Assembly: GCA_964453225.1 (NCBI GenBank)
Contig: CAYVNS010000006.1
Span: forward strand, 9,036-73,035
Origin: an uncultured Rhodospirillaceae bacterium
Lineage (GTDB): Bacteria; Pseudomonadota; Alphaproteobacteria; UBA9219
Direction: 5' to 3'
DNA length: 64,000 nucleotides
Position numbers and translations under genes: made by a program
Part shown: positions 1 to 64,000 of the stretch, in pieces
How positions within the stretch are numbered: the stretch's first letter is position 1
Layout of the letters: the number at the start of each line of letters is the position of its first letter
Notes under the pieces: generated by a model
Told to the model about the DNA's origin: nothing
Database searches by the model: none
Seen by the model: only the letters and a program-made list of their open reading frames with translations

Positions 1-572
1 GATCCGACGGTAAATTCCCTATTCTCCTGGCCCGGGGGCATTTTCAGAAAATCCCCATAGCGAGCGAGGCCATGGCCGGACACATCGACGGGCGGCACTT
101 TCTGCGAAGCGGCCGAGAAAACATTGCTGGCGCACCCGTCATAACCGATGGCAACGGGCGTATAATCCAAATCCTTCACCGCATAAGCCCAGCTGTTTGG
201 ACCGAGCAGATTGTTATTTTTGACGCTGTTAAAAAACGCGGCGAATTCCTCCAGCGTTTTTTGAGGCACAAAAATATCTTTATTGAAAGTCGTATTCGAA
301 ATAATGCGCCCTAATCCGAAGCCGTAAAAGGTCGAAAAGACGATGTTTTTCGCACCGCTCTTTAGTCTGATTCCATTGCTTCTTCCTGTCAACTGCCCCG
401 AAGAGTCATTGCCTTTGAAAGCCTCTTCGCCCTCAAAATCAGGCCTGTGCTGACACGCGTCCGAAAGCTTGCTGCCGCCCTCATCAGAGCAATCCGAAAG
501 CGCTGCGACAGCAGCCCCCGGATAAAAAGAAAGAAAAGAAATCAAGGTAAAGCAGAAGATGGCTATGCGCAT
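1..572 (-). CDS. N-terminal part (start at 572, runs off the window) of a secreted protein paralogous to the giant protein at 686-4156
   Basis: The reverse-strand reading begins MRIAIFCFTLISFLSFYPGAAVAALS, which looks like a signal peptide. There is GGAG 8 nt upstream. The segment KDIFVPQKTLEEFAAFFNSVKNNNLLGPNSWAYAVKDLDY aligns with KDIFIPQQNKSEFASFLGSNLLNTSMSAGGTYAFDWGYAVIDAQVD of the downstream protein. It is absent from the ORF track because there is no stop inside the window. Confidence 0.5.
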   Translation of the reverse strand, partial: MRIAIFCFTLISFLSFYPGAAVAALSDCSDEGGSKLSDACQHRPDFEGEEAFKGNDSSGQLTGRSNGIRLKSGAKNIVFSTFYGFGLGRIISNTTFNKDIFVPQKTLEEFAAFFNSVKNNNLLGPNSWAYAVKDLDYTPVAIGYDGCASNVFSAASQKVPPVDVSGHGLARYGDFLKMPPGQENREFTVG

Positions 573-685
573 GGCAAGCTCCGGAATAATCACCAAAAGA
601 CTCAATGATGATCCTCTTAAAGCTTTAAAATATTATTACCTCCTCACCGGAAGAGGCCCAGGCATATCTTATCGCAATATCTTCC

Positions 686-3600
686 CTATGGGATACACGC
701 GGTGCTCGTATAGCTGAAGGATACGGATCCTGGACCGCCGCCGTAGCCGCAGGGCATAGCTCCATTACCCCTGCAATAATAAGCCGATCCCCCGCCAGCA
801 GAGTAGCCACCACTGGGGCCTATTCCGCCATTGCCGCCCTTTTGCCCTTGGCCGCCGCCACCGCCGCCACCGCCAAAGTAGGTACCGCCTCCGTATCCGC
901 CGCTTCCTGCGCCCGCACCACCGCCACCGCCACCGCCTGCGCATGAACCGCCAGAGCCTGCACCGCCGCTTGCTCCACCGCCTGCGCCGCCGGTTCCTGA
1001 ACAGGCTGGTCCACCGCCGCCGCCGCCATAGCCTGAGCCACCACCGCCGCCGCCGCACTTAGAATATTGGCCTGTATAGCTGCCGGAATTAGAGGACATC
1101 CCCCTGCCGCCACCGCCACCGCCGCCGCCAACATAGACGGTTAGCGTGCTGCCCTTAGGAACAGCCACACTGCCGCTAACGGTAGCTCCGCCATGACCGC
1201 ATGTATCCATCGTACCGCCGCCCATTCCGCCAGATGCATAATTGACAAGGCTGCCGTCTTTGAGCAAAGCCGTGGAACCGCCGCCGCCTCCGGGCGCTCC
1301 GCCGGAGCCATGCTGATTAGCACCGCCGCAACCGTGGCCTCCACCGCCCCCTCCGACCAGCGTATAGGAAAGACTGCTTATATCCGCAGGAACGGTGAAC
1401 GTCGTTGTGCTGGTAATTGACTTGCTGCATGACACGGGAGGCGCCGAACAGGTCGCTGTCGCGCCATTATAGTTAAGCGTTCCGTCGTTGCATGTGAAAG
1501 TCGCCTGTCCGGTTTTTCCGTTAGTCGATGCTATCTGTGTCGAGCCTCCATGCGCCAATGCGCCCACTGTCCCCTTGCACACAACGCTGTTGATGATCCA
1601 CATCCTTTCAGCTGACGCGCAAGACGACACGCATGACGAGCTTGACGGCCCAGACCAAGTGCCGTTGCTACAGGTATAGCTTGCGGTTCCTGTCGTGGGA
1701 GATGTCGCGTCTTGAACGGTTTGCGTGCCGCTGCCCGCCGCCGTTAAGTTGCCGGAGCATTTGCCGCCCGCTCCCCAAGTAACGGCTGTCGCAGGACATG
1801 AGGAATTATTACAACTGGATGTCCCCACCTGCTCGACCCATGTTCCGTTTGTGCATGCATAGTAGTTGTATCCGGTTTTGCCGTTTGTTGACATGACAAG
1901 AGACCCAAAGCCGGAGTTGGCCTCAGCCGTATAGCCGGAACATGTTATTGATCCCACTGTCCACGATTTCAACTGCGCCGGACACGAGGTTGCCGTGGAT
2001 GTGCAAGACGACGCTGTCGGACCAGACCAAGAGCCGTTATTGCAGGTATAGGTCACGCTTCCCGATGTGCCGGAAGTTGACGTATTTGCGCTCGAAGACG
2101 ATCCTGAAGAAACGCCGTTCAAATAGCCCGAACAGGATGGGCTGGAACCCCATGTCACAGTCATGCCTGTACATCCTGCGGCCGGGGCCGTGCAAGACGA
2201 CGATGTCGGCCCAGACCAAGAGCCGCTGTTACAGCTATAGGTCGCGCTCCCACTGTTGCCGTTCGATGAATTAGCCGTCGAAGATGATCCTGAAGCAACG
2301 CCGTTCAAATAACCTGAACAAGATGGGCTGGATCCCCAGCTTGCTGTTGTTCCGCTGCATGACGCAGGCGCTGAGCAAGGCCCTGACTGGTAAGTTAGGC
2401 TGCCTGTGCTGCCGCATAAGAATGTTGCGGTTCCCGAATTACCGTTGGTGGAGGTTATGGATGTCGTTGAACCGGCATTGGTGACGGAGGACGTGGATCC
2501 GCCGCATGTATTTCCTGAAGTCCATGTTGCATAGGTTCCTGCCGCGCACGTTACCGAAGGCGAACAGGTCGCGCCTGGCTGCACCTTCAATGTGCCTGCT
2601 TCGCATTTAAAGGATGCGCTTCCGTTGTTTGTGCCGGTCGCGGTCACGTTTATCGGCGAGCCGGAAATAGCTGCGGCATTCGTTGTGCCGGTACATGAAT
2701 AGTCTCCTGACGTCCAATTTACGGATGTTCCCGCAGGGCATCCTGCTCCCCCCGCCGTGCAACTGGCGGCTGTCCCACCGGATGGATAACTATTGCATGT
2801 CCACGTCCACGGGCCGCTCCCCGAAACCGCGCTTGCATTACCTTTGGCGCATAATGTCGTTGACGGCGGCGTTGCCGACGGCATGGTGGTCATGGTTGTG
2901 CCATGCGCGGTGCCGCACTGGCCGTCTATGGGCGGCGCTTTTTCCGAATACCCGTCTGTGCAATCAGCGACGGACGTTTCCGCGCCCCCGTTGACGCTGA
3001 CATAAAGCCCCGACTCCTCTACCGGATTAGTGCCCGCCAAGGCCCATCCATAATTTTTGAGATCAACGCCCCCATAGGTGTATTTCGGCGACATCAGTTC
3101 CGTAGCCTTGAAAAGGAGTTTGTTGTATTGATTAAAAACGACGTTCGCGCAGCTTGAAGCGCCTTGCGGGTCGTAAATGCAGTCATCACTGTAATTGCTG
3201 CGGGTATACCTGAATTTTAATGGGCTGCTGGGATCTGTGCTTCCTAGAACGATGGAAATTGGATCGGGCTGATTGGGTCGATTAATCGGCTGCTTAGTGT
3301 ATACGCCGACCCGAACTAGGGATTCGCCGCCCGGCACTGCGATGTTTTGCGGGGAACTACCCGGAACGGCTATTGTACCGACGATGGGGGTAAACGAACC
3401 AGCGCTGCATCCATCATAGCTTTTCGCTCCCTTTGAAAAATCAACCTGGGCATCGATAACCGCATAGCCCCAGTCGAAGGCGTAAGTTCCGCCAGCACTC
3501 ATGCTGGTGTTAAGGAGATTGCTGCCGAGAAACGAAGCAAATTCACTTTTATTTTGTTGCGGAATAAAAATATCCTTTCCGCTTTTATTCGAGACAAACC

Positions 3601-4156
3601 TTCCCATCCCGTCATTATAATATTCTATGAACAGCGCATTCAGGGTATTATCGTTCATTCGGATGCCCTGGCTTTGATTGCTCCCCCAAACGGTAACTTT
3701 ACTGCAAGGAATGTATTGGCATTCTTTTTTGTCGGTGCTTTTGCCGCTGCAATACCCGCAAGACGGCAACTGCGTCACATTAATATTGATCCCCGCGACC
3801 GTATATATTCCTGTTCGCGCCACGCCCGTATCATTTCGAGGGATTAGTCTGCTAATTCTTCCGCTTTCAACCCCTCCACTGTACCCCTTGCTTTCAAACC
3901 ATTCAGGCATTGTAGATGATTCCGACCAAGAACATCCTTCGGACGATAATGTAATTTCAGCTACAAGCTGAACACTTTCAAACGGAAGAGTAACATTCTT
4001 CGAAAGAGGCGCTCCATAAGAGCGGGCAAAAAAATCATCCGGGGTTTTTGCCCAAGTGGAATTCACATCATATGTGCATGCCGAGAATGCCGGGATCGAA
4101 TCGCCGATCAGGAACACAAAAAACGCAAAAAGCAAAATAGCCGAGCGCATGGGCAA
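686..4156 (-). CDS. Giant secreted/surface protein (1156 aa): N-terminal signal peptide, unique N-terminal domain, tandem Cys-containing ~45-50 aa Ser/Thr/Gly-rich repeats, poly-Gly/Tyr C-terminal tail
   Basis: The long ORF starts MPMRSAILLFAFFVFLIGDSIPAFSA (signal peptide). Internal units repeat with the form SCSGYLNGVxSGSSSxANxSxxGxSGSxTYxCNxGSWSGPTxSSCT. The last ~250 aa are nearly all G/S/Y/A. Overlapping + and - ORFs in the track are frame artefacts of the GC-rich repeats. Confidence 0.7.
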   Translation of the reverse strand: MPMRSAILLFAFFVFLIGDSIPAFSACTYDVNSTWAKTPDDFFARSYGAPLSKNVTLPFESVQLVAEITLSSEGCSWSESSTMPEWFESKGYSGGVESGRISRLIPRNDTGVARTGIYTVAGININVTQLPSCGYCSGKSTDKKECQYIPCSKVTVWGSNQSQGIRMNDNTLNALFIEYYNDGMGRFVSNKSGKDIFIPQQNKSEFASFLGSNLLNTSMSAGGTYAFDWGYAVIDAQVDFSKGAKSYDGCSAGSFTPIVGTIAVPGSSPQNIAVPGGESLVRVGVYTKQPINRPNQPDPISIVLGSTDPSSPLKFRYTRSNYSDDCIYDPQGASSCANVVFNQYNKLLFKATELMSPKYTYGGVDLKNYGWALAGTNPVEESGLYVSVNGGAETSVADCTDGYSEKAPPIDGQCGTAHGTTMTTMPSATPPSTTLCAKGNASAVSGSGPWTWTCNSYPSGGTAASCTAGGAGCPAGTSVNWTSGDYSCTGTTNAAAISGSPINVTATGTNNGSASFKCEAGTLKVQPGATCSPSVTCAAGTYATWTSGNTCGGSTSSVTNAGSTTSITSTNGNSGTATFLCGSTGSLTYQSGPCSAPASCSGTTASWGSSPSCSGYLNGVASGSSSTANSSNGNSGSATYSCNSGSWSGPTSSSCTAPAAGCTGMTVTWGSSPSCSGYLNGVSSGSSSSANTSTSGTSGSVTYTCNNGSWSGPTASSCTSTATSCPAQLKSWTVGSITCSGYTAEANSGFGSLVMSTNGKTGYNYYACTNGTWVEQVGTSSCNNSSCPATAVTWGAGGKCSGNLTAAGSGTQTVQDATSPTTGTASYTCSNGTWSGPSSSSCVSSCASAERMWIINSVVCKGTVGALAHGGSTQIASTNGKTGQATFTCNDGTLNYNGATATCSAPPVSCSKSITSTTTFTVPADISSLSYTLVGGGGGGHGCGGANQHGSGGAPGGGGGSTALLKDGSLVNYASGGMGGGTMDTCGHGGATVSGSVAVPKGSTLTVYVGGGGGGGGRGMSSNSGSYTGQYSKCGGGGGGSGYGGGGGGPACSGTGGAGGGASGGAGSGGSCAGGGGGGGAGAGSGGYGGGTYFGGGGGGGGQGQKGGNGGIGPSGGYSAGGGSAYYCRGNGAMPCGYGGGPGSVSFSYTSTACIP
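1900..2520. repeat. Intragenic tandem DNA repeats encoding the Cys-containing repeat units of the giant protein
   Basis: Near-identical stretches such as gtgcaagacgacgctgtcggaccagaccaagagccgtt / gtgcaagacgacgatgtcggcccagaccaagagccgct recur at ~140 bp spacing. They are mirrored by repeated peptides in the off-frame ORFs 1942-2274 and 2284-2484. Confidence 0.6.
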
Positions 4157-4639
4157 GCTCCGAAAAGGCTTTGCAACGATTCAATAATGAATCACCACAA
4201 AGATTTAAGAAGTGCTTAATCCACTTCTAAGCACCCTTTATTATCAGTCAAATATATCTCTAATTACTTAATTTGAGACTGGAAGTGGACCGGCTTTGGT
4301 TAATAACAAAAAACCTTGAATTATTTGATTTCTATTGAGAAATTGTTTCGTATCCCTTATGAATTTTTGCGTTTTAACAAATTCATAACTTAAAAATACG
4401 GTAGGAACTCCAGCCGTTTTTTTCATAGCAATGGAAATCCAAAATGAACAAAGAGAAGAAGAACTACAGTATTGCCGGAAATACTGAAATTATTGTTTTA
4501 GGCAAAAAGTATATCCGGCATCTCTTCTGCTTATTTCCCAAAGATGAAACCACTCATTCATCCCGGTTCAATGGATCGATATCATTTTATCGGTTTCCAT
4601 TTTTTCCGATGCCCATTATTTTACTTAAGGAAAAAAATT

Positions 4640-5359
4640 ATGTCCGAACTTGAGAAATACAAAAGAGTGGCAAAAACCGTCTTCGCGAGAGCAAAAAAAT
4701 ACGGCGCTCCGCTCGACCCGGCGGATTTGGAAAAATTAACAACCCTGTGCGCCGCGATATATTGGGCCGATAATTATTTCGATAAAAACAATGTTCACGA
4801 CCGCGCCAAAGTCGCGCAGCAGATTTTGCAGAATGCGCGGATTGACAAAATACCGGGTTTCAATGCCAACCCCGAAACCTGCGAGGCTTTGGAAAAGCTA
4901 AAGAAAGTTCTGAGCACCCTGCCCGAAGCGCAAGCGACCTATTTCAAGAATGCCTTGCTGGAAGCCTTGAAACACGGCGAAAAACTGCGCACCACAAAGG
5001 ATATAAAAACGTTCATCAAAGCACGCTACGTAGAAGCCCTTCATACGGCTGATTTATGCTCGACTCTTATCGCGGACAAAATCGACCAACTCGAAGAAAC
5101 CCGGCGAGATCTCTTCTGGAAGAAATCTCGCGACCGCGTGATCTACGTGAATTACGCCGATAGCTTTCTGGACGCTCCTCAGGACTGGAAGAATAAGGAA
5201 ATTCTTATCAATCCGCACATTCTTCGCCTTCATCTGGTTTTTGATAAATATCCGGGAAAGCCTCCTTATTTGTCTTGCTTCACAAAACACGTAAAAAAGA
5301 AACTGAAGAGCATAAGGCAATCGGTTTTTGGCTCGGCGTCGATCCCCCAACCAAGCTGA
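4640..5359 (+). CDS. Hypothetical protein, paralog A of a tandem pair (about 240 aa)
   Basis: An ATG preceded by aaggaaaaaaatt gives MSELEKYKRVAK, which matches the start of the next gene (MSELDRYKKAVS). The two share colinear conserved blocks (WADNYFDKNN/WIDRHFDENN, HGEKLRTTKDI/HGERLHTTKNI, INPHILRLHLVF/INPHLLRLHLLF, YPGKPP). I recognise no known domain. Confidence 0.6.
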   Translation: MSELEKYKRVAKTVFARAKKYGAPLDPADLEKLTTLCAAIYWADNYFDKNNVHDRAKVAQQILQNARIDKIPGFNANPETCEALEKLKKVLSTLPEAQATYFKNALLEALKHGEKLRTTKDIKTFIKARYVEALHTADLCSTLIADKIDQLEETRRDLFWKKSRDRVIYVNYADSFLDAPQDWKNKEILINPHILRLHLVFDKYPGKPPYLSCFTKHVKKKLKSIRQSVFGSASIPQPS

Positions 5360-5389
5360 CCCTGAAAACGCTTACCCAAGAAGGCAAAC

Positions 5390-6076
5390 ATGTCAGAGCT
5401 GGATAGATATAAAAAAGCCGTCTCTATAATCGTTAGAAGAGCGGGAAAATTCGGAGTATCGCTCGACGAAGAGGATGTGCAGAAGCTCAACGTGCTGTGG
5501 ATCGCCATATTCTGGATCGACAGGCATTTTGACGAGAACAATGAAAAAAACTGGGCCGACAAAGTTCTTCCTGGCATTGAAACGGGCAAAATCGATGAAG
5601 GTCTGGGCAGCCATCCTGAGACGCGCGTCGCCGTTCAAAACCTCATCGAGGTCTTGCACTCTCTATCGGAAAGACAGCAAGAGGATTTTAAAGTCGCCCT
5701 TCGGAAAGGGCTGGAACACGGAGAACGCCTTCATACGACAAAAAACATACAGGAATTTATTGAATCGAGGCGCCAGGAGGCCATTCACGTCGGCGATATG
5801 TCCCCCATTTTTTTCGCCGATAAAATCGACCGGCAAGACGAAAAAACGCGCAATCTTATATGGAAATCCTTTCGGGATTGCATGGTCATCTTTAATTTTG
5901 CCGACAGCATCAAGGACGCGATTCAGGATCGGAAGAATAACGAGATTCAGATCAATCCACACCTTCTTCGCCTTCATCTTCTTTTTGGAAATTATCCCGG
6001 AAAACCGCCTGTTCCGCGGTTCCTGAAATGGTTCGCAAAGCGCAAGCTGAAAAGCGCCTTGCATAGGGTGCTATAA
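5390..6076 (+). CDS. Hypothetical protein, paralog B of the tandem pair (228 aa)
   Basis: It lies 30 bp after paralog A on the same strand and aligns with it over the full length. Confidence 0.6.
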   Translation: MSELDRYKKAVSIIVRRAGKFGVSLDEEDVQKLNVLWIAIFWIDRHFDENNEKNWADKVLPGIETGKIDEGLGSHPETRVAVQNLIEVLHSLSERQQEDFKVALRKGLEHGERLHTTKNIQEFIESRRQEAIHVGDMSPIFFADKIDRQDEKTRNLIWKSFRDCMVIFNFADSIKDAIQDRKNNEIQINPHLLRLHLLFGNYPGKPPVPRFLKWFAKRKLKSALHRVL

Positions 6077-6201
6077 CCCCGCCGCCCCGGAGAGCAATCT
6101 GAAGTCTAAAAAACTACGTTGAGCGGGGAAGGAAGCTGGAAGAGTGAAGGGATATTGGCGTATGCCCACAAATGATTTTTCAGAGGCTAGTTTAGCTGTT
6201 A

Positions 6202-8733
6202 TTATGCCGCATCCTCTATTAAACGAATAAACTCTTTGCGCCATTCATTGCTATCAACGACGGCGTACTTAATCGGACGTTGCTTAATTGCTTGTGCAAA
6301 AGTCGCTTGGTCAATCTGCATCGTCTTCGATTTTTGATTAGCCATTGAAAAAACCGCATTTTTATAGGTAGTATCATCGTTGTCTTTCAGGTGAACGCCC
6401 TTTGTTTCGACCACGAAAACCTTGAAGTTATCATCGCCATCATTGTCAGTAGAAAAAACAAAATCAGGGAATATCCTATTCTTTTGCCAACCTTGCAGGC
6501 TATATCCAGTCCTAACGCGATTGCGTAGCCAAAAATAAAGCTGTTTTTGATCTTCTAAAAACCAAGCAACATCACGTTCCAAGCCATCGAAATCATCTTC
6601 AAGCTCAACATCAAACAGGGAGAATTGAAGGGGCTGGCCGCGTTTGTTGGTTAGTACTTTTGTATCCCTAACTTGCCGTGGGGAAAACAGCCGCAGCCTC
6701 GCCTTTTCATCAGCGATAATCGTGAAACGTATTTCATCTTTCGCAAGACTTTCATCAAAAGCTAATTTTGCTAATCGGTCTTTTTCTTTCTGAATATGCT
6801 GCTTGGCCTGTTCCACGATATAGACAAAGCTGCTGGCCACCATGTCGCCACCATGCTTGGCTTGCAGTCCGTCTAAAACCTTCTGTGTGACGGAATTGGC
6901 AACCCACGGATTTGGAATTAAGTCATCGGAGAGCACGCGCGCAAGATAGAATGGGTCTAACTCGCCAACGCCGACATCCATACGCTGCACGTCATGTTGC
7001 CGAATAACGTCGTTTTTCTCGCGCCCAAGCCCCACGGCAAAAGTCTCGCCCGTCGGTTTATATTTGGAAAGCGGCAAAGCAAGCAATTCGGACAAATCTA
7101 AAGCCACCCAGTTGATCTGGGCTTCAATGTCCATCGCGTAGCTAACGGGTCGCCACCGTTTTTTATCTTCGCGCCGCGCAAATAAAGGAAGGAAGGCCGC
7201 GCTGATCGCCTTTTGAAATTTGCCTCTTACCGAAGCCGTAATAGTATTCGGTCTATCGTCTATCGCCCTGTCAATTGCCAGTCTTCCAGCCAAATCGCCC
7301 AAGCCTTCATTTTCAAAGCCGTCCTGAATCTGCTTCAACATCTCGGTTGGCATTTGTTGATAGGAATAGACGTAGCTTTCGTCCAAAGCCTTCACGCCGG
7401 TTTTACGAGCTTGGGGTTGGCGCAAGATGCGCCCCACCAACTGAGTTAGGGCCGTCCTTGCCCCCGCATTGGTCAGGATAGCCAACACATAGGCAAAGGG
7501 ACAATCCCAACCTTCCTGCAAGGCATATTTGGTGATGATATAACGTATCTGGCAATCGCGTGATAACAGGCCGTCATCGTCATCAATATCTTCTAAGTCG
7601 TCTTTATCACTGGACTTAATCGCAACTTCGTCTGGCCGAATGCCCCCGACCTCAATCAAATGCTGTTTGATCTGTTCGGCATGGGTGTAGCGGCCATCAT
7701 CGCGCTGATCTTTACCCGTGCGTTCAACCTGAATAAGCAGAATGGGGCGGATAAAGCGGCCAGATTTTGCCCCATAATCACGGGCTTCTTCTTCAAGCTT
7801 ATTGCGCTTTTCAATGGCGTGCCGCAAGGTATCGCGCCAGTCCCACGCGGTTTCGTTCGTAATATGCAGGTCGAGTTTGAGCATTTCTTCTTGCTCTAAT
7901 GCCCTGCCGCTAACGGTAACGAGTTTGTTGGCGGTGGGCTTAGGTGTCGCGGATAGTTCTAGCACGACACAGGGATTAAAACCGGCAATCGTAGCTTGCG
8001 CCAATTCGCCATAGGCTTTGTGGCCTTCGTCTAGAATGACAAGCGGATTGAGCAAGCGCAGGGTATTGCCTAGCGAGGTTTTAGCCCGCCGTTTCAGAAT
8101 ATCGTCTTTGTGGCCGAAATGATCGAGGTTGGGAATTTTATCCAGCAATGCCTCATGTTCAGCGGTCGCATCGTCCATAGGGAAGAAAGTATCAAAGCCC
8201 CCGCTGTCCTGAAACAGTTTCAGCGTATCTTTGTTCTGTCGGTTGGCCGAAGGCAGCATAAGCAAAAGCACAACCAGATTTTCCTGCACATCGAGCGGGG
8301 AAAAACGATCAGTCTTTTCGATAATTTGCGCCCGTCCACCAGTGACAAGGTCAAGATGTTGGCGATAGGGGTGATCTTTGTCGCGCAAGGCTTTCAGCGT
8401 TTGCTGATAAATCTGTTTGGTCGGCACAACCCACAGTACAAGGCCGGTCTTTAATTGGCGGTAATGCAGATTGACCAAGTCGATCACCTTGATCGCAAGA
8501 AAAGTCTTGCCGCCACCGGTGGGGACTTTCAAACAGAAATTTGGAAGCGGGCGACCAAGCCCATCGGCCTTGCCGTGATATTCACTCAATCTCTCCAGCT
8601 TACGCCAAGCCTGTTTAGGGAAGTCAATTTCAAGGTCGGGGTTTTCGTCGGCCTTCCTTTTCCACACGGCCAACTGTTGCAGGTAGTTTCCGACCTGTTT
8701 AAGAGCATCTTGCTGAAACTGTTTCAGTTCCAT
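6202..8733 (-). CDS. res: Type III restriction-modification system restriction subunit (Res; SF2 helicase plus endonuclease)
   Basis: It has a Walker A motif VPTGGGKTFLA and a DEAH-box motif ILDEGHKAYG. At 843 aa it sits immediately downstream of, and 2 bp from, a Mod-type methyltransferase gene on the same strand. Confidence 0.8.
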   Translation of the reverse strand: MELKQFQQDALKQVGNYLQQLAVWKRKADENPDLEIDFPKQAWRKLERLSEYHGKADGLGRPLPNFCLKVPTGGGKTFLAIKVIDLVNLHYRQLKTGLVLWVVPTKQIYQQTLKALRDKDHPYRQHLDLVTGGRAQIIEKTDRFSPLDVQENLVVLLLMLPSANRQNKDTLKLFQDSGGFDTFFPMDDATAEHEALLDKIPNLDHFGHKDDILKRRAKTSLGNTLRLLNPLVILDEGHKAYGELAQATIAGFNPCVVLELSATPKPTANKLVTVSGRALEQEEMLKLDLHITNETAWDWRDTLRHAIEKRNKLEEEARDYGAKSGRFIRPILLIQVERTGKDQRDDGRYTHAEQIKQHLIEVGGIRPDEVAIKSSDKDDLEDIDDDDGLLSRDCQIRYIITKYALQEGWDCPFAYVLAILTNAGARTALTQLVGRILRQPQARKTGVKALDESYVYSYQQMPTEMLKQIQDGFENEGLGDLAGRLAIDRAIDDRPNTITASVRGKFQKAISAAFLPLFARREDKKRWRPVSYAMDIEAQINWVALDLSELLALPLSKYKPTGETFAVGLGREKNDVIRQHDVQRMDVGVGELDPFYLARVLSDDLIPNPWVANSVTQKVLDGLQAKHGGDMVASSFVYIVEQAKQHIQKEKDRLAKLAFDESLAKDEIRFTIIADEKARLRLFSPRQVRDTKVLTNKRGQPLQFSLFDVELEDDFDGLERDVAWFLEDQKQLYFWLRNRVRTGYSLQGWQKNRIFPDFVFSTDNDGDDNFKVFVVETKGVHLKDNDDTTYKNAVFSMANQKSKTMQIDQATFAQAIKQRPIKYAVVDSNEWRKEFIRLIEDAA

Positions 8734-8735
8734 GC

Positions 8736-10559
8736 TTACGCCCCTGCCTTCGTTTTCTTGTTGCTGTCGGCAAGCTGATAAATTTCATAAGGCAGACGAG
8801 CGAAGTCTATGCCGAAGCGGTCGAGATAATCTGGATCGAGGTATTTTGTCGGTGCGAATATCAAACGCCGCTTGTCGCCGACTTTCCACCTGGGCAATGC
8901 CTCGGCCTGATCGAGTGTCAACGCCGTGTTTTTCAGATATTCAACGTCAGGCTGATAGAACAGATAGACGTGATAGTTCCGACTTTCGCCGATATAATTT
9001 TTCTTGGCGTCCAGTTCCTTTTCATTCCATTCTTCGCCTGTGGCCATAAAGAAAACATAACGTGATAGTTCTTTATATGTGGGCAGATTTTTGCCGTTCA
9101 GAATGGTTTGGATTTCAACCGGCTTGCCAAGTTCAAAATAGCTGAACGTGCCGCCCAAGCCTGTTTTCAAGTCTTCGTCTTTCGCTTTCGGTACACCCTT
9201 AATTACGCGCCTCACCCGTTCCGCCGTAATCGTGTCGGCATAATCAAGCGTTTCGATCAAAATAAATTTGCGATTGCCGACGTCTTTTTTGTTCAACGCA
9301 AGAACGGCATGGGCAGTTGTGCCAGAACCGGCGAAGGAGTCGAGGATAATATCGCTTTGTCTTGAAAAAGCTCGTATCAGCTTAGCCGCAACGTCAACGG
9401 GTTTAGATGTATCAAAATCTATCCCAAGAGAGCTTAATAATGCATCATCACTTGCGCCATAATAAAGCAAAGACGGAATGTTTTCACTCATATTTTCTTT
9501 TAATAAGTATTTTCTTTGGGGCTGAGTTTGTTCATCCGATCCAAAAACTATTAATCCCCTTTTTTGAAGATCTGCCATAGTTTCGGGAGGGTTGCGCCAC
9601 CCCTTCGCGGGCACTGGACAAAGTTTTTTATTTGTTGGATGTTTCAAGGGTTTAAAATAATTATCAGGAGCTTTCTTTTTGTTAGGCCATGCCATAGAAA
9701 CAAGACGATATACCTCACCTTTCTCATCTATGTATTTATACATGGCTTCTCCGCCAGATAGGTTGTCCTGTTTAGATAGCCACTTTTGATAATCAATATT
9801 TACTGTATCAAGCGTGCATTTTCGAAAATAATTCGAATCTTCTTTGAGTTCCAGCACGGCTAGTGCGTCCTTAATTGAAATGGGAATACATTTTTTTCCA
9901 ATTTTTCCGAATAAAGCTTTTGCTTTTGTGATCATTCTTTCAGCATTTTGCTTTGGCGCGACTAATCCATTATGCTTCTTGAAAGTTTGTTTTGATTTTG
10001 CAAAGCAAATAATAGCTTCATGCTGATATGAAATTCCATCACTATCTCCTTTGGGGTTACGTTTATCCCATATAATTTCCCCCAAAAAATTACATTCGTT
10101 AAATATCTCACCTAAGATACTCCTTAAATTGTTGCATTCGTTTTCATCTATATGGATTACTATTGCTCCATCCTCTGCCAGTAAATCCTTCAGCAACCTT
10201 AACCTCGGCCACATCATGCAAAGCCACTTATCGTGCCGCGTGAGGTCTTCCTTATCGACTACTTTGCCAAACCATTCCTTAAACATCGGATCATTGACGT
10301 TATCGTTATAAACCCAACCCTCGTTTCCGGTGTTGTAGGGCGGATCGATATAGATGCACTTGATCTTGCCGTGATGCGTCGGCAGCAAAGCTTTCAACGC
10401 GGCCAGATTGTCGCCGTGGATAATAACATTATCGTGCAGGCTAACTTTGCCGTCTTTGGCCACGACGCTTTTGGCTTTTATCGGCTTCAGCTCATGAAAA
10501 GGCACAACCAAGTGATGGTTTTGAACAAGCTGTTTACCTTTGAACTGCAATGAGGGCAT
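8736..10559 (-). CDS. mod: Type III restriction-modification system DNA methyltransferase (Mod; beta-class N6-adenine/N4-cytosine MTase)
   Basis: The catalytic motif IV IYIDPPYNTG precedes the AdoMet motif I ILDSFAGSGTTAHAV. That is the circularly permuted order typical of Mod subunits. It is 607 aa, and this stretch of the gene is AT-rich. Confidence 0.85.
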   Translation of the reverse strand: MPSLQFKGKQLVQNHHLVVPFHELKPIKAKSVVAKDGKVSLHDNVIIHGDNLAALKALLPTHHGKIKCIYIDPPYNTGNEGWVYNDNVNDPMFKEWFGKVVDKEDLTRHDKWLCMMWPRLRLLKDLLAEDGAIVIHIDENECNNLRSILGEIFNECNFLGEIIWDKRNPKGDSDGISYQHEAIICFAKSKQTFKKHNGLVAPKQNAERMITKAKALFGKIGKKCIPISIKDALAVLELKEDSNYFRKCTLDTVNIDYQKWLSKQDNLSGGEAMYKYIDEKGEVYRLVSMAWPNKKKAPDNYFKPLKHPTNKKLCPVPAKGWRNPPETMADLQKRGLIVFGSDEQTQPQRKYLLKENMSENIPSLLYYGASDDALLSSLGIDFDTSKPVDVAAKLIRAFSRQSDIILDSFAGSGTTAHAVLALNKKDVGNRKFILIETLDYADTITAERVRRVIKGVPKAKDEDLKTGLGGTFSYFELGKPVEIQTILNGKNLPTYKELSRYVFFMATGEEWNEKELDAKKNYIGESRNYHVYLFYQPDVEYLKNTALTLDQAEALPRWKVGDKRRLIFAPTKYLDPDYLDRFGIDFARLPYEIYQLADSNKKTKAGA

Positions 10560-10794
10560 GACCTAAAGGGGGTATGAAGGGAGAATCAATAGTGAACAAA
10601 TTGTTCATAAGCACCTTGCCCCTTACTAACCCCTTTTTCAACAAGCTAGTAGTAACAAAAAGGTCTCTATAGGGTTCAGCAAGGCACAATCCGTCTGTAT
10701 CGGACTTATCCACAAGCAAAATGGGAGCTTTGGCCTATAACCAATTCATATTGTTCAAGCCTCTAAACCATGACCCGTCTGGATGAAAAGAATA

Positions 10795-10826
10795 TTGGAG
10801 CGGGTGAAGGGAATCGAACCCCCGCT
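10795..10826 (-). repeat. Duplicated 3' portion (~26 nt) of the adjacent tRNA-Gly (att-like scar)
   Basis: tggagcgggtgaagggaatcgaaccc is identical to the 3' end of the tRNA at 10876-10901 and diverges afterwards. Confidence 0.6.
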
Positions 10827-10875
10827 CGCGAAGGCGAGCAAATAATAGGGGCAGGAAAGACCTTTAGAAATAAAC

Positions 10876-10949
10876 TGGAGCGGGTGAAGGGAATCGAACC
10901 CTCGTCGTAAGCTTGGGAAGCTTCTGCTCTACCATTGAGCTACACCCGC
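10876..10949 (-). tRNA. tRNA-Gly (anticodon CCC), CCA encoded
   Basis: The reverse complement reads GCGGGTGTAGCTCAATGGTAGAGCAGAAGCTTCCCAAGCTTACGACGAGGGTTCGATTCCCTTCACCCGCTCCA. It has a 7-bp acceptor stem, a D-loop AGCTCAATGGTAGAGC, an anticodon loop TTCCCAA and a T-loop GGTTCGATTCC. Confidence 0.85.
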
Positions 10950-11176
10950 AGAATAAAACCAACAAGGGCTTCTGCCCGCCCCTTTCGTGTTGCTCGCCTC
11001 CGCTCGCGGGCATTGAGCTACACCCGCACTCGCGGGCACTGAGCAAAACCCGCAACGCCGCGGAATTTACGCATTAAAAGCCCTTCTGTCAAAGGGCTAA
11101 AAGCATTTTAACCTCTTGTTTATTCCCCTCCCCTATTTTGTTATAGTCTTAAAACCATTCATTAAAGCCGCTCAAC

Positions 11177-11833
11177 ATGATCCGTATTGCTCCTTCCATT
11201 CTTTCGGCCGATTTTTCCAAGCTTGGCGACGAGGTTCGCGCCATCGATGTCGCCGGAGCGGATTACATTCATATCGACGTTATGGACGGGCATTTTGTTC
11301 CCAATCTGACCATCGGCCCCGCCGTCGTCAAAGCCTTGCGTCCTTGCAGCAAAAAGATTTTCGACGTTCATCTGATGATCTCGCCGGTCGACCTTTTCAT
11401 CCGCGATTTTGCCGAAGCGGGTGCGGATATTATTACGGTGCATCCGGAAGCCGGCCCGCATCTGCATCGCACGGTGCAGCTGATCAAGGCGCAGGGTAAA
11501 AAGGCGGGCGTCGCCCTGAACCCCGCGACGCCGGTTGCGGCCATCGAAAACGTGCTTGGCGATGTCGATCTCGTTCTTGTCATGACCGTAAATCCGGGTT
11601 TCGGCGGACAAGCCTTTATCGCCTCGCAGCTCGATAAAATCCGGGATTTAAGAAAACGCATCACAGCCTTGGGCAAGCCTATTGATTTGCAAGTTGACGG
11701 CGGCATAACCCCGGATACGGCCAAACAGGCCGTCGATGCGGGCGCGGATGTTTTGGTTGCCGGCACGGCGGGTTTCAAGGGCGGGCCTACCCACTATGCC
11801 CGGAATATTGAGGCTTTGCGCATTCATTCTTGA
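11177..11833 (+). CDS. rpe: Ribulose-phosphate 3-epimerase
   Basis: [48 protein letters not shown] and VDGGI are classic Rpe motifs. Confidence 0.9.
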
Positions 11834-11848
11834 GTTCAGAGAGACGAA

Positions 11849-13447
11849 ATGACTCAAGCAGCCAAGCTCCTGCGAAAAGTTAAAAGCGGCGTCAAGACCG
11901 TCGCTTACGGGAATCCTATCTATCAAAAAATCCTTGCTGCCGGTGAAGCGCAGACGCGCTTGCCCTTCACGCCTGCCGATCCCTGGCCGGGCAATGCCAA
12001 GGCGGGCGAGGCTTTGCTGTCGCGGCAAATTTCTATTTTCGAACCGGACTCGTTAAAGGCCTGCAATGCCGCAACGCTTTTGCGTAACTTGCGCGCATTC
12101 GGCACCGATGCCGCGCGTTTCGCTTGCGCCGACATGATCGACGGATGGCTGATGGAATATGACGGCTGGAACGACGCCGAATGGAGCGCGGAAAATCTGG
12201 GCGCGCGCCTTGCGGCATGGATAGGCTTTTATACTTTTTATGCGCCGGCTCTTTCCGCCGACTTGAATCAGAAACTCATTTTAAGCCTGCACCGGCAATG
12301 GAAACATCTTGTCCGCACGATTTCGCCGTCTCTCAAGGGCGTAAGCGCCGTCGAAGCCGCGCGCGGCCTCATCTACGGCGGCTTGAATTTTCCCGAAGGC
12401 GACAATGCGCTTGGGCTTGCGTGCGATCTGTTGCAACGGCAAATCGCGGCGGAAATTCTGCCGGACGGCGGGCATGTTTCGCGCAATCCGTCGGTGCAGC
12501 TGCATTTGCTGCGGCATCTCGTCGATATCCGGAATGTTTTCACGGAAGCCGATATCCGCCTGCCTCAGGCGATCGGCTCGGGCTTGGCCGCTTTGATTCC
12601 GGGGCTGAAGTTCTTTCGCCACGGCGACGGAGGCCTTGCGTTGTTTCACGGCGCGGTCGAGGAAACGCCTCTCTTAATCGATGCGGTGTTGACTCAGGCC
12701 GTCGTGCGCGGGCGCGTGGTCAGGCGCATGCCCGATGCGGGCTATGAAAGATTGCTGGCGGGGCGAAGCCTGCTGATCGTCGATGCTTCCTCGCCGCCGC
12801 CGCGCGCCTATGGGAGCGAAGGCCATGCCGGGCTTTTAAGCTTCGAGTTCAGCATCGGGAAAGAACGCCTGATCGTTAATTGCGGCGCCGTTCCTGCCCA
12901 AAGTTTTGTGAGGGACACAGACCGATGGCGGGCCGCTTGCGCCACGACCGCCGCGCATTCGACGTTGACCGTTGCCGACACAAACGCCTGCGATATCCAT
13001 CCCGATGGCGGCGTAACCGGCCATGTGCAGACATCGACCATGCGTTTCGAAGAGGAAGGCGCGCATGGGATCGAGCTGGCGCACAACGGCTATTTTGCGC
13101 GCTTTGGGCTGACGCATAGCCGCGTTTTGAAACTTTCCAATGACGGAGATACTCTAAAGGGCCGCGATCTTTTACAGGGGCGCGGCGGCTGCGCCTTTGC
13201 CGTGCGCTGGCATTTGCATCCTTCGGTTCAGGTCTCCCTGTCGCAAGGAGGGAAAACAGCCTTGCTGCGCGCGCCTTCGGGAAGCGGCTGGAGACTGCGC
13301 ATCGAAAACGGCGCGCTTGCCCTTGAACCAAGCATTTATTGCGGCGAAGCCCTGCCCCGCCGAACGATGCAAATCAAGGTGACAGGCATAACGCGAAACG
13401 GCGACACCGTCGTTAACTGGAGCTTGGCGCGCGAGAGGAAGGCCTAG
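11849..13447 (+). CDS. Heparinase II/III-like family protein
   Basis: A 532-aa ORF immediately after rpe, an arrangement recurrent in alphaproteobacteria. The call rests on length, context and my memory of the family, so confidence is moderate. Confidence 0.55.
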   Translation: MTQAAKLLRKVKSGVKTVAYGNPIYQKILAAGEAQTRLPFTPADPWPGNAKAGEALLSRQISIFEPDSLKACNAATLLRNLRAFGTDAARFACADMIDGWLMEYDGWNDAEWSAENLGARLAAWIGFYTFYAPALSADLNQKLILSLHRQWKHLVRTISPSLKGVSAVEAARGLIYGGLNFPEGDNALGLACDLLQRQIAAEILPDGGHVSRNPSVQLHLLRHLVDIRNVFTEADIRLPQAIGSGLAALIPGLKFFRHGDGGLALFHGAVEETPLLIDAVLTQAVVRGRVVRRMPDAGYERLLAGRSLLIVDASSPPPRAYGSEGHAGLLSFEFSIGKERLIVNCGAVPAQSFVRDTDRWRAACATTAAHSTLTVADTNACDIHPDGGVTGHVQTSTMRFEEEGAHGIELAHNGYFARFGLTHSRVLKLSNDGDTLKGRDLLQGRGGCAFAVRWHLHPSVQVSLSQGGKTALLRAPSGSGWRLRIENGALALEPSIYCGEALPRRTMQIKVTGITRNGDTVVNWSLARERKA

Positions 13448-13522
13448 ACCGCGATCCATCCAGATGGAAGCATCTCTTGCTTCCATCGGAAATGCTCTAG
13501 AATATTATCCGTTCATATTCTT

Positions 13523-14334
13523 TTAGCGGGGCCCGGGGGTTGGGTCTGCACCATATTTGCGTACCTGTTTGGACGGCAAATGGCGCAACAGTTTATCCGC
13601 CCTATCTGCCTCTTTCCTTAAGTCGGTATCTTCGCAGTGGCCCAATCTTATGTAATTTGTTTCTTTCTTAGGATCGGATGGAAGCGCAGGATTCAATTTA
13701 TTGACTTCCGCCATTACTATATTCCGGCCCATTTCGGTTTCGTCCCAATTCTCTGCCGTAAGGGGGGCTATTCCGTTCGGCGGCATAATTGAAATCAGGG
13801 AAACGATTTTTCGATCCTCAGGCGCAAGCTGAATGGCATGCTCTTCTGCCCATCGGCTTTCCTCGCGCCTCAGAGTCATTAAAGCGCGCGTTGCGGCAAA
13901 GCTGATCAAGAAAAGTCTCTGCGAATCCCTGAAGGCCCGAAGGCCCATAATGCTCCTTAAATTTTGTCCCGTATTTTTAGAGGTGTTTTCCTTTGAAATG
14001 TTTTCTTTGGGAACGCCTCGCATAATCAAATAGCTTCCATCCAATCGGCTTCGGTTTCCCCGTCATGAGCGGAAGGCTTAAGGGCCTCGTATTTTTGTTT
14101 GTGGGAGTCGGGAAGATCGTTGATAACCGCGCCGCCGCATACAATGACATGATTGATTTGGCCGTTTTTGTATAACTCCAGAACTTTATCGCAAAAGGGC
14201 TTGCACACATTTCCCGCGCCAAGAACGACAGCCGTATCCACGCAGACATACTGCGGGAACCACGGAAACATGATTTTCGTGATTAATGCTTTTGTCAGTT
14301 CTTCAAAAGAATATCCGCCTAAGGAATAGGACAT
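13523..14334 (-). pseudogene. DUF218 / SanA-YdcF-ElyC family gene split by a frameshift (ORFs 14026-14334 and 13523-14044)
   Basis: The upstream ORF has DTAVVLGAGN...HVIVCGGAV...ETEADWMEAI, which are the DUF218 N-terminal motifs. The downstream ORF, in another frame, continues LIMRGVPKENI...NTGQNL...LISFAATRAL, which corresponds to the G-V-P...S-x-N-T-x-E-N and VTSxxHMxRA region of DUF218. The frame switch sits at about 14026-14044. Confidence 0.55.
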
Positions 14335-14478
14335 CCCGCCTCGATTATTTAATCAATAAAGCAATAATATCAGCCCATTATTACACAGACTGGTTAACAA
14401 AGACAATTCGTAAAACACGCAAAGGGATGGACATTGCGCCGTCTTAATCATAAAACTAATTTTCATAAAGGATTTCAG

Positions 14479-15291
14479 ATGAAAACCGTTATTGTCATTC
14501 CCGCGCGTTATGCTTCCACCCGGTTGCCGGGCAAACCCCTAGTTTCGATTGCGGGTAAAACACTTTTACAACGCGTTATCGCCATAGCTCAAGCAGCCTC
14601 AAAAAATGATGCGTCCGTGCGTTTCCTAGTCGCGACGGATGACACAAGGATCGGCGAGCATGCCGCCGCGCTTGGGGCCGAATGGGTCTTGACCCCTGAA
14701 AGCTGCAAAACGGGCACCGACCGCGTGCGCGCCGCCGTGGCGCAGCTTCAGGAAAAGCCTGTTTTCGTCTTAAACCTTCAAGGCGACGCGCCCTTTACGC
14801 CGCCGGATTTCCTGACCTCCATGATCGCCTCGTTCAAGGCTGCGCCTTGCGATGCCGTAACGCCTGTAACCCGCCTTTCATGGGAAGAACTGGACAAGCT
14901 GCGCGCGGACAAACAAAAAACGCCCTTCAGCGGCACGACGGCCGTTTTCAACGACACAACCGGAAAAGCTTTCTGGTTTTCCAAAAACGTCATTCCGGCC
15001 ATACGCAAGGAACAGGATCTGCGTTTGAAGGATTCTTTCTCGCCTGTTTGGCGGCACATCGGCCTTTATGGCTACAGCACCGATATGCTGGAAAGATTTG
15101 AGACGCTTCCCGAAGGGCAGTTTGAAAAACTGGAAGGCCTTGAACAACTGCGCCTTGTCGAGAACGGCTTTCATATAAGATGCGTTCCCGTCGATTACTG
15201 CGGACGGCCCAGCATGTCGGGCGTTGACAGCCCCGAAGATGTCGCGCGCGCCGAGGCGCTTATAGCCAAGCACGGAGATCCCTTGCCATGA
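14479..15291 (+). CDS. kdsB: 3-deoxy-manno-octulosonate cytidylyltransferase (CMP-KDO synthetase)
   Basis: MKTVIVIPARYASTRLPGKPL is the canonical KdsB N-terminus. The track ORF starts earlier at 14434, but the ATG at 14479 with an upstream AAAGGA is the likely start. Confidence 0.85.
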   Translation: MKTVIVIPARYASTRLPGKPLVSIAGKTLLQRVIAIAQAASKNDASVRFLVATDDTRIGEHAAALGAEWVLTPESCKTGTDRVRAAVAQLQEKPVFVLNLQGDAPFTPPDFLTSMIASFKAAPCDAVTPVTRLSWEELDKLRADKQKTPFSGTTAVFNDTTGKAFWFSKNVIPAIRKEQDLRLKDSFSPVWRHIGLYGYSTDMLERFETLPEGQFEKLEGLEQLRLVENGFHIRCVPVDYCGRPSMSGVDSPEDVARAEALIAKHGDPLP

Positions 15292-15905
15292 CAACGCTGA
15301 TTGTCGCAAGGCACGGCAACACCTTTGCGCCGGGCGATAGGGTGACGCGTGTCGGCGGACGAACCGATCTGCCCCTTGTTCCAAGCGGCATTGAACAAGG
15401 GCGCAAGATGGGCGCCTATTTGAAAGGACACGATCTATTGCCCGATGTCGTTTTCGCTTCGCAGCTTCAGCGAACCGCGCAAACGGCGCAGGCGGCGCTG
15501 GATGCGGCGCAAATCGACCGGAAGATCGAACGCCTTTCCCTGTTTAACGAGATCGATTACGGGCCGGACGAAAACAAGCCGGAAGCCGAGGTTATCGCGC
15601 GCCTGGGCGAACAAGCGCTGAAGGACTGGGATGAAAATGCGGTTGTCCCTAAAGGATGGAACTTTGACCCGAGGGCCGCCATAGGCGACTGGATGACCTT
15701 CGCTTCGGAGGTGGCGCAAAAATACAAAGACAAGACCGCGCTTGTCGTGACCAGCAACGGCATAGCCAGGTTTTCACCGTACCTGACGGGGGATTTTGAA
15801 GGCTTTCGCCAAAAACACAAAATCAAAATTTCAACGGGCGCCTTATGCGTTTTCAGGCATGACGGAAGCCAATGGAAAGTTGAAGGCTGGAATATCAGGC
15901 CTTAA
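15288..15905 (+). CDS. Histidine phosphatase (phosphoglycerate mutase-like) family protein
   Basis: LIVARHGNT is the RHG catalytic motif. There is a 4-bp ATGA overlap with kdsB. Confidence 0.7.
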   Translation: MTTLIVARHGNTFAPGDRVTRVGGRTDLPLVPSGIEQGRKMGAYLKGHDLLPDVVFASQLQRTAQTAQAALDAAQIDRKIERLSLFNEIDYGPDENKPEAEVIARLGEQALKDWDENAVVPKGWNFDPRAAIGDWMTFASEVAQKYKDKTALVVTSNGIARFSPYLTGDFEGFRQKHKIKISTGALCVFRHDGSQWKVEGWNIRP

Positions 15906-15961
15906 GGCTTGGGGATCGGCAAAGGATTTCAAGCTTGGGCGGGGCACCCCAGCCCCCAACC

Positions 15962-18900
15962 TCACGTCCTTATGATCCACCTGTTCAGCATCGCGGCAAT
16001 CTGTTCCTGCTTAAACGGCTTGTTCAAATAATCATCCATGCCCGCATCAAGGCATTTTTCCCGATCGCCTGTCATGGCGTCCGCCGTGAGCGCGACAATA
16101 ATCGTGTGATTTTTTCCGTTGGCCTCTTCCTCCCGGATGCGGCGCGTCGCCTCGAAGCCGTCCATGATCGGCATTTGGCAGTCCATGAAAACAATATCGT
16201 ATTTCGTTTCCCTAATCTTGGCGACGCCCTCCTCGCCGTTGTAGGCCGTATCGATGGATGTGACTTCCATTTTTTCGAGGATTTTCTGCATCAGCATCTG
16301 GTTGACCTTCATATCCTCGACAAGAAGAACGCGCGCGCCCTGGAACGACCCCTTTTGCTGGCGGGCCTCGGCATCGCCGTTTTGAAGCTGCGCGATCATG
16401 CTGCGCGTCAGAAGCCCCCTTTTGTCTTTCTTCTGATAGCCGTCCCACAATATTTTAAAGGCGTCTTGCAGCTGATCGGGGAAAAGAGGCCGTGTCAGCA
16501 AGGCGGCGCGATCCGTGCATTTCAGGATGCGCGTGGCCGTTTGCGGCCCGAAAACGGCGGCTATGACAAACATGACGTTGCGCACTTCGTTCGGTATTTC
16601 CTTCGCATCCATCAGTTCCAGAATTCTTTGGACGCCGATCTTGTCGTCGACGTAGACGAAGTGGAAAGCCGCGCCATCCTGGCTCGCATCTTTCAATTGC
16701 TGAAGAAAATTCTGGAAATCGTCGCAAAAGCTGCCGGCCATTCCCCATGCCTTAAGGTAATCGCCGATTATCTTGCGCTTAATATCGCCATCGCAGAAAA
16801 CAAGCACGCGAAGGCCGCGGATATCGATCGGCGGGACTTTAGATATATCGTTAAGGGGCCTTGGGAGATTGATGTCAAAATGGAAATTGGATCCTTTGCC
16901 GACTTCGCTATCGACCTTAATTTCGCTTTCCATCAGATTGATCAGCAGTTGGCTGATGGCAAGGCCGAGACCCGTGCCGCCAAAGCGTCGCGTCGTGGAT
17001 TCCTCGGCTTGCGAGAACTTGTTGAAAATGTGCGCCAGATGCTCGGAGGCAATGCCGATGCCCGTGTCTTTGACGCTAATGGAAAGCCTTGTGTCGCTTG
17101 CCCCGACATTCCGGCTTCCTATATCGAGGAAAACATGGCCTTTCGGCGTAAATTTAATGGCGTTGCCCACAAGATTAAGGACGACCTGCTTGATGCGCAG
17201 CACATCGCCGATCAAATAGCGCGGAGTCGCCGGATCAATTCGGACAATCAGCTCGATTCCTTTTTCATGCGCGCGCAGAACCAGCATGTCGGTGATTTCC
17301 GCCATCGCCGAATAAAAATTGAACGTCACAAACTCCAGCTTCATGCGGCCGGCTTCGATTTTGGAAAAATCGAGAATATCGTTGATGATCTCCAAAAGGC
17401 CCATGCCGGAGTTGTAGATGATTTCGGCCCAGCTTCGCTGTTCGGCGTCGAGCTTCGTATCCATCAAGAGCCGCGCCATGCCAAGCAGCCCGTTCATCGG
17501 CGTGCGTATTTCGTGGCTCATGTTCGCAAGGAAGTCGCTCTTCGCGGCATTGGCCTGTTCGGCCGCAAGCTGCGCTTTCATCGCTTTCGTTTGCGAAACT
17601 TCGATTTCGCCAATGAACAGCTGCAACTGCAATTCGCGCGCGCTGATTTCCTCGACCTGCTGTTCCAAAAGAGCTTTATTTTTTTCGACTTCAATCTGCT
17701 CCAGCGTTGCTTCCGCGCGGTTGTAGTTAATGCAGTTCCCCGGATGATCGTTGCCCTTTAATATCGCGGTGGCAAAGCGGCGGCAGCTGCCGTAGCCGCA
17801 GGAAAAACAATCGATGTGCCGGCTTTCTTCATCCAGTTTGTGAAGTTTCGTGAAAACCTCGTCGTATTGTTCTTCGCTGAAGCTTTCTTCTTCCGACCGT
17901 TTTCTTTTATCGACGTAGCTGCGAAGGAAATCATCCAGTTTCAGGGTTTTATCGAACTCCTTAAACAGGGAATAGACAACCTTGCCGTCTTCGGTTTTCT
18001 CTTTCTCCTGCAATTTCTGCACCTTCAAGGCGTTGATCTGCGAGTCGATGTCGTCGATGCAGGCGTCCTTGCATGTGCCGGTGCCAAGATTGCATCCATG
18101 CGGGCAATTTAATACATCGAGGAAGAGAGGCAGGCTTTTTCCCTCCCTTATGCGTTCGGAATATTCCGAAAGATAGGTATACGCGTGGTCGACGCCTTCG
18201 ATCTGGCGCACCCATGCATGGCCTTTAGTATGATATTCAAGATTTTCCCTTAGGCCTCCCGGGCGGCAAAAAACCATCCCGATTCCGCAGCCGACATCGT
18301 CGAAATCCTTTTCAAGCTGGTTATCGAGGCGAATATTATGGGCCGCCATATACGCGGCCAGCTTTTTGAACGTCACGTTGTAGGAAACGATATTGCCCGT
18401 GTCCCGGAGTTCCTGCGTTTTTCCGAGACACGGTGAGAGAAAGGCTATTTTGTCGTTCACGCCGACATAATTTCTCATGTAGATGGCCGAACAAAGCGCG
18501 GGGCTGTGAACCGGGGCGAGATTCTCTATGAGCTCGGTCTTGTGCTTTTCAATAAAGGAAACGATCGGCGGGCACGGCTGCGCGATGATCGAGGCCAGGC
18601 GCTTGTCATCGACCACTTTCAGATAAGCCCACGTCGTAATATCCGCGCCGAAGGAAACGTCGTAAACGAGGTTGACGCCGAGGCTTTTCAATAACCCGAA
18701 AAGTTTTTTGTAATTGGCGACGTTGTATCGAATGGACGGCGCCGCAATAACCGAAATTTTTTCGCCTTTGGCAAGATCGGAAAAAAAGGCTTCTGTGTCG
18801 TCGATGTAGTCGCGGGCGCCGTGCGTGCAAACCGCTATGCACTGTCCGCAATTAATGCAGCGGTCGGGATGAATGCGAACCTTGTTCTTTCCGTTTACAA

Positions 18901-18994
18901 CGTAGGCCACATTCGCGTCCTCGACAGGGCAGCGGGCAATGCATTTGTTGCAACCGATGCATTTGCTTTCATCGAGAACGATAATGTCGGGCAT
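15962..18994 (-). CDS. Hybrid sensor histidine kinase with N-terminal 2x[4Fe-4S] ferredoxin and [FeFe]-hydrogenase-like (H-cluster domain-like) sensor, HisKA, HATPase_c, C-terminal receiver
   Basis: CIGCNKCIARCP and CINCGQCIAVC are ferredoxin motifs. QPCPP, LSPCLGKTQE and LNCPHGCNLGTG correspond to the three [FeFe]-hydrogenase signature motifs TSCCP, MPCxxKxxE and ExMxCxxGCxxG, with reduced cysteine content. The H-box is ANMSHEIRTPMNG, the G-box is [10 protein letters not shown], and the receiver has DIVFMDCQMPIMDG and a T/K pair. Confidence 0.8.
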   Translation of the reverse strand: MPDIIVLDESKCIGCNKCIARCPVEDANVAYVVNGKNKVRIHPDRCINCGQCIAVCTHGARDYIDDTEAFFSDLAKGEKISVIAAPSIRYNVANYKKLFGLLKSLGVNLVYDVSFGADITTWAYLKVVDDKRLASIIAQPCPPIVSFIEKHKTELIENLAPVHSPALCSAIYMRNYVGVNDKIAFLSPCLGKTQELRDTGNIVSYNVTFKKLAAYMAAHNIRLDNQLEKDFDDVGCGIGMVFCRPGGLRENLEYHTKGHAWVRQIEGVDHAYTYLSEYSERIREGKSLPLFLDVLNCPHGCNLGTGTCKDACIDDIDSQINALKVQKLQEKEKTEDGKVVYSLFKEFDKTLKLDDFLRSYVDKRKRSEEESFSEEQYDEVFTKLHKLDEESRHIDCFSCGYGSCRRFATAILKGNDHPGNCINYNRAEATLEQIEVEKNKALLEQQVEEISARELQLQLFIGEIEVSQTKAMKAQLAAEQANAAKSDFLANMSHEIRTPMNGLLGMARLLMDTKLDAEQRSWAEIIYNSGMGLLEIINDILDFSKIEAGRMKLEFVTFNFYSAMAEITDMLVLRAHEKGIELIVRIDPATPRYLIGDVLRIKQVVLNLVGNAIKFTPKGHVFLDIGSRNVGASDTRLSISVKDTGIGIASEHLAHIFNKFSQAEESTTRRFGGTGLGLAISQLLINLMESEIKVDSEVGKGSNFHFDINLPRPLNDISKVPPIDIRGLRVLVFCDGDIKRKIIGDYLKAWGMAGSFCDDFQNFLQQLKDASQDGAAFHFVYVDDKIGVQRILELMDAKEIPNEVRNVMFVIAAVFGPQTATRILKCTDRAALLTRPLFPDQLQDAFKILWDGYQKKDKRGLLTRSMIAQLQNGDAEARQQKGSFQGARVLLVEDMKVNQMLMQKILEKMEVTSIDTAYNGEEGVAKIRETKYDIVFMDCQMPIMDGFEATRRIREEEANGKNHTIIVALTADAMTGDREKCLDAGMDDYLNKPFKQEQIAAMLNRWIIRT

Positions 18995-19171
18995 TCGAAA
19001 AAACCGGAGAGGAAGGCCAAGCGGAGGGAGCCATAAAGTGTAGCTATTGATAGTTATAAAAAGGTTACTAAAATAGATACAACGCCTGACTAACCGCTTC
19101 AGATTTATGAAGAAATGTCAGGCGCAAAACCCGAGCGGCGCGCCTTCGCTTTAGGAAAATGGTTGCAGGCT

Positions 19172-19504
19172 TTATTTTCTCTCGTTAAGCGCTTTTTTAA
19201 CCTTTTCCAGCTCGGCCTCCATGTCGGCAAGCATCGCTTTTTTTGCATCGGCGCCTGATTGAAACTCATCCTGCGCCTTTTTGCATATTTCGCCAAGCGG
19301 CGCAGCGCCAAGATTAAAGCTTATGCCCTTAAAAGCGTGCGCATGATCCCGCCATGCTTTTTCGTTGCCGTTAGCCAGCGCTTCATGAAGGCCGTTGACG
19401 CATTCAACGGACGAAGAAAGGAAAAGCTGAAAAAGCTCGGCCTCCATGGCGGAATCGCCCCCCGTAATGTCCTGAAGATTGCTAAAATTTACTGATGGAT
19501 CCAC
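19172..19504 (-). CDS. Hpt (histidine phosphotransfer) domain protein
   Basis: A 110-aa helical protein with a conserved His in HAHAFKGISFNLGA. It lies between the response regulator and the hybrid kinase. Confidence 0.7.
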   Translation of the reverse strand: MDPSVNFSNLQDITGGDSAMEAELFQLFLSSSVECVNGLHEALANGNEKAWRDHAHAFKGISFNLGAAPLGEICKKAQDEFQSGADAKKAMLADMEAELEKVKKALNERK

Positions 19505-20459
19505 GAACGCCTCCCTTGTGGCTGATCACATAGCGCTCGATGTAATCCAGCACCTGTTTCTTGGTGTACGGCTTCATGATAAAGCCGTCGACATTGTTCT
19601 GCCGCGCAACGCCAAGTTCGCCTTCATATGTGTTAGCGGTGACGATAATCACCTGCGCCATCGGGTCCAATTCCTTGATCGCACGAGTCAGCGAGTGGCC
19701 GCTGCCGTCGATCAAGCCCAGATCGATGAAAGCGATATCATGGGCTTTCTTGAGAAAAAGATCCCACGCCTCCCTGATGGTTTGAACCGCATCGACGGAA
19801 GGCGCCTCGCGCGTGCTGGATCGCGCGCCGCGCAGGATTTCGCAAAGCAGCCTTTGCGAAAAAATTTGATCTTCGACTACAAGAATTTGCAACTGCTTGC
19901 GAAACGGGCGCTGATCCCTGATTTCTATGTAGGAGGTCACCTGCTCCGGCGTAACGGAAAAGATGCTTTTAACGCCTTTTTCTTTTTCCGTATCGTCATC
20001 GTCATCCAGATCGAACGGGCTGGCGTCTTGCGGCAAGGGGCCTTTGATTTTCGGCTTTAACGCATTCGCCTGCGAGGATTTCTCAATTTCCGCTTCAAGA
20101 GCCGTTTTAAAATCAGCGCCGCGAGCCTTCGGATCCATGTAGGAAATAACGGCCAAAGGCTCGGCTGCCATGCCCGCTTGCACCAGGTTCGCAAGCACGA
20201 CTCCGCGTATATGCTTGTAAATCGCTTTTTGCTCCCCGCTCCAGGCAATATATATATTCTTGTTATCTGAAAAATAAATCTGCGCCTCTTTTGCTTCCTG
20301 AATGGCCGGCGTAACAGCAAGAAGGAAAGCTTCGTTCGTCATCGTCTTCAGGTTGTTGCGACGAATGCAGGCTACGCCCCATGTCGAATCGCCTTTCTTT
20401 GCGATTTCATCGACCAAAGAAATAAGGGGAATTAGGCTATCATATTCAACGGCATCCAT
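19482..20459 (-). CDS. Response regulator: uncharacterised ~160-aa N-terminal domain plus C-terminal receiver, no recognisable DNA-binding output
   Basis: The receiver is LQILVVEDQ...DIAFIDLGLIDGSG...IIVTAN...KPY. The N-terminal domain is homologous to that of the regulator at 46511-47287. Confidence 0.7.
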   Translation of the reverse strand: MDAVEYDSLIPLISLVDEIAKKGDSTWGVACIRRNNLKTMTNEAFLLAVTPAIQEAKEAQIYFSDNKNIYIAWSGEQKAIYKHIRGVVLANLVQAGMAAEPLAVISYMDPKARGADFKTALEAEIEKSSQANALKPKIKGPLPQDASPFDLDDDDDTEKEKGVKSIFSVTPEQVTSYIEIRDQRPFRKQLQILVVEDQIFSQRLLCEILRGARSSTREAPSVDAVQTIREAWDLFLKKAHDIAFIDLGLIDGSGHSLTRAIKELDPMAQVIIVTANTYEGELGVARQNNVDGFIMKPYTKKQVLDYIERYVISHKGGVRGSISKF

Positions 20460-20925
20460 GATGATCCATTAAGTACGCATATAAGTCGGAAAAAAGAAAG
20501 GCGGGAAACTCCTTTTAACTTAGTCTAAAGGATGGGCCTAAAACATGCAACATCTTCAAGCATGCAGCAACGCAAGCATATGATTGTATGAAATATTCTC
20601 ACAGCTTTGGCATCCGAAAGCGGGTAATAATCTTATAACATTAAGGCAAAGTCCCCCGCCCCGATTCAACTAGAAAGGACATGCTTTATCAAAAGTCTTT
20701 GGATGGCGATTCACCATCCGGATTATCGTTTCAAAGGAACAAGAAAAACAAAAATGACTCTGGCTCCTTCGAAAGCTCCGCACTGCCCCACAAGCACCCT
20801 TTCCGAGCTTGATGTGCCTAAAAAACGCAGAAAGCTTAGGACAAAGGCCTTTACAGGCATTAATTTCGAAAAATGACATTTTTTGCTTGCCCGCCGTAAG
20901 GGGAAATTGTTTAGTTGCCCCCGCT

Positions 20926-21019
20926 GGAGACGTGGCCGAGTGGCTGAAGGCGGCGGTTTGCTAAACCGTTATAGGTTTGTAAAGGCCTATCGAGGGTTCG
21001 AATCCCTCCGTCTCCGCCA
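20926..21019 (+). tRNA. tRNA-Ser (anticodon GCU), CCA encoded
   Basis: GGAGACGTGGCCGAGTGGCTGAAGGCGGCGGTTTGCTAAACCGTT followed by a long variable arm, then GAGGGTTCGAATCCCTCCGTCTCCGCCA. The anticodon loop TTGCTAA gives GCT. Confidence 0.9.
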
Positions 21020-21050
21020 GTTTATATAACAATATCAGTACATTGATCCA

Positions 21051-21073
21051 TTGGTTCGAATCCGGATTTGGGA
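21051..21073 (+). repeat. Degenerate tRNA 3'-end-like fragment (ttggttcgaatccggatttggga) 30 bp after tRNA-Ser
   Basis: It contains the T-loop consensus GGTTCGAATCC but does not match the adjacent tRNA-Ser. It could be an old att remnant. Confidence 0.3.
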
Positions 21074-21131
21074 TTAGAAGTCATCATTCTACTCTTTAAT
21101 AAGCCTCTTTCTTATTAACGGATAATACACT

Positions 21132-21164
21132 AACCTTTAATAAGATGGTTCCTTATTAAAGGTT
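21132..21164. promoter_or_regulatory. Perfect 13-bp inverted repeat with 7-nt spacer immediately upstream of the fic start
   Basis: aacctttaataag atggttc cttattaaaggtt. Confidence 0.4.
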
Positions 21165-21171
21165 GGGCTTT

Positions 21172-22350
21172 ATGGAAAAAGCATCAAACAAGAACAGACT
21201 CGGCTCCTACGTTTCTCGGTCTAGCGCCGGAGAAATGTACAAGGCCTTCGTACCCCCTGCTCTGCCGCCTGATCCGCCGCTTGATATGGATAGACTATAC
21301 AAACCACTCGACAAGGCCATGAAGGCTTTGGGCGAACTGGATGCTTTGGCAAAGCTTCTTCCGGATATAGGCCTTTTCCTTTACATGTACGTTCGTAAAG
21401 AAGCCCTCCTATCTTCGCAGATAGAAGGAACTCAGTCGTCTTTATCCGATCTTCTGCTTTTTGAAAATCAGGAAAAGACAAATGCACCGGCGGACGATGT
21501 CGAGGAAGTTTCAAATTATATCGCCGCGCTTAATCATGGACTGAAGCGGATGAGGGGAGGTTTCCCTTTATCGACCCGCCTTATACGCGAAATGCACGCT
21601 ATTTTATTACGCGGCGGGCGCGGTTCCACTAAAGCGCCTGGAGAGTTTCGCCGCTCGCAGAACTGGATTGGCGGCACCAGGCCCGGTAAGGCTCGTTATG
21701 TCCCCGCTCCACCTGAAATGGTTGGCGACCTTATGAGCGATTTGGAAAAATTTATCTACACCGACAAACAAAGCCTGCCGACTTTGATTAAGGCAGCGCT
21801 CGTTCATGTGCAGTTTGAAACGATCCATCCTTTTCTCGACGGCAATGGACGTCTGGGGCGGCTGCTCATTACCTTGTTGCTCTGCGCTAACGAGACGCTG
21901 GTTCAGCCGATTTTGTACCTCAGCCTGTATTTTAAAGAACATCGGCAGATTTATTACGATCTTCTGCAAGACGTCCGATTGAAAGGCGATTGGGAAGAAT
22001 GGTGTGAATTCTTCCTTGATGGAGTGCAGGAAACGGCAACCAAAGGCTCGGCTGACGCGAAAAAAATTATTGATCTATTAGAGCGCGATCGCAAACGTAT
22101 CGGCGTGATCGGCAAGGCATCAAAGAGTGCATTAAAAGTTCATGAGTATCTGCTGAAGAAACCGTTTCTGTCGATCACCAAGGCATCAAAGACGCTTAAG
22201 CTATCTGTTCCGACCACAACGAATGCCGTGCAGAAATTAGTGAAGATCGGGCTCCTGAAAGAACTAACCGGCGGCGCACGAAACAGGCTTTTCGCATATA
22301 CCGATTATCTGGCCATTCTAACTGTTGGCACCGGGCCGCTGAAGAAATAA
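21172..22350 (+). CDS. fic: Fic family protein (AMPylation/Fido domain)
   Basis: The Fic motif HPFLDGNGRLGRLL is present. The track ORF starts at an upstream TTG, but the ATG at 21172 (MEKASNKN) is more likely. Confidence 0.85.
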   Translation: MEKASNKNRLGSYVSRSSAGEMYKAFVPPALPPDPPLDMDRLYKPLDKAMKALGELDALAKLLPDIGLFLYMYVRKEALLSSQIEGTQSSLSDLLLFENQEKTNAPADDVEEVSNYIAALNHGLKRMRGGFPLSTRLIREMHAILLRGGRGSTKAPGEFRRSQNWIGGTRPGKARYVPAPPEMVGDLMSDLEKFIYTDKQSLPTLIKAALVHVQFETIHPFLDGNGRLGRLLITLLLCANETLVQPILYLSLYFKEHRQIYYDLLQDVRLKGDWEEWCEFFLDGVQETATKGSADAKKIIDLLERDRKRIGVIGKASKSALKVHEYLLKKPFLSITKASKTLKLSVPTTTNAVQKLVKIGLLKELTGGARNRLFAYTDYLAILTVGTGPLKK

Positions 22351-22361
22351 AGCAGCTAAAA

Positions 22362-23768
22362 TCACCCAACAAGTTGCTCAGCGTCGTTCTCCATTCTTTC
22401 ATAAAAACTGCCGAGGTCATTTCCCAAATGGAACTGGCTATTGCAACGATTTCTTGGAAGAAACAAGCCATATAAATCGGATTCCGTCATATACTCGTCA
22501 AACGAATAAGGAAGAGGAAACAGTTTGAATTTCGACATATAGTCTTGAACCGCCGCTTTGATAGTCTCCGGCGATGCATTTTTAAATATCAGCCGATACA
22601 TCATTTCGGCCACAAAATCGAAGTCTTTTTCCTTTAAACCTCTTCTTGTCGCCGACTGGACGCCGAGCCGGAATCCATAAATATTGTCTTCTTCCGACAG
22701 CACGACATTGTTTGTTCTAATGCCGCCCTTATTCAAAAATTCTCTTGTTACAAAATCGGTGCGCGCCCAATCGCCTATTGCCACATGCACTTGATTTGTT
22801 TGCGTATAGCCGAATACATCCCCTCTTACGTTAAAGCCTCTTTCGGCAAGAACCTTCGCCAAACGCTTGGCATTAAGCTTGGTTTGCAGGGCATAAGAAG
22901 CGCCAAAATATTTTATCTCTAAAAGCGTGACGTAGAAGTTGATTAAAAGTTCCGAATGGCAATTGCTTTGCAGTTTTGGGAAAACACACGGAGAGATTTT
23001 GTCGCACAATGCCCTTGAATCCGCATATCCAACATACCCCTTCTGTGGCCCCGGGATGGTTTTGTGCGTGCTTCCGTGGATAATATCGGCCCCCACATCA
23101 ATCGGATTGGGTAATGTGCCGGTTGCAATAAAAAGCCCGTCATGACTTGCGTCGTAGGACAAAACGACGTCCTTTGGAAGCGCTCGCCTTATCTCCTTAA
23201 TGTCTTGCATCCGTAATTTATTGGATTGGTCAAGCATCACTACCCGAATTTCAGGATGCTTTTTAATCGTCTCAGACAAAGCTTCCGCATCGATAAGAAG
23301 GCTATCTTTCTTGACTTTAAAATAATAACTATTAACTCCTAATTGTTCCGCCATCCCATCCAGTGCGAAATGCCCTCCGTCGCTTCTGGAAAAATGAACA
23401 ATGCCATCTCCTCTCCCGCACAAACCGAAGAGAACCGCATGTTCGCACCCTTCTCCGCCGTTGGGCCTCCAATCGAAATATTTTGTACCGAAGATTTCGT
23501 TTCCCAGAGAGATAAGCTCTGCATTAAAACGATCTACAGCCTCGCTTCGCGGATAGAAAGTCTTGAATTCATAGTTATCGACAGGAGGCTGGAAATCGTA
23601 AAAGCTTGAGCTAACGAAGTTATGTGCGCTGCGGACGTGAAAACTTGGATAATTCTCGTTCGCGGTCAGAGAGATGCAATTTTCATGATGCTGCGCATCT
23701 TCAAATAGCCTGTTGGCAATGTTCCTGACCAAGGAACGATAACCTGACTGAATATCACTATTATCCAT
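22362..23768 (-). CDS. Serine hydroxymethyltransferase-fold PLP-dependent enzyme, strongly divergent (candidate aldolase/transaldolase)
   Basis: LTANENY resembles SHMT LIASEN. DGGHFALDG resembles GGHLTHG. HGSTHKTIPGPQKGY resembles TTTHKTLRGPRGG with the PLP lysine. The 468 aa protein diverges elsewhere. This is the last gene of the AT-rich operon. Confidence 0.65.
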   Translation of the reverse strand: MDNSDIQSGYRSLVRNIANRLFEDAQHHENCISLTANENYPSFHVRSAHNFVSSSFYDFQPPVDNYEFKTFYPRSEAVDRFNAELISLGNEIFGTKYFDWRPNGGEGCEHAVLFGLCGRGDGIVHFSRSDGGHFALDGMAEQLGVNSYYFKVKKDSLLIDAEALSETIKKHPEIRVVMLDQSNKLRMQDIKEIRRALPKDVVLSYDASHDGLFIATGTLPNPIDVGADIIHGSTHKTIPGPQKGYVGYADSRALCDKISPCVFPKLQSNCHSELLINFYVTLLEIKYFGASYALQTKLNAKRLAKVLAERGFNVRGDVFGYTQTNQVHVAIGDWARTDFVTREFLNKGGIRTNNVVLSEEDNIYGFRLGVQSATRRGLKEKDFDFVAEMMYRLIFKNASPETIKAAVQDYMSKFKLFPLPYSFDEYMTESDLYGLFLPRNRCNSQFHLGNDLGSFYERMENDAEQLVG

Positions 23769-23849
23769 TTTTCGTCAATCCCGTTTGGGGCAATGCCGGC
23801 GCACGACTCTTTTGCGCCGGCAGCAGCATCTATCCATCACAAGGCGGCT

Positions 23850-24905
23850 TTAAAGCGCACTACTTTGCTTTTTTGTCCAAAATTTTTTCAAGACCTCATC
23901 CATCGTCTCAATATCGATGTCTAAATATTTGATGAGGTCGAGGGTTGCCGGAGGTAATGATTTAACCTCCTCGCTGACCAGAAGCTCTTTGGCTTCCTGA
24001 ATTGAAATTTCCCCGAACTTCAGAAGGTTGCTGACTTGGACATTCTTTCCGCAATATCCATGCTTTTTGTATTTAAAATATTCCAGTATGGGGTTGATCT
24101 TGCAGTCGGCGTGGAAAAACTGTCCTTTCGGATGCCTCCAATCGTACAATTCCTTAAGTTTCTTGTTGACCGCATGATAATCGCTATCGACGTCATAAAA
24201 ATCTGGCAAATCGACGGTCAGAAACTTGGGCCTCCAATTCTTAATATGAAGGAAATCAGCATTCCGGTTCAAATCTTCTTTCGTGATGTTCTGCTGTTTC
24301 GCAAAAGACTCAATCTTCTTATTAAACTCTTCCTCGGATTTTGCATAATATCCGCTGTAATTGCTGTCGATATAATTGTAATCGAATTTCGAATTGATGC
24401 CGCGCAGATATATGGGCACATCGTATAACTTGGCTGCCATTGCAACGACATACTCATGGCCCTGATGGCATGGAGAGCAAAATTCACCGTAATTCACCAA
24501 GAAACCCCTAGTTATCTTTTTATTGAAGGCCTCATTAATCTTGAACGTTATGAAGTCAACTCCTTGAACTGAAGAACACCGGTCCATATTGAACTTGGCC
24601 TCATCGGTAACAAATCCCGTGTCGTAATAGACGGCCAACGGCACAAGTCCCAGATGGTTCTTGACATAGTCGAGCATGAACCCGCTGTCTCTTCCTCCCG
24701 TAATTCCAATAATACAATCGTATTTTGAAGTGTTTTCCGCGGCGACTTCTCTTACTTGTTCCAAGCTCATGGAGAGATTGTCGTTCGACAGCATCTGTCC
24801 CGGACTTTTGGTCACGTCGATATCCGATGAACAATAATTGCATCCCTCTTGCGTCGCATTAATGACATCGCCGGGCATTAAACATTTCTTACAATTGCCG
24901 CACAT
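23850..24905 (-). CDS. PP-loop ATP pyrophosphatase-family amidotransferase with N-terminal Cys4 ribbon (N-acetyl sugar amidotransferase-like)
   Basis: CGNCKKC...CNYC at the N-terminus, then the PP-loop IGITGGRDSGFMLDY. The ~350 aa architecture is as in WbpG/WbuX-type amidotransferases. Confidence 0.6.
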   Translation of the reverse strand: MCGNCKKCLMPGDVINATQEGCNYCSSDIDVTKSPGQMLSNDNLSMSLEQVREVAAENTSKYDCIIGITGGRDSGFMLDYVKNHLGLVPLAVYYDTGFVTDEAKFNMDRCSSVQGVDFITFKINEAFNKKITRGFLVNYGEFCSPCHQGHEYVVAMAAKLYDVPIYLRGINSKFDYNYIDSNYSGYYAKSEEEFNKKIESFAKQQNITKEDLNRNADFLHIKNWRPKFLTVDLPDFYDVDSDYHAVNKKLKELYDWRHPKGQFFHADCKINPILEYFKYKKHGYCGKNVQVSNLLKFGEISIQEAKELLVSEEVKSLPPATLDLIKYLDIDIETMDEVLKKFWTKKQSSAL

Positions 24906-24914
24906 TCCTTCCTC

Positions 24915-25808
24915 CTATGTCTGAGTGAGTATTGTTTCGGGTTTTTGCGTGCGCGGGCCCTTTTCCGCTTGGAGACGAAAATCGCTCGCAGGATAAACCC
25001 CCATGACCGCGACTTCCTCGGCGTAGAAGGAAAGCTCCTCTATCGCCAGTTTCATAAGTTCTTCATCGGGATGTCCTTCGACGTCGATCCAGAATTGCGC
25101 TACGCTGAAGCCGCCATCTGCAAGATAACTTTCAAGGCGCGTAATATTGATTCCGTTGGTGGCGAATCCGCCTAACGTTTTGTAAAGTGCGGCAGGAACA
25201 TTGCGTACGCGATAGATCAATGTCGTAATACATGGCCCGTCGCTGATTTCCGGACGCAAAGGCGTGGGCGATAAAATCAGGCATCGCGTCGTATTGCCGC
25301 GTACATTGGCAATGTCGGCCGCGAGGCTTTGTAAACCATAAAGTTCTCCAGCCAACTTTGAAGCAATGGCGGCAACCCTCACATCGCCCAACTTCGCCAC
25401 TTCCTCAGCCGATCCGGCCGTATCCGGGCGAACGATGGGGTCGATATTATGCGCTTTCAGCCATTGGCTGCACTGCGGCAAAGCATGGACGTGGCTACGC
25501 ACCTCCTTGATGTCGGCCAATGTCGCATTCGGCAGTGCAAGCAAATGATGCTCGACAGACTGGTAATGCTCACCGATGATATAAAGACCGCTTTTGGGCA
25601 GAAGATAGTGAACGACAGCAACTCGACCGGCAACTGAATTTTCAACAGGGATCATGGCCTGATCCGCCCGCCCTTCATGCACGGCCGTGACGGCTTCCCC
25701 GACGGTCGTACAAGAAACGGTTTCGTAGTCCGGCAAGGCCTCACGGCAAGCCAAATCGGAGTACGCGCCCGGAACACCCTCAAATGCAATGCGTTTAGAC
25801 ATTATCAT
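24915..25808 (-). CDS. pheA: Prephenate dehydratase with C-terminal ACT domain
   Basis: RIAFEGVPGAYSDLA...IPVENSVAGRV and the TRL and ESRP-like regions, at 297 aa. Confidence 0.8.
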   Translation of the reverse strand: MIMSKRIAFEGVPGAYSDLACREALPDYETVSCTTVGEAVTAVHEGRADQAMIPVENSVAGRVAVVHYLLPKSGLYIIGEHYQSVEHHLLALPNATLADIKEVRSHVHALPQCSQWLKAHNIDPIVRPDTAGSAEEVAKLGDVRVAAIASKLAGELYGLQSLAADIANVRGNTTRCLILSPTPLRPEISDGPCITTLIYRVRNVPAALYKTLGGFATNGINITRLESYLADGGFSVAQFWIDVEGHPDEELMKLAIEELSFYAEEVAVMGVYPASDFRLQAEKGPRTQKPETILTQT

Positions 25809-25862
25809 ACCTCTCTTCTTGGGTTGAACACTTCACCATACGGGCAACAATTTATGGAGAAG

Positions 25863-27635
25863 TCAACCACAAGCAATTCCTTTTCCCCTTGGTTTTGCGT
25901 TTGGCAGAGGAAGGGAGGGTCCATTCGCCATGTATTGCTGATCGAATTCTTTCTTTGCTTGACCGAGCTGATGAACAAGCTCTGCGGCGCTTTCCCGATC
26001 CATGTACGGATTAAGGATATAATATCTTAGCGCAGTAACGCCTTCTCCGATCGGAGCATAGAAAGCGGCGGCAGTCTTCCCTATGGAAAAGCCATTTTCG
26101 CCTTCAACGTGATTGGCTTGCAGCCAATCATAGAATTCGGAATTGTACTCGTCTGTTTCCGACAATGCTGCCGCATCGAGCAACTCCCGCTCATGCTCTT
26201 TACAAGGCTCCGTTCCGGGGGGGAAGGCGCGCACATATACGTCGGAGCCGAAAGACTGCCGGTTTACGACATAAAGTCCCGTTTCAGAAGATTTTTCATT
26301 TATGCCGTCTCTGATGAGCTCAGCCATTTCCAACGCATGACCGAGCAGGACTTGGTACCCTTCTTTGCCGAAAGCTTTTGCCGTGATCCATGTCCCCACC
26401 ATGTTGGCAGCCGAACGCGAAGTCTCCAACGAATACTTTCCAGGATGATAGTCGTTCGGATCGAAAAATAACGGCGTCATCATCTGGCTTTCGCGTCCAA
26501 GATTGGAAAGATCTTGCTTATTCCGCGCGATCACGACGCTTGAAACATAGGGAACATATCCGGTCTTGTGAAAATCCAATCCGATGCTGTCGGCATAGCG
26601 GAAAGTTTTGACAAGCTCGGTCGTACGCTGAATCTTGCCAAGAACTTTTTCGCTGAAACCCAGCGGATTTTTTGCAAAGTCATAGTCTGCAAAGTGCAGG
26701 TACGCCCATCCGATAACGCTGTCGCTATGAATATGAGGAGAATAATCCAGTGCGAATTCCTCGACCAAACGATCGCGCATCTCAGCCATATCCTTGAAAT
26801 TGTCTATGCCCATATTCGAGGTAGTGCCGCCAACTCCGACAATGCAAGCAATCCTCTTTCCCGCCTTGATTTGCTCCCTGCAAATTCTTTCCATATGGGC
26901 AAGATCCGTTGTTTGATCCATGTTGGATCGCGCCATCAGATAGTTATTGCGACCGAGGCCAAGCCAATTTGTGGAGTTTTGCTGAGCATAATGAGCGGGC
27001 ACTGAACCGACGATAACAAGGTTTCCTTTGCTTCCTTCAAAAATGAAATCGGGATCGGCCTTGGATATCCCCATTTTAAAGCCATACAAAATCGTAGCGG
27101 TTCCTCCGAATGTAAACAGCCCCCCTGCCTGCGCCGGATCGTAACCGGCCATTTCTGAATATACCTTTGAGATCGATATCTCGGCATTCAAAGCATTGGC
27201 TGCATATTCGCTCGTGACGGCATTCGGCATATACAAAGACGTCACTAAATGACCGGCAAAGTATGTCCACGACGGAACCGGGATCACGTTCTTGTTCATC
27301 TTCACATGGCTTGCTTTAACAATCCCTTCAAGCTCATTGGGAAGAGAGGAAATCGCCGCGAAAGGATTGACGGTAAGATTTTCGGGCAAGCGCGCAACCC
27401 TAACGACTTCTTCGAAAGGCAAAGAAGGGCTGGTTCGCCGATAGGTTGGCCCCGAACCCTCGTTTTCCATCGTGACATCGACGGCCTCGCGCAACAGAGA
27501 AATCATTTTTTCTTTGTTGCTCCCGTCGGGCGCGAGGAAATAATTGTTTCTAAGGCACGTCAACAATTCTTCGTATTTGCGCGCTTGCGGCGGTGCTTCC
27601 AGAAAGTCGCCATCGAAAATCTGACCCACACTCAT
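25863..27635 (-). CDS. Group II pyridoxal-dependent amino-acid decarboxylase (aromatic/tyrosine-decarboxylase-like)
   Basis: DFHKTGYVPYVSSVV matches the DPHKMGYVPY PLP-lysine motif of bacterial tyrosine decarboxylases. The 590 aa size is similar. Confidence 0.65.
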   Translation of the reverse strand: MSVGQIFDGDFLEAPPQARKYEELLTCLRNNYFLAPDGSNKEKMISLLREAVDVTMENEGSGPTYRRTSPSLPFEEVVRVARLPENLTVNPFAAISSLPNELEGIVKASHVKMNKNVIPVPSWTYFAGHLVTSLYMPNAVTSEYAANALNAEISISKVYSEMAGYDPAQAGGLFTFGGTATILYGFKMGISKADPDFIFEGSKGNLVIVGSVPAHYAQQNSTNWLGLGRNNYLMARSNMDQTTDLAHMERICREQIKAGKRIACIVGVGGTTSNMGIDNFKDMAEMRDRLVEEFALDYSPHIHSDSVIGWAYLHFADYDFAKNPLGFSEKVLGKIQRTTELVKTFRYADSIGLDFHKTGYVPYVSSVVIARNKQDLSNLGRESQMMTPLFFDPNDYHPGKYSLETSRSAANMVGTWITAKAFGKEGYQVLLGHALEMAELIRDGINEKSSETGLYVVNRQSFGSDVYVRAFPPGTEPCKEHERELLDAAALSETDEYNSEFYDWLQANHVEGENGFSIGKTAAAFYAPIGEGVTALRYYILNPYMDRESAAELVHQLGQAKKEFDQQYMANGPSLPLPNAKPRGKGIACG

Positions 27636-27645
27636 ATGACGACCC

Positions 27646-28272
27646 CTATAGATTATATGAATTATAAACTCTTCCCCTCAGCAGAACGACACGCGACCGA
27701 TCCTCGTCCTTGCCGTACCACCCATAATTGCCGTCCCTAAGCCTGACATGGCGGACGTCGCAAGAACCCGGAACGGCTTCCGTGCTCGAGACGCACCAAC
27801 TGTTGTTGAAAGAGCCGGTGCCGATGGTCTTATTAAATCGATCGAGCAAGGGATTGGTCTTGCGCGTGGCCATGATCCTTTCGAGATCAGCATTTCTTGC
27901 AAGAATATAGGAACCAGACTTGAATTCGCCTTCCAAAACGGATTGGGCAATTTCGGATTCCAATCCATTCCTCACGCCTTTGCTAAGCGCGGCTGCGCAA
28001 TCAATGGCCTTGCGGCAATTCAGCTGCAAAGGCTCGCCACTGGCGTCTCTTACATAATCGGGGATCAAATTCAGCTTTACGGTATTGCCGTTTTCCGCCT
28101 CTATTTTCCCAAAAGGGATACCGGGATCCGTAATCGACCGGCCAAAAATGGCCGGGAACGTCAACTCCTCCGCCACAGCGACCGCTTGACTCCTGTAGGA
28201 CGATCTATTTTCCAAATTATGTCCCAATGCTTCAGCATAAATTCCTGTTGTTTTTTGAGAGATGTTTTGCAT
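27646..28272 (-). CDS. Hypothetical protein (208 aa), first gene of the AT-rich operon
   Basis: It lies 10 bp upstream of the decarboxylase on the same strand, with an AT-rich promoter-like region upstream. I recognise no motif. Confidence 0.45.
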   Translation of the reverse strand: MQNISQKTTGIYAEALGHNLENRSSYRSQAVAVAEELTFPAIFGRSITDPGIPFGKIEAENGNTVKLNLIPDYVRDASGEPLQLNCRKAIDCAAALSKGVRNGLESEIAQSVLEGEFKSGSYILARNADLERIMATRKTNPLLDRFNKTIGTGSFNNSWCVSSTEAVPGSCDVRHVRLRDGNYGWYGKDEDRSRVVLLRGRVYNSYNL

Positions 28273-28739
28273 AAAGCCGCTCCTTTCAAAGTAATTCAGT
28301 TAGGGCGCCGTAAACTCATCACAAGCGCATCGATCTCGATCTTTGCAGGGATTTGTGACCGGTCCGACAATAGAGACATTGAAAACACCTTGTTTCCCTG
28401 TAAAAGCATCCTCTTCTATAATCATAGTATTATGCGGCTTTATTCACCTTCAATCGATGTTTCCATCGGTATTCAATATACTACATATCTATTTTCTTCA
28501 TTTTCCCAAAAATTATCGCTTTTCAATATTGTAAAACGGTACTCATTTGATGCTCGATGATCCGCTTGATGTTTGGCGCCAAAAAAAAATGCGCAATAGC
28601 ATCAGAGGCGTTACAACGGACGGGCGCAATATTCTCGCTAGCTGCGGTTTCGGTTTCCATTTTGGGCGCGGGCCACGATAAATAATTTTCCGTTTGGAGT
28701 TTTCCAAAGATGAAATCGAAGAATGTTGGCACATGTCCG

Positions 28740-28960
28740 CCTTAAAGGCGATTGGGAAGAATGGTGTGAATTCTTTCTCGATGGAGTCATGGAAACGGCG
28801 ACCCAAGGCTCGGCTGATGCAAAAAGAATTATCAATCTGATAGAGCGCGATCGCAAACGTATCAATGTAATCGGCAAGGCATCGAAGAGCGCCTTAAAAG
28901 TTCATGCGTATCTGCTGAAGAAACCGTTCCTGTCGATCAGCAGGAACCAAAGACGCTTAA
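28740..28960 (+). pseudogene. Decayed copy of the fic 3' end (direct repeat of 21971-22200)
   Basis: LKGDWEEWCEFFLDGVMETATQGSADAKRIINLIERDRKRINVIGKASKSALKVHAYLLKKPFLSIS matches the Fic C-terminus and then is disrupted by a small deletion. There is no start codon or upstream part. Confidence 0.6.
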
Positions 28961-29697
28961 TCCACTGCAATGGTCATTGTGTTGATCCACGCTCGAACCA
29001 TTTTAGGGCTGGAAAATGCACTGTTGCATAATTTGCCTTTGCCAACGCGGGCTGCAATGCCACCGTTTTTCAGGCAAGCACCGATGGCGGATAGATCGGT
29101 TATATCGTCGCCAAGAAAAACAGGCCGTCGACCTTTAAAAGGCGCAGTCTTCATAAGCCGCTCAAGCGCTTGTCCTTTGTCATGAGTGGGCTGGGCAATC
29201 TCAAAAACTTTGCGGCCTCGAATGAGTGTGAGGTCAATTTTAGACTTGCCGATGAGCGCTGCCAGTGTCTTTTCTATTTCTTCGGCTTTTTCGAGCGACT
29301 GTCTGTAATGCACAGCGAGCGTAACGACTTTATCCTCGACACGAACGCCTTTTGTGTTTGCAAAAACCTCAGCAAACTCCAAACGCAGGGTTTCTGGCAA
29401 TGACGCGGTGCTCTTCACAGAACCTTGCGGCGATAAACGCCATTCAGCACCATGTGCGCCGGATGACGGCAGACGCAGGGGGGCAAAGAGTTTATCAATA
29501 TCGTCTATCGTGCGCCCACTGATGAAGGCCAGCGCGCCACCAAGTTTGTCATGCAACCGCCCAAGATCCTGAACCAGTTGCTTTGAGACAACCACCTCCT
29601 GAGCGGTCGGGGCAATATCGAGCAGCGTACCGTCTATATCAAGAAACAGGGCGTCCTTTTCGGGATTGAAGCGTAACCACATTTTTTGAAGTTTCAC
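28957..29697 (-). CDS. otsB: Trehalose-6-phosphate phosphatase (HAD superfamily)
   Basis: [10 protein letters not shown] and FLGDDITD HAD motifs. It sits downstream of otsA. Confidence 0.8.
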   Translation of the reverse strand: MKLQKMWLRFNPEKDALFLDIDGTLLDIAPTAQEVVVSKQLVQDLGRLHDKLGGALAFISGRTIDDIDKLFAPLRLPSSGAHGAEWRLSPQGSVKSTASLPETLRLEFAEVFANTKGVRVEDKVVTLAVHYRQSLEKAEEIEKTLAALIGKSKIDLTLIRGRKVFEIAQPTHDKGQALERLMKTAPFKGRRPVFLGDDITDLSAIGACLKNGGIAARVGKGKLCNSAFSSPKMVRAWINTMTIAVD

Positions 29698-31918
29698 CTT
29701 GGTCGGAAGATTCAGCGATAAAGTGTTCGATGTGCGCGCGCTTGCGCAGAATCGCGGCGTCCATCAAAATGCGCGCGGCCCAGTAATAGACGTTATTGTC
29801 ACGTATAAGCTCACGCATCAAATGCATACGGTCGGTCTGTTCCTCCTTCGGCATTGCTAGCGCCCTGTGCATGGCCTTGGCCATGCCTTTTGCGTCATAA
29901 GGATTAACCAGTAAGGCTTCAAGCATCTCTTTAGACGCTCCTGCAAACGTGCTAAGGATCAAAACCCCTTGCTCGTCGCTGCGGGCGGCGGCGAACTCTT
30001 TAGCGACCAGATTCATACCGTCGTGCAAGCTGCTAACCATGCAAAAATCCGCAGCGCGGAACAGTTCGAAGACCTCGCTTGGTTCGTGATGGCGGCCCAG
30101 AAGTATGATAGGCTTATATTGCTCGTTACCAAATTCGCGGTTGATCGCATCGGCAAGCTCGTGCGTCTCTCGCTGGATTGCCTGATAGGATGGTAACTTA
30201 CTGCGCGTCGGCGCGGCGGCCTGGATAAATATGACATTGCCAAGCCATTCCGGATAAGATGTCAGAAACTCGCGGATAGCTTGGAATCGATCAATAATCC
30301 CTTTCGTATAATCGAAACGTTCAATGCCGACGCCTATACGAACGTCCTTTTTCAGCCCGAACCGTTGTCGCACATTTTGGCGGCAAATATCCGCTGGAGG
30401 AACATCGGCCAGACCTTCCGGTGGCCAAGCAATGGAAATCGGATAAGGCCGGATCAGAGTTGAATTGTCGTCTGCCGTAATGAACGACTGATCGCGGTTA
30501 ATGTTGCTTTCAAGGAAACGATCCACCGACTCCATGAAGTTCTGGCAATGAAACTGGGTGTGAAAGCCTACAACCGAGCTTCCCAAAAGGCCGGACAGGA
30601 TTTCCTCACGCCACGGGCAGATGCTGAAGACTTCGGGGTTAGGCCACGGAATATGCCAAAAGGTGATGATGGTTGCTTCTGGTAACTGCTCTCGTATGTA
30701 ACGGGGTAGCAAGGCAAAATGATAATCCTGAACCAGAACGATGGGATTCTTTGTTTTTGCTTCTTTGACAACGGCATAGGCAAACTTGCGGTTCACGGCT
30801 TTGTATGCCTGCCAATCGCTTTCGCGGAAGTTAGGGCGCACGAAAGCGATGTGACATAAAGGCCAAAGCCCTTCGTTGGAGAGGCCGTAATAGTAACCTT
30901 CTTCCTCATCCTGCGTCAGCCAAACGCGACGCAGTGTGTATTCAGGATCGTCAGGAGGTACGGCTATACGGTCTTCCTTATCGACGGCACAACGGTCCGC
31001 CGAACCGCTGCCATGCGCAATCCACGTGCCCTTGCAAGCACGAATAATTGGCTCTAAAGCCGTAACAACGCCGCTGGCAGGACGTTGTAGACTGACTTGG
31101 CCATCCACAAGGTTGTGAATATATGGCTCACGATTGGAAACAACCATCACCTCGGATTCCGGCAGCTCCTGTTTCAGGAGTCGATTCAAGGTTTGAGGCG
31201 TCCAGTCCACCTTGATGCTATCAAGCGGAAACCCCCCGGGCTTAATATCGCGTAACATCTGCCGGACTTCGCGCACAATAGGCACGAACTCGCGTGGCAA
31301 GTGTTGTTTGGACAAACGCGCCTTAGGATCGCTCAAAGTGAGCCTGAGTTTTCCAAGCCATCCCCTCATGGTGATGCGAGCTGTTAGCAGAGTCACAAAA
31401 GCCGAGACACAGGTAACGGTGATAAGAAAACCGATAAGATAAAGTCGTGTTTCGCCTTCGCGCTTGGAGGCAAAACTCAAATCATGCAGGACGACAAAAT
31501 GGGGTTTCAATACATCTTCAACTGGAAGCCGGAAACTGCCGGAAAGAACGGCGCCCTTTTCCAACTTTTGCACCGAGAATTTAGGTTCCGCCTCTAATAG
31601 AGAAGCAGGACAATCGAAATTAAGCGGCCATTGCGCGCTTTTTGTGACCAGTTTGCCTTCGGCGGAGCAAATGCCAACGGCCAGAACACGCTCATCACGG
31701 GCAATATTGTCAAAAAGCTTTTTATAGGATTCCAGCCGTTTTCCTTGGTTCCATAGATCGGTTAGAGTGTATTCGACGCTTTGAAAAATCAAAGCGGTAC
31801 GCATCTTTACGTCCCTTTGAAACCAGCTAGAGACAAGACCATCCGCTAAGGGCGTGGCGAAAACGGCCAAACTTGTCAGGGCTAAAAGCAATGGAAAAAC
31901 AAAACGCAAAATGAACAT
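29639..31918 (-). CDS. otsA: Alpha,alpha-trehalose-phosphate synthase with ~270-aa N-terminal extension (signal/TM1, periplasmic segment, TM2)
   Basis: The C-terminal ~480 aa form an OtsA GT20 domain ([18 protein letters not shown]). The N-terminus has [21 protein letters not shown] and a second hydrophobic helix [22 protein letters not shown]. Confidence 0.8.
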
Positions 31919-32394
31919 TCAGGCTCCCTACTCCTTGTTGGAATTGCGGGCGGATTTGATAAAAGGATTTGAGGAAAGGAGGGACTCGATCCCAACCGCG
32001 TCTCTTGACTAAATCGGCGCTCTATGAATAAAGCGAAAGCTAATTGGATTCATGGAATCAGAGATGTACGCCAACTTATATGTTGAGGAAGTATGGGCAT
32101 TTTGACTCTGAAAAGCAAATTTATGATGAAGCATCTGAAATTGAATAAAAATTAAACTTCTAAACTAAGTTGGTGCTTACTATTGTTTCATTATGACTTT
32201 TCGTCATACCGCGCATGTAAAAACCCGCACGCTTTTTTTTTCAGCATAAGCGCTAAAGATGGCGCAGCCGTTGGGTAATAGGCAATCAGATTTAATAATG
32301 GTTTTCGCAAGAAAAGGCCCTTAAGATATTGAGTCCCACAGCTTTCCAGTCTCACTGATGCTATGGCTTAAATATATCATTTTGGCAGGATGAC

Positions 32395-33087
32395 ATGTCT
32401 CAAACTATATTAAAACCGCGTCAGATAAAGGCGGCTCGCGCCCTCCTCGATTGGTCGCAGGAAGATTTAGCCGAACAGGCCGCTTTGTCGGTCGCCACAG
32501 TTCGAAAGCTTGAAGCTGGCAATTTGTCTCCGCGCGGAAAAACCAATAATGCACTTCGCAAAGCCCTTGAAAACGCGGGGCTTGAATTCCTTGATCCGGA
32601 TGGTGTCCGTCATCGATCCGAAGAAATAATGATTATGGAGGGCGAGGAAGGAGTAAAAGAGTTCTATGACGATGTTTACAACACCGCCAATAAAACAGGC
32701 GGAGACGTAGTATGCGTATCTAAAGATGCGACTGTTTTTTCTCAGTGCCTAAGAGAACATAAACAGGCACACATCGACCGCATGGTGTCGATAATGGATA
32801 AAGCTTCCGTGAAGGTAATCCTCACGGGAAGCAAAACGTCGACGCCGGGAGCGGCTTATGCGGAATACAGATATTTTTCTCAGAGTCTGGTGGACTGCGT
32901 TTTTTTCTATGTCTATGGCGACAAATCGGCATTCAGGCTTCTTAAGCGCGATACTTTCCCTCGTTATATCGTCATTCAATCATCCGAGTTGGCCGACACC
33001 TTACGCCAGCAATTTTACTCCATGTGGGACAAAGCTTTGCCGGTGAGCGTTCCACAAAGAAAGACCTCTCAATCCAAAAGAGGTTGA
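32395..33087 (+). CDS. XRE-family HTH transcriptional regulator with uncharacterised C-terminal domain
   Basis: The N-terminus IKAARALLDWSQEDLAEQAALSVATVRKLEAG is a helix-turn-helix. Confidence 0.6.
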   Translation: MSQTILKPRQIKAARALLDWSQEDLAEQAALSVATVRKLEAGNLSPRGKTNNALRKALENAGLEFLDPDGVRHRSEEIMIMEGEEGVKEFYDDVYNTANKTGGDVVCVSKDATVFSQCLREHKQAHIDRMVSIMDKASVKVILTGSKTSTPGAAYAEYRYFSQSLVDCVFFYVYGDKSAFRLLKRDTFPRYIVIQSSELADTLRQQFYSMWDKALPVSVPQRKTSQSKRG

Positions 33088-33131
33088 AAGTCCCGGAAAC
33101 TTGAGGTGCAAGAAGTGTGCTTTGATTTTCG

Positions 33132-34001
33132 TCAGCGAGCGTAGGTTCTCTCGACGAAGACCTGAGATGTTCCCGAAGGAGCAAGTCGAACAAGATACGA
33201 ATGATAGGGTGCCGAGGGAATCGAGGCGGTGATTGTGCGGCTTCCACCCGCGGGCAGACAGGAAATGGTTCCCCCCACGATGTGCTCGGACGCCGCATCC
33301 CCGGCATTGACAAATCCCCTAACTAAATAGGTCATGGCGTTGACGTCAACATTGCTTGTGTTCTGAACTGTGAAAGAAATCTCCGTTGCGGAAACAACTC
33401 CATCGCCAAGAGCTACATTGTGCCCGGAAGGCCTAACAGCTTGGGGAAGCGTAAAAAGCTTGCTTGCCAAATCCGTGTTTCCTTCCCGCACCTTCAGTAG
33501 AAGTTCGGCTTCTTCGTGCTCGCGCATAGGCACATATCCAGTATAGCCCACGGTTCTTTTTGCCGGGATCGGCTCCAAAGCGGTATCGGTCATGGTCTGT
33601 TCGTTCACGCCCTGGGAGGTGCGATAGGTGGGCGTCATCACAAGATTCGCACCGCTATCAGCGTCTCCCGTATTAATCAAATCAACGACCCATTTCTTCT
33701 CGCACGATGGGCCGGAGGCGGATTGGTTCGAAAAGGTAATACCCCCGATTTGAATGTTGGCCGCGCCCTGCGGGGCGGCGTTGTTGGCGTTTGCGTTCTG
33801 GTCGTTGCTGCTTTGCGTTCCGGCGCCCTGCCCCGTTGGGAAAGGAGCAGCGGATCTGGGAAGGCGTTTGATTTTTTGCTGCGGCGTAACAAGGGCGCCC
33901 GCCTTATCCGTTACAAGTTGCTTGACGGACGGAGTCTCGGCGGAAACAGGAGAAGAAACCAAAAAGATAATGGATGCGGCAACAGAAAGAATCTTTTTCA
34001 T
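33132..34001 (-). CDS. Secreted hypothetical protein
   Basis: Signal peptide MKKILSVAASIIFLVSSPVSAETPS. No recognisable domain. Confidence 0.5.
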   Translation of the reverse strand: MKKILSVAASIIFLVSSPVSAETPSVKQLVTDKAGALVTPQQKIKRLPRSAAPFPTGQGAGTQSSNDQNANANNAAPQGAANIQIGGITFSNQSASGPSCEKKWVVDLINTGDADSGANLVMTPTYRTSQGVNEQTMTDTALEPIPAKRTVGYTGYVPMREHEEAELLLKVREGNTDLASKLFTLPQAVRPSGHNVALGDGVVSATEISFTVQNTSNVDVNAMTYLVRGFVNAGDAASEHIVGGTISCLPAGGSRTITASIPSAPYHSYLVRLAPSGTSQVFVERTYAR

Positions 34002-34016
34002 ACTTACCCCCGTTGT

Positions 34017-34475
34017 TTATTGTGAATCCTCAAGCGCACCGAGCTCCTCGCCCATTTTGCCAAAAGCATCCCGAACCTTTTCGTTCATCATATAGCCTTG
34101 GATCTTCATCATAGCCGCAGGAAGCTTTTCAAAGCTATCCTTTGCGCGCTTCATTTCTTTTTCCGTCTGCACAGACATTTTAGGGGCATCGCCAGCGCTA
34201 ACAGTCTTTTCAAGTTTTTGAAGTTGGGGGATAAGCTCTTTCATCTCGGCCGTGTAACGCTCGATTGCCTTAACCACGTCGTCTGCGTTTTGAGCGGACT
34301 CGATGCCATTGACATAATTTTCCGTGACCGCGGCCTGCTTTTCAAAAACCGCATTTCCATCCCCGCCGCCGGAACCGCCGGCCAACACATAAAGAAACGC
34401 CAAGACAACAGCCCCCAGCAATAGGGCAAGAAAGTATTTTTTGGGGAAATGTTTTTCAGTTTTGGCGGGGGTCAT
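34017..34475 (-). CDS. N-terminally membrane-anchored coiled-coil hypothetical protein
   Basis: The internal start MTPAKTEKHF is preceded by AGGACAATCA. It has one TM helix followed by charged helical sequence. The track ORF extends upstream to 34622 without an RBS. Confidence 0.45.
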   Translation of the reverse strand: MTPAKTEKHFPKKYFLALLLGAVVLAFLYVLAGGSGGGDGNAVFEKQAAVTENYVNGIESAQNADDVVKAIERYTAEMKELIPQLQKLEKTVSAGDAPKMSVQTEKEMKRAKDSFEKLPAAMMKIQGYMMNEKVRDAFGKMGEELGALEDSQ

Positions 34476-34641
34476 TGATTGTCCTGTTTCTTTTCTATGG
34501 GAGAGCGTGCTTGAATATAGGAGCATATCCCAATGAGCGCAAGATGGCAGTCTTTGATCCTTGAGCCTTGCGCGCATTTCACAATCCTTGCGCAGCCAAA
34601 GCTGTTTAGCTTGATTTAACAATGCGCAACTTGCTCTTATT

Positions 34642-35841
34642 TTATAGAAAATTTTCCCGCGCTACGGTTTGCGCATCCGCAATCTTGGGGCGTTGACCTC
34701 CCCTAAGAAAGGCGCACCAGCGATGATCCAGCCCTGCAAAAACGTGGCTCAGCGGAAGAAGAACGCAAAGAGTCGCAAGAAAGCACGTCAAAACGGCGCC
34801 CCTGTACTCTAGCCGCGGGACAAGGAAGACAAAAGCGCCTGCGGAAAAAGACAGGATCAGCGGCACGTGCAAGGCATAGAGCGGGAACGAAACGCGCCCC
34901 AGAAAACGGATGGGTCGCAAAGAAAGCAGGCGGCACGCGCTTTTGTCCACCAAGGCAAGTTGGATAAGGGCGACAGAGGCAACGCCATGAATAAAAACCC
35001 TGCTGTAAAGCTCCAACGGGGCCAGCGTGCCTAGCGCCTTGTAAAAACCTGTCGCGGGCTCTATGTATCCAAGTCCCAGCAGCGCCAAAGCAACGGTTAA
35101 AACCACAACGGGTTTGGAGATCGAATTTGTTTGCCGTGTGCGCCGGCTGTGAAAATAGGCAAGGGCTGTGCCCGCGACAAACAGCGGCAGGTAAACATTT
35201 CCAAAAAAAACAAGCAGCCCCGCGATAACAAAAACCATCGCAGCCTCTTGGGGCCGGCTGTCTCTTACAATGGCGGCCAGCCCAAAAACGATGAAGCTGC
35301 CTACCAGTTCAAGATGCATGGTCCAAAGGCTTGAATTGAACCACGAGTCTTTGATGCTCCTGAAGAAAATATAAAAGGCTCCTTGAGAAACGGCATCGAA
35401 CAGCGAAGTTTCGGGGGAAAGCTGCTGCGATGCGTATCCGAACGTCGCCATCCAGTCGGAGCGCGTAAGTTCCGAAGCCTCCACGTAATGGAAAAGCCCA
35501 AACTTGAACAACCCATAGGATAACAAACACGACGCCAGAACGACGGGAACAAGCCTCGGCCACCGCCTGATGACGGCGCCGGCAACGGATTTACGGGAAT
35601 TCTGAAAAGTGCCGTAGGAAAGGACAAACCCCGAAAGAACAAAAAACAAGGTTACGGAAGCGGCGCCGTTAATCATGAAAAAGAAAGGAGTCTCCATCAA
35701 ATTGCCGCCGGGAATAGCGCCGGCAATATAGCCGTGCCGCTGAGGCGCAAAAGCTAACATGAAATGGTTCAGGAACACGATAAAAGCAGCGATGCCCCTC
35801 ATCCCCTCAAGCTGCTCGATCTTCATGGTTTGATGGCTCAT
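34642..35841 (-). CDS. Acyltransferase family 3 (OafA/OatA-like) integral membrane protein
   Basis: EQLEGMRGIAAFIVFLNHF matches the acyltransferase_3 LDGLRGIAA motif. It is multi-pass hydrophobic. Confidence 0.7.
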   Translation of the reverse strand: MSHQTMKIEQLEGMRGIAAFIVFLNHFMLAFAPQRHGYIAGAIPGGNLMETPFFFMINGAASVTLFFVLSGFVLSYGTFQNSRKSVAGAVIRRWPRLVPVVLASCLLSYGLFKFGLFHYVEASELTRSDWMATFGYASQQLSPETSLFDAVSQGAFYIFFRSIKDSWFNSSLWTMHLELVGSFIVFGLAAIVRDSRPQEAAMVFVIAGLLVFFGNVYLPLFVAGTALAYFHSRRTRQTNSISKPVVVLTVALALLGLGYIEPATGFYKALGTLAPLELYSRVFIHGVASVALIQLALVDKSACRLLSLRPIRFLGRVSFPLYALHVPLILSFSAGAFVFLVPRLEYRGAVLTCFLATLCVLLPLSHVFAGLDHRWCAFLRGGQRPKIADAQTVARENFL

Positions 35842-36007
35842 GGATCCGTTCTCTTCGAAATAGGCGAAAGTGTCCCGATGCCACTTTAGCAATACCGTTT
35901 AAGTAAAGCGACAAGCTTCAAAAGCTGTTTTTGCCTCTCTGAACGACCTTGTGAAACCGCGCAAACGCCCTATAGTGCAGGCTTCGATTACGAAGGGAGA
36001 GCCATTT

Positions 36008-37195
36008 ATGTCATCCGCCGCCGCGTTCGTCCTCAATGCTTCCGCGCCCGAAAGCCCCAAGGGCTTTAAAACGTCCGTCCTGAACATAGGCATCAAGGAT
36101 TCGACGAAGGATTTCGTTTGCATCTTTTCGGAAGCCCCCTGCTCCGCAGCCGGGGTCTTTACGCAAAGCCGCTTTGCGGGGCCGAGCGTGATGCTCAGCC
36201 GCGCCAATCTTGCCAACGGCAACGCGCGCGCTATTGTCGCCATTTCCAAAAACGCAAACGTCGCCAACGGCCCTGCCGGCGAGCAGGACGCCGTTGTTAT
36301 TATCTCCGGCATTGCGCAAACATTGGGCATTCCGGCCGACGAGGTCGTGATCGCGTCGACCGGCGTTATAGGCCGCCGCTATCCGATGGATAAAATTTTG
36401 CCGCATCTTCAAACCTTCGCGGGCTCCATGGCGCCTGCGAATTTCCTGGAAGCCTCGTGGGCTATCATGACGACGGATACCGTGGAAAAATGCGCTTCTG
36501 TCCGCATGGGGGATGCCGTTCTTGTGGGGATCGCCAAAGGCGTCGGCATGATCGAGCCGAACATGGCGACGCTTCTGACTTTTTTCGCGACCGACGCCGA
36601 GATCGACAAGCAGGATCTGGACGCCGTTTTCCGCCGCGTGATGGACCGCACTTTTAATTGCCTGAGCATCGACTCGGATACCTCGACAAGCGACTCGGCC
36701 ATTATTCTTGCCAACGGCACGGCGGGAAAAGTCGATCTTGACGATTTTGAAGCAGCGCTTGAGAAAATCGCGCTTTATCTCGTTCGCCGCATTGCCCGCG
36801 ACGGCGAAGGCGCGACAAAATTACTGGAAGTGAAGATTGACAAAGCCGTCGATTACCAGCAAGCGAAAAAGGTCGCGAAAGCTATCGTTAATTCGCCGCT
36901 TGTGAAAACAGCCATTTACGGCGCCGACCCCAACTGGGGGCGCGTAGCCATGGCCGTCGGCAAGTGCGAAGAGTATCGGGATATCACCCCTGAAAAAACA
37001 ATCATTCGCTTCAACGGCATGGAAGTCTATCCGAAAGCTCTTGGCGAAAGCGACCTTGCAAAACTCAAACAGCTTCTGAAAAAAGAAGAAGTGGCGATCC
37101 ATGTGACGCTGCATACCGGCTCGGCCGAGGCCACGGTTTGGGGCTGCGACCTTTCGCCCGAATATGTGCATATCAACGGCGATTATACGACGTGA
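36008..37195 (+). CDS. argJ: Bifunctional glutamate N-acetyltransferase / amino-acid acetyltransferase
   Basis: ATLLTFFATDA is the self-cleavage/active-site threonine motif. The ATG at 36008 is preceded by GGGAGA. Confidence 0.85.
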   Translation: MSSAAAFVLNASAPESPKGFKTSVLNIGIKDSTKDFVCIFSEAPCSAAGVFTQSRFAGPSVMLSRANLANGNARAIVAISKNANVANGPAGEQDAVVIISGIAQTLGIPADEVVIASTGVIGRRYPMDKILPHLQTFAGSMAPANFLEASWAIMTTDTVEKCASVRMGDAVLVGIAKGVGMIEPNMATLLTFFATDAEIDKQDLDAVFRRVMDRTFNCLSIDSDTSTSDSAIILANGTAGKVDLDDFEAALEKIALYLVRRIARDGEGATKLLEVKIDKAVDYQQAKKVAKAIVNSPLVKTAIYGADPNWGRVAMAVGKCEEYRDITPEKTIIRFNGMEVYPKALGESDLAKLKQLLKKEEVAIHVTLHTGSAEATVWGCDLSPEYVHINGDYTT

Positions 37196-37198
37196 CCG

Positions 37199-37873
37199 AT
37201 GCAGGGATATAAATACCTTTCCGTCATCACCGGCTTTTTCACGGCGACGCTGTTGCTGTCCAATGTGCTGGCGGGAAAGATTTTTGCCATAGGCGGGCTT
37301 ACGTTTCCCGCAAGCGTGATTATGTTTCCGATATCCTATGTGTTCGGGGATATCCTGACGGAAGTTTACGGCTATTCCGCTTCGCGGCGCGTCGTCTGGA
37401 CAGGCTTTGCCTCGCAAATTGCCGCCGTGTTGTTCATTGAAATCGCCAAGGCGACGCCGCCTGCCCCGTTCTGGCACGGGCAAGAGGCCTTTGAGGCCGT
37501 CTTCACCCAAACGCCGCGCATCGTCGCCGGGTCGATCATCGCCTATCTGTGCGGCGAGTTCGTGAATTCCTATGTGCTGGCCAAAATGAAGGTCGCCACG
37601 GAAGGCAAAGGGATGGCGGCGCGCTTCATAGGCTCGACGATCGTCGGAGTCCTTGTCGACACGGCGATTTTCTGCACCGTCGCTTTTTTCGCCACGATGC
37701 CAAACGGCGCGCTGATCTTCCTGATTATCTGCGACTGGATCGCCAAGGTTCTATGGGAAGTCTTTGCGTTGCCCCTAAGCATGCCGTTGTGCCGGTGGCT
37801 GAAAAAAGCCGAGAAGACGGATACCTTCGACCGGGCAACGAACTTCAACCCGTTCATTCTGGGAAACGGGTAA
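37199..37873 (+). CDS. Queuosine precursor transporter (YhhQ/DUF165 family)
   Basis: FPISYVFGDILTEVYGY is the family motif. 224 aa, multi-pass. Confidence 0.7.
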   Translation: MQGYKYLSVITGFFTATLLLSNVLAGKIFAIGGLTFPASVIMFPISYVFGDILTEVYGYSASRRVVWTGFASQIAAVLFIEIAKATPPAPFWHGQEAFEAVFTQTPRIVAGSIIAYLCGEFVNSYVLAKMKVATEGKGMAARFIGSTIVGVLVDTAIFCTVAFFATMPNGALIFLIICDWIAKVLWEVFALPLSMPLCRWLKKAEKTDTFDRATNFNPFILGNG

Positions 37874-38018
37874 TTACGCCGGGCAAGCCATCAGTCCCGG
37901 CTCGCCGCATGCGCCAATCAAGAGTCTTTTCCGAATTCATGGAATCGGTTCTGAAGCGCATCGGCGATTCACCGGATGAAAGCAGGGGCTACTTCCTTCC
38001 ATCCGGACGGATGGCGGT

Positions 38019-38993
38019 CTAAGCCTTCTTCGTCTTCCAAAGCGAAAAGACGATGCCGGCCCCAAGAATGGCAAAGGTTATGGCGAGCGACCAGCTTATG
38101 GGAAATTTTTCCATCCCCATCAAAGGCGCGATGAAGGCTTTGCTGCCGATAAAGATAAGCAAAGCCGCAAGCGCATACTTAAGGTAATGGAACCGGCTGA
38201 TCATGGCCGCTAACACGAAATACAGCGATCTGAGGCCCAAAATGGCGAAGATATTGCTCGTGTAAACGATGAGAGGGTCTTTCGTGATCATAAAAATCGC
38301 GGGCACGCTGTCGATGGCGAAAATAACGTCCGCGAATTCCACCATCACAAGGCAAACGAAAAGCGGCGTCATCCAAATGACGGCGCGGCCGTTTTCCCGC
38401 ACGGGTTGGCGCACGAAGAAATCGTGTCCGTGCAACTCCTTTGTAACGCGAAAATGTTTTTGTATGAAGACAAGGATAGGGTTGCGGCCGACATCCGCGG
38501 GCTTGTCCGTCCCGCACATCATCTTGACGCCGGTAAAGATGAGGAAAACGGCGAAAACGTCCAAAATCCATTCGAACTTGCTTACAAGCGCCGCGCCGAC
38601 GCCGATCATAAGGCCGCGCATGACAATCGCGCCCAGAATGCCCCAGAACAAAACGCGATGCTGGTACAGTCGCGGCACGTGGAAAAAGGAAAAGAGCAGC
38701 GCCATCACGAAAATATTGTCGATGGACAAGGTTTCCTCGACAATAAAGCCGGTAAAGTATTCCTGCGCCTTTACAGGGCCGAGAATATACCATATCCACC
38801 CGCCGAACAGCAGGCCTATGGTCACATAAAAAGCCGAGAAATAAAGGCTTTCTCTGGCGCCGATCTCATGCTCCTTGCGATGCATAATGCCAAGGTCGAA
38901 AACAAGGATCGCAGCCACGATGACCGCGAAGACGAGCCACATCCAGACAGGCTGGCTCAGAAAGGTGACAGACAGAAAGGCATAATCAGACAT
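38019..38993 (-). CDS. TerC family integral membrane protein
   Basis: LSIDNIFVMALLF and a second DxxFAxDS-like half (FAIDSVPAIF). Confidence 0.8.
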   Translation of the reverse strand: MSDYAFLSVTFLSQPVWMWLVFAVIVAAILVFDLGIMHRKEHEIGARESLYFSAFYVTIGLLFGGWIWYILGPVKAQEYFTGFIVEETLSIDNIFVMALLFSFFHVPRLYQHRVLFWGILGAIVMRGLMIGVGAALVSKFEWILDVFAVFLIFTGVKMMCGTDKPADVGRNPILVFIQKHFRVTKELHGHDFFVRQPVRENGRAVIWMTPLFVCLVMVEFADVIFAIDSVPAIFMITKDPLIVYTSNIFAILGLRSLYFVLAAMISRFHYLKYALAALLIFIGSKAFIAPLMGMEKFPISWSLAITFAILGAGIVFSLWKTKKA

Positions 38994-39171
38994 CGGGATT
39001 CCGTTTCAGTTGGGTCGATAGTTGAAGGCGGGATTTATATAACATTATGTGGAAAAATATAAAGGATTCCTCGCGCGCCATCGACCGATCGGTGGTAATA
39101 TCCACAAACAGCGAGAAGCCGCCCGTTATTACGGCACCGAAATGTATTAGAATGTCCGCGAGTAAAGGCCC

Positions 39172-39498
39172 TTACAGGTTTTCCTTAATCCAGTTTTGGA
39201 GCGCCGTTTTGGGAACGGCCCCGACTTTGGTCGATACAACCTGACCGCCTTTAAAAAGAGCCATTGTGGGAATGCTCCGTATGCCATAGGTCGCCGACGT
39301 CTGAGGATTTTCATCGACGTTCAGCTTTGCCACGGTAATTTGGCCATCGAATTCCGTAGCGATTTCCTCAAGAATAGGGCCGATCATTTTGCATGGCCCG
39401 CACCATTCCGCCCAGAAGTCAACAAGCACCGGCTGAGCCGCTTTTAAAACATCGGCTTCAAAGCTGGAGTCGGTAACCGTTTTTGTCGCAGCGCCCAT
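39172..39498 (-). CDS. trxA: Thioredoxin
   Basis: The WAEWCGPCK active site and a 108 aa length from the internal ATG at 39498. The longer track ORF to 39690 is upstream read-through. Confidence 0.9.
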
Positions 39499-39605
39499 GG
39501 GAAGTCCCTCGCATAAGGTTAACTTGGCAGTATATCCATATATCTCCTTTTCCTGCAAGAGGAGATGAATCAGGTGTCTTATTAGAGCATTATCATGGCA
39601 AAAAG

Positions 39606-39761
39606 AACGCTCGTCATGCCCGCGGAGGCGGCATCCCATTTGGTTTTCTTGCCAAATAAACAATCTCCAAAATCTTTGAAATCCCGTCAAAAGGAACGCT
39701 CGTCATGCCCGCGGAGGCGGGCATCCATTTGGTTTTCTTGCGGGATAAACAATCTCCAAAA
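39606..39761. repeat. Two near-identical 67-bp palindrome-containing units separated by 22 bp (family: GTCAT-palindrome-ATCCATTTGGTTTTCTT)
   Basis: aacgctcgtcatgcccgcggaggcgg(g)catcc(c)atttggttttcttgc....aaacaatctccaaaa occurs twice. The core gcccgcggaggcgggc is an inverted repeat. Confidence 0.7.
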
Positions 39762-39881
39762 GAAGCTGTTCGCAAGCGAAATACCGGAGCCTTCCCTTAT
39801 TCCAGGGCGGCCAAACTGATGAAATTTTTATGACTTGCGTCCTTATTCGTTTATGTCTTAATTACGCGCAAGGAGAACATC

Positions 39882-40688
39882 ATGAACGCCTTTTTAAAAA
39901 GCATCCCCCAAACCCTCTACTCCGGCCCCTTTTACGTTAATCTGATCCTTCGGGGCAAAGGCATCGGCTGGAAATATATTTTCCTTCAAACCGTGCTGAT
40001 TTTCGCTTTTTTTGTTTCCTCGGTTTTTTGGGGACAAGCGTCGATTTCGACGTTTCAAAGCGATATCGATTCCTTCTTTGCGCAAATGCCGGGCGTCTCG
40101 GTTAAAGACAATCAACTTGTGATCGACAAGCCTTCGCCTGCCGCCGTTAAGCTTAGCAACGACAAAGGCGACTATTTTGTCGTCTTCGATACAACGCCGC
40201 GCGAGAAAAACGACGCACAGCTTATCGAGGAAATGCAGGCGAAGAAAATCATCATTCTCTTCGCCAATGATTTCATCGCGACCTTGCAGGAGGAGCCGAA
40301 CGCCAAGCCCTCCATCGAATACTCCAGCTACGCTAAGTACAATAATCTCAAGATCAGCCACGAAGAATTTGTGGAAATGGGTAAAGGCGTGTTGCCGACA
40401 GTGGGGACCTTTGGCTTCATGGCTTTGTTTTTCTTCACGCTTGTCGGCAACTTCATCAAAGCGCTTCTTATAAAGATCAGCGCGCTGTTCTTTAGCGTAA
40501 AGCCGGGCCTTGGGGATTCCATGCGGCTTGCGGCGGCGGCGTCGATACCCGTCGGTTTATTGCGCATCGCGCTGGTGCCGTTTCATCTGCCCATCTCGCC
40601 GCTATTCGGCATGCTTATAACGCTTGCCTTTGCTGTTTTCGGGCTTACGTATGCGGATCGGGAAGCGAAAGCGAAAGACCTGAAATAA
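39882..40688 (+). CDS. Multi-pass membrane hypothetical protein (DUF1189-like)
   Basis: Hydrophobic segments flank a central soluble region. The domain assignment is from memory only. Confidence 0.4.
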   Translation: MNAFLKSIPQTLYSGPFYVNLILRGKGIGWKYIFLQTVLIFAFFVSSVFWGQASISTFQSDIDSFFAQMPGVSVKDNQLVIDKPSPAAVKLSNDKGDYFVVFDTTPREKNDAQLIEEMQAKKIIILFANDFIATLQEEPNAKPSIEYSSYAKYNNLKISHEEFVEMGKGVLPTVGTFGFMALFFFTLVGNFIKALLIKISALFFSVKPGLGDSMRLAAAASIPVGLLRIALVPFHLPISPLFGMLITLAFAVFGLTYADREAKAKDLK

Positions 40689-40742
40689 CCCGTTTCCCTT
40701 TTGACTTTCGCTGGCGTTACGTTTTCGGTTATGCTTGGGCGC

Positions 40743-42113
40743 ATGCAAAATTCCGCACCTCCTCCGCTCATCGAAAAGCCCATTCCCGGGAGCAACGCGC
40801 CCGAGTTCGGCGTCAGCGAGCTATCCAATCTCCTGAAGAGAAAAGTCGAGGAGACTTTCGGCTTCGTGCGCGTGCGCGGCGAAATTTCGGAATGCAAGCG
40901 CGCCGACAGCGGCCATGTGTACCTGACTCTCAAGGAAGGCATCGCCTGCCTTGCGGCTGTCTGTTGGAAGGGACAAGCGGGCCGCCTTGGCCTCAAACCG
41001 GCCGCCGGCATGGACGTCGTCTGCACGGGCAGGCTGACGACTTACGAAGGGCAATCGAAATACCAGCTTGTGGTCGAACGCATGGCGCTTGCGGGAGTCG
41101 GCGCTCTTCTTAAAATGCTTGAGGAGCGCAAGAAAAAGCTGGCCGCCGAAGGGCTGTTCGACGCCTCGCGCAAGCGCCCCCTGCCCTTTTTGCCGCGCGT
41201 TATCGGCGTCGTGACCTCGCCGACCGGGGCCGTCATACGCGATATCCTTCATAGGCTGGACGAGCGGTTTCCGAGGTCCGTTCTTATCTGGCCCGTGGCG
41301 GTTCAGGGAGAAAACGCCGCCGCGCAGATCGCCGCGGCGGTCCGGGGGTTCAACGCATTGCCGGCGGAAGGCGACATCGCGCGTCCCGACTTGCTTATCG
41401 TGGCGCGCGGCGGCGGAAGCGTTGAGGATTTGATGGCCTTTAACGATGAAAGCGTCGTTCGAGCGGTCGCCGAAAGCCGCATTCCCGTTATTTCCGCCGT
41501 CGGCCACGAAACGGATGTCACCCTGATCGACTATGCAGCCGATTTACGCGCGCCGACGCCAACGGCAGCCGCCGAAAAAGCCGTTCCGGTGCGCGCGGAG
41601 CTTCTCGCGCAACTCGGGGACGTGAACGCAAGGCTGTTCCAATCCCTCGTTCGCCTGGCGCGGCAAAGCCGGGAAAAGCTGAGCATGTTGACGCGCGCTC
41701 TGGGCGATCCTGCGCGCGCGATCGAGCCCCTCGTTCAAAGGCTGGATGAAAGAAGCGAGCGCCTGTCGCTTTGCTGGCGCAATTTCTTCGATAAGAAAGC
41801 ATCGCGCATAGCGGAAGCCGCGGGCCGCCTTCGCCATCCGCGCGATTTGATGGCCATGGCCGTTCAGAGGCTGGCCGCGGCAAGCCAGAAAATTGATTTT
41901 TCGTGGAAGTCCTTCTTCACGCGAAAAGCCCATAGCCTTGAAAAGACAGGAACGATTTTGGAGCACCTCTCTCCCCGCGCAGTGCTGGGGCGCGGGTATG
42001 CGCTGGTTCAGGACTCGAAGGGGCATGTTGTCGTCAGCGCAAAGCAATCCCGAAAAGGCGAGAAACTAAGCATCGAATTCAGGGACGGAAAAACCGCAGC
42101 CACCGTCGACTAG
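40743..42113 (+). CDS. xseA: Exodeoxyribonuclease VII large subunit
   Basis: The OB-fold start VRVRGEISE, the catalytic-region motifs VVTSPTGAVIRD and ARGGGSVEDL. The start is ambiguous (TTG 40701, ATG 40731 or ATG 40743). Confidence 0.85.
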   Translation: MQNSAPPPLIEKPIPGSNAPEFGVSELSNLLKRKVEETFGFVRVRGEISECKRADSGHVYLTLKEGIACLAAVCWKGQAGRLGLKPAAGMDVVCTGRLTTYEGQSKYQLVVERMALAGVGALLKMLEERKKKLAAEGLFDASRKRPLPFLPRVIGVVTSPTGAVIRDILHRLDERFPRSVLIWPVAVQGENAAAQIAAAVRGFNALPAEGDIARPDLLIVARGGGSVEDLMAFNDESVVRAVAESRIPVISAVGHETDVTLIDYAADLRAPTPTAAAEKAVPVRAELLAQLGDVNARLFQSLVRLARQSREKLSMLTRALGDPARAIEPLVQRLDERSERLSLCWRNFFDKKASRIAEAAGRLRHPRDLMAMAVQRLAAASQKIDFSWKSFFTRKAHSLEKTGTILEHLSPRAVLGRGYALVQDSKGHVVVSAKQSRKGEKLSIEFRDGKTAATVD

Positions 42114-42142
42114 GAACCACAGGGGCTATTTACAAAAGGACC

Positions 42143-42197
42143 GTCATTCCGCAAAATTCGCCAAGCGCGACTTTATGCGGAATCCGATTTGATTTTT
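42143..42197. repeat. Palindromic intergenic element of the GTCATTCCGC...GCGGAATCCGATTTGGTTT family
   Basis: gtcattccgcaaaattcgccaagcgcgactttatgcggaatccgatttgattttt lies between the convergent xseA and the 42267 gene. Confidence 0.65.
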
Positions 42198-42266
42198 TTA
42201 ATAGCAAAATCTCCAGGTCACTCACTTCGGGTAAGCCGAAAACGGAAAGCAACAGCTCGGTTCGCT

Positions 42267-43163
42267 TTATCCTTTTGCGGTATGTGCATGATCCTTTTCC
42301 CTCTCCGGCAGTGCGGCTTCCAAAGCCTTCAGTCGTATTTCGTTTGCCAGAGTGACAAGTTGATTATCGCGAAAAGCGCTGACAAAAGATGCGCCGGCCT
42401 CTCCCTTTTTATCTTTATGGAATTTTTCATGCGCGTCGACGATCTCCGGGTCAAGCCATTTGTTCCGTCCCGGATCTTCGAAAAGAGCCTGCTCGACCGT
42501 ATAGTTCTCCATGTGCGGGCGCCTCACGAAAAAAACGCTCTGGCCTTCGTTGGTATGAATATGGAAATCGTTCCGCGCTTCGAAATGCGCCGTCAAAAGC
42601 ACTTCGGAATTGAATTCGCGCGTGGCGGCATAGTCGCGCGCATGATCGAAAAGCTTATGGAAATAGAGAATGGGCTCCATACCGCCCAAGGCAAAAAGAT
42701 CGGACAACACGTAATCTTTTTTCCACCACGAGACCCATAGATCCTTTGCTTTCAGCGTGGGAATGACGTTGTCGAGCGTATAGACGAAATGCAGATCGGC
42801 GCGGCTGCGCATGCCAAGATCGTAATCGGCCTTGAACGGTTCGACCAGCCTTGCGACCTCGCGCCAGCTGAAGTACTGGGAAAACATGCGCGACGGAATA
42901 TTGATGTTGTCGTGACGAAACGCGGGGTCGGTATCGGCGTCCGAAAAGTCGCGCGGTTTTTCAAAAACAAAAGCGCGCGGCTTCAACAAAGACACAATTT
43001 CTTCTTTTTCTTTGTCGTCGACCGCATCCCAGAAATGGAAAAAGAAATCGGCGTCGTAATCTTGCAAAAGCGCCTGCTGCGTGGGCAGGCAAGCCCGCCA
43101 CTGGCGCGGCAAGCCCGAAAGAAGCACAGCGATGCGCGGCTTATGTTCGCCGCCCCCTCTCAC
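42267..43163 (-). CDS. Hypothetical protein, last gene of a 3-gene translationally coupled operon (possible sugar-modifying/transferase role)
   Basis: 4-bp ATGA overlap with the upstream gene. No motif recognised. Confidence 0.4.
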   Translation of the reverse strand: MRGGGEHKPRIAVLLSGLPRQWRACLPTQQALLQDYDADFFFHFWDAVDDKEKEEIVSLLKPRAFVFEKPRDFSDADTDPAFRHDNINIPSRMFSQYFSWREVARLVEPFKADYDLGMRSRADLHFVYTLDNVIPTLKAKDLWVSWWKKDYVLSDLFALGGMEPILYFHKLFDHARDYAATREFNSEVLLTAHFEARNDFHIHTNEGQSVFFVRRPHMENYTVEQALFEDPGRNKWLDPEIVDAHEKFHKDKKGEAGASFVSAFRDNQLVTLANEIRLKALEAALPEREKDHAHTAKG

Positions 43164-44233
43164 AGGTATTCCTGCAAGTAAGGCGCAAGCGGGCTATCGC
43201 GCAAAAGAGAAACCGCGCTGCAACTTGGATAAGGATTGGTCGGCGCATGATCGTTAATCATGACGCGCCGGCCATGGTGGCATCCCGTCAGTATGGCGTG
43301 GGGTTTGATTCCATATTTTCTCAAAAGCTCAAGAATCTGCCCCTTAAGGTTCTCCCCGCGCGCCGTGACAATAACGACCTGAGCGCCGTTCGCCTGCGCT
43401 TTGCCAAGAGCCTCCAGATTTTCAGCGATTGGCTCAAGGCAGGTCTCCCAGTTCTTCGAGCCGTATTGGCCGACGTTTTTAACAAGCACGCCGTCGAAAT
43501 CGCAAAACAGGGATGCAAACCTGTTTTGCCGCGCGCGCCATTCGCGCAACGTTCCCCAGTCTTCGTAGCCCGTCGCCTCATGCGCGCGGAATAGTTGGCC
43601 CTGGCGCGCGATCATCCACGCGATGACATGGCTGACGAAGGTTTCCTTCTCCAGTCCCGCATTCGAAGACATATCCTTGAAAGAAGCCTGAAAACCCTCG
43701 GCGGACGCAAATTGATAAGCCCCCGCGCAGAACGTGTTGGAAATGATCCGTTTTTCAACGATGTCCTGAACGATCCCGTTTTTATCGAGAGCGACGTAGC
43801 TTTTCGCGGCGACGTCCCTCGTGTCGCGCAGCCGGCTCAGATTTCCGACGACAACGAAATTCTGAACGTCGCCGCCATCGTCCCATGCAAGGTAATTGTC
43901 GCAATCCTTGACGAGAACCGGCCCCTTTATCGATGCTTCGGCAATGGCTTGATAAACCGTTTCCGCCTGCCCGGCGGTAAATTCCGGCAAGGTCACAATG
44001 TGCAAGCGGCTCCCAAAGCGTTCAAGCGCCTGCCGCAGGATCAATCCGCCTTCGAATTCCTCGTCATGCTCTTTGACAATCACGAAAACCATGCGGTCGA
44101 ACCGATCCGTGCCGCAGCCGTCCAATGCCTTGTCGGCCATAAGACGCCCGTCGGGATGAGTCAGAAGCCACTTGGGGCGCATATCGGGAAAACGGGAAGA
44201 GCGTCCGGCGCAAGGCACAAGCAAAGTGGTCAT
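43160..44233 (-). CDS. Nucleotidyltransferase (MobA/LicC/MurU-like NTP-transferase fold) fused to a short HAD-like phosphatase domain
   Basis: The N-terminus LLVPCAGRSSRF resembles the G-x-G-x-R nucleotide-binding loop of sugar-phosphate nucleotidyltransferases. The C-terminus LFCDFDGVLV (HAD motif I DxDGxL) ...VVIVTAR (motif II) ...NDHAP. Confidence 0.55.
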   Translation of the reverse strand: MTTLLVPCAGRSSRFPDMRPKWLLTHPDGRLMADKALDGCGTDRFDRMVFVIVKEHDEEFEGGLILRQALERFGSRLHIVTLPEFTAGQAETVYQAIAEASIKGPVLVKDCDNYLAWDDGGDVQNFVVVGNLSRLRDTRDVAAKSYVALDKNGIVQDIVEKRIISNTFCAGAYQFASAEGFQASFKDMSSNAGLEKETFVSHVIAWMIARQGQLFRAHEATGYEDWGTLREWRARQNRFASLFCDFDGVLVKNVGQYGSKNWETCLEPIAENLEALGKAQANGAQVVIVTARGENLKGQILELLRKYGIKPHAILTGCHHGRRVMINDHAPTNPYPSCSAVSLLRDSPLAPYLQEYL

Positions 44234-45126
44234 GGAGAAACCGTCAAAAAGCCATCGAGAGCCGCCGCCAACCTGTTTTCGACAAAAACGCGGTCTTCCG
44301 GCGCGGAAACGTAAGGAAGGATACGCAAAAGGTGCAGGGCGTACAAGTCGCGAATAACCCCAAGGGAGCCGGGATATTTTTCCTCAAGAGCTTTTTCGAG
44401 GCTATGCCTCAGGCTTGCGAGGCGCAAAACAAGATTCCTGTCGGCATCGATCCGGCGAAAACTCCATCCGCCGATCAAATCCTGCAAAAGCTTCGCCATG
44501 TCCAGATACCAACTATCGGCAAAGCTATCCAGAAAATCGATAAGATAGAATCTCTCGCGGTGAACGATGATATTTTCAAGAGTTAAATCCCCGTGACAGG
44601 GCGATTTGGGAATCCCTTCCCATGAACGCTTCGACAGAATATCGACCGTTCGCGCGACTGCTGGAGATAAACAGCCTTTTTCATGAAGGACGCGCCGCAA
44701 CTCGGCGATTTTGCCCAGAAAAACCGAGGCAGGAAGCGAGCCTTCGCTTTGCCGTTCCGTAAAATTCATAAGCATCGCGGACCAGTAGCGGATTTCCGAC
44801 AGCGGCAAGGCTTCAAGCTTTTCGGCAGCGGTGACGCCGGGCACATAATCCATATCTATGTAGGCAATGCCCGTGGGAAGAGAGCCGACGAAACGCACCT
44901 TTACGGCCTCAAAAAAAGCATTGCCGGAAAAAGTCTTTTGTTTCTCGGCCTGTTTTTCAAGTCGGCCGTTATAGTCTTGGCTTTTGGATGTCTTGCGGAC
45001 GAAGATATCTTCTTTTCCCTCGACCAAAAGAACCTGGCAGCCGGAAAAACCGCGCAACAGGATGAGGCGCGCTTCAGCATCAAGGCGGCTGTCTCGGCAA
45101 AAAATATCGTTCATGAAGGCAAACAC
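44230..45126 (-). CDS. Aminoglycoside-phosphotransferase/choline-kinase-fold small-molecule kinase (AmgK/LicA-like)
   Basis: The catalytic loop CHGDLTLENIIV and YLIDFLD (metal-binding D). 4-bp overlap with the downstream nucleotidyltransferase. Confidence 0.6.
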   Translation of the reverse strand: MFAFMNDIFCRDSRLDAEARLILLRGFSGCQVLLVEGKEDIFVRKTSKSQDYNGRLEKQAEKQKTFSGNAFFEAVKVRFVGSLPTGIAYIDMDYVPGVTAAEKLEALPLSEIRYWSAMLMNFTERQSEGSLPASVFLGKIAELRRVLHEKGCLSPAVARTVDILSKRSWEGIPKSPCHGDLTLENIIVHRERFYLIDFLDSFADSWYLDMAKLLQDLIGGWSFRRIDADRNLVLRLASLRHSLEKALEEKYPGSLGVIRDLYALHLLRILPYVSAPEDRVFVENRLAAALDGFLTVSP

Positions 45127-45220
45127 ATGATTCTTTCGAACCTAAAGTTTGCACTTATTATTGCCCTTCCGCAAAATCTTTAAGCGGCGAGGAACCGCAG
45201 CTCAGCGTTCCAGAAAAACC

Positions 45221-45279
45221 GTCATTCCGCAAAATTCGGCGCGACGGCGACGACTTTATGCGGAATCCGATTTGGTTTA
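45221..45279. repeat. Palindromic intergenic element, same family as 42143
   Basis: gtcattccgcaaaattcggcgcgacggcgacgactttatgcggaatccgatttggttta. Confidence 0.65.
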
Positions 45280-45286
45280 TCTGCCC

Positions 45287-46234
45287 CTAGTCGAACAACT
45301 CCGTCGACAAATACCTCTCGGCACTGTCGGGCAGCAAAACGACAATGGTTTTGCGCGCCATAGCCGAACGCCGCGCCAATTTCACGCCTGCCGCCAAGGC
45401 GGCGCCCGACGAAATGCCCGCTAAAAGGCCTTCCTCGCGGGCGAGCCGTCGCGCATAGGTCAGCGCCTCGTCATCTGAAATAGAGATAACCTCGTCAATA
45501 TTACTCATATCCAAAAGCGGCGGCACAAAATTGGCCCCTATGCCCTGTATTTTGTGAACGCCCGCCTTTCCACCGGATAAAACGGGACTGGCGGCCGGTT
45601 GCACGGCGATAATCTTGATATCCTTATTATGCTCGCGAAGGCCTGTCGCAACGCCTTGAATGGTGCCCGCCGTTCCAACGCCGGCAACGAAAGCATCGAC
45701 AACGCCTTCCGTGTCGTTCCATATCTCTTGCGCGGTTGTCGCCTTGTGAATAGCCGGGTTTGCGGGATTGTCGAATTGCCCCACTTTCATGGCGCCCGCC
45801 GACTCTTTCACGATTTCCTCGGCCTTTTTAAGAGCCCCGGCCATGCCTTCCGCCGCCGGAGTCAGCTCGATACGAGCGCCAAGGAATGCCAGCAATTTCC
45901 GGCGTTCCATTGACATATTCTCGGGCATCGTAAGGATAAGCTGGTAGCCCCTGACGGCGCAGATAAACGCTAATCCGATTCCCGTATTTCCTGAAGTCGC
46001 CTCGACGAGAAGCCCTCCCGGTTTTAACCGGCCCTCTTTTTCCGCCGCATCGATCATTCCCAAAGCGGTTCGGTCTTTGCTGGACGAAAGAGGATTAAAA
46101 AACTCCATCTTGACTAAGATATTGGCGACGCACCCTTCCGCTTCGGGAATTCTTTTCAAGCGCACAAGGGGGGTATTGCCGATAAGCTGCGTTATATCGT
46201 CATAAATGGCATTTTTACGCTGGGGAATCGTCAT
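45287..46234 (-). CDS. cysK: Cysteine synthase (O-acetylserine sulfhydrylase)
   Basis: LNPLSSSKDR (PLP lysine) and ATSGNTGIGLAF. Confidence 0.85.
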   Translation of the reverse strand: MTIPQRKNAIYDDITQLIGNTPLVRLKRIPEAEGCVANILVKMEFFNPLSSSKDRTALGMIDAAEKEGRLKPGGLLVEATSGNTGIGLAFICAVRGYQLILTMPENMSMERRKLLAFLGARIELTPAAEGMAGALKKAEEIVKESAGAMKVGQFDNPANPAIHKATTAQEIWNDTEGVVDAFVAGVGTAGTIQGVATGLREHNKDIKIIAVQPAASPVLSGGKAGVHKIQGIGANFVPPLLDMSNIDEVISISDDEALTYARRLAREEGLLAGISSGAALAAGVKLARRSAMARKTIVVLLPDSAERYLSTELFD

Positions 46235-46510
46235 TGAAAAGCCTTTGAAGGAATCATTCTACAAAGCTAAATAGCCTTTTCATCGTGCTTTCGTAAAGGA
46301 TGAATTTAGCTCGGCTGGGTTCGTTTCCCGCGTTTTTCCGCGCTTCTTCAAGTACATACCCTGCTATGATTGTTGCTCGAAAGGCAATGCTCCGCATTAT
46401 CGAAAGGAAACGCGAAAGGGGGCAATTAAGCTATTCGACAAGGAAATATTTGTCGCTTATATTAAGAATTCGAAATCCTATTCCCTTGAAACCGTACGAA
46501 CATCAGGTCA

Positions 46511-47287
46511 ATGGAAATATTATCGCATAAAAATCATCAGGAATTGCTCGATTTTCTGCCCCAGATCAAATCATCGGTCAAGGAATGGGTTCTTGTCGAT
46601 GTTCGGCTTACGGAAATATCCGATAAGGATTTCACGGTCACGGACGCCGCGAATCTTATTCGCCACCTTTATGAAAAAAACGAAGGCAAACTCTACATAT
46701 GCAATTCCCGCGAAATGATTTTGCTGTTACGCCTTGGCAAAACAAAAGAGAAAACCCCCGAAGCGGTCGCAAAAAATGTCGAAGAAAATCTGCCCGAAAG
46801 CAGTTGCGAGGTAAGAGCCTATGAGCCGACGCCCCAAGGGATCGCCAAATTCGAAGTCCTTATCACTTATAGAAAACCCGTAGGGCTGTCGGATTTGCGG
46901 CGCGCCAGAATTGAAAAAATTATTATGGTCGCCGATGACGATATGTACATTCGCATGCTCGTGAAAAAAGGCGCCGGAGCCAATTTTCTTATCGTTGAAG
47001 TCGAGGACGGACAGGATGTCATGAACTCCTACCGGCAACACACGCCGGATATCCTTTTTCTCGATGTGCATCTTCCCAATATCGATGGCACAAATTTATT
47101 GCGCGGCATTCTGTCGTTCGATCCCAAAGCCTACGTCGTGATGCTCAGCGCGGATTCATCGCTTGAAAACGTCGAGCACGCGCTATCAAAAGGCGCCGCC
47201 GGCTTTCTGGCCAAGCCTTTCACAAAAGAAAAACTTCATGAATATATTCGCAAATGCCCGACCATTCCGGGAATGCTTGTGACCTGA
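46511..47287 (+). CDS. Response regulator: uncharacterised N-terminal domain plus C-terminal receiver (paralog of 19482-20459)
   Basis: The receiver is IIMVADDDMYIRML...ILFLDVHLPNIDG...VVMLSAD...KPF. The N-terminal block KLYICNSREMILLL aligns with QIYFSDNKNIYIAW of the other regulator. Confidence 0.7.
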   Translation: MEILSHKNHQELLDFLPQIKSSVKEWVLVDVRLTEISDKDFTVTDAANLIRHLYEKNEGKLYICNSREMILLLRLGKTKEKTPEAVAKNVEENLPESSCEVRAYEPTPQGIAKFEVLITYRKPVGLSDLRRARIEKIIMVADDDMYIRMLVKKGAGANFLIVEVEDGQDVMNSYRQHTPDILFLDVHLPNIDGTNLLRGILSFDPKAYVVMLSADSSLENVEHALSKGAAGFLAKPFTKEKLHEYIRKCPTIPGMLVT

Positions 47288-47343
47288 GGGTGACACCCTA
47301 AAGAACCGAACTCAACGAAGAACAAGCGCCCCAACAAAAGAAA

Positions 47344-47490
47344 GTCATTCCGCACGAAGTCCCGCCGCATCAACCCGTCATCCTCCGCGAATGCGGAGGA
47401 TCCCATTTGTTTTTCTCACAAACAGCACAGCCGTCATTCCGCACGAGGTACGCGATGCGTACCGAGATGCGGAATCCGATTTGGTTTCTT
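47344..47490. repeat. Cluster of three palindromic elements (two GTCATTCCGC-type, one GTCATCCTCCGCGAATGCGGAGGATCCCATTTG-type)
   Basis: Units at about 47344-47375, 47376-47420 and 47432-47490, between the convergent RR and HK genes. Confidence 0.65.
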
Positions 47491-47523
47491 ATGAATTAGA
47501 CGGGCATCCTATTAGACGGCCCC

Positions 47524-49869
47524 CTAAGCGAGTCCCAGTTGCTTTAGGCTCTCTTTTATTTTTGCGTATTCGCTTTCAATTTCCCCGAACTGGGCCGTTC
47601 GATCTTCGGCAGGAACGTCGCCCATCAACTGCGCGGTATGGCAAAGCTTTGCCAGCACATGCGCCCCTATTGCCGAAGCGCCGCCTTTCAGCATATGCGC
47701 GGATTCAACCCACGCGTCGCACCTGCCGCCAACGCAAGTGTCTTTTAAGGACTTCAAATTCTTGTCCGATTGCTTCAGGAACATGACAATAAATTCTTTT
47801 TCAACGTCGGGATTGCCGTCGGTAAAGGTTTTGAGCTGCGTCAGATCAATCGGGCTGCCTGCGTGCGACGCTTTGTCGGCCTCTTGTGTCATATGATCCC
47901 TGTCAAATTGTATCCACTGGCTTAATACTTCCTTGAATTCATCAACATTGATAGGCTTGCTGATATATTCATCCATGCCGTACTGCAAGCATTTTTCGCG
48001 ATCGCCAACCATGGCGTTCGCCGTCATGGCAATGACAGGAACGTGATTTTTCGTTCCTCTCTCCATCTCGCGGATTTCCATGGTCGAGTCATAGCCGTTC
48101 TTTTCCGGCATATGGCAATCCATCAAAAGGGCCGTCCATGTGTCGTTTTTATAGGCTTCCAGAGCCGCATTGCCGTTCTCAACGATTTTCATTCGGCCTA
48201 TGTTGAAGCTTTGCAGAACCTTTCGGATCAGAAGCTGGTTCATCGGATGATCCTCGGCGACCAGAATAGAGGCCTTTTCCGGAAGGATCGTGCCCATTTT
48301 CGCTTTTTCGCGGCGGACGCGCTTTTCCTTATATACGTTATCCGTGATTTCGAAGGGGATCGTAAACCAGAAGGTCGATCCGATGCCGACCTCGCTCATG
48401 ACGCCAATCTTGCCGCCCATGATCTCGACAAGTTGCCGCGTGATGGCAAGGCCAAGGCCGGTTCCGCCGTAACGGCGCGTTGTCGAGGTATCGGCCTGTA
48501 TAAACTTATCGAAAACGCGCCCCTGCTTGTCCTTCGGTATGCCGATGCCTGTGTCCTCGACTTCAAAGCGGATATCGACATGCCGGTCGTCGCGGCGGGC
48601 GCACGTCGCGCGCACGTCTATGTGCCCCTGATCCGTATATTTGATGGCGTTTCCTATCAAATTCATCAGGATGCGCGAAAAACGGGCCGGATCGCCAAGC
48701 ACGTAAGGAAAGGAATTCCCGATATAGCTTCTGTCGATATGCAAATACTTTTGATCGGCGATATGGTCGAGCGTTTTGACGACGTTATCCAGAACATAGA
48801 TAAGATCGAATCCGATGCGCTCCAACTTCATCTCGCCCGCTTCGATTTTCGACAGATCAAGAATGTCGTTCACAAGCTCAAGAAGATTTGACGACGAACT
48901 CAACATCACGTCCATCAAGCTGCTCTGCTCTTCGGTCAAAGCCGTATCTTGCAAAAGCCGATTCATGCCTAAAATGCTGTTCAGCGGGGTCCTTAATTCA
49001 TGGGACATATTGGCAAGGAATTCCGACTTCGCCCGATTGGCCTCATCGGCCTGTTCTTTCGCGTCGCGGAGCTGCTGCATCAGAGCCGTGCGCTCAATCA
49101 TCGTTTTTTTGAAAAATTCCAGCGCGCGCGCGAGATCGCCGATCTCGTTCTTTTTTTCGAGCCCGGATACGTCGATCGACGTATCTCCTTTTGCCAGCTT
49201 CACGGTCGCGTTCGAGATGGCGTCAAGCGGCTTTGAAATGCCGTGCCCAATGGCTGTAACGCCAAAAGTTATGACAAGAAAAAGAAGCGCCGAAATGCCG
49301 CCGATGGCGGCGCCGCTACGCAGAAAAATTTTTTCGATGTCGTCCGTATAAATGCCCGAACCGAGCATCCACTGCCAGGGCCCGAAGTATTTCACATAGC
49401 TGAGTTTCGGCGATAACGGCTCTCCCGGAGCGCGGCTCCATTTATAATTCAAAAAAGCGCCGCCGCTTTTTTGGGCAGCCGCCATGCTTTCGCGCACGGA
49501 AGGGCCCAAGCCGCCCATTTCATCGAAAATATTTTTTCCAAGGCTTGCAGGATGCAACAAAAACGCCCCGTCCAAATTGTTGACCCAGATGTAATCGCTT
49601 TCGCCGTATTGCAGGACATGCAGAACCTCAAGCGCCTTCGCCTTCGCCTCCGCTTCCGGAAGAAGGCTCTGTTCCGTTTTTTTGTAAAAGTCCTTGACGA
49701 TATTCGTGGCCGTTAAAACGGTTTCGCGCGTTTGCGTTTTGCGATCTTCGATTAAATGTTTTCGAAGGTTCGCCAGGCCCACGATCCCTACGGCAAGCAT
49801 GCCCAGAAGCGCCATAAGAATGATGATGTTCAGGCTTGTCCTAATTTTTAAATCGCTGGAAAAGTTCAT
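47524..49869 (-). CDS. Hybrid sensor histidine kinase: TM, periplasmic Cache-like domain, TM, HAMP, HisKA, HATPase_c, receiver, C-terminal Hpt
   Basis: [14 protein letters not shown]-box, [10 protein letters not shown]-box, a receiver with [11 protein letters not shown], and a C-terminal [19 protein letters not shown] Hpt motif. The N-terminus has two hydrophobic helices flanking ~150 aa. Confidence 0.8.
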
Positions 49870-49912
49870 CGATGCGGCTCTAATATCGGGATTAAAGTGA
49901 AGGCGGGAGGAA

Positions 49913-50311
49913 TTATAACGAACCAGTATCCTTGAGGTAGTCGGTTACTTTTTGGTATTCGTCTTTTATCTTTTGGAAAAAAGTTTTCCGCTGATCCGCT
50001 GTCGCATCCGCGAGATACTGAGCGTCGCAGCAAAGCTTGCTGAGAACGACGGCCCCGATGGAAGCCGCGCCTCCCTTGAACATGTGCGCTGTTTCGACCC
50101 AAACTTCGGATCGTCCGTCGATGCATGTTTCGCCTAGAACGCGCAAATTCTCATTGGATTGGTTGAGAAAAACGCCAATGCATTGCTTTTCAAATTCTAT
50201 GTCGCCTTCGGTAAACGCCCTAAGCTGAACAAGATCGACAGGGGGTTGTGGAGATTCATCGGCCATGTTTGCGCTTTCATTTCCCATTTGAGATGTTGAT
50301 GGTTGCCGCAC
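49913..50311 (-). CDS. Stand-alone Hpt domain protein paralogous to the C-terminal Hpt of the adjacent kinase
   Basis: [19 protein letters not shown] versus [19 protein letters not shown]. Confidence 0.65.
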
Positions 50312-50436
50312 TTTATCGAATGGTTAATTAAACCACGGCATACTACCAGAACGGGAACATATGTACAGCGTTTCGCTTGAACCGCGATATTTTCAAAATC
50401 ATTTCGTTCAAAATGAAAAAATATCAAGAAACCGAG

Positions 50437-51033
50437 TCACCCGGCAAAACTACGCTGATTCTCTTTTTTGCTGAGTTTTTGAAGAACATCCATTAGTGCC
50501 GCCTGAAATCGTTGCGGATCCGAAACGCCGTCAAAGGGCGAAACATCGCCGCCTGATCCATGAACCAATATCGTCCCGTATCCGAAAATGCGTCCCACGA
50601 CCGTTTGATCGAAATTCACGCCCGAAATGCGATTCACCATGATTTCATACGTCGCCCGCGAAATAAATCCGTATTTTGCGATAATTCTGTGATCGGTTAT
50701 GACAAGTTCGGTCGATGCCTGCCTGACAAACGCGCCCACCAATAGAGCGAAGCCGACCAACGTAAAACCCAAAGCGATTCCGGCGCCTATTTTGCCCACC
50801 AGCGGCGCCAAAGGGCCGGTTATTAAAATACTGGCTGCGGTATAACTGTAAAAGCTGAATCCGCCTCCGGCGAAGGCCAGAATGAGGCCCGGCATAAAGA
50901 TGATCCAGTGCAAGGTCGCGATATGCACGATATGTTCGTCGGGGTCGATGATGCCGCCGACATAGGACATCTGATTCATGCCCGATTGCCTTCCTTGCGA
51001 AGGCTTTTTGTTAACCCGTTGTTTTTGAGTCAT
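50437..51033 (-). CDS. Bacterial PH domain (DUF304/YdbS-YdbT-like) membrane protein
   Basis: Two TM helices followed by a ~80-aa PH-like segment (ELVITDHRIIAKYGFISRATYEIMVNRISGVNFDQTVVGRIFGYGTILV). Confidence 0.55.
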   Translation of the reverse strand: MTQKQRVNKKPSQGRQSGMNQMSYVGGIIDPDEHIVHIATLHWIIFMPGLILAFAGGGFSFYSYTAASILITGPLAPLVGKIGAGIALGFTLVGFALLVGAFVRQASTELVITDHRIIAKYGFISRATYEIMVNRISGVNFDQTVVGRIFGYGTILVHGSGGDVSPFDGVSDPQRFQAALMDVLQKLSKKENQRSFAG

Positions 51034-51034
51034 C

Positions 51035-52003
51035 CTAAGCGGGCCTCCCGTTACATGCTTGCAAAGCCAAAAATCTTTCGGCGTCCAAAGCCGCCATACA
51101 CCCCGTGGCGGCGGCGGTGACGGCTTGCCGGTACATATTGTCTCTAACGTCGCCGGCGGCGAAAACGCCGGGGATATTGGTTTCGGTGCATTCCTTTTTG
51201 GTGATCAAATAGCCTTCTTTATCGATGTCCAGTTGCCCCTCGAAAATCTTTGTGGCCGGCGCATGCCCGATGGCGATAAAAACGCCGTCTGCGGGAATAA
51301 TTTTTTCTTCGTTCGTTTTGACGTTGCGCGCGCGCACGCCGGTTACGGAAAGCTGGGGCTGCTCGTCGCCGATAATTTCATCGATGACCGTATCCCACTC
51401 GACGACGATTTTGGGATGTTTCAGAACGCGCTCATGCAGGATTTTCTCTCCGCGAAAAGCGTCGCGGCGATGGATCAGCGTTACCTTGCTGGCGAAGTTG
51501 GTCAGATATAAGGCTTCCTCAAGCGCGGTATTGCCGCCGCCGACGACGCAGATTTCTTTTCCGCGAAAGAAAAAACCGTCGCAGGTCGCGCAACCCGAAA
51601 CCCCGTACCCCTTAAACTTCATTTCGCCGGGAACGCCGAGCCACCGCGCCTGAGCGCCGGTGGCAACGATCACGCTATCGGCGACAAACGTATCGCCCGA
51701 GTCAGCCTTGCAGATGAAAGGCCTTTTGCTGAAATCGGCTTCGACGATCACGTCAAAAACAAGCTCGGCCCCCACCCTTTTCGCTTGCGCGGCCATTTGC
51801 TCCATCAGCCACGGCCCTTGCACCGGCTCGGCAAAGCCCGGGAAATTCTCGACATCCGTCGTGATGGTTAATTGCCCGCCGGGCTGCATGCCCTGAATCA
51901 AAATGGGGCTAAGATTGGCGCGCGCCGCATAAATAGCCGCCGTATAACCGGCCGGGCCGGCACCGATAATGAGAACTTTGGTAATGTGAGAAGACGGCAT
52001 CAA
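51035..52003 (-). CDS. trxB: Thioredoxin-disulfide reductase
   Basis: FAD site IIGAGPAGYTAAIYAARA, redox CATCDG, NADPH site VVGGGNTALEEA. Confidence 0.9.
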   Translation of the reverse strand: MMPSSHITKVLIIGAGPAGYTAAIYAARANLSPILIQGMQPGGQLTITTDVENFPGFAEPVQGPWLMEQMAAQAKRVGAELVFDVIVEADFSKRPFICKADSGDTFVADSVIVATGAQARWLGVPGEMKFKGYGVSGCATCDGFFFRGKEICVVGGGNTALEEALYLTNFASKVTLIHRRDAFRGEKILHERVLKHPKIVVEWDTVIDEIIGDEQPQLSVTGVRARNVKTNEEKIIPADGVFIAIGHAPATKIFEGQLDIDKEGYLITKKECTETNIPGVFAAGDVRDNMYRQAVTAAATGCMAALDAERFLALQACNGRPA

Positions 52004-52144
52004 CCATACCTTTTCTGGAATTATTAATCACTTTAACGAAACCAAATGCGTAGTCTAGCAAATTCAGATATCCCTTCTTGTATCTGTCATTCCCTTTTGA
52101 TATTATTTTCGCATTCAAAACGACTTGTTTTACAAGGATGTATT

Positions 52145-52534
52145 ATGCTCACAAATAACAACTTCTTTGATTTGCATAGCGTCAAGGCAATCGCGCACCC
52201 TTCGGGCGAGGCCCTCCTTATCAAAATAACCTTAAAAAATACTTCCAATAAGGATCAAGTCCTCTGGAGAGCCTTTGGCATTCCCAGGTTGGAAGACGAT
52301 AAAAAACAGCCTGAGGTATCTTTTAAATTCCCTGTTCATACAGTTCCGCCACACGGAACCGTCACAAGCAAACCGCTTGTCTTGTATGAAGCCAGACATC
52401 CTATAGCGAAACTGGAACTGTCAAAGGTGGACCGAGACCCCTTGTATTATGATATCGAGATTGCCCCCGAACGCAAACCCGGCAACGAGGTTTCCTTAAA
52501 GAAGTTATATCGCGTTGGCTTAGGCGAAGCATAG
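52145..52534 (+). CDS. Hypothetical small protein
   Basis: An ORF after trxB with an internal ATG start and no motif. Confidence 0.3.
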   Translation: MLTNNNFFDLHSVKAIAHPSGEALLIKITLKNTSNKDQVLWRAFGIPRLEDDKKQPEVSFKFPVHTVPPHGTVTSKPLVLYEARHPIAKLELSKVDRDPLYYDIEIAPERKPGNEVSLKKLYRVGLGEA

Positions 52535-52599
52535 ACGGAAATTCTTTTTCCGGTTCCCAAAGGCTTTCCGTGTGCTAAAAGTGCGTATCCTAAATTAAC

Positions 52600-54159
52600 T
52601 TGCAGGGTTCGCTCGACATGGCAAAGCCGGAAACGTCTCTCATCAATCGCATCGTCTCCCTTTCGAAAAGGCGCGGGTTTGTTTACCCTGCGTCCGAGAT
52701 TTACGGTGGGCTCAACGGCTTTTGGGATTTCGGCCCTTTGGGGACGCTGCTGAAAAACAACCTGCGCGATGCGTGGTGGCACAGCATGGTGGAATGCCCG
52801 CCGCTGGGCCCCGATAACGAGCCTTTATCCATCGTCGGCATAGACACCTGCATCATCCAGCATCCAAAAACATGGATAGCCTCCGGACACGTGGCGGGAT
52901 TTGCGGATTTGATGGTTGATTGCCGCGAAACAAAGCAACGCTATCGCGCCGACCATATCGCCAGTGTTGATGTTTTTTACGTAAAAGGCGGACAACAGAA
53001 GTCCCTTGGCGTTCTGAGCGCGCTTGAAGGCGACGACGCGTGCGACCTGATAACCAAAAAAGCGAAAAAGCTCCTGCAAAAAGCGGGCGGCGGCGAGCTT
53101 ATGCCCATAAATATGAACGCCGCCGTGCCTTTCACGGCCCTTTCAGCGGCGGAACAATCAAAGGTCTTCGGCCCCGATGCCGACATCGCGGGAACGCTCA
53201 CGGAACCGCGCGTATTCAATTTGATGTTCGAGTCTCATGTGGGCGTTTTTCAAAACGAGGATTCAAAAGTCTACCTCCGCCCCGAAACGGCCCAGGGCAT
53301 TTTTCTTCAGTACAAGAATGTTCTCGACACGTCGCGGGTCAAGCCTCCCTTCGGCATCGCGCAGGTCGGCAAGTCCTTCCGCAACGAAGTGACGCCGCGC
53401 AATTTTATCTTCCGCGTCCGCGAATTCGAGCAAATGGAAATGGAGTTTTTCGTTCCTCCCGAAGACGGGATGAAATGGTATGAATTTTGGGTCGCCGAGC
53501 GTCTGCGCTGGTGGAAAGAGCAAGGCGTGAACGAAAAGAATCTTTATCGCCATGAAATCGCCGACCAGGATCGCGCGTTCTATTCGGCGGCAACGTCGGA
53601 CCTTGAGTACCTTTATCCCTTTACGGCTCCGAATTTCGGCGAGCTGGAAGGAGTGGCTTACCGCACGGACTACGATCTGAACCAGCATCAGAAATTCAGC
53701 AAAACCAATCTTGAGTATGTGGATCAGGAGAACAAGCGGCGGTATATCCCCCATGTTATCGAGCCCGCCAGCGGTCTGACTCGCGGCGCGCTTGTTCTTT
53801 TATGCGAAGGCTATCAATATGATGAAAGCCGAGCTTCGCCCGAATGGTTAAAAATAAAGCCGAGCCTAGCCCCCATCAAAGCCGGGATTTTCCCTCTCGT
53901 AAATAAAGACGGAATGCCTGAAATAGCGGAAAAGCTGTTCCTTGACCTGCGTCAAAATTACGTTTGCCAGTTCGATGCAAAACAAGGCATCGGCAAGCGT
54001 TATGCGCGCATGGACGAGGCCGGAACGCCCTATTGCGTGACGATAGACGGCGATACATTGAAAGACCAAACGGTGACGATCCGCGATCGGGATACCGCCC
54101 AGCAGGAACGGGTTGCGCTGGACAAGGTTAAGGGGTATTTGGCCTCCAAGCTCGCCTAA
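52600..54159 (+). CDS. glyS: Glycine--tRNA ligase, dimeric (GlyQS/eukaryote-like) type
   Basis: EIYGGLNGFWDFGPLG, a class II aaRS with an anticodon-binding C-terminus. The true start is probably the internal ATG near 52618 (MAKPETSL). Confidence 0.8.
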   Translation: MQGSLDMAKPETSLINRIVSLSKRRGFVYPASEIYGGLNGFWDFGPLGTLLKNNLRDAWWHSMVECPPLGPDNEPLSIVGIDTCIIQHPKTWIASGHVAGFADLMVDCRETKQRYRADHIASVDVFYVKGGQQKSLGVLSALEGDDACDLITKKAKKLLQKAGGGELMPINMNAAVPFTALSAAEQSKVFGPDADIAGTLTEPRVFNLMFESHVGVFQNEDSKVYLRPETAQGIFLQYKNVLDTSRVKPPFGIAQVGKSFRNEVTPRNFIFRVREFEQMEMEFFVPPEDGMKWYEFWVAERLRWWKEQGVNEKNLYRHEIADQDRAFYSAATSDLEYLYPFTAPNFGELEGVAYRTDYDLNQHQKFSKTNLEYVDQENKRRYIPHVIEPASGLTRGALVLLCEGYQYDESRASPEWLKIKPSLAPIKAGIFPLVNKDGMPEIAEKLFLDLRQNYVCQFDAKQGIGKRYARMDEAGTPYCVTIDGDTLKDQTVTIRDRDTAQQERVALDKVKGYLASKLA

Positions 54160-54265
54160 CGGAACGCCGCAAAAAGGACAGAATTTCCTCTATCCTTTGG
54201 GATATTCGCATAAACGGAACAATCATGTTCACACTGAAGCACCATTCGGGGTTCAAGAATACTAA

Positions 54266-54306
54266 CCCCTCCCCCTTGATGGGGGAGGGGTTGGGTGGGG
54301 GTGATG
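54266..54306 (+). repeat. G-rich hairpin repeat unit (CCCTCCCCCTTGATGGGGGAGGGGTTGGGTGGGGGTGATG)
   Basis: The same unit occurs at 57869-58190 (array) and 60572-60609. Confidence 0.7.
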
Positions 54307-54383
54307 CCGCCACATGCCATATGTTCATTCATGTGACAACATCATCCCCCATACCGGCCTTCCCTCCGAATTAGAAAAAGGAA

Positions 54384-57086
54384 ATGACGATGAAAGCGCA
54401 AAAGTGGGTCTATAGTTTCGGGAACGGACAAGCGGAAGGCCGCGCCGATATGCGCAACCTCCTCGGCGGCAAAGGCGCCGGCCTTGCCGAAATGTCTAAT
54501 CTGGGCTTGCCCGTCCCTCCGGGATTTACGGTAACGACCGACGTATGCACCCACTACTACGCGCACGCCCATGCCTATCCCGATGATTTGAAAAATCAGG
54601 TGAACGCGGCTCTCGCGCAGGTCGAGGCGATAACGGGTTCCAAATTCGGCGATGCCGGGAACCCCCTGCTCGTTTCCGTTCGCTCCGGCGGGCGCGCGTC
54701 GATGCCGGGCATGATGGATACGGTTTTGAATCTTGGCCTTAACAAAGCGACGGTCGAGGGCCTGAAGGCGCAAAGCGGCAATCCCCGTTTTGCCTACGAC
54801 AGCTACCGCCGCTTTATCCAGATGTACAGCAACGTCGTGCTTGGCCTTGAGCATCATCTGTTTGAGGAAATCATCGACGACGTCAAGCGCGCGCAAGGCT
54901 ATGCGCTGGACACCGAGATGACGGCCGACGACTGGCAGGAAGTGACTGAGGCTTACTTGAAAACGGTCGAAAAGCACTTCGGCAAGCCGTTTCCGCAGGA
55001 CGTGCAGGATCAACTCTGGGGCGCGGTCGGCGCCGTTTTCGGCTCGTGGATGAATTCGCGCGCCATCACGTACCGCAAGCTGAATGAAATTCCTCATGAT
55101 TGGGGAACCGCCGTAAACGTCCAGGCGATGGTTTTCGGCAATCGCGGCGACGATTGCTGCACCGGCGTGGCCTTTACGCGCAATCCGTCGACGGGCGAAA
55201 ACGCCTTCTACGGCGAATACCTTGTCAACGCGCAAGGCGAAGACGTGGTCGCCGGCATTCGCACCCCCCAGAATCTAACGATCAAAGCGAAGCAGGAACA
55301 GAACGCGCAGCTTCCCGCGATGGAAGAAGTCATGCCCGACGTTTTCAATCAATTAAACGCCGTGCGCCTGAAGCTCGAAAAGCATTATCGCGATATGCAG
55401 GACATCGAATTCACCGTCCAGCAAGGCAAGCTTTACATGCTTCAAACCCGCACCGGCAAGCGGACGGCGGCGGCGGCCATGAAAATCGCCGTCGATCTCG
55501 TGAACGAAGGCTTGATCGATCAAAAAGAGGCGGTCAAGCGCATCGACCCCAAATCGCTCGACCAGCTTTTGCATCCGACGCTCGATCCGAAGGCGAAGAA
55601 GAACATCATCGCCAAGGGATTGCCGGCATCGCCGGGCGCGGCGTCGGGCAAGGTCGTTTTTTCCGCCGATGACGCCGAGGCGCTGTCGAACAAAGGCATG
55701 AAGGTCATTCTGTGCCGCGTTGAGACCAGCCCCGAAGACATTCACGGCATGCACGCCGCCAAGGGCATCGTCACCAGCCGCGGGGGCATGACAAGCCACG
55801 CGGCCGTCGTCGCGCGCGGCATGGGCCGCGCCTGCGTGGCGGGCGCGGGCGAGCTGCATATGGAGTACGGCAAGAAGCAAATGTCCGTGAAAAACGTCAC
55901 GATCAAGGAAGGCGATATTATTACGATCGACGGCTCGACGGGCGAGATTATGCTGGGCGAGATTCCAACGGTTCAGCCTGAATTATCGGGCAGCTTTGCC
56001 ACGTTGATGGGCTGGGCGGACGGGCTTCGCCGTCTCAAAGTCCGCACAAACGCCGAAACGCCGCTCGATGCGCGCACGGCGCGCAAGTTCGGGGCCGAAG
56101 GCATCGGGCTTTGCCGCACCGAGCATATGTTCTTCGATACCGACCGCATCACCTCGATGCGGGAAATGATCATCGCCGACGACGAAGAAGGCCGCCGCGC
56201 CGCTTTGGCGAAGCTGGAGCCGATGCAGATCAAGGATTTCGTCGATCTGTTCACGATCATGGAAGGCTTGCCGGTTACGATCCGCCTTCTCGATCCGCCG
56301 CTTCATGAATTCCTTCCCCATCAGGAAGCGGAAATAGCGTTGGTGGCGGCGGCGGCGTGCTGCTCGGCCGACAAGGTGCGCAAGCGCACGGCGGTGCTTC
56401 ACGAATCGAACCCCATGCTGGGGCACCGCGGCTGCCGTCTGGGCATTTCCTATCCTGAAATATACGAAATGCAGGCACGCGCCATTTTCTCGGCAACGGT
56501 CGAGATGGCCCGGCAAGGCAAAAAACTTACACCCGAAATCATGATTCCCCTCGTCGCCTCGCGCAAGGAATTCGACATTTTAAAAAGAATGATCGACCGC
56601 GTGGCCGAAGACATTCAAAGGGACTCCGGCGAAACGCTCGCCTATCTGGTGGGAACGATGATCGAGCTTCCGCGCGCGGCCCTGCGCGCGGGCGATATCG
56701 CCGAAAGCGCCGAGTTTTTCAGCTTCGGCACAAACGATTTGACGCAGACAACCTACGGCCTTAGCCGCGACGACGCCGCGTCCTTCCTTCCCGACTATTA
56801 CAAGGCGAATGTCTTCGAAAACGATCCGTTCGCGACGCTCGATCAGGAAGGCGTGGGCGAATTGATCTCCATCGCGGCCGAGCGCGGGCGCAAAGCGCGC
56901 GCCGACATCAAGCTTGGAATCTGCGGCGAGCACGGCGGCGATCCGGCTTCCGTCAAGTTCTGCCACCGGACGGGATTGAATTATGTTTCTTGCTCGCCCT
57001 ATCGCGTTCCCATCGCTCGTCTCGCGGCGGCGCAAGCGGCTATCGAAAACGATAGCGACGAAGCCGCGCGCAAAAACGCCGCCTGA
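54384..57086 (+). CDS. ppdK: Pyruvate, phosphate dikinase
   Basis: ATP-grasp N-terminus GGKGAGLAEM, the phospho-His region GGMTSHAAVVARG, and a PEP-utilising C-terminus. 900 aa. Confidence 0.9.
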   Translation: MTMKAQKWVYSFGNGQAEGRADMRNLLGGKGAGLAEMSNLGLPVPPGFTVTTDVCTHYYAHAHAYPDDLKNQVNAALAQVEAITGSKFGDAGNPLLVSVRSGGRASMPGMMDTVLNLGLNKATVEGLKAQSGNPRFAYDSYRRFIQMYSNVVLGLEHHLFEEIIDDVKRAQGYALDTEMTADDWQEVTEAYLKTVEKHFGKPFPQDVQDQLWGAVGAVFGSWMNSRAITYRKLNEIPHDWGTAVNVQAMVFGNRGDDCCTGVAFTRNPSTGENAFYGEYLVNAQGEDVVAGIRTPQNLTIKAKQEQNAQLPAMEEVMPDVFNQLNAVRLKLEKHYRDMQDIEFTVQQGKLYMLQTRTGKRTAAAAMKIAVDLVNEGLIDQKEAVKRIDPKSLDQLLHPTLDPKAKKNIIAKGLPASPGAASGKVVFSADDAEALSNKGMKVILCRVETSPEDIHGMHAAKGIVTSRGGMTSHAAVVARGMGRACVAGAGELHMEYGKKQMSVKNVTIKEGDIITIDGSTGEIMLGEIPTVQPELSGSFATLMGWADGLRRLKVRTNAETPLDARTARKFGAEGIGLCRTEHMFFDTDRITSMREMIIADDEEGRRAALAKLEPMQIKDFVDLFTIMEGLPVTIRLLDPPLHEFLPHQEAEIALVAAAACCSADKVRKRTAVLHESNPMLGHRGCRLGISYPEIYEMQARAIFSATVEMARQGKKLTPEIMIPLVASRKEFDILKRMIDRVAEDIQRDSGETLAYLVGTMIELPRAALRAGDIAESAEFFSFGTNDLTQTTYGLSRDDAASFLPDYYKANVFENDPFATLDQEGVGELISIAAERGRKARADIKLGICGEHGGDPASVKFCHRTGLNYVSCSPYRVPIARLAAAQAAIENDSDEAARKNAA

Positions 57087-57256
57087 TAAAAAAATCAAAT
57101 CGAGACATAGAACTCCGGGAAAAAGGTTAATCCCGTTGTTCACGTACGCCTTGTGTGAAAGTAAAAAAGCAATAGAGAATAAAGCGAAAATAGAATATTA
57201 TGAATGAAGCAGAAATATTTTAGGTCATTATTTTTATATTTATTTTGGGAGTGAAA

Positions 57257-57778
57257 ATGTCAGAGGTCGGGTTTGGAAAAATATATTCCGATGTGAAGAG
57301 ATTATGGGGCATTTTAACGAACGAGGAAGCCGCAAAAGCAGAACAACCGGTTACGATTACTGTTTCCGATATTGCACAAGAAAACACGTGGGACATTGCC
57401 CCCTTTTCCATTGAAAGAATCGGCCAGACTGGCAAAATTTATGATACTCAGTTCGCAACCGTTCATACACAAGGTTGTGATTACGAAAATGTTCTTATTA
57501 AATCTCCGGGGGATAATTACGACCTCATCTCCACGCTTGAACAAATGGGGATTGTACTAAAAGAACTAACAAAAAGGCTTCCTTGCGGGTATGGATCCGA
57601 CACACGTGTCAATTTAGCCTCAGTCGTTAATTGTGACCATGGAAGACGTGCGGGTACTATTGAACTCCGCTTCAAGAGCGGCAATTCCATTATGGTCGAC
57701 GGCGATTGTGCCGACATTCAAGAAGCCGTTCGGGCAGCGCATAAAAGAAAACGAAGTCCTACTGGGCCTACGCGTTAA
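57257..57778 (+). CDS. Hypothetical protein in an AT-rich insert downstream of ppdK
   Basis: The ATG gives MSEVGFGKIY with an upstream GGGAG. There is no motif. The flanks are duplicated ppdK tails. Confidence 0.4.
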   Translation: MSEVGFGKIYSDVKRLWGILTNEEAAKAEQPVTITVSDIAQENTWDIAPFSIERIGQTGKIYDTQFATVHTQGCDYENVLIKSPGDNYDLISTLEQMGIVLKELTKRLPCGYGSDTRVNLASVVNCDHGRRAGTIELRFKSGNSIMVDGDCADIQEAVRAAHKRKRSPTGPTR

Positions 57779-57830
57779 ACAATCATCTGCACTTGATGGA
57801 TAGCCGACGCCACTGCGCCAGATCAAAAAA

Positions 57831-57868
57831 GAAGCGACGAAGCCGCACGCAAAAACGCCGCCTAGATG
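57831..57868 (+). repeat. Direct repeat of the last ~31 nt of ppdK (agcgacgaagccgcacgcaaaaacgccgcctag)
   Basis: One mismatch versus 57054-57086. Confidence 0.7.
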
Positions 57869-58190
57869 CGGGAGAGTTGGGTGGGGGTGATGCCTCAGAA
57901 GACGGAAAGCAGAAGTATAGGCCAGAAAGATTCCCCTCCCCTTGCGGGAGGGGTAAGGGGAGGGGTTAGCGTTAAAGTAATACAGAAGCCGAAAGTCGCA
58001 AGCCGGTGAGGGAAGGCAAAAGAAAAAGCCCTCCCCCTTGATGGCTCGAAGCGGGAAAACGATCCGGTGAATCGTTTTCCCCGCGAGAGGGGTTGGGTGG
58101 GGGTATGGTTCAGAAGGCAGAAAGCAGGAAACAGAAGACAGAAAAAAGCCCTCCCCCTTGATGGGGGAGGGTTGGGTGGGGGTGATGGTT
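57869..58190 (+). repeat. Array of about four G-rich hairpin units separated by purine-rich spacers, one unit interrupted by a nested perfect palindrome
   Basis: Units are at about 57869-57892 (tail half), 57933-57968 (variant), 58028-58110 (interrupted by gggaaaacgatccggtgaatcgttttccc) and 58149-58190 (complete). Confidence 0.7.
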
Positions 58191-58292
58191 TAGAAGACAG
58201 AAAGAAATTCACTTCCCTCTCGCACAACTCGAATTCAGCCTCCTAAATTCCATATAGAATTGAGAAAAGAATAGTCGGTACGGGTCTAAGAA

Positions 58293-58320
58293 AGCGACGA
58301 AGCCGCACGCGAAATGCGGC
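58293..58320 (+). repeat. Second partial direct repeat of the ppdK 3' tail (agcgacgaagccgcacgc), followed by a hairpin
   Basis: 18-nt match, then gccgcacgcgaaatgcggc forms a stem-loop. Confidence 0.55.
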
Positions 58321-58376
58321 TTGATCATAGCCAATCGATATAAAAGGGATAGTCTTTGAAATGTAGACAGCAGCGA

Positions 58377-58553
58377 TTAATTTTGCCCCTGACCATTCCG
58401 TTCCATCGCCGCTTTGTATGCAGCCATTTCGGATGTATATGCATCCTGAACGACGCCTGAAGCATTAGCGAATGGCATCGGCTCACCTCTTTGAGCCGCC
58501 GCCCTGGCTTCAATAATCTGTTGTGTCATCATCTGCTGTTCTTCATAGCTCAT
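58377..58553 (-). CDS. Small hypothetical ORF (58 aa), paralogous to 58742-58906
   Basis: Manual translation gives MSYEEQQMMTQQIIEARAAAQRGEPMPFANASGVVQDAYTSEMAAYKAAMERNGQGQN, with AAGGAG 7 nt upstream. It is below the 60-aa cutoff of the track. Confidence 0.35.
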   Translation of the reverse strand: MSYEEQQMMTQQIIEARAAAQRGEPMPFANASGVVQDAYTSEMAAYKAAMERNGQGQN

Positions 58554-58741
58554 TTTGTGTTCTCCTTATAGATGAAACATAATGTATGTTTATTATACAC
58601 AGAATAATAATCAGTAAAAACACCAATAATATTTTCACTTTAAAATCAAAGCATTGCCCAAGCCCCCCCGCCCACTTTGTTTACAAAGTGCACTGACCTA
58701 CTCGTAGATCGAAATACGGATAAATCAAACCCTCTACTTAT

Positions 58742-58906
58742 TTACCCCGCGCTCTGCTGATCGTCCCGGGCTTTCTTTTCCGCAAGATAGGTATTTAACA
58801 CATTCTGCGGCCACGTTGAATCAGGCGGTTGCCCTTCCCTTGCCGCAGCCCGCGCCGCATCCATCTGTTCCGCCATTTTATCCTGCTCTGTTTTTCCGTC
58901 GGCCAT
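58742..58906 (-). CDS. Small hypothetical ORF (54 aa), paralogous to 58377-58553
   Basis: Manual translation gives MADGKTEQDKMAEQMDAARAAAREGQPPDSTWPQNVLNTYLAEKKARDDQQSAG, with GGAGGG upstream. It shares the block (E/D)AARAAA(Q/R)xG(E/Q)P with the other ORF. Confidence 0.35.
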   Translation of the reverse strand: MADGKTEQDKMAEQMDAARAAAREGQPPDSTWPQNVLNTYLAEKKARDDQQSAG

Positions 58907-59085
58907 TTTTGCGCCCTCCGCGTTAAAGATACGGCGTCATGCTTACCATGAAGCCGGACATACATTTTTTGAAAAAGTCAAATTTGGAAAAACCGTCACC
59001 CGATGTTTCCTCCGAAGCCCCCGGCGTAGGAGGAAGGCGGGGGCCCATTTACTTTTTTGTATTTCCATGCAGTTTTCCCGCAAAC

Positions 59086-59232
59086 AGGGCGTGGCATCAA
59101 TTGAACAAGCTTGAGGCGAAAAGTGTGATTTTTCAGGATTTCGAGCGCAGCGTACTTGTCGTACGTGAGCATCGAAATCCTGAAAAAGTGCGCTTTGCAG
59201 CCCAAGATCGTTCAATTGATGCCACGCCCTAC
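59086..59232. repeat. Nested palindromic, MITE-like element with 21-22 bp terminal inverted repeats, abutting the dgt stop
   Basis: The outer arms agggcgtggcatcaattgaaca / cgttcaattgatgccacgccct match 21/22. The inner arms are tttttcaggatttcga / tcgaaatcctgaaaaa. Confidence 0.55.
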
Positions 59233-60405
59233 CTAAACCACAATCCCTGTCGCAAAAAGCCTGTGATGTTCCTTAATGGCATAGCGGTCGGTCATGCCCG
59301 CGATGTAATCGGCGATGATGCGGGCCTTTTTGTCTTTATCCTTCTCGGCCCTGAAGGCATTACTCCACGAAGCGGGCATGCTGCTCGGCTTGTTGATATA
59401 GGCCTCGAAAAGATCATGCACGATTTGCCGCGCCTTTGCGCATGTGTCGTTGACGCGCTCATGCCGGTACATGCGGGAATGCAGGAACAAATGAATAATC
59501 GCGATATGCCGCCCCATTTCCTCGCTGAAAGCGACGGTCGCTTTCGGCGCGCAGCGGATCTCTTTCGCGGACTTCGGCTTTAAGTCTTTCAGATTAAGCT
59601 TAGTGGCTCCCAGCACATCGTCGACCATAAGGCCGATCACTTCGCGAACGACCTCGTACATCACGCGTTGCGGCGCAGAATCCGCATAGGCGCTGCGCAT
59701 CTTTTTCAAAGTCGCCTTGAACAAGGGTAGTTCGCTCAAATCGTCCATATGAAAGAACCCCGCCCTGTGGCCGTCGTCGATGTCGTGGGTGTTATAGGCA
59801 ATATCGTCCGAAAGCGCGGCCACTTGCGCTTCCGGCCCCGCATAGGTCGTTAGCTCCAGGTCCCATTTTTCGTTGAACGCGCGCACTGTCGGCCCCATCG
59901 AAGAAGCATCGAGAGGCCCATTGTGCTTTATGATGCCTTCCAGCGTTTCCCAAGAAAGATTCAGTCCGTCGAAACGGGCGTATCTATGCTCAAGCTTCGT
60001 CACGATGCGGAAAGTTTGCTCGTTATGGTTAAAGCCGCCATAGGGCTTCATGGCCTCGTCAAGCCCCTCCTCCCCGGCATGGCCGAAGCACGTATGCCCA
60101 AGGTCATGGGCCAGAGCGATGCATTCCGCCAGATCTTCGTCGAGGCCAAGCGCGCGGCTGATCGAGCGGGCGATTTGCGCGACTTCCAAGGTATGCGTCA
60201 ATCTGGTGCGATAATAATCGCCCTCGCTTTCGATAAAAACCTGCGTCTTGTTGCGCATTTTTCGAAAGGCCCCGGAATGAACGATCCGATCCCGATCGCG
60301 CTGAAACGGCGTCCGCGAAGAGCTGGGCGCTTCGGGAACAAGGCGGCCCCGGCTCTCCGAAGCTTTGGTCGCGTAAACGGCAAGGGATGGATTTAGGACA
60401 GCCAT
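59233..60405 (-). CDS. dgt: dGTP triphosphohydrolase-like HD-domain protein
   Basis: YRTRLTHTLEVAQIAR and LAHDLGHTCFGHAGE HD motifs. 390 aa. Confidence 0.8.
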   Translation of the reverse strand: MAVLNPSLAVYATKASESRGRLVPEAPSSSRTPFQRDRDRIVHSGAFRKMRNKTQVFIESEGDYYRTRLTHTLEVAQIARSISRALGLDEDLAECIALAHDLGHTCFGHAGEEGLDEAMKPYGGFNHNEQTFRIVTKLEHRYARFDGLNLSWETLEGIIKHNGPLDASSMGPTVRAFNEKWDLELTTYAGPEAQVAALSDDIAYNTHDIDDGHRAGFFHMDDLSELPLFKATLKKMRSAYADSAPQRVMYEVVREVIGLMVDDVLGATKLNLKDLKPKSAKEIRCAPKATVAFSEEMGRHIAIIHLFLHSRMYRHERVNDTCAKARQIVHDLFEAYINKPSSMPASWSNAFRAEKDKDKKARIIADYIAGMTDRYAIKEHHRLFATGIVV

Positions 60406-60571
60406 GAAAGGATCATATCATCCCTTCGCAAAAGGGAAAGCTGTCAAAAAAACGGCGTTTAAGGATAAAATTCTAAAAACCTCTTTAAAAACCATTTTTT
60501 AACCGCATATGTATAGATATTCCAGTGGATGTAGAGCAATTCCGAACATCACCCGGAATCGACTTATAAAT

Positions 60572-60673
60572 CCCTCCCCCTTGATGGGGGAGGGTTTGGG
60601 TGGGGGTGACGGCAAGGATTGCGTTGTGATCGAGATCACACCCATCCCGACCTTCCCCTATCAAGGGGGAAGG
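60572..60673 (+). repeat. G-rich hairpin unit plus two further hairpins in the pepN 5' leader
   Basis: ccctcccccttgatgggggagggtttgggtgggggtgacgg, then gtgatcgagatcac, then ccttcccctatcaagggggaagg. Confidence 0.55.
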
Positions 60674-60705
60674 AGAAGTGTGCAACTCGTTTCAGAAAAG
60701 ATATT

Positions 60706-63330
60706 ATGCAACATAAAGAAATTCACCTCGCCGATTACGAAGTCCCCGCCTTTCTTGTGAAGAAGGTCGATCTCGACATCGAAGTCCTTGCCGATAACGC
60801 GCGCGTCCATTCCAGGTTCAAAGTGCGCCGCAACCCGAAATCGAAAAACAGGAAAGCGCCGCTTTTTTTGAACGGCGAGGCGCAAAAGCTTGTCGGCGTG
60901 TTCATCGACGGGCGCAAGCTGAAGCCAAGGGAATTCAAGCTGACTTCTTCAGGCCTCACAATTCCCCATATGCCCGACCGGGCCACGGTCGAGGTGATCA
61001 GCACGAACAACCCCTATACCAATACGACGCTTTCGGGGCTTTATGCCTCCGGCTCCATGATTTCCACGCAATGCGAGCCCGAAGGGTTCCGGCGCATCAC
61101 CTACTATCCCGACCGCCCCGACGTTATGGCGACATTCCGCGTCACGATTCACGCGGATAAAAAGAAATTCCCCGTTTTGCTCTCCAACGGGAATTTGATC
61201 GCGTCAGGCGACGAAAAGCAAAAAGGAACCAAAAGCGGCCGCCATTACGCGGTCTGGGAAGATCCGTTCCCCAAGCCCGCGTATCTTTTCGCGATGGTCG
61301 CCGGAAAACTCGACAAGCGAACCAGCTCGTTCAAGACGAGGCAAGGCCGGAAGGTGCTGATCGAGATTTACGTCGAGCCGGGAAAAATCAAGGAAACGGG
61401 CTTCGCGCTCGCGGCCATTAAAAAGGCCATGCGCTGGGATGAACAGCGGTTCAATCTGGAATACGATCTCGACCGCTTCATGATGGTGGCGACGCCCTAT
61501 TTCAATATGGGCGCGATGGAAAACAAGGGATTGAATATTTTCAACGACGCCTGCGCGCTGGGGCGGACGGAAACGGCGACGGATACGACCATTTCGTTCA
61601 TCGAACGCTGCGTCGCCCATGAATATTTCCATAATTGGACAGGCGACCGCATCACGCTGCGCGACTGGTTCCAGCTTAGCCTTAAAGAGGGCCTCACCAT
61701 CTTCCGCGAGCAGGAATACATGGGCGATGCGCATTCCATCCCTGTCGAGCGGCTGGATAATGTGCGCGACCTCAAGCGGCGCCAGTTTTCCGAGGACGCG
61801 GGCGCCATGGCCCATCCCGTCCGCCCCGATCGCTACGGGGCCATCGACAACTTTTATACCTGCACGGTGTACGATAAAGGCTCCGAGCTTGTGCGCATGA
61901 TCCAGACGCTCGTCGGCGTCAAAGGATTTAACAAGGGCATGGCCCTTTACGTGCGGCGTCACGACGGGCAAGCGGCCACGTGCGAAGACTTCGTCAAGGC
62001 GATGAGCCGCGCGAACCGCATCGATTTGAAACAGTTCATGCGCTGGTACAAGCAAGCCGGCACGCCCGTGCTGGACGTTAAAAGCGTTTATGACGCCGAT
62101 AAGAAAACGCTCACCCTCAAGGTCAGGCAATCCTGCAAGCCGACGCCCGGCCAGCCTGTTAAAAAGCCCTTTCATATTCCGCTCGCCATCGGCTTGCTTA
62201 GCCCGCGGGGGAAAGACCTTATCGGCACGCGCATTTTGTCCCTTAAAAAGCCGTTGGAAACGTATACCTTCGGCAACATCAAACAAAAGCCGGTGCTGTC
62301 GCTGCTTCGCAATTTTTCCGCGCCCGTTCGCCTGAACTATCCGTATACGAACGACGAGCTGTTGTTCCTCCTTGCGCACGACGTCGATCCCTTCAGCCGA
62401 TGGGAGGCCGGGTTCGAGCTGGCGAAGCGCTGCCTGCTGGATGGCGTATCCGCCGAAAGCGAAGAAGCCTTTATCGCGGCCTTGGGCAAAGTCTTGCGCG
62501 ACCCGCTTCTGGACGAAGCCTTCAAGGCCATGGTTCTCTCTTTGCCGTCCGAAGCTGAATTGGGGCTTGCCCTGAAGGCGCGCGGGCAGCTTATCGAGCC
62601 GGACGGCCTTTATGTAGCGCGCCGAAAATTGGTGAAACGCCTTGCCGGGCTACTGAAAAAAGACTTGGAAAAAGAGCAAAAACGCCTTGCGCGGATCGTC
62701 AAAGACAACGCCGCCGACGGCGTCGCGATGGGACGGCGGTCATTGAAAAATCTCTGCCTTTCTTATCTCGCAACTTTGGGGGAAGAACAAACGCTGAAAG
62801 CCGTTTATGCGCAAGCGACGCAATCCGTGAATATGACCGATACGATTGCGGCGCTTGGCATTCTTGTGGATTCACGTTTTGCCTCGGCGGTCGAGCTGCG
62901 GACCCGCGCGCTTGCCGCTTTCGAGAAGAAATGGAAAGCCACGCCCACGCTTATGGACAAATGGTTTGCCGTGCAGTCAAGCGCCCGGCAAAAGAGCGTG
63001 TTGAAAACCGTTCGCGCGCTCATGCGCAATTCGTCTTTTACGATCAAGAATCCCAATAGAGTATCGGCGCTCATCGGCGTCTTTGCGGCAAACGGCATGG
63101 GCTTTCATTCCGAGACCGGATCCGGTTATCGTTTCATCGCCGATATGATTTTAAAAATTGATCCGGTGAATCCGCTTGCGGCCGCGTCCTTGGCTAAAAA
63201 CTTCGCCCGTTGGCGCGATTACGATGCCGAAAGGCAGAAGCTGATGCTGGTGCAGCTAAAACGCATCAATGCCAATAAAAAACTTTCACGCAATACATCG
63301 GAGGTTGTCGGCAAGAGTCTGAAAGGGTAA
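60706..63330 (+). CDS. pepN: Aminopeptidase N (M1 family)
   Basis: GAMENKGLNIFN and the zinc motif HEYFHNWTGD...E. The ATG at 60706 gives MQHKEIHLADY. Confidence 0.9.
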   Translation: MQHKEIHLADYEVPAFLVKKVDLDIEVLADNARVHSRFKVRRNPKSKNRKAPLFLNGEAQKLVGVFIDGRKLKPREFKLTSSGLTIPHMPDRATVEVISTNNPYTNTTLSGLYASGSMISTQCEPEGFRRITYYPDRPDVMATFRVTIHADKKKFPVLLSNGNLIASGDEKQKGTKSGRHYAVWEDPFPKPAYLFAMVAGKLDKRTSSFKTRQGRKVLIEIYVEPGKIKETGFALAAIKKAMRWDEQRFNLEYDLDRFMMVATPYFNMGAMENKGLNIFNDACALGRTETATDTTISFIERCVAHEYFHNWTGDRITLRDWFQLSLKEGLTIFREQEYMGDAHSIPVERLDNVRDLKRRQFSEDAGAMAHPVRPDRYGAIDNFYTCTVYDKGSELVRMIQTLVGVKGFNKGMALYVRRHDGQAATCEDFVKAMSRANRIDLKQFMRWYKQAGTPVLDVKSVYDADKKTLTLKVRQSCKPTPGQPVKKPFHIPLAIGLLSPRGKDLIGTRILSLKKPLETYTFGNIKQKPVLSLLRNFSAPVRLNYPYTNDELLFLLAHDVDPFSRWEAGFELAKRCLLDGVSAESEEAFIAALGKVLRDPLLDEAFKAMVLSLPSEAELGLALKARGQLIEPDGLYVARRKLVKRLAGLLKKDLEKEQKRLARIVKDNAADGVAMGRRSLKNLCLSYLATLGEEQTLKAVYAQATQSVNMTDTIAALGILVDSRFASAVELRTRALAAFEKKWKATPTLMDKWFAVQSSARQKSVLKTVRALMRNSSFTIKNPNRVSALIGVFAANGMGFHSETGSGYRFIADMILKIDPVNPLAAASLAKNFARWRDYDAERQKLMLVQLKRINANKKLSRNTSEVVGKSLKG

Positions 63331-64000
63331 TGTCCCCGCGGTTCTTTCGGATAGAAATCCAGCAACCCAAGGTGCTTGACGTGTTTTGCCGCATCCTCCT
63401 CCCTGTTCTGGCTCTCCTTATTCTTTCCCCCGCCCTTGCTTTTGCGAAAGGGCCTTCCGCAAAAGACATCTATGCGAACGATGCCTCCGGGGGGGCAAAC
63501 AAGTACGCGGGACAAGATTTTTCCGTTAAAAAAGAATATCCCGATCTCGTTTCATTAAGCCTTGGCGCTTATGACCCCAACAAACCCGATGCCAAAAGGC
63601 ATTCGGTGGATTACCGGGTCGAATACCGCTGGGGGCTGTCGCTTCTTCCTCTTCTGTCGGACAGCTTCAACAGCGTCGAGCCCCTTTTTCAGGTTCATCC
63701 GACGCTTGGCATCGAAGGCAACACGCGCGGCGCTTTTTACGGCAGCGGCGGCCTGGTTATGGATATCCCCTTCTCCGAATACGGCATCATTACGTGGGGC
63801 GAATCGGTCGGCGGCTTTATACAGGGCAAAGACCCGTGCAACATGGGCTCCGTTTTCCAGATCAGGTCGCAACTTGAACTGGGCGCGCGTTTTGAAAATC
63901 AGATGCGCGTGACGGCCTTTATCAGCCACATCTCGAACGCCTATACCGGCGATACCAATCCGGGGGCTGAGATCGCGGGCATCTATGTCCATACGCCGCT
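63330..64000 (+). CDS. PagL-like outer-membrane lipid A deacylase (acyloxyacyl hydrolase family), partial; runs off the window end
   Basis: The start codon overlaps the pepN stop (TAATG). Signal peptide ILLPVLALLILSPALAFA. The HxSN-type motif ISHISNAYTGD lies near the window end. Confidence 0.5.
   Translation, partial: MSPRFFRIEIQQPKVLDVFCRILLPVLALLILSPALAFAKGPSAKDIYANDASGGANKYAGQDFSVKKEYPDLVSLSLGAYDPNKPDAKRHSVDYRVEYRWGLSLLPLLSDSFNSVEPLFQVHPTLGIEGNTRGAFYGSGGLVMDIPFSEYGIITWGESVGGFIQGKDPCNMGSVFQIRSQLELGARFENQMRVTAFISHISNAYTGDTNPGAEIAGIYVHTP

Follow-up and report, generated by a model that had tools for sequence, protein, structure and literature searches.

A hybrid histidine kinase with a sensory-type [FeFe] hydrogenase input module, a probable H2 sensor, in an uncultured alphaproteobacterium

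Results

Gene organization and domain architecture

The window (the whole 64-kb stretch of DNA that was analyzed) encodes, next to a stand-alone Hpt protein and a response regulator, a hybrid sensor histidine kinase whose input module is of the hydrogenase type (Table 1). The kinase ORF is a real gene, since a public protein collection holds an identical protein (P0121) and further orthologs at 82% and 77% identity. In the input half of the kinase, Pfam identified a Fer4 dicluster at residues 5-60, Fe_hyd_lg_C (PF02906) at 79-304 and FeS (PF04060) at 394-422; the output half comprises HisKA (484-549), HATPase_c (596-711) and Response_reg (889-1003). The order of ferredoxin, H-domain, coiled coil, HisKA, HATPase and receiver given in an earlier note on this DNA is therefore borne out by Pfam and by the sequence. 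Both of the ferredoxin motifs described there as CxxCxxCxxxCP are present, but the second ends C-T instead of C-P. The earlier note had overlooked a fourth cluster site (C396/C399/C404/C421) and a putative degenerate receiver at residues ~727-850. In the latter, the conserved Thr/Ser is replaced by Ala and the conserved Lys by Arg; this region has no Pfam match in the kinase itself, and the relative P0128 has two Response_reg matches. Scores against the NCBIfam models of named hybrid kinases were 419 bits for BarA (cutoff 890) and 386 bits for TorS (cutoff 676). Judged by sequence, the protein is a generic hybrid kinase of BarA/TorS/ArcB-like architecture and no ortholog of any named one.

The catalytic motifs of the kinase, its receiver, the Hpt protein and the response regulator are all intact, the last with receiver residues D197, D246, T274 and K296. 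Pfam matched only the receiver of the response regulator, and the AF2 model of this protein had a pLDDT of 88. The three genes had been described as an operon. They are indeed adjacent and on the same strand, and the RR-Hpt-HK order is kept in the 82% ortholog. However, an operon is unproven, because 177 nt separate the Hpt and kinase genes and no promoter or terminator was called with significance at these genes.

Table 1. Genes of the kinase cluster and domains of the kinase, by position in the window
Feature	Position	Strand	Basis
Hybrid sensor histidine kinase gene, hydrogenase-type input module, 1010 aa, ATG start	15962..18994	-	ORF list, translation, Pfam
F-domain, aa 1-70, two [4Fe-4S] ferredoxin motifs (C12, C15, C18, C22; C46, C49, C52, C56)	18785..18994	-	Pfam Fer4_10/Fer4_7, conservation
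H-domain, aa 75-310, H-cluster ligands C141, C189, C297, C301	18065..18772	-	
Post-H-domain region, aa 311-390, helices and hairpin; R358, Y360, K386 family-invariant	17825..18064	-	AF2 secondary structure (high pLDDT), invariant columns
C-terminal accessory cluster domain, aa 391-425, C396-x2-C399-x4-C404-x16-C421	17720..17824	-	Pfam FeS PF04060
Signalling helix/coiled coil, aa 426-483, joining cluster domain to DHp histidine	17546..17719	-	AF2 helix from residue 422, sequence
HisKA (DHp), aa 484-549, phospho-acceptor H494 in HEIRTP	17348..17545	-	Pfam HisKA E 1.5e-21, motif
HATPase_c catalytic domain, aa 596-711; N, G1, F, G2 boxes present	16862..17209	-	Pfam E 2e-26, sequence
Putative degenerate (pseudo-)receiver, aa ~727-850	16445..16816	-	Receiver-like sequence pattern
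Receiver, aa 889-1003; acidic pocket, phospho-Asp (in FMDCQMP), Thr and Lys intact	15986..16330	-	Pfam Response_reg E 1.2e-28, sequence
Stand-alone Hpt phosphotransfer protein, 110 aa, motif HAFKG	19172..19504	-	Pfam Hpt E 2e-10, sequence
Response regulator, 325 aa: uncharacterised N-terminal alpha/beta domain 1-133, acidic linker, C-terminal receiver 192-307	19482..20459	-	Pfam, family alignment, AF2

Hydrogenase homology and H-cluster residues

The match to PF02906 was highly significant (E 7.4e-25; 88.4 bits, gathering score 22.1) and covered profile positions 2-244 of 245. A phmmer search of the PDB returned [FeFe] hydrogenases only (E ~1e-17). An AF2 model of residues 1-435 (pLDDT 93.4, pTM 0.91) predicted the hydrogenase fold, and the best 50 Foldseek matches of this model in the PDB were all [FeFe] hydrogenases (E ~1e-20). 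The three H-cluster signatures pointed out in the earlier note are therefore due to true homology, and their resemblance to those of hydrogenases is not spurious.

Conservation was assessed, and residues numbered after CpI, in an alignment of 200 relatives with CpI, whose sequence was verified against the PDB. None of the cluster-ligating cysteines has been lost: the four H-cluster Cys (CpI C300, C355, C499 and C503) are invariant in the 200 relatives, as are K358, E361, A230, P231 and P324. The residues of the kinase that hold the [2Fe] site, namely the bridging Cys301, K192, A85-P86 and P165, are likewise invariant. Equivalent pairs of kinase and CpI residues are C141 and C300, P140 and C299, S187 and M353, K192 and K358, D293 and E495, and L295 and M497; the replacements of M353 by Ser and of M497 by Leu are both invariant in the 200 relatives. 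The first signature had been aligned one residue off (QPCPP for TSCCP). TSCCP corresponds to A-Q-P-C-P at 138-142, and therefore the Cys that is kept, Cys141, is the [4Fe-4S]H ligand and the one that is missing is the proton-relay C299, now Pro140. Across the 200 relatives this position is occupied by Pro, Ala or Ser. E279, E282, R286 and S319 of the group A proton pathway are likewise lost in these relatives; in the kinase, E279 is deleted and E282, R286 and S319 are replaced by Ala, Val and Ala, respectively, so that neither the TSCCP motif with C299 nor the E279/S319/E282/R286 pathway of catalytic groups A and B was found in it.

The F-domain cysteines align with those of FS4A and FS4B in CpI. 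C46-C56 are invariant in the 200 relatives and C12-C22 are Cys in 195, the other five being gapped at the N-terminus. Of the 201 relatives with the H-cluster motifs, 200 also carry the C-terminal Cx2Cx4Cx16C motif. The NCBIfam models of the catalytic groups scored 108.9 bits (TIGR02512, cutoff 405.95) and 132.1 bits (TIGR04105, cutoff 450). In our appraisal these scores, far under the cutoffs, were counted against the sensory-hydrogenase explanation.

Comparison with sensory [FeFe] hydrogenases

In the literature, sensory [FeFe] hydrogenases are recognised by having lost C299 along with the proton-transfer pathway as a whole; these proteins contain a full H-cluster and are reactive towards H2 (PMC8163306, PMC10407848). 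We assigned the kinase module to this type against literature descriptions of TmHydS, TamHydS and the HydDB groups. In addition to these losses, it has the 2x[4Fe-4S] F-domain, Ser in place of Met353 and an exact Cx2Cx4Cx16C, the motif that defines the M2e/M2f sensory hydrogenases (PMC8163306). Pro is found at the C299 position in ~10% of the HydDB sensory sequences (PMC10055695). Pfam found no PAS domain after the C-terminal cluster in the kinase, where the cluster domain runs directly into the coiled coil and HisKA; therefore, the module is M2e-like and not M2f.

TamHydS, a putative sensory enzyme of Thermoanaerobacter mathranii (M2e, 'group D' of Land et al.) that was compared by its published description, shares with the kinase the N-terminal 2x[4Fe-4S], the H-domain, the C-terminal Cx2Cx4Cx16C and the lack of a PAS domain; its C299 is not conserved, the group A proton pathway is absent, and Ser and Leu stand at M353 and M497 (PMC8163306). 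With these substitutions it incorporates [2Fe]H and combines a high H2 affinity with slow turnover (PMC8163306, PMC10407848), the specific activity of characterised relatives being ~1e-1 μmol H2 per mg per min (PMC10407848). H2 leaves the C-terminal cluster of TamHydS unreduced (PMC13104023), a finding that counts against the H2-sensor explanation of the kinase. Carboxylates of the kinase also appear to be spaced like those of the alternative proton path proposed for TamHydS. The two proteins differ in that TamHydS has Ala137 where the kinase has Pro140, and the equivalent of its E289 is an invariant Asp in the kinase family. Moreover, TamHydS comes from a Firmicute and not an alphaproteobacterium, and is a stand-alone protein with a neighbouring 'histidine kinase-like ATPase' gene as sole partner, whereas here the kinase is fused via the coiled coil. 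TmHydS of Thermotoga maritima (M2f, group C) likewise has four [4Fe-4S] clusters and an H-cluster with C299 replaced, turns over slowly and is a presumed regulator (PMC13104023, PMC10055695). It differs in carrying a PAS domain at its C-terminus and in having Gly and Ser where CpI has M353 and M497, whereas the protein studied here has no PAS domain, has Ser and Leu at these two sites and is linked to its kinase part directly by a coiled coil.

Distribution and fusion partners of the sensor module

Proteins of this kind had been thought rare, a view that does not survive a survey of GTDB species-representative genomes, in which the sensor module occurs at no fewer than 597 loci. The histidine kinase (HK)-fused forms make up dozens of 90%-identity clusters, and HydDB already holds an HK-linked class, C1. 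The relatives occur chiefly in anaerobes that produce [FeFe] hydrogenases. At the 74 nearest genomic loci, the outputs were MCPsignal (53), GGDEF (11), HisKA+HATPase (4) and SpoIIE (2), and the module is also reported on sigma54 activators (PMC6615313). The sensor module of the kinase is closest to MCP-fused proteins, with which it shares 55-66% identity; the HK and MCP forms interleave in a rough NJ tree, and the sensor of the kinase sits among the MCP-fused modules. Such interleaving and interchangeable outputs are the behaviour of a sensor domain. The linker between the last cluster Cys and the phospho-His is 73 aa long in the kinase; of 58 direct fusions, 56 have a linker length of either 7n+3 or 7n+6. 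No experimental tests of directly fused HK, MCP or GGDEF forms were found in the literature searched.

Maturation genes

Ammonia-lyases are documented partners of H-cluster maturation (PMC11736057). Downstream of the gene for an HK-fused relative (P0127, 50% identity), on the same strand and after a gap of 81 nt, lies a gene for aspartate ammonia-lyase (aspA), followed with a 4-nt overlap by a gene for HydF (TIGR03918, 514 bits; cutoff 326). In the 23 kb that were examined at this aspA-hydF locus, there is no gene of hydrogenase type other than that for the sensor kinase. HydE and HydF genes also lie 6-8 kb from those of MCP-fused relatives. No hydE, hydF, hydG or second hydrogenase gene was found within the window, and no H2-metabolism genes flank the kinase/Hpt/RR cluster.

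Discussion

Eukaryotic Nar1 (NARFL, CIAO3) has the Fe_hyd_lg_C fold and keeps its cubane ligands, and Nar1-type proteins are eukaryotic Fe-S assembly factors that lack a [2Fe] site, HydEFG and signalling domains. The earlier note had taken the single Cys kept in the first motif to suggest a Nar1-like Fe-S domain. This reading is not supported, as the missing Cys is the proton-relay C299 and no cluster ligand. The kinase module has a bacterial HydS-type architecture, and the HK-fused relative at 50% identity, directly upstream of the aspartate ammonia-lyase and HydF maturation genes, is hard to reconcile with a Nar1-like role. The published sensory [FeFe] hydrogenases speak against it as well, since they share the loss of C299 and the proton pathway yet bind a full H-cluster.

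Nar1 and NARFL do show that the fold can last without a [2Fe] site, and a sensor with only [4Fe-4S] in its H-domain would report the state of ferredoxin or cellular redox, or else O2 or NO damage to its four cubanes. An Fe-S-only sensor of this sort would be in keeping with the lack of maturase genes in the window and of the proton-relay Cys and pathway, and its two relay clusters could swap electrons with ferredoxin; M497L, moreover, impairs [2Fe]H integration in CpI (PMC10055695). However, TamHydS and TmHydS carry the same substitutions and bind the H-cluster (PMC8163306, PMC10407848, PMC10055695). The invariance of the [2Fe]-holding residues, the lone sensor kinase beside aspA-hydF and the concentration of relatives in anaerobes that make [FeFe] hydrogenases also make this alternative unlikely. 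We give a still smaller chance to an H-cluster that senses CO, O2 or NO instead of H2. The H-cluster does bind CO and react with O2, many members of the host's class, the Alphaproteobacteria, meet O2, and TamHydS is unusually CO-tolerant and forms a distinct O2-derived state (PMC8163306). However, the characterised relatives have a low affinity for CO (PMC8163306, PMC10407848), O2 generally destroys the H-cluster and so fits a reversible sensor poorly, and TamHydS pairs its high H2 affinity with an Hred state stabilised by H2 (PMC8163306). That the protein is in the main a metabolic hydrogenase serving H2 turnover, with its fusion to a kinase incidental, is very improbable despite a full cluster complement and an electron-relay F-domain: nothing remains of the group A proton pathway, characterised relatives are very slow (PMC10407848), the scores for catalytic groups A and B are 109 against 406 bits and 132 against 450, and in every case the module is attached to a signalling output.

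We therefore regard it as fairly probable that the protein is a soluble cytoplasmic hybrid histidine kinase whose input is a complete sensory-type (HydS-like, M2e-type) [FeFe] hydrogenase, acting as an H2 sensor that drives a His-Asp-His-Asp phosphorelay. The earlier suggestion of a hydrogenase-like module as the sensor of a phosphorelay is supported, and H2 stands as a candidate signal. On this view, the module of the uncultured alphaproteobacterium comprises two relay [4Fe-4S] clusters, an H-domain in which the [4Fe-4S]H cluster and a [2Fe]H subsite supplied by HydEFG most likely form a genuine H-cluster, and a fourth [4Fe-4S] cluster on a small C-terminal domain. H2 would bind and be slowly split at an H-cluster without a fast proton-exit pathway, and because that pathway is absent, reduced H-cluster states would be long-lived and would reflect the H2 level against the cellular redox poise. 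The ensuing change, whether of redox state or of conformation, in the H-domain and the C-terminal cluster domain could then be passed along the continuous heptad-phased helix to the DHp, where it would switch autophosphorylation at H494, in whichever direction. The phosphoryl group would move from H494 to the Asp of the receiver at 889-1003, on to the Hpt His and finally to Asp246 of the response regulator, whose N-terminal domain may act through protein-protein or ligand interaction instead of DNA binding.

The kinase belongs to a kind already catalogued; it is a promising subject for experiment and not a new kind of system. HydDB divides its [FeFe] group C into C1 'histidine kinase-linked', C2 'chemotactic' and C3 'phosphatase-linked', all putative, and thus already provides for hydrogenase-like sensors that are linked to an HK, an MCP or a phosphatase (PMC5037454). 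The Pro and Ser at the C299 and M353 positions of the kinase fall inside the recorded diversity of the group (PMC10055695). The HydDB classes rest on sequence clustering and gene linkage. The sensor of the kinase is C2-like by sequence, while its output is C1-like; GGDEF-fused forms, which make up 11 of our 74 loci, correspond to no listed [FeFe] subtype. In logic the system resembles the regulatory [NiFe] hydrogenases with histidine kinase HoxBC-HoxJ and HupUV-HupT ([NiFe] group 2b), in which a hydrogenase of low activity signals the presence of H2 to a histidine kinase and, with it, a two-component pathway (PMC5037454). These have an unrelated metal site and fold, their sensor and kinase are not one polypeptide but separate subunits, and their output controls hydrogenase genes via HoxA/HupR.

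The question addressed by this kinase is how sensory [FeFe] hydrogenases pass on their signal. A direct HK fusion whose Hpt protein and response regulator are encoded alongside provides an assayable output, namely H2-dependent autophosphorylation and phosphotransfer. We tentatively propose, at somewhat less than even confidence, that the Fer4/H-domain/Cx2Cx4Cx16C unit is a general-purpose cytoplasmic H2-sensing input module that has been repeatedly joined by a heptad-phased helix to kinases, chemoreceptors, diguanylate cyclases, PP2C phosphatases and sigma54 activators. This would leave the classification of the kinase unchanged, since its kind is already catalogued. If the proposal is true, the alphaproteobacterial kinase would be a single-polypeptide transducer of H2 to phosphorylation, its ATP-dependent autophosphorylation would be the first direct functional read-out of signal transmission by a sensory [FeFe] hydrogenase, and some genomes would keep aspA-hydF maturation genes for a sensor and not for an enzyme. 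The number of loci, the interchangeable outputs, the heptad-constrained linker and the lone sensor beside aspA-hydF together support the view that H2 is widely sensed as a signal among anaerobes, uncultured alphaproteobacteria included.

The sensor kinase and its hydrogenase-type module

The open reading frame of the sensor kinase translates into 1010 residues and is a real gene. An identical protein (P0121) is present in public data, and orthologs were found at 82% and 77% identity. Together with the series of Pfam domains (see table) and the Hpt and response regulator genes upstream, this confirms the observation of the earlier note, a hybrid histidine kinase with a ferredoxin and hydrogenase-like sensor module, although its interpretation of that module was wrong in part. 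The kinase boxes and the acidic pocket of the receiver are intact in the window protein. Residues ~727-850 are receiver-like without a Pfam match, with Thr replaced by Ala and Lys by Arg; they are probably a pseudo-receiver that separates the HATPase domain from the true receiver.

The resemblance of the N-terminal region to H-cluster motifs is not spurious and goes beyond motif-spotting. When residues 1-435, the sensor module, were compared with all PDB sequences by phmmer, the top matches were exclusively [FeFe] hydrogenases (E about 1e-17). An AlphaFold2 model of the module, computed from an alignment of 44 relatives, reached a pLDDT of 93.4 and a pTM of 0.91, and all 50 of its 50 best PDB matches in Foldseek were [FeFe] hydrogenases (E about 1e-20). 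We are highly confident that the window protein is a hydrogenase-type sensor kinase.

Features of the sensor kinase, its partner genes and their surroundings
Feature	Window position	Strand	Residues	Remarks
Hybrid histidine kinase	15962-18994	minus	1-1010	
4Fe-4S dicluster ferredoxin domain			5-60	Pfam
Fe_hyd_lg_C (PF02906)			79-304	Pfam, E 7.4e-25; 88 bits vs gathering score 22
Small FeS domain (PF04060)			394-422	Pfam
Linker helix	17546-17719			last cluster Cys to phospho-His, 73 residues
HisKA			484-549	Pfam
HATPase_c			596-711	Pfam
Probable pseudo-receiver	16445-16816		~727-850	no Pfam match
Receiver			889-1003	Pfam
Hpt protein, 110 aa	19172-19504	minus		immediately upstream of kinase; HAFKG motif
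Response regulator, 325 aa	19482-20459	minus		upstream of kinase with Hpt
tRNA-Ser(GCT)	20926-21019			
Fic_N-Fic-wHTH gene	21163-22350			divergent
Second regulator	46511-47287			
Cache-HAMP hybrid kinase	47524-49869			
Helicase and methylase genes	6202-10949			GC 0.44-0.48
tRNA-Gly(CCC)	10876-10949			
1156-aa ORF	686-4156			no Pfam match at E<=0.001
Two further ORFs	4544-5359, 5390-6076			likewise no Pfam match
Possible amino-acid-derived cluster	22362-27635	minus		
Trehalose-6-phosphate synthase region	28957-31918			

Cluster ligands and active-site residues

Residues were read from an alignment of 200 relatives with CpI, the [FeFe] hydrogenase used for reference numbering, whose sequence was verified against the PDB. 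The putative cluster ligands have not been lost among the relatives, as all four H-cluster cysteines (C141, C189, C297 and the bridging C301) are invariant in all 200. Equally invariant are K192 (CpI K358), E195 (E361), A85-P86 (A230-P231) and P165 (P324). Four of the eight F-cluster cysteines are invariant and the other four are present in 195 of the 200; in the remaining five, the N-terminus is gapped in the alignment. A fourth cluster site, overlooked in the earlier note, is formed by C396, C399, C404 and C421; its spacing is exactly Cx2Cx4Cx16C, a pattern found in 200 of 201 relatives with H-cluster motifs.

The first H-cluster motif had been read one position out of register. The counterpart of TSCCP is A-Q-P-C-P, in which, as noted before, one cysteine is kept. 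This residue, Cys141, corresponds to CpI C300, a ligand of [4Fe-4S]H, and Pro140 occupies the position of the proton-relay residue Cys299; at this position, 178 of the 200 relatives have Pro, 15 have Ala and 7 have Ser. CpI Met353 and Met497 are replaced by Ser and Leu, respectively, both invariant, and the proton pathway of group A (E279, E282, R286 and S319) is absent from the relatives when compared with CpI. The alternative proton path of TamHydS (S249, E252, D265 and E289) may have its counterparts in E250, E253, E266 and D293, to judge by spacing alone.

The single cysteine of the first motif had been taken to suggest a Nar1-like Fe-S domain. The missing cysteine is that of the proton relay, and its loss is also described for putative sensory hydrogenases. 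Land et al. described the subclasses M2e and M2f as having a two-cluster domain at the N-terminus, an H-domain and, C-terminally, the motif Cx2Cx4Cx16C (PMC8163306), and neither C299 nor any of the proton pathway is conserved in them (PMC8163306). In TamHydS, of subclass M2e, the M353 position is occupied by Ser and the M497 position by Leu (PMC8163306). At the C299 position, sequences of the HydDB sensory group have Ala (43%), Cys (17%), Pro (about 10%) or Ser (about 10%), and at the M353 position they have Gly, Ser or Thr (PMC10055695). Since the substitutions in the window protein match those of published sensory [FeFe] hydrogenases, the loss of C299 is no sign of a Nar1-like, cubane-only protein; by its sequence context, it is a mark of the sensory branch among true hydrogenases. 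The Nar1-like reading was rejected on the motif register, the residue conservation and the maturase genes found beside a relative.

At the level of sequence, the sensor module has the hallmarks published for putative sensory [FeFe] hydrogenases. Compared by published description, its likeness to M2e (TamHydS) lies in the active site, whereas the sensor module resembles HydDB subtype C2 in its sequence neighbourhood and the window protein resembles C1 in its output. HydDB lists [FeFe] C1 as histidine kinase-linked, C2 as chemotactic and C3 as phosphatase-linked, each of them putative and with an "undetermined role" (PMC5037454). The window protein is another member of this already catalogued kind, in which putative sensory [FeFe] hydrogenases are coupled to signalling proteins.

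Probable H-cluster maturation and H2 sensing

No hydE, hydF, hydG or second hydrogenase was found within the 64-kb window, either by Pfam over about 50 ORFs or by phmmer and hmmsearch with HydE, HydF and H-domain seeds. At the locus of P0127, a kinase-fused relative with 50% identity (L082:10001-15686), a gene for aspartate ammonia-lyase (NF008909, 543 bits) lies 81 nt downstream on the same strand, followed with a 4-nt overlap by HydF (TIGR03918, 514 bits vs a cutoff of 326). Ammonia-lyases show a strong association with hyd operons and provide the nitrogen in the dithiomethylamine bridge (PMC11736057). Apart from the sensor kinase, the 23-kb stretch examined has no hydrogenase-type gene beside the maturation genes, and a catalytic hydrogenase is absent within 10 kb. 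Here, maturation genes seem to have been retained alongside a sensor. Judging from the MAG labels of pyruvate phosphate dikinase (PPDK) and kinase relatives, P0127 apparently comes from the window's own uncultured lineage; the window PPDK is 79-86% identical to MAG proteins labelled Alphaproteobacteria, some Bdellovibrionales, and about 75% identical to those of Azospirillaceae/Rhodospirillales, which makes the host an uncultured alphaproteobacterium. Downstream of two relatives fused to MCP domains, HydE (555 bits) and HydF lie at a distance of 6-8 kb, and a group A6 hydrogenase is located 8 kb from another. The arrangement of kinase-fused sensor, ammonia-lyase and hydF also occurs at a second locus, L083.

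The M497L exchange impairs [2Fe] insertion in CpI (PMC10055695). However, TamHydS naturally has Leu at this position and nonetheless incorporates [2Fe]H (PMC8163306). Both TamHydS and TmHydS, of subclass M2f, take up the [2Fe] subsite, and their turnover of H2 is slow (PMC8163306, PMC10407848), and TamHydS has a higher affinity for H2 and stabilises reduced states (PMC8163306). We consider it fairly likely that the window protein carries an H-cluster and senses H2.

Distribution and fusion partners

Fusion of such a module to signalling domains had been described as rare, which does not hold. When a single genome was scanned for each species, at least 597 loci with the sensor module were found; among the matches listed, the majority lie in anaerobic Firmicutes (e.g. 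Sporomusa, Desulfosporosinus and Clostridium), further loci in Spirochaetales, Calditrichales and Melainabacteria, and the best match in these species-representative genomes has 62% identity. The nearest relatives of the module (55-66% identity) are proteins of about 637 residues with a C-terminal MCP signalling domain. The full-length query retrieved dozens of 90%-identity clusters with Fer4, Fe_hyd_lg_C, FeS, HisKA, HATPase and REC domains, with Hpt, PAS or GAF as optional additions; the source MAGs carry the labels Alphaproteobacteria, Bdellovibrionales, Lachnospiraceae, Oscillospiraceae, Gastranaerophilales and Deltaproteobacteria. In the nearest 74 of the at least 597 loci, the output domains were MCPsignal (53), GGDEF (11), HisKA+HATPase (4) and SpoIIE (2), and the same input module has also been described in sigma54 activators from Clostridiales (PMC6615313). 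Because one conserved input is joined to many transmitters, the hydrogenase-type module behaves as a sensor domain. In a rough neighbor-joining distance tree without support values, kinase-fused modules are intermixed with MCP-fused ones in at least eight blocks, and the window protein falls within a 14-member kinase clade nested among MCP forms.

The GGDEF fusions (L061, L064, L066, L068, L070, L071, L074, L075, L078, L081 and one more) come from Oscillospiraceae and Selenomonadaceae genomes, and the HydDB table has no GGDEF-linked [FeFe] class. Tandem paralogs occur at L010:8979-12221, L047:9935-13174 and L037:1334-5174. Sporomusa has an MCP-fused sensor gene with a stand-alone, M2e-like gene of hydrogenase type (384 aa) directly behind it, and a Ruminiclostridium contig has two complete sensor-gene copies in tandem.

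Proposed signal transfer and phosphorelay

A helix starts directly after the last cluster cysteine, at the end of the AlphaFold2 model, and runs on as a predicted coiled coil up to the phospho-accepting H494. The distances from this cysteine to the histidine in 58 direct fusions (proteins P0121-P0205) are 27, 31, 34, 38, 42, 45, 48, 52 and 73 residues, and 56 of the 58 obey 7n+3 or 7n+6. The linker of the window protein is the longest and exceeds that of 38 residues by five heptads. Such heptad spacing suggests that a rigid helix couples the C-terminal cluster domain to the DHp domain.

The response regulator has an intact receiver (D197, D246, T274 and K296) and belongs to a distinct family of regulators of about 290-330 residues, with 22 representatives at E<1e-30. 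The likely phosphoryl route would be from H494 to the Asp of the kinase receiver, then to the His of Hpt and to Asp246 of the regulator, a phosphorelay whose output would not involve DNA binding. Residues 1-133 of the regulator are predicted as an alpha/beta domain (beta-alpha-beta-alpha-hairpin-alpha-beta-alpha) with a conserved DGDIxIxWxG hairpin, including W73 and G75. This domain defines an uncharacterised family that has no Pfam or NCBIfam match, and hhalign gave no match to the regulator's own receiver; a weak, topologically sensible match to a GGDEF alignment (P 0.02, probability 2%) only hints at a relationship. A second regulator in the window has the same layout, an N-terminus without an assigned family and a C-terminal receiver, and adjoins a Cache-HAMP hybrid kinase.

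The earlier note had placed the three genes in an operon. Their adjacency is borne out, and the order of regulator, Hpt and kinase is kept in the 82% ortholog. Co-transcription with the kinase is unproven, given a 177-nt gap without significant signals; we do not claim an operon structure, because a promoter and terminator scan around the cluster gave signals no better than those of shuffled sequences.

Genomic surroundings

The flanking genes (phosphatase, cytidylyltransferase, heparinase-like protein and Fic) give no pointer to a regulon. A tRNA-Ser(GCT) gene lies between the response regulator gene and the Fic gene. Elsewhere in the window, a ResIII-type helicase (843 aa) and an N6/N4 DNA methylase (607 aa) look like a type III restriction-modification pair, adjoined by tRNA-Gly(CCC), in a region whose GC content is below the window-wide value of about 0.52. 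The two ORFs of 4544-5359 and 5390-6076 lie downstream of the 1156-aa ORF. On the minus strand, successive genes encode an SHMT-fold PLP protein that is divergent (81 bits only), a protein of 351 aa without family, a prephenate dehydratase and a 590-aa protein that partially matches PLP-decarboxylases; they may form a small biosynthetic cluster for an amino-acid-derived product. The trehalose-6-phosphate synthase has a 255-aa N-terminal extension of no assigned nature, and its gene overlaps the start of the trehalose-phosphatase gene.

Significance

How sensory [FeFe] hydrogenases signal is still an open question in the field (PMC13104023). The window protein is a further example of a catalogued kind, and its value is practical given that open mechanism (PMC13104023): it is a single polypeptide, the phosphorylation of which could serve as a readout of H2 sensing.

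Follow-up and report, generated by a model that had tools for sequence, protein, structure and literature searches.

Response regulators of two putative paralogous phosphorelays carry an N-terminal domain without a match in Pfam, NCBIfam or PDB sequences

Introduction

Most response regulators end in one of a handful of known output domains. Two regulators, RR1 and RR2, encoded in the window analysed here (the whole DNA stretch of 64,000 nucleotides, from an uncultured alphaproteobacterium), instead place the receiver (REC) at the C-terminus behind an N-terminal domain (N-domain) that resembles none of these outputs by name. Given that the initial annotation placed both regulators in paralogous relays and suggested that their N-termini, which share sequence blocks, may be a new output or partner-binding module, we asked whether the two N-domains are related, what fold they may adopt and what they might do once the receiver is phosphorylated. 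The domain is conserved over about 125 aa and can be folded confidently; neither Pfam nor NCBIfam nor the PDB lists it. Its definition would give two-component signalling in poorly studied, uncultured Alphaproteobacteria a further class of output and would correct the automatic labels "chemotaxis CheY" and "transcription factor" that its carriers have received. Response regulators with unclassified outputs already form a recognised group, so the N-domain is no conceptual surprise; it offers a clearly defined question for structural and interaction work.

Results

Two kinase-Hpt-regulator systems

The two systems comprise the following genes and domains.

15962-18994, minus strand: HK1, hybrid kinase of 1010 aa (2x[4Fe-4S], Fe-hydrogenase-like, FeS, HisKA, HATPase, REC)
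19172-19504, minus strand: Hpt1, stand-alone Hpt of 110 aa (H56-x-x-K-G; Pfam Hpt, 41.2 bits)
19482-20459, minus strand: RR1, regulator of 325 aa (N-domain, acidic linker, pre-REC helix, REC)
20061-20459, minus strand: N-domain of RR1 (aa 1-133), predicted to be ferredoxin-like, no database family matched
19962-20060, minus strand: acidic linker of RR1 (aa 134-166), pI 4.5, containing DLDDDDDTEKE
46511-47287, plus strand: RR2, regulator of 258 aa (N-domain at aa 1-122, Arg-rich pre-REC segment with R130 and R133, REC)
46511-46876, plus strand: N-domain of RR2, without Pfam or PDB match
47524-49869, minus strand: HK2, hybrid kinase of 781 aa (sCache-HAMP-HisKA-HATPase-REC-Hpt, with H725), convergent with RR2
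49913-50311, minus strand: Hpt2, stand-alone Hpt of 132 aa (H76), 43 nt upstream of HK2

Response_reg (PF00072) is the sole Pfam match of RR1 (residues 192-307, 52.8 bits against a cutoff of 30.2) and covers residues 138-247 of RR2 (82.7 bits, cutoff 30.2), in agreement with the C-terminal receiver originally assigned to both. The receiver residues read from the sequence, namely the acidic pocket, the phospho-acceptor Asp and the Thr/Ser and Lys, are complete in RR1 (E196, D197, D246, T274, and K296) and in RR2 (D142, D143, D185, S213, and K235) and are kept across both families. The folded N-terminal part spans about 122 aa in RR2 and about 125–133 aa in RR1, where an acidic linker (about 33 aa) comes next; this linker is modelled with low confidence in full-length RR1 and differs in length among family members. 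The size of 120–160 aa first given for the N-domain was therefore slightly generous.

Each regulator is adjoined by a HisKA-HATPase-REC hybrid kinase and by an Hpt protein that retains the HxxKG motif (HK1 and Hpt1 with RR1, HK2 and Hpt2 with RR2), as the initial annotation had noted. Pfam detected no Hpt domain in HK1. The Hpt1 gene overlaps the RR1 stop by 23 nt, and overlaps between regulator and Hpt genes recur in the related loci L002 (23 nt), L003 (8 nt), and L009 (4 nt). Judged by sequence, the kinase, Hpt, and receiver of system 1 are all paralogous to those of system 2, with identities of 42% for the kinase cores (E 2e-54), 31% for Hpt1 and Hpt2 (E 4e-17), and 27% for the receivers (E 6e-11); within the window, the RR2 receiver is also the closest to a profile of RR1-family receivers, at 87 bits versus 58 and 43. 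Hpt2 shares 50% identity (E 2e-35) with residues 673-779 of HK2, the Hpt domain of that kinase. The paralogy of the two relays and the duplication of the HK2 Hpt, both read by eye at the outset, are thus borne out.

The combination of a hybrid HisKA-HATPase-REC kinase with an Hpt recalls the TorS/ArcB/BarA phosphorelays, whose NCBIfam models are weakly matched by the Hpt proteins and by the transmitter parts of the kinases. Unlike in those systems, the Hpt of system 1 has its own gene, which overlaps that of the regulator, and the terminal regulator is not a transcription factor of the OmpR or NarL type. We propose that RR1 and RR2 would each stand at the end of a multistep phosphorelay, the two relays being paralogous; in each, the phosphoryl group would pass from the sensor hybrid kinase to its own receiver, to the Hpt, and finally to the C-terminal receiver of the regulator, a direction of transfer that we infer for both relays.

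Database searches and predicted fold of the N-domain

Neither N-domain has a match in Pfam, NCBIfam, or the PDB sequences, and sequence-profile searches of the PDB returned chance matches only, such as DesK and integrin. All Pfam and NCBIfam matches of the regulators are confined to the receiver, with no DNA-binding domain of the OmpR, NarL, or NtrC type. Foldseek searches with the RR1 models against the PDB (two runs) and BFVD gave nothing at E < 1e-3, the best match having an E-value of 8e-3. The N-terminal regions therefore matched no known output domain in Pfam, NCBIfam, PDB sequence, or Foldseek searches, and the view that both regulators are without a recognisable DNA-binding or enzymatic output stands. 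Literature searches found no description of the domain. Two other assignments were rejected. RR1 scores 22.5 bits with the PhyR model NF006623 of NCBIfam against a cutoff of 240, and the match lies in residues 165-313, which are the pre-REC segment and the receiver. The label "chemotaxis CheY", given by JGI to many RR2-family members, does not account for the additional conserved N-domain (about 122 aa), and che genes are absent from all 10 RR2-family loci.

The AlphaFold model of full-length RR1 (5 sequences) was poor, with a pLDDT of 48, and was replaced by an AF2 model of the N-domain (27 sequences) with a pLDDT of 90.8. In this predicted structure, the RR1 N-domain is a ferredoxin-like alpha/beta sandwich with the secondary structure beta-alpha-beta-alpha-beta-beta-alpha-beta-alpha. 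A Chou-Fasman-style call on the alignments agreed with the AF2 DSSP assignment of RR1 at 49%, which is too crude for the RR2 fold. Among 115 homologues of the RR2 N-domain, W26 and G59 are invariant, and C64 (95/115), N65, E68, G76, C99 (110/115), and T107 are strongly conserved. The RR1 family is without these cysteines, and its hairpin is variable (SDNKN in RR1, AGNRS and MENGD in other members), the corresponding segment of RR2 being CNSRE.

Relatedness of the two N-domains

Pairwise BLASTP produced no alignment between the N-termini of RR1 and RR2, and hhalign with shallow profiles (5 versus 2 sequences) gave a probability of 0.2%, a value superseded by deep profiles. With 29 and 115 sequences, hhalign gave a score of 31.5 (E 1.3e-4, probability 54%) over 92 collinear columns from residue 1, covering QIYFSDNKNIYIA / KLYICNSREMILL, and a second deep run gave an E-value of 4.4e-4 and a probability of 33%. 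The score of 31.5 was reached by 0 of 400 shuffles (12.1 ± 2.5 with a maximum of 20.8 for column shuffles, 13.4 ± 2.0 with a maximum of 20.9 for block shuffles); the reversed alignment scored 15.0, and real negative-control profiles, in which an N-domain was compared with a REC, scored 10–23. An HMM of the RR1 family gave RR2 12.4 bits (E 6e-6 for a single comparison), and across the 254 six-frame ORFs of the window RR2 was its sole other match (E 0.0026), about 10 bits above noise. The shared blocks and their statistical support thus survived in the profile-profile comparison and failed in pairwise BLASTP and with shallow profiles. Because the aligned region takes in the blocks singled out by the initial annotation, distant homology is likely but not proven: the similarity of the sequence profiles exceeds chance, yet lies in the grey zone as proof of homology.

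Were the N-terminal regions unrelated, the blocks would be coincidental and RR1 and RR2 would be two regulators with different orphan domains. The silence of BLASTP and the hhalign probabilities (0.2% shallow, only 33–54% deep) are what such a coincidence would give, and the same holds for the one real negative control that scored 23, for the reciprocal HMM of the RR2 family, which gives RR1 itself 1–2 bits, and for the C-terminal thirds of the N-domains, which do not align. We nevertheless consider this reading unlikely, as the real score clears every shuffle and the reversed alignment by a distance, the alignment runs collinearly from Met1, support rises with the depth of the profiles, and the RR2-family HMM reaches 9–13 bits on some RR1-family members. 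In addition, within the window the receivers of RR1 and RR2 are most closely related to each other, and the architecture, the kinase/Hpt context, and the genomes are common to both. We therefore hold that the two N-domains are probably homologous, and they would form sister families within a single, hitherto undescribed superfamily of domains.

Distribution and gene neighbourhood

The RR1 family is rare, with 32 representatives among 1.84 billion proteins in an exhaustive search. Its complete members are about 285–367 aa long and consist of the N-domain and REC, and the shorter matches that were inspected end inside or before the receiver. The RR2 family is larger: a full-length RR2 query recovered more than 115 full-length clusters. 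Word-indexed searches with the N-termini alone recovered only 5 proteins for RR1 and 1 for RR2. The N-domain is fused upstream of a receiver in every member seen. A survey of taxonomic spread and neighbourhood, which the initial annotation had called for, showed that members with a source name come mostly from metagenome-assembled genomes labelled Alphaproteobacteria. Several paralogues can occur in one genome, with four in tandem in locus L015, and two genomes were found to hold both families, the one represented by this window and the one with JGI contig Ga0606649_0000001.

A hybrid kinase adjoins the regulator in 13 of the 15 inspected loci of both families, and its sensor domains vary widely. 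In the RR1 family, all five loci have such a kinase, with Fe-hydrogenase-like, MHYT, or FIST-PAS sensors; an overlapping downstream Hpt gene is present in four, and the Hpt is fused to the kinase in one. In eight of the ten RR2-family loci, the regulator adjoins a hybrid kinase to which the Hpt is fused, and the other two have no kinase nearby. The sensors in this family are sCache, MHYT-PAS, DAHL, GAF-PAS, PAS, CHASE-PAS, and MHYT-GAF, with one unassigned N-terminal region. No conserved third gene travels with either family in the inspected loci, so that the gene context does not point to a target. In 3 of 10 loci, the RR2-family gene has redox or peroxide genes as neighbours: TrxB and CysK in the window, KatG upstream and a cytochrome c peroxidase between regulator and kinase in L013, and a Dps-like ferritin, AhpC, and a LysR regulator in L015. 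As three further loci are without them, an oxidative-stress neighbourhood was rejected as a property of the family and kept as a weak lead only.

Discussion

Possible role of the N-domain

The best overall explanation, which in our judgement is about evenly balanced between right and wrong, is that RR1 and RR2 are the terminal regulators of two paralogous relays and carry a partner- or ligand-binding N-domain. Phosphorylation of the receiver, at D246 in RR1 and D185 in RR2, would change the exposure or oligomerisation of the N-domain, and this change would switch binding to a protein partner or a small ligand that is not encoded nearby. Many different sensor kinases would thereby feed one constant output, and the N-domain would be the shared endpoint of relays with Fe-hydrogenase-like, MHYT, FIST-PAS, Cache, CHASE, DAHL, and GAF sensors. 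More tentatively, the N-domain may be a non-DNA-binding output that binds a partner and is gated by receiver phosphorylation, a role suggested by the architecture and by analogy with PatA and PhyR.

The PatA-type PATAN-REC regulators of cyanobacteria (PixG, PixE, and PatA) likewise have a non-DNA-binding N-terminal output and a C-terminal receiver that, once phosphorylated, has been proposed to make the N-domain accessible for interaction with other proteins (PMC11181946). RR1 and RR2 have this same domain order, N-domain then REC. However, Pfam finds no PATAN/DUF4388 match in RR1, RR2, or the 59 family N-domains, the N-domain here is shorter (about 125 aa), and the regulators are fed by hybrid kinase/Hpt relays rather than by CheA-like kinases. 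PhyR, the anti-anti-sigma factor of the alphaproteobacterial general stress response (PMC5964349), follows a partner-switching logic. It resembles the present regulators in being an alphaproteobacterial protein of about 260 aa with an N-terminal output and a C-terminal receiver. In contrast to the all-helical, sigma-like N-domain of PhyR, the RR1 model shows a ferredoxin-like alpha/beta fold.

Alternative explanations

Ferredoxin-like folds can bind nucleic acids, the top Foldseek match is an RRM-containing structure (non-significant), and the RR2-family cluster P0043 is named "response regulator transcription factor" by NCBI. That RR1 and RR2 are transcription factors with a novel nucleic-acid-binding domain is nonetheless very improbable, since the P0043 name is an automatic label, Pfam and NCBIfam show no HTH, winged-helix, or other DNA-binding match, and the N-domains are acidic to neutral with a median pI of 5.8–5.95, unlike DNA-binding domains. 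We also regard as improbable that the N-domain is a highly degenerate, palm-like GGDEF/nucleotidyl-cyclase domain that either binds c-di-GMP or another nucleotide as a receptor or works as a cryptic enzyme; in PleD and WspR such a domain follows the receiver, whereas here it would precede it. Foldseek recurrently matches SiaD, a T. maritima GGDEF protein, DosC, FimX, Dcsbis, and DgcR (TMq 0.37–0.44), as well as 6khu with the first RR1 model; the element order of the RR1 model (alpha0-beta1-alpha1-beta2/beta3 hairpin-alpha2-beta4-alpha3) resembles that of the GGDEF core and counts in favour of this origin, and conserved residues of the RR2 family include D/E30 on beta1 and, in the hairpin where GG(D/E)EF is located, C64-N65-x-x-E68. 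These structural matches, however, have E-values of at least 0.014 (0.014–0.16 for GGDEF) and TM scores below 0.5, and RRM, PII, ACT-like, acylphosphatase, and designed ferredoxin folds match equally well. None of the 59 family members matches PF00990 even at E ≤ 1, PDB profile searches returned no GGDEF chain, the hairpin varies within the RR1 family, an RxxD I-site was not seen, and the GG(D/E)EF motif is absent from the hairpins of both RR1 (SDNKN) and RR2 (CNSRE). Like the GGDEF response regulators PleD, WspR, and DgcR, RR1 and RR2 may combine a receiver with a palm-like alpha/beta domain, a weak fold likeness at TM 0.40–0.44; the domain order is reversed here, and the motif, the PF00990 match, and the I-site are absent.

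A further reading, which we hold to be rather unlikely, makes the N-domain an input or docking module and not an output, with the receiver itself or the draining of phosphate as the real output. As an input, it would be a second sensor of redox, thiol, or metal state that modulates receiver phosphorylation; as a docking module, it would insulate each relay from its many paralogues. The near-invariant C99 and frequent C64 of the RR2 family and the redox or peroxide genes in 3 of its 10 loci point to the former. For the latter speak the several paralogues per genome, including the tandem of four, which imply a need for specificity determinants, and the overlap of regulator and Hpt genes, which suggests a stoichiometric complex. 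On the other side, 7 of the 10 RR2-family loci have no redox neighbourhood, and the cysteines are missing from the RR1 family. From the strand order we assume for ferredoxin-like folds, C64 and C99 would sit on opposite sheet edges, making an intramolecular disulfide unlikely and counting against an input role. Terminator-like and promoter-like sites also separate trxB-bPH from hpt2-HK2 in the window, a weak argument because the counts in these scans are no higher than in shuffles.

The conserved residues of the RR2 family (D30, C64, N65, E68, C99, and T107) resemble a site for a ligand, a metal, or catalysis more than they do a simple surface for protein binding. An improbable reading takes the N-domain for a new effector fold-family that originated in the palm/ferredoxin-like class and retains a functional site in its RR2 branch. 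If so, this branch would hold a small-molecule, metal, or thiol site formed by D/E30, C64-N65-x-x-E68, C99, and T107, and the regulators would integrate a second chemical signal, possibly redox or nucleotide, with the phosphorelay; alternatively, an unrecognised reaction would be catalysed under receiver control.

As a separate observation, the RR2-family locus L004 adjoins Flp/Tad pilus genes, an arrangement that is not general in the family.

Architecture and paralogy of the two phosphorelays

The two response regulators in the window, RR1 and RR2, represent a class of regulators whose N-terminal domains form a superfamily not described so far. The open reading frames and their domains agree with the initial annotation of two loci, each combining a regulator with a hybrid kinase (HK1 or HK2) and an Hpt protein (Hpt1 or Hpt2):

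19482-20459, minus strand: RR1, 325 aa; single Pfam match, Response_reg, at residues 192-307
19172-19504, minus strand: Hpt1, 110 aa; H56-x-x-K-G; 23-nt overlap with the 3' end of RR1
15962-18994, minus strand: HK1, 1010 aa; 177 nt downstream of Hpt1
46511-47287, plus strand: RR2, 258 aa; Response_reg only, at residues 138-247
47524-49869, minus strand: HK2, 781 aa; sCache-HAMP-HisKA-HATPase-REC-Hpt; convergent with RR2
49913-50311, minus strand: Hpt2, 132 aa; 43 nt upstream of HK2

The receivers are C-terminal in both regulators, as had been noted, and retain the catalytic set (E196, D197, D246, T274 and K296 in RR1; D142, D143, D185, S213 and K235 in RR2). In HK1 the domain scan recognised 4Fe-4S dicluster, Fe_hyd_lg_C, FeS, HisKA, HATPase_c and REC, but no Hpt domain. 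Judged by sequence identity, the relays are paralogous in all components, as first proposed: the kinase cores share 42% identity (E 2e-54), the kinase receivers 38%, the Hpt proteins 31% (E 4e-17) and the regulator receivers 27% (E 6e-11). A profile of the C-terminal half of the RR1 family, gathered with the RR1 N-terminal domain (N-domain) as query, scored RR2 at 87 bits and the receivers of HK1 and HK2 at 58 and 43 bits. Hpt2, described as a duplicate of the Hpt domain of HK2, indeed matches HK2 residues 673-779 at 50% identity (E 2e-35).

Relationship between the N-domains

The initial annotation had also seen short blocks shared by the N-domains. Pairwise BLASTP gave no alignment and hhalign with shallow profiles a probability of 0.2%, but the similarity emerged with deeper profiles. 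When the RR1 N-domain was run exhaustively with HMMER against 1.84 billion representatives, the search yielded a deep family of only 32 proteins, the complete ones about 285-367 aa long with a single common architecture; full-length RR2 retrieved the RR2 family, which comprises over 115 clusters, each about 250-260 aa in length and aligned across 98% of the query. The RR1-family HMM scored RR2 at 12.4 bits (E 6e-6 as a single comparison), and when all 254 six-frame ORFs in the window were scanned, its sole further match was RR2 (E 0.0026), the next ORF scoring 0.9 bits. Deep hhalign (29 versus 115 sequences) gave a score of 31.5 (E 1.3e-4, probability 54%) over 92 collinear columns that start at Met1 of both proteins and include the blocks; family subsets gave E 4.4e-4 and a probability of 33%. 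The signal thus rises with profile depth and lies well above the controls, which were 200 column shuffles (12.1 +/- 2.5, maximum 20.8), 200 block shuffles (13.4 +/- 2.0, maximum 20.9), the reversed alignment (15.0) and N-domain versus receiver profiles (10-23). These values fall in the grey zone for homology, and the last (C-terminal) third of the N-domains does not align, so that two unrelated domains remain an alternative; we nevertheless consider the N-domains probably homologous.

Fold and conservation

In agreement with the claim that neither regulator has a recognisable DNA-binding or enzymatic output, Pfam and NCBIfam matched only the receivers, and profile searches of all PDB sequences returned only chance matches (E of at least 0.16). 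No family recurred in individual Pfam scans (E <= 1) of 27 RR1-family and 32 RR2-family N-domains, and none of these 59 matched GGDEF or PATAN. The AlphaFold2 model of the RR1 N-domain, built with 27 diverse homologues (pLDDT 90.8, pTM 0.85), comprises β 4-6, α 10-22, β 27-33, α 42-53, a β-hairpin 58-63/68-74, α 77-92, β 105-108 and α 110-133. Foldseek found no match below E 1e-3 in PDB or BFVD, and its list was typical of ferredoxin-like sandwiches (RRM, PII, ACT-like, acylphosphatase and designed ferredoxins). The N-domain is folded, carries no known DNA-binding or enzymatic signature and is seen solely fused to a receiver.

The RR1 family conserves W27, L37, W73 and G75. The RR2 family conserves W26 and G59 (115/115 each), C64 (95/115), C99 (110/115), N65 and E68 (98/115), G76 and T107. 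In RR1, an acidic linker of variable length (aa 134-166) leads into a conserved segment just before the receiver; RR2 lacks the linker and shares the pre-receiver arginines (R130 in 113 and R133 in 111 of 115 RR2-family sequences).

Distribution and gene neighborhood

The RR1 family matched two MAGs, one labeled "uncultured Rhodospirillaceae" (84% identity, identical gene order) and the other Alphaproteobacteria (49% identity); RR2-family sources are mostly labeled "MAG: Alphaproteobacteria bacterium". The families co-occur twice, in the window and on a JGI contig of 1.97 Mb. A hybrid kinase is present at all five inspected loci of the RR1 family: it is Fe-hydrogenase-like in the window, L001 and L002, an MHYT kinase with divergent transcription in L003 and L009, and a FIST-PAS kinase with fused Hpt in L011. 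Wherever the kinase lacks Hpt, an Hpt gene overlaps the regulator stop codon (by 23, 23, 8 and 4 nt). An adjacent hybrid kinase with fused Hpt is present at 8 of 10 RR2-family loci, with sCache, MHYT-PAS, DAHL, GAF-PAS, PAS, CHASE-PAS and MHYT-GAF sensors and, in one case, an N-terminal region of no assigned family; upstream of the regulator at the remaining two there is just a single-domain receiver. Both relays are intact, and one constant regulator type lies downstream of varied sensors. No third gene was conserved beside either family at the loci inspected.

The two kinase-less loci (L007, 5585-6765; L018, 5621-6801) form a sub-branch in which a gene for a single-domain receiver of about 131 aa precedes the RR2-family gene, the pair being divergent from groES-groEL. 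A weak redox theme surrounds RR2-family genes at 3 of 10 loci. L015 (3579-6822) has four tandem paralogues (260, 252, 259 and 273 aa) beside a PAS hybrid kinase, followed by a ferritin/Dps-like gene, AhpC and a LysR regulator. In L013 (3569-10297), KatG is encoded upstream, and a gene for a cytochrome c peroxidase separates the regulator from a DAHL hybrid kinase, whose start it overlaps by 4 nt. The window has genes for a thioredoxin-reductase-like and a bPH protein (50437-52003) on the upstream side of hpt2-HK2, and RR2 is divergent from a gene of the cysteine-synthase-like (PALP) type (45287-46234). A Fic/DOC-family gene (Fic_N + Fic; 21163-22350, plus) lies some 700 nt upstream of RR1 on the other strand; it was not among the genes called or tested beside RR1-family genes at other loci. 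RR2-family clusters P0041-P0157 carry the automatic names "chemotaxis response regulator CheY" (JGI) and "response regulator transcription factor" (NCBI), both likely misnomers given the extra conserved N-domain, the lack of che context and the lack of a DNA-binding domain.

Possible output of the N-domain

The initial observation is thus confirmed, and its interpretation of the N-domain as a new output or partner-binding module is partly supported. Phosphoryl groups would flow from the kinase through its receiver and Hpt to the regulator receiver, whose phosphorylation would gate the N-domain. By analogy with PhyR and with PatA-type PATAN-REC regulators (PMC11181946), we tentatively favor a partner- or ligand-binding output, as a possible rather than a probable role. 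The Flp pilin gene immediately upstream of the RR2-family gene in L004, near TadE/Tad genes (5796-5972, 2770-4868), is reminiscent of the way PATAN-REC regulators control type IV pili, a setting not seen at the other loci.

A degenerate palm/GGDEF-like nucleotide-binding domain remains in contention because GGDEF domains recur among the Foldseek matches to the RR1 model, but at TMq 0.37-0.44 the modeled fold indicates resemblance, not membership. The RR2-family cysteines and the redox genes at 3 of 10 loci hint at an input or docking module, which also remains. So does a novel nucleic-acid-binding domain, although the acidic to neutral N-domains (median pI 5.8-5.95) argue against DNA binding. 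The N-domain merits domain definition and experimental follow-up; the results overturn nothing.

The HK1 sensor and other genes in the window

The N-terminal ~425 aa of HK1 (about 17720-18994) form an [FeFe]-hydrogenase-like module fused straight to the hybrid histidine kinase, with two 4Fe-4S motifs, Fe_hyd_lg_C (88 bits) and PF04060 FeS. SPCLGKTQE and NCPHGCNLG are presumably remnants of the H-cluster motifs PCxxKxxE and CxxGCxxG. This module and the motif remnants suggest that HK1, an alphaproteobacterial kinase, could sense H2, redox state or O2. A receiver-like stretch of about 135 aa (aa ~725-860; VLVFCDGD ... FVYVDD ... FVIAAV ... LLTRPLF) without a Pfam call, between HATPase_c and the Pfam-detected receiver, may be a pseudo-receiver. 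The window also holds two apparent sugar or surface-modification clusters (22362-24905 and 42267-45126, both minus), one with an SHMT-like aminotransferase-fold protein and a 351-aa Cys-rich protein without Pfam match, the other with a 298-aa protein without Pfam match, an APH-like kinase and a protein that resembles MobA-like NTP-transferases weakly, scoring 25.8 bits where the threshold is 27.

Follow-up and report, generated by a model that had tools for sequence, protein, structure and literature searches.

The window, the whole stretch analysed here, is 64,000 nt of DNA from an uncultured Rhodospirillaceae bacterium (CAYVNS010000006.1 of assembly GCA_964453225.1, positions 9,036-73,035, forward). 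Between an intact fic gene and otsB it carries a five-gene operon bracketed by a fic-derived direct repeat. The features are as follows.

20926-21019, plus strand: tRNA-Ser(GCT) (ARAGORN; Rfam tRNA, 60.6 bits)
21163-22350, plus strand: fic, intact, 395 aa, with Fic_N, Fic and winged HTH domains (Pfam PF13784, 96.6 bits; PF02661, 76.7 bits; HTH_24)
21971-22200, plus strand: repeat copy 1, an internal fic segment, codons ~270-346 (repeat search and alignment)
22362-23768, minus strand: predicted ObiH-family L-threonine transaldolase, 468 aa, last operon gene (PDB 7K34, NCBIfam, residue alignment, tree)
23850-24905, minus strand: divergent PP-loop ATP pyrophosphatase, 351 aa, related to N-acetyl-sugar amidotransferases (NASAT/WbuX; TIGR03573, fold match)
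24915-25808, minus strand: prephenate dehydratase (PDT) with C-terminal ACT-like domain, 297 aa (NF008866, PF00800)
25863-27635, minus strand: divergent group II PLP-dependent amino-acid decarboxylase, 590 aa (PF00282, PDB matches)
27646-28272, minus strand: orphan protein, 208 aa, first operon gene (motifs SWCVSSTE and DRSRVV)
28273-28732, no strand assigned: presumed promoter region, AT-rich (GC about 0.41-0.44) and non-coding, upstream of the operon
28733-28960, plus strand: repeat copy 2, fragment of a second fic allele (repeat search, alignment; NCBIfam Fic model, E 1.6e-4)
28957-31918, minus strand: otsB-otsA, the right flank, kept in relatives without the operon

The five ORFs are intact, lie on one strand and are separated by gaps of 81, 9, 54 and 10 nt, confirming the close packing between fic copies described in an earlier note on this DNA. 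Transcription runs from the orphan gene through the decarboxylase, PDT and PP-loop genes to the transaldolase gene, whose stop codon lies 11 nt from that of the convergent fic. The stretch at 28273-28732, presumed from its position and composition to be the promoter region of the operon, matched no Rfam family, and promoter-like sites in it were no more frequent than expected by chance.

Of the supposed AT-rich insert, only two genes, those for the transaldolase (GC 0.446) and the PP-loop enzyme (0.426), and the intergenic regions answer to that description; the PDT (0.536), decarboxylase (0.492) and 208-aa (0.498) genes do not, fic standing at 0.492, otsAB at 0.506 and the window mean at 0.513. 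GC3 is low (0.47-0.57) across 21.1-34.6 kb and mostly 0.60-0.75 in housekeeping genes, rpe, argJ and xseA among them. Since the low-GC3 tract extends across fic, the operon, otsAB and the next three ORFs, composition does not single out the 6.5-kb insert. As the earlier note stated, no integrase domain is present among the scanned ORFs of at least 150 aa in the window.

The direct repeat comprises 208 nt at 87% identity, ungapped (21973-22180 and 28735-28942). The alignment extends to about 21971-22200 and 28733-28960, with a 1-nt deletion close to the right end of copy 2; a fic-derived repeat of 208-230 nt thus brackets the five genes, within the 85-90% identity first estimated. It had been taken for the last ~225 bp of fic; the repeated piece is instead internal, nt 809-1038 of 1188 in a gene of 395 codons. 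As fic ends at 22350 and its last 150 nt are not duplicated, copy 2 is truncated at both ends. Copy 2 does sit directly against otsB, as claimed: its homology stops at 28960, and the otsB stop codon (28957-28959), inside the last fic-derived bases, is supplied by it. Over 69 codons copy 2 shows 27 differences from intact fic (dS 0.46, dN/dS 0.155), indicating that the second allele diverged as a functional gene.

The tRNA-Ser gene sits 144 nt upstream of fic, at the left edge of the low-GC3 tract. Only an 11-nt copy of its T-arm (GGTTCGAATCC) is repeated, at 21053, and no longer repeat of its 3' end was found anywhere in the window; the tRNA gene is a possible recombination hotspot rather than a demonstrated att site. 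The position of the operon between intact fic and a 230-nt fic fragment, beside this tRNA gene, marks a past recombination or replacement. One history, which we consider tentative and rather doubtful, has fic and the five genes entering on one segment that recombined with a resident fic; the intact gene would then be the incoming one and the fragment the resident tail. The 13% difference between the copies and their dN/dS, which point to separate functional genes, the frequency of fic relatives (~55% identity) on alphaproteobacterial plasmids (716 records) and the adjoining tRNA gene are consistent with this. The earlier wording, that incoming fic replaced all but the tail of the old one, nevertheless does not fit a remnant that is internal and lacks both ends: the fragment stops 49 codons short of the fic end and runs into the otsB stop codon, requiring at least one extra deletion. 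Moreover, composition does not set fic apart from its flanks, and the reverse history, with the intact fic as resident and the operon arriving next to it together with a fic fragment, is just as compatible. Fic replacement is only one of several compatible histories.

Comparison with relatives showed that the operon is accessory. Of 13 otsA loci found, 12 carry otsA-otsB (OtsA identity 64-87%), and in all 12 both fic and the operon genes are missing downstream of otsB. A related genome with an empty fic/otsB site was not found, synteny beyond otsAB being conserved in none of the 12. The gene block itself was found in three other metagenomic lineages (L001, L017 and L022-L024) in unrelated contexts, with no homology between variants outside the operon and without fic in any of the three, which also argues against joint entry with fic. 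L001 carries decarboxylase-PDT-PP-loop-transaldolase; protein identity is 82-86% across its three complete genes and 67.5% over the C-terminal part of the decarboxylase that is visible. L022-L024 carry orphan-PDT-PP-loop-transaldolase, with decarboxylase residues 58-533 cleanly deleted and the remaining genes intact. L017, beside an IS66 element, carries PP-loop-transaldolase-ATP-grasp-98aa-PDT-RidA; the decarboxylase is absent and a Ddl-like ATP-grasp ligase is present instead. PDT is retained in all four variants, and in the close clade of the PP-loop enzyme, transaldolase and PDT are the constant partners.

Between variants, dN/dS is 0.04-0.09 and dS ranges from 1.2 to saturation, values that indicate strong purifying selection on the block. 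Chance juxtaposition of five genes with no common pathway would accommodate the lack of a known product and the absence of the decarboxylase and orphan genes from some variants; we consider it highly improbable for genes on a single strand, 9-81 nt apart, whose order is kept although synonymous sites are at or near saturation and which recur in four unrelated contexts. Together with the absence from the 12 otsAB relatives, this recurrence supports the view, already put forward, that the five genes form one accessory, transferable biosynthetic unit.

Profile and PDB matches showed that the family calls first made for four of the proteins (SHMT-fold, PP-loop, PDT and PLP decarboxylase) were right in kind. 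The SHMT-like protein matches ObiH (PDB 7K34) at E 4.7e-114 over residues 11-435, and the best SHMT in PDB at only E 1.5e-38. It falls below both the SHMT and the fluorothreonine-transaldolase NCBIfam cutoffs, and with 186.6 against a cutoff of 335 for NF000586 an orthodox GlyA was rejected. All six catalytic and PLP residues listed for ObiH (PMC10495429) are kept: Y57, E109, H133, D206, K236 and R367 correspond to ObiH Y55, E107, H131, D204, K234 and R366. In a tree the protein, P0002 and P0003 make up a separate clade; its sister clade contains ObiH, and fluorothreonine-transaldolase-like and SHMT sequences lie apart. A 440-aa P. fluorescens protein, P0012, which we take to be ObiH, is 42% identical to the window protein. 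These sequence results identify the "divergent SHMT" as an ObiH-family L-threonine transaldolase of full length, in keeping with the suggestion that it builds beta-hydroxy-alpha-amino acids. The specificity loop (ObiH Y55-P71) is completely different in sequence, which leaves room for an acceptor that is not an aryl-acetaldehyde.

The PP-loop enzyme combines a Cys4 ribbon at its N-terminus with the PP-loop TGGRDS and with C143xxC146 and C268, which are conserved. It scores 140.5 bits against TIGR03573 (cutoff 203.2), which counts against a firm assignment of its step. The best fold match of its AlphaFold2 model (pLDDT 76.5) was LpNASAT 8WEX (TM 0.62, 18% identity), followed by TtuA, NcsA, YcfA and LarE at TM only about 0.3; an indexed search returned only 13 relatives. 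These later matches, all sulfur transferases, raise the possibility that the enzyme inserts sulfur rather than nitrogen, giving a thioamide or thiocarboxylate. The three cysteines are invariant across the clade, and in Oligoflexia the gene for a 44%-identical relative directly follows that for a NifS-like cysteine desulfurase, with thioredoxin, rhodanese-HTH and YedE-like transporter genes close by. We consider this unlikely: the same cysteines occur in the canonical NASAT of L028, a glycan locus with adjacent hisH and hisF, other 45% relatives have only an MFS transporter beside them, and sulfur-mobilising genes are absent from the window operon, L001, L017 and L022.

That NASAT/WbuX is nonetheless the best family and fold match could mean an ordinary N-acetyl-sugar amidotransferase serving LPS or capsule modification, and two sugar-related genes do lie elsewhere in the window, one for a cytidylyltransferase (14434-15291) and one for an acyltransferase_3 protein (34642-35892). 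Both are at least 6 kb off, past signalling genes, and the PP-loop enzyme scores below the TIGR03573 cutoff. No hisH/hisF partner, glycosyltransferase, flippase, sugar-nucleotide or other glycan gene adjoins the PP-loop gene, whereas the canonical NASATs of L027 and L028 sit in such loci, and its constant partners are transaldolase and PDT. A role in LPS or capsule is thus very improbable, and, from the scan of surrounding ORFs, this is not an LPS/O-antigen locus. The substrate is presumably a small molecule derived from an amino acid.

PDT passes the NF008866 cutoff (388.3 bits against 359; PF00800, 168.4 bits); with only 64 kb of genome in view, it could be the organism's only pheA, a point against the proposed pathway. 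The decarboxylase scores 40.9 bits against PF00282 (cutoff 27) and reaches no NCBIfam equivalog cutoff. Its lysine motif, DFHK(357)TGYVPY, is tyrosine-decarboxylase-like, and its His, Asp and Lys PLP residues line up with its PDB matches, which are diaminobutyrate-decarboxylase-like (E 1e-12 to 1e-13) or tyrosine decarboxylases (5HSI, 7CWX). In the pathway it is a variable component rather than a fixed one. The orphan protein matched nothing in Pfam, NCBIfam or PDB, has only 38 relatives among 1.84 billion representatives and gave an unusable AlphaFold2 model (pLDDT 41); its gene is co-located with the operon in L022-L024.

In the pathway that we infer, from the aldehyde and the order of steps to the PP-loop chemistry, the role of the orphan and the product, PDT would raise the supply of phenylpyruvate or phenylalanine. 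The transaldolase would cleave L-threonine and move the glycyl unit to an aldehyde derived from phenylalanine, phenylacetaldehyde being the likeliest. Its product would be a beta-hydroxy-alpha-amino acid of the 2-amino-3-hydroxy-4-phenylbutanoate type, and the step would parallel that of ObaG/ObiH in the obafluorin pathway. The NASAT-like enzyme may then adenylate the carbonyl oxygen of an amide or carboxylate at the expense of ATP, and a nitrogen nucleophile would replace this oxygen. The decarboxylase would be optional tailoring to an amino alcohol or amine in the window lineage, with the ATP-grasp ligase standing in for it in L017. Because L022-L024 keep the other genes after its deletion, the decarboxylase is not an obligatory aldehyde source. 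Counting against the pathway, the operon encodes no enzyme known to form an aldehyde from phenylpyruvate and no ThDP decarboxylase. The ThDP enzyme encoded near L017 proved to be a genuine acetolactate synthase (958 bits).

The five-gene operon also contains no exporter, regulator or self-resistance gene, which counts against a biosynthetic reading and would suit catabolism, salvage or detoxification, in which the transaldolase would split a beta-hydroxy amino acid from outside in the retro-aldol direction and the decarboxylase would degrade the product. The L-threonine transaldolase reaction indeed opens with retro-aldol cleavage (PMC10495429). PDT, however, is biosynthetic and never lost from the block, and the operon has no uptake system or catabolic-type dehydrogenase or oxidase; we regard catabolism as improbable. 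Taken together, these results favour, with a probability of about 0.6, a compact, accessory, horizontally mobile biosynthetic operon with the proposed transaldolase pathway, beside a fic remnant. The product is probably a phenylalanine-derived beta-hydroxy amino acid compound; the class first suggested (a phenylalanine- or phenylpyruvate-derived beta-hydroxy amino acid, amine or amide) remains the most sensible. Our best reading is that the pathway is undescribed, NRPS-independent and mobile.

Among known systems, the closest is obafluorin biosynthesis in Pseudomonas fluorescens, with its L-threonine transaldolase ObiH/ObaG (PDB 7K34; PMC5490192, PMC10495429). The transaldolases are of the same family over their full length, and the window operon is likewise tied to a gene feeding the aryl-pyruvate pool, a link that suggests an aryl-acetaldehyde acceptor and a 2-amino-3-hydroxy-4-arylbutanoate product. 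Unlike the obafluorin cluster, it lacks an NRPS, the ThDP-dependent arylpyruvate decarboxylase ObaH and any p-aminophenylalanine, nitro or dihydroxybenzoate genes. Its transaldolase has a different specificity loop and is accompanied by a NASAT-like PP-loop enzyme, a PLP decarboxylase and an orphan, in an uncultured alphaproteobacterial host. With NASATs (WbuX/WbpG/LpNASAT; TIGR03573; 8WEX; PMC10607449) the PP-loop enzyme shares the two-part fold, the PP-loop, the N-terminal Zn-type tetracysteine motif and, presumably, ATP-dependent carbonyl activation. It differs in its low identity (18-25%, under the family cutoff), in having no ammonia-supplying hisH/hisF partner or glycan locus beside it and in the constant pairing of its close clade with transaldolase and PDT.

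The bacilysin and 4-fluorothreonine clusters are, like the window operon, compact and NRPS-independent, and divert an aromatic or threonine precursor to a free non-proteinogenic amino acid or dipeptide. The former combines a BacA-type prephenate-utilising enzyme with the BacD ATP-grasp ligase, the latter a transaldolase with an exporter and a tRNA deacylase. The window operon lacks exporter, deacylase and ligase genes, and its PDT is of the canonical, aromatising kind, carries an ACT domain and is not a BacA-type decarboxylase; the L017 variant nevertheless resembles bacilysin in its Ddl-like ligase, and sister transaldolase clades resemble the 4-fluorothreonine cluster in having EamA and tRNA-deacylase (tRNA_edit) genes nearby. 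Set beside these systems, the window holds a rare, conserved orphan transaldolase operon in an uncultured alphaproteobacterium.

The five minus-strand ORFs lying between the two fic-derived direct repeats were all intact and separated by gaps of 81, 9, 54 and 10 nt, in keeping with the compact arrangement described in the earlier note (five genes 9-81 bp apart). Neither the promoter scan nor the terminator scan scored above chance, and Rfam gave no element in the operon leader. The operon block was present in four lineages, the window and three sets of metagenomic loci, with the following gene content:

Window, 22362-28272, minus strand: 208-aa orphan, decarboxylase, prephenate dehydratase (PDT), PP-loop enzyme, transaldolase.
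L001: decarboxylase C-terminus, PDT, PP-loop, transaldolase, arranged as in the window.
L022, L023 and L024 (three independent samples): orphan, 118-aa ORF (L022:10703-11059, L023:4187-4543, L024:3671-4027), PDT, PP-loop, transaldolase.
L017, L002 and L003 (66-77% identity): PP-loop, transaldolase, Ddl-like ATP-grasp ligase, 98-aa ORF, PDT, RidA, then an IS66 element.

L001 shares 82-86% protein identity with the window over its three complete genes and 67.5% over the decarboxylase C-terminus; its gene downstream of the transaldolase is not fic. The 118-aa ORF of L022-L024 is what remains of the decarboxylase after a clean in-frame loss of residues 58-533 (window 26038-27465); the deletion is identical in all three, and their orphan, PDT, PP-loop and transaldolase genes are intact. 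The L017-type variant has neither decarboxylase nor orphan, and its ATP-grasp ligase scored 170 bits against a Ddl cutoff of 243. A ThDP enzyme encoded beside L017 was considered as an ObaH-like arylpyruvate decarboxylase and rejected, being an acetolactate synthase large subunit (958.6 bits, cutoff 870). The conserved core therefore consists of PDT, PP-loop enzyme and transaldolase, with decarboxylase, ATP-grasp ligase and orphan variable. Pairwise dN/dS of the three core genes was 0.04-0.09 with dS ranging from 1.2 to saturation, indicating that the block is old and under selection. No DNA-level similarity between variants extended beyond the operon, and in a cluster look-up the window proteins found in the protein collection were each a singleton.

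The sole flanking gene shared at the protein level encodes a 36%-identical HTH_3 (XRE-type) regulator of ~230 aa, which lies upstream of the operon at a distance of 3-4 kb in the window (32395-33087) as well as in L022 (5635-6333). The intervening genes are otsAB in the window, whereas those of L022 encode ABC ATPase, thioredoxin-like and DsbD_2 proteins. The regulator may be linked to the operon or may lie there by coincidence.

The 468-aa product matched PDB 7K34 (ObiH) over residues 11-435 with an E value of 4.7e-114, compared with 1.5e-38 for the best SHMT. It matched PF00464 at 80.8 bits and fell below the cutoffs of both SHMT models, NF000586 (186.6 bits, cutoff 335) and NF010094 (49.2 bits, cutoff 735). 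The divergent SHMT-fold enzyme of the earlier note thus retains its SHMT-like PLP fold but belongs with the transaldolases and not with SHMT proper, and the orthodox-GlyA alternative raised beforehand is contradicted by the NF000586 score. The fluorothreonine transaldolase model TIGR04506 gave 152.6 bits against a cutoff of 650, with just profile positions 79-400 of 609 matched; the 609-position two-domain architecture is absent from the 468-aa protein. ObiH relies on catalytic residues H131, D204 and K234 and on PLP-stabilising Y55, E107 and R366 (PMC10495429). All six are kept in the window protein, as H133, D206, K236, Y57, E109 and R367, and the sequence of the specificity loop (ObiH Y55-P71) differs. 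A neighbour-joining tree of 110 homologues grouped it with P0002 (82% identity) and P0003 (66%) in a clade of three, sister to the large ObiH-containing clade and apart from fluorothreonine-transaldolase-like and SHMT sequences. We conclude that the 468-aa protein is a predicted ObiH-type L-threonine transaldolase and extends a known family by one member.

A different conserved four-gene cluster in three other loci (L029:5212-9772, L030:4882-9456 and L031:4292-8866) contains transaldolases that share 45-46% identity with the 468-aa protein. Its other three genes encode a protein of 594-599 aa bearing a class II aldolase (F_bP_aldolase) domain, an EamA exporter and a YbaK-type tRNA deacylase; in L030, a LysR regulator and a further class II aminoacyl-tRNA synthetase are also encoded close by. 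The cluster resembles an uncharacterised pathway to a toxic amino acid that includes self-protection. The occurrence of sister transaldolase clades in this compact EamA/tRNA-deacylase setting shows recurrent use of the enzyme family in small pathways of free amino acids.

The 351-aa PP-loop protein had no Pfam family match, and its sole profile match was TIGR03573 (WbuX, N-acetyl sugar amidotransferase, NASAT), where its 140.5 bits fell short of the 203.2 cutoff. Its AlphaFold2 model (pLDDT 76.5) had as best Foldseek match LpNASAT 8WEX (E 1.7e-10, TM 0.62, 18% identity), followed by TtuA, NcsA, YcfA and LarE with TM ~0.3. The hallmarks of NASATs are a PP-loop SGGXDS and the tetracysteine motif CXXCXn[GN]XCXXC (PMC10607449). 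The PP-loop reads TGGRDS in the window protein, with Ser replaced by Thr at the first position, and C5xxC8 and C22xxC25 were invariant in alignments including two canonical NASATs. Hence the earlier description as a PP-loop amidotransferase with a Cys4 ribbon stands for the PP-loop, the tetracysteine motif and the NASAT fold, but the score stays under the TIGR03573 cutoff. For this gene (23850-24905, start at 24905), the publicly recorded protein, P0122 with 342 aa, begins 9 codons downstream and so omits C5xxC8, which makes the 351-aa ORF the better gene model. The family is rare: an indexed search returned 13 matches, and a JGI metagenome scan with the PP-loop alignment returned two short contigs, both of the 45% clade, and nothing else. 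A search of plasmid records gave no close relative (≤25% identity).

Family analogy predicts that the PP-loop enzyme activates a carbonyl oxygen by adenylation so that nitrogen can take its place. Insertion of sulfur instead of nitrogen was considered because the conserved CxxC...C triad could be read as the Fe-S signature of a sulfur transferase, and an Oligoflexia relative has a cysteine-desulfurase neighbour; this alternative is weakened by the presence of the same triad in the canonical NASAT of locus L028, where hisH and hisF are present. Both canonical NASATs (L027 and L028) stand in a glycan context. Neither a glycan locus nor hisH/hisF-like partners were found in the operon and its variants, and the LPS/O-antigen location raised beforehand as a counter-explanation was not seen around the operon.

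In the Oligoflexia MAG (L021:8745-14952), the PP-loop homologue is 44% identical to the window protein. It is flanked by the NifS-like cysteine desulfurase, a genuine D-Ala-D-Ala ligase and a YedE/PDZ fusion protein of 902 aa, and thioredoxin and rhodanese-HTH genes are near.

The 297-aa protein passed the equivalog cutoff of NF008866 (388.3 bits, cutoff 359) and matched PF00800 at 168.4 bits, with an ACT domain at 21.3 bits, under the Pfam cutoff of 27. Its profile scores identify it as a canonical prephenate dehydratase, upholding the earlier call. The 590-aa protein exceeded the cutoff of PF00282 (40.9 bits, cutoff 27) and reached no equivalog cutoff. Its stacking His, pyridine-N Asp and PLP lysine align to those of 8ZPI, 5HSI and 7CWX (H(214)Y, HSD(304) and HK(357)), its N-terminal half resembles diaminobutyrate-decarboxylase-like enzymes, and its lysine motif DFHKTGYVPY resembles that of the tyrosine decarboxylases 5HSI and 7CWX, a likeness limited to this region. 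These matches identify it as a divergent group II PLP-dependent amino-acid decarboxylase. The assignment made earlier holds for the group II family and the lysine motif, but the tyrosine/aromatic decarboxylase cutoffs were missed (TIGR03811, 47.4 bits against 905; TIGR03812, 42.3 against 299). The 208-aa protein had no Pfam, NCBIfam or PDB family match, in line with its earlier label as unknown; Pfam/PDB profile searches gave just a weak Lcl_C signal for a single member (E 0.1), a profile search recovered 38 relatives among 1.84 billion representatives, and its structure model was unusable (pLDDT 41).

The fic repeat bracketing the operon is real. A repeat search of the window returned a 208-nt direct repeat of 87% identity (21973-22180 and 28735-28942), and MAFFT alignment extended the homology somewhat further:

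21163-22350, plus strand: intact fic, 395 codons.
~21971-22200: copy 1, within fic.
~28733-28960: copy 2, with a single-base deletion close to its right end.
28957-28959, minus strand: otsB stop codon.

Given the extent of fic, the repeated piece is an internal segment (codons ~270-346) and not the last ~225 bp of the gene, as had been proposed; the 3'-most 150 nt of fic are present once. Copy 2 homology stops at 28960, and the otsB stop codon therefore lies within the final bases of fic-derived sequence. The small deletion reported for the second copy was confirmed, whereas its description as a decayed fic tail was not. The two copies differ at 27 positions over 69 aligned codons, with dS 0.46 and dN/dS 0.155; their divergence took place between functional genes of separate lineages and not through decay in place. 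Judged from these sequences, the fragment proves the former presence of a second fic allele at the site. Either the intact fic or the fragment may be the resident copy, and every scenario requires deletion of the 3' end of the fragment up to the otsB stop codon. Relatives of fic are common on alphaproteobacterial plasmids, and fic does not travel with the operon in its other contexts.

Base composition did not delimit a 6.5-kb insert. GC was 0.446 for the transaldolase gene and 0.426 for the PP-loop gene, compared with 0.492 for fic, 0.506 for otsAB and a window mean of 0.513; the earlier claim of an AT-rich insert is thus borne out for these two genes but not for PDT (0.536), decarboxylase (0.492) and the 208-aa gene (0.498). 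GC3 was 0.47-0.57 for fic, the operon, otsAB and the next three ORFs (21.1-34.6 kb), and mostly 0.60-0.75 in housekeeping genes such as rpe, argJ and xseA, with few exceptions (e.g., a thioredoxin gene, 0.52). Since low GC3 also marks fic, otsAB and the three ORFs beyond, the low-GC3 tract covers ~13.5 kb, starting at tRNA-Ser(GCT) (20926-21019). Between this tRNA and the fic start codon, two 33-nt direct-repeat units (76% identity) at 21089-21162 double as a 31-nt inverted repeat rich in TTAATAAG, which may be an operator or terminator-like element.

The hallmarks of a tRNA-linked integrative genomic island were not found: the scanned window ORFs contained no integrase domain, as noted earlier, and no tRNA 3'-end repeat was found at the far boundary. 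The 25-nt tRNA-Ser 3' end was unique in the window at ≤3 mismatches, and just an 11-nt copy of tRNA-Ser sequence recurs, 34 nt downstream. The window itself is chromosomal, with rpe, argJ, xseA, thioredoxin, a class II aminoacyl-tRNA synthetase, ppdK and pepN.

An OtsA scan with one genome per species yielded 13 loci, mostly MAGs labelled Rhodospirillaceae or Alphaproteobacteria, with OtsA identity of 64-87% in 12 of the 13 and the otsA-otsB arrangement in 12. In none of these loci did fic or operon genes lie downstream of otsB, so that the operon is accessory. The loci had no other genes in common with the window, and the collection, in which synteny beyond otsAB was conserved in 0/13, contained no empty fic|otsB site.

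Other features of the window were recorded. OtsA (29639-31918, minus strand) is 759 aa long and includes an N-terminal extension of ~250 residues, typical trehalose-6-phosphate synthases being far shorter; its relatives (L004-L015) align from residue 1 where contigs are complete, and the extension is therefore conserved. A type III restriction-modification pair (6202-10559; 843-aa res helicase and 607-aa N6/N4 DNA methylase, GC 0.43-0.49) adjoins tRNA-Gly(CCC) (10876-10949) and is probably a separate small island. At 15962-20459, a 1010-aa hybrid histidine kinase with N-terminal 4Fe-4S ferredoxin and Fe-only-hydrogenase large-subunit-like domains is followed by Hpt and response-regulator proteins, a predicted unusual redox or H2-type sensor module.

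ObiH/ObaG converts L-threonine to acetaldehyde and a glycyl-quinonoid, which adds to an aryl-acetaldehyde derived from an aryl-pyruvate (PMC5490192, PMC10495429). Because PDT occurs in every variant, the acceptor in the present pathway would derive from phenylpyruvate/phenylalanine, and the transaldolase product would be of the 2-amino-3-hydroxy-4-phenylbutanoate type. The operon has no gene for the aldehyde-forming step; the decarboxylase, being dispensable in one lineage (L022-L024), would be optional tailoring or an amine supplier rather than the aldehyde source. The PP-loop step would then, on family analogy, place nitrogen where the adenylated carbonyl oxygen had been. A more novel reading, to which we give roughly one chance in four, is that a NASAT-like enzyme has moved from glycan chemistry to a free beta-hydroxy amino acid or derivative as its substrate (perhaps by amidine or amide formation, ring closure or sulfur insertion). 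Together with the transaldolase, it would found a new NRPS-independent family of small bioactive compounds derived from phenylalanine and threonine in uncultured alphaproteobacteria, in which decarboxylase or ATP-grasp ligase tailoring is interchangeable.

Orphan clusters are common; this operon is a credible, compact and experimentally tractable orphan pathway. We found no description of a transaldolase, NASAT-like and PDT cluster in the literature searched, nor this architecture in plasmid records. Should the proposed pathway operate, the operon would provide a scaffold new among natural products, a further transaldolase whose specificity loop is different, and the first role of a NASAT-like enzyme in small-molecule chemistry. 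The natural variants (decarboxylase present, deleted, or a ligase instead) offer a ready-made comparison for assigning steps. There is demand for L-threonine transaldolases as biocatalysts that make beta-hydroxy amino acids, and to our knowledge few natural transaldolase pathways are understood, namely those of obafluorin, fluorothreonine and the LipK-type nucleoside antibiotics. NASAT-type PP-loop enzymes are, as far as we know, otherwise associated with acetamidino-sugar formation alone. Whereas the NASAT of L028 has hisH and hisF adjacent, the PP-loop enzyme of the window stands without a glutaminase/ammonia-channel partner and is paired with a transaldolase in a minimal five-gene unit, small enough for synthesis and expression.
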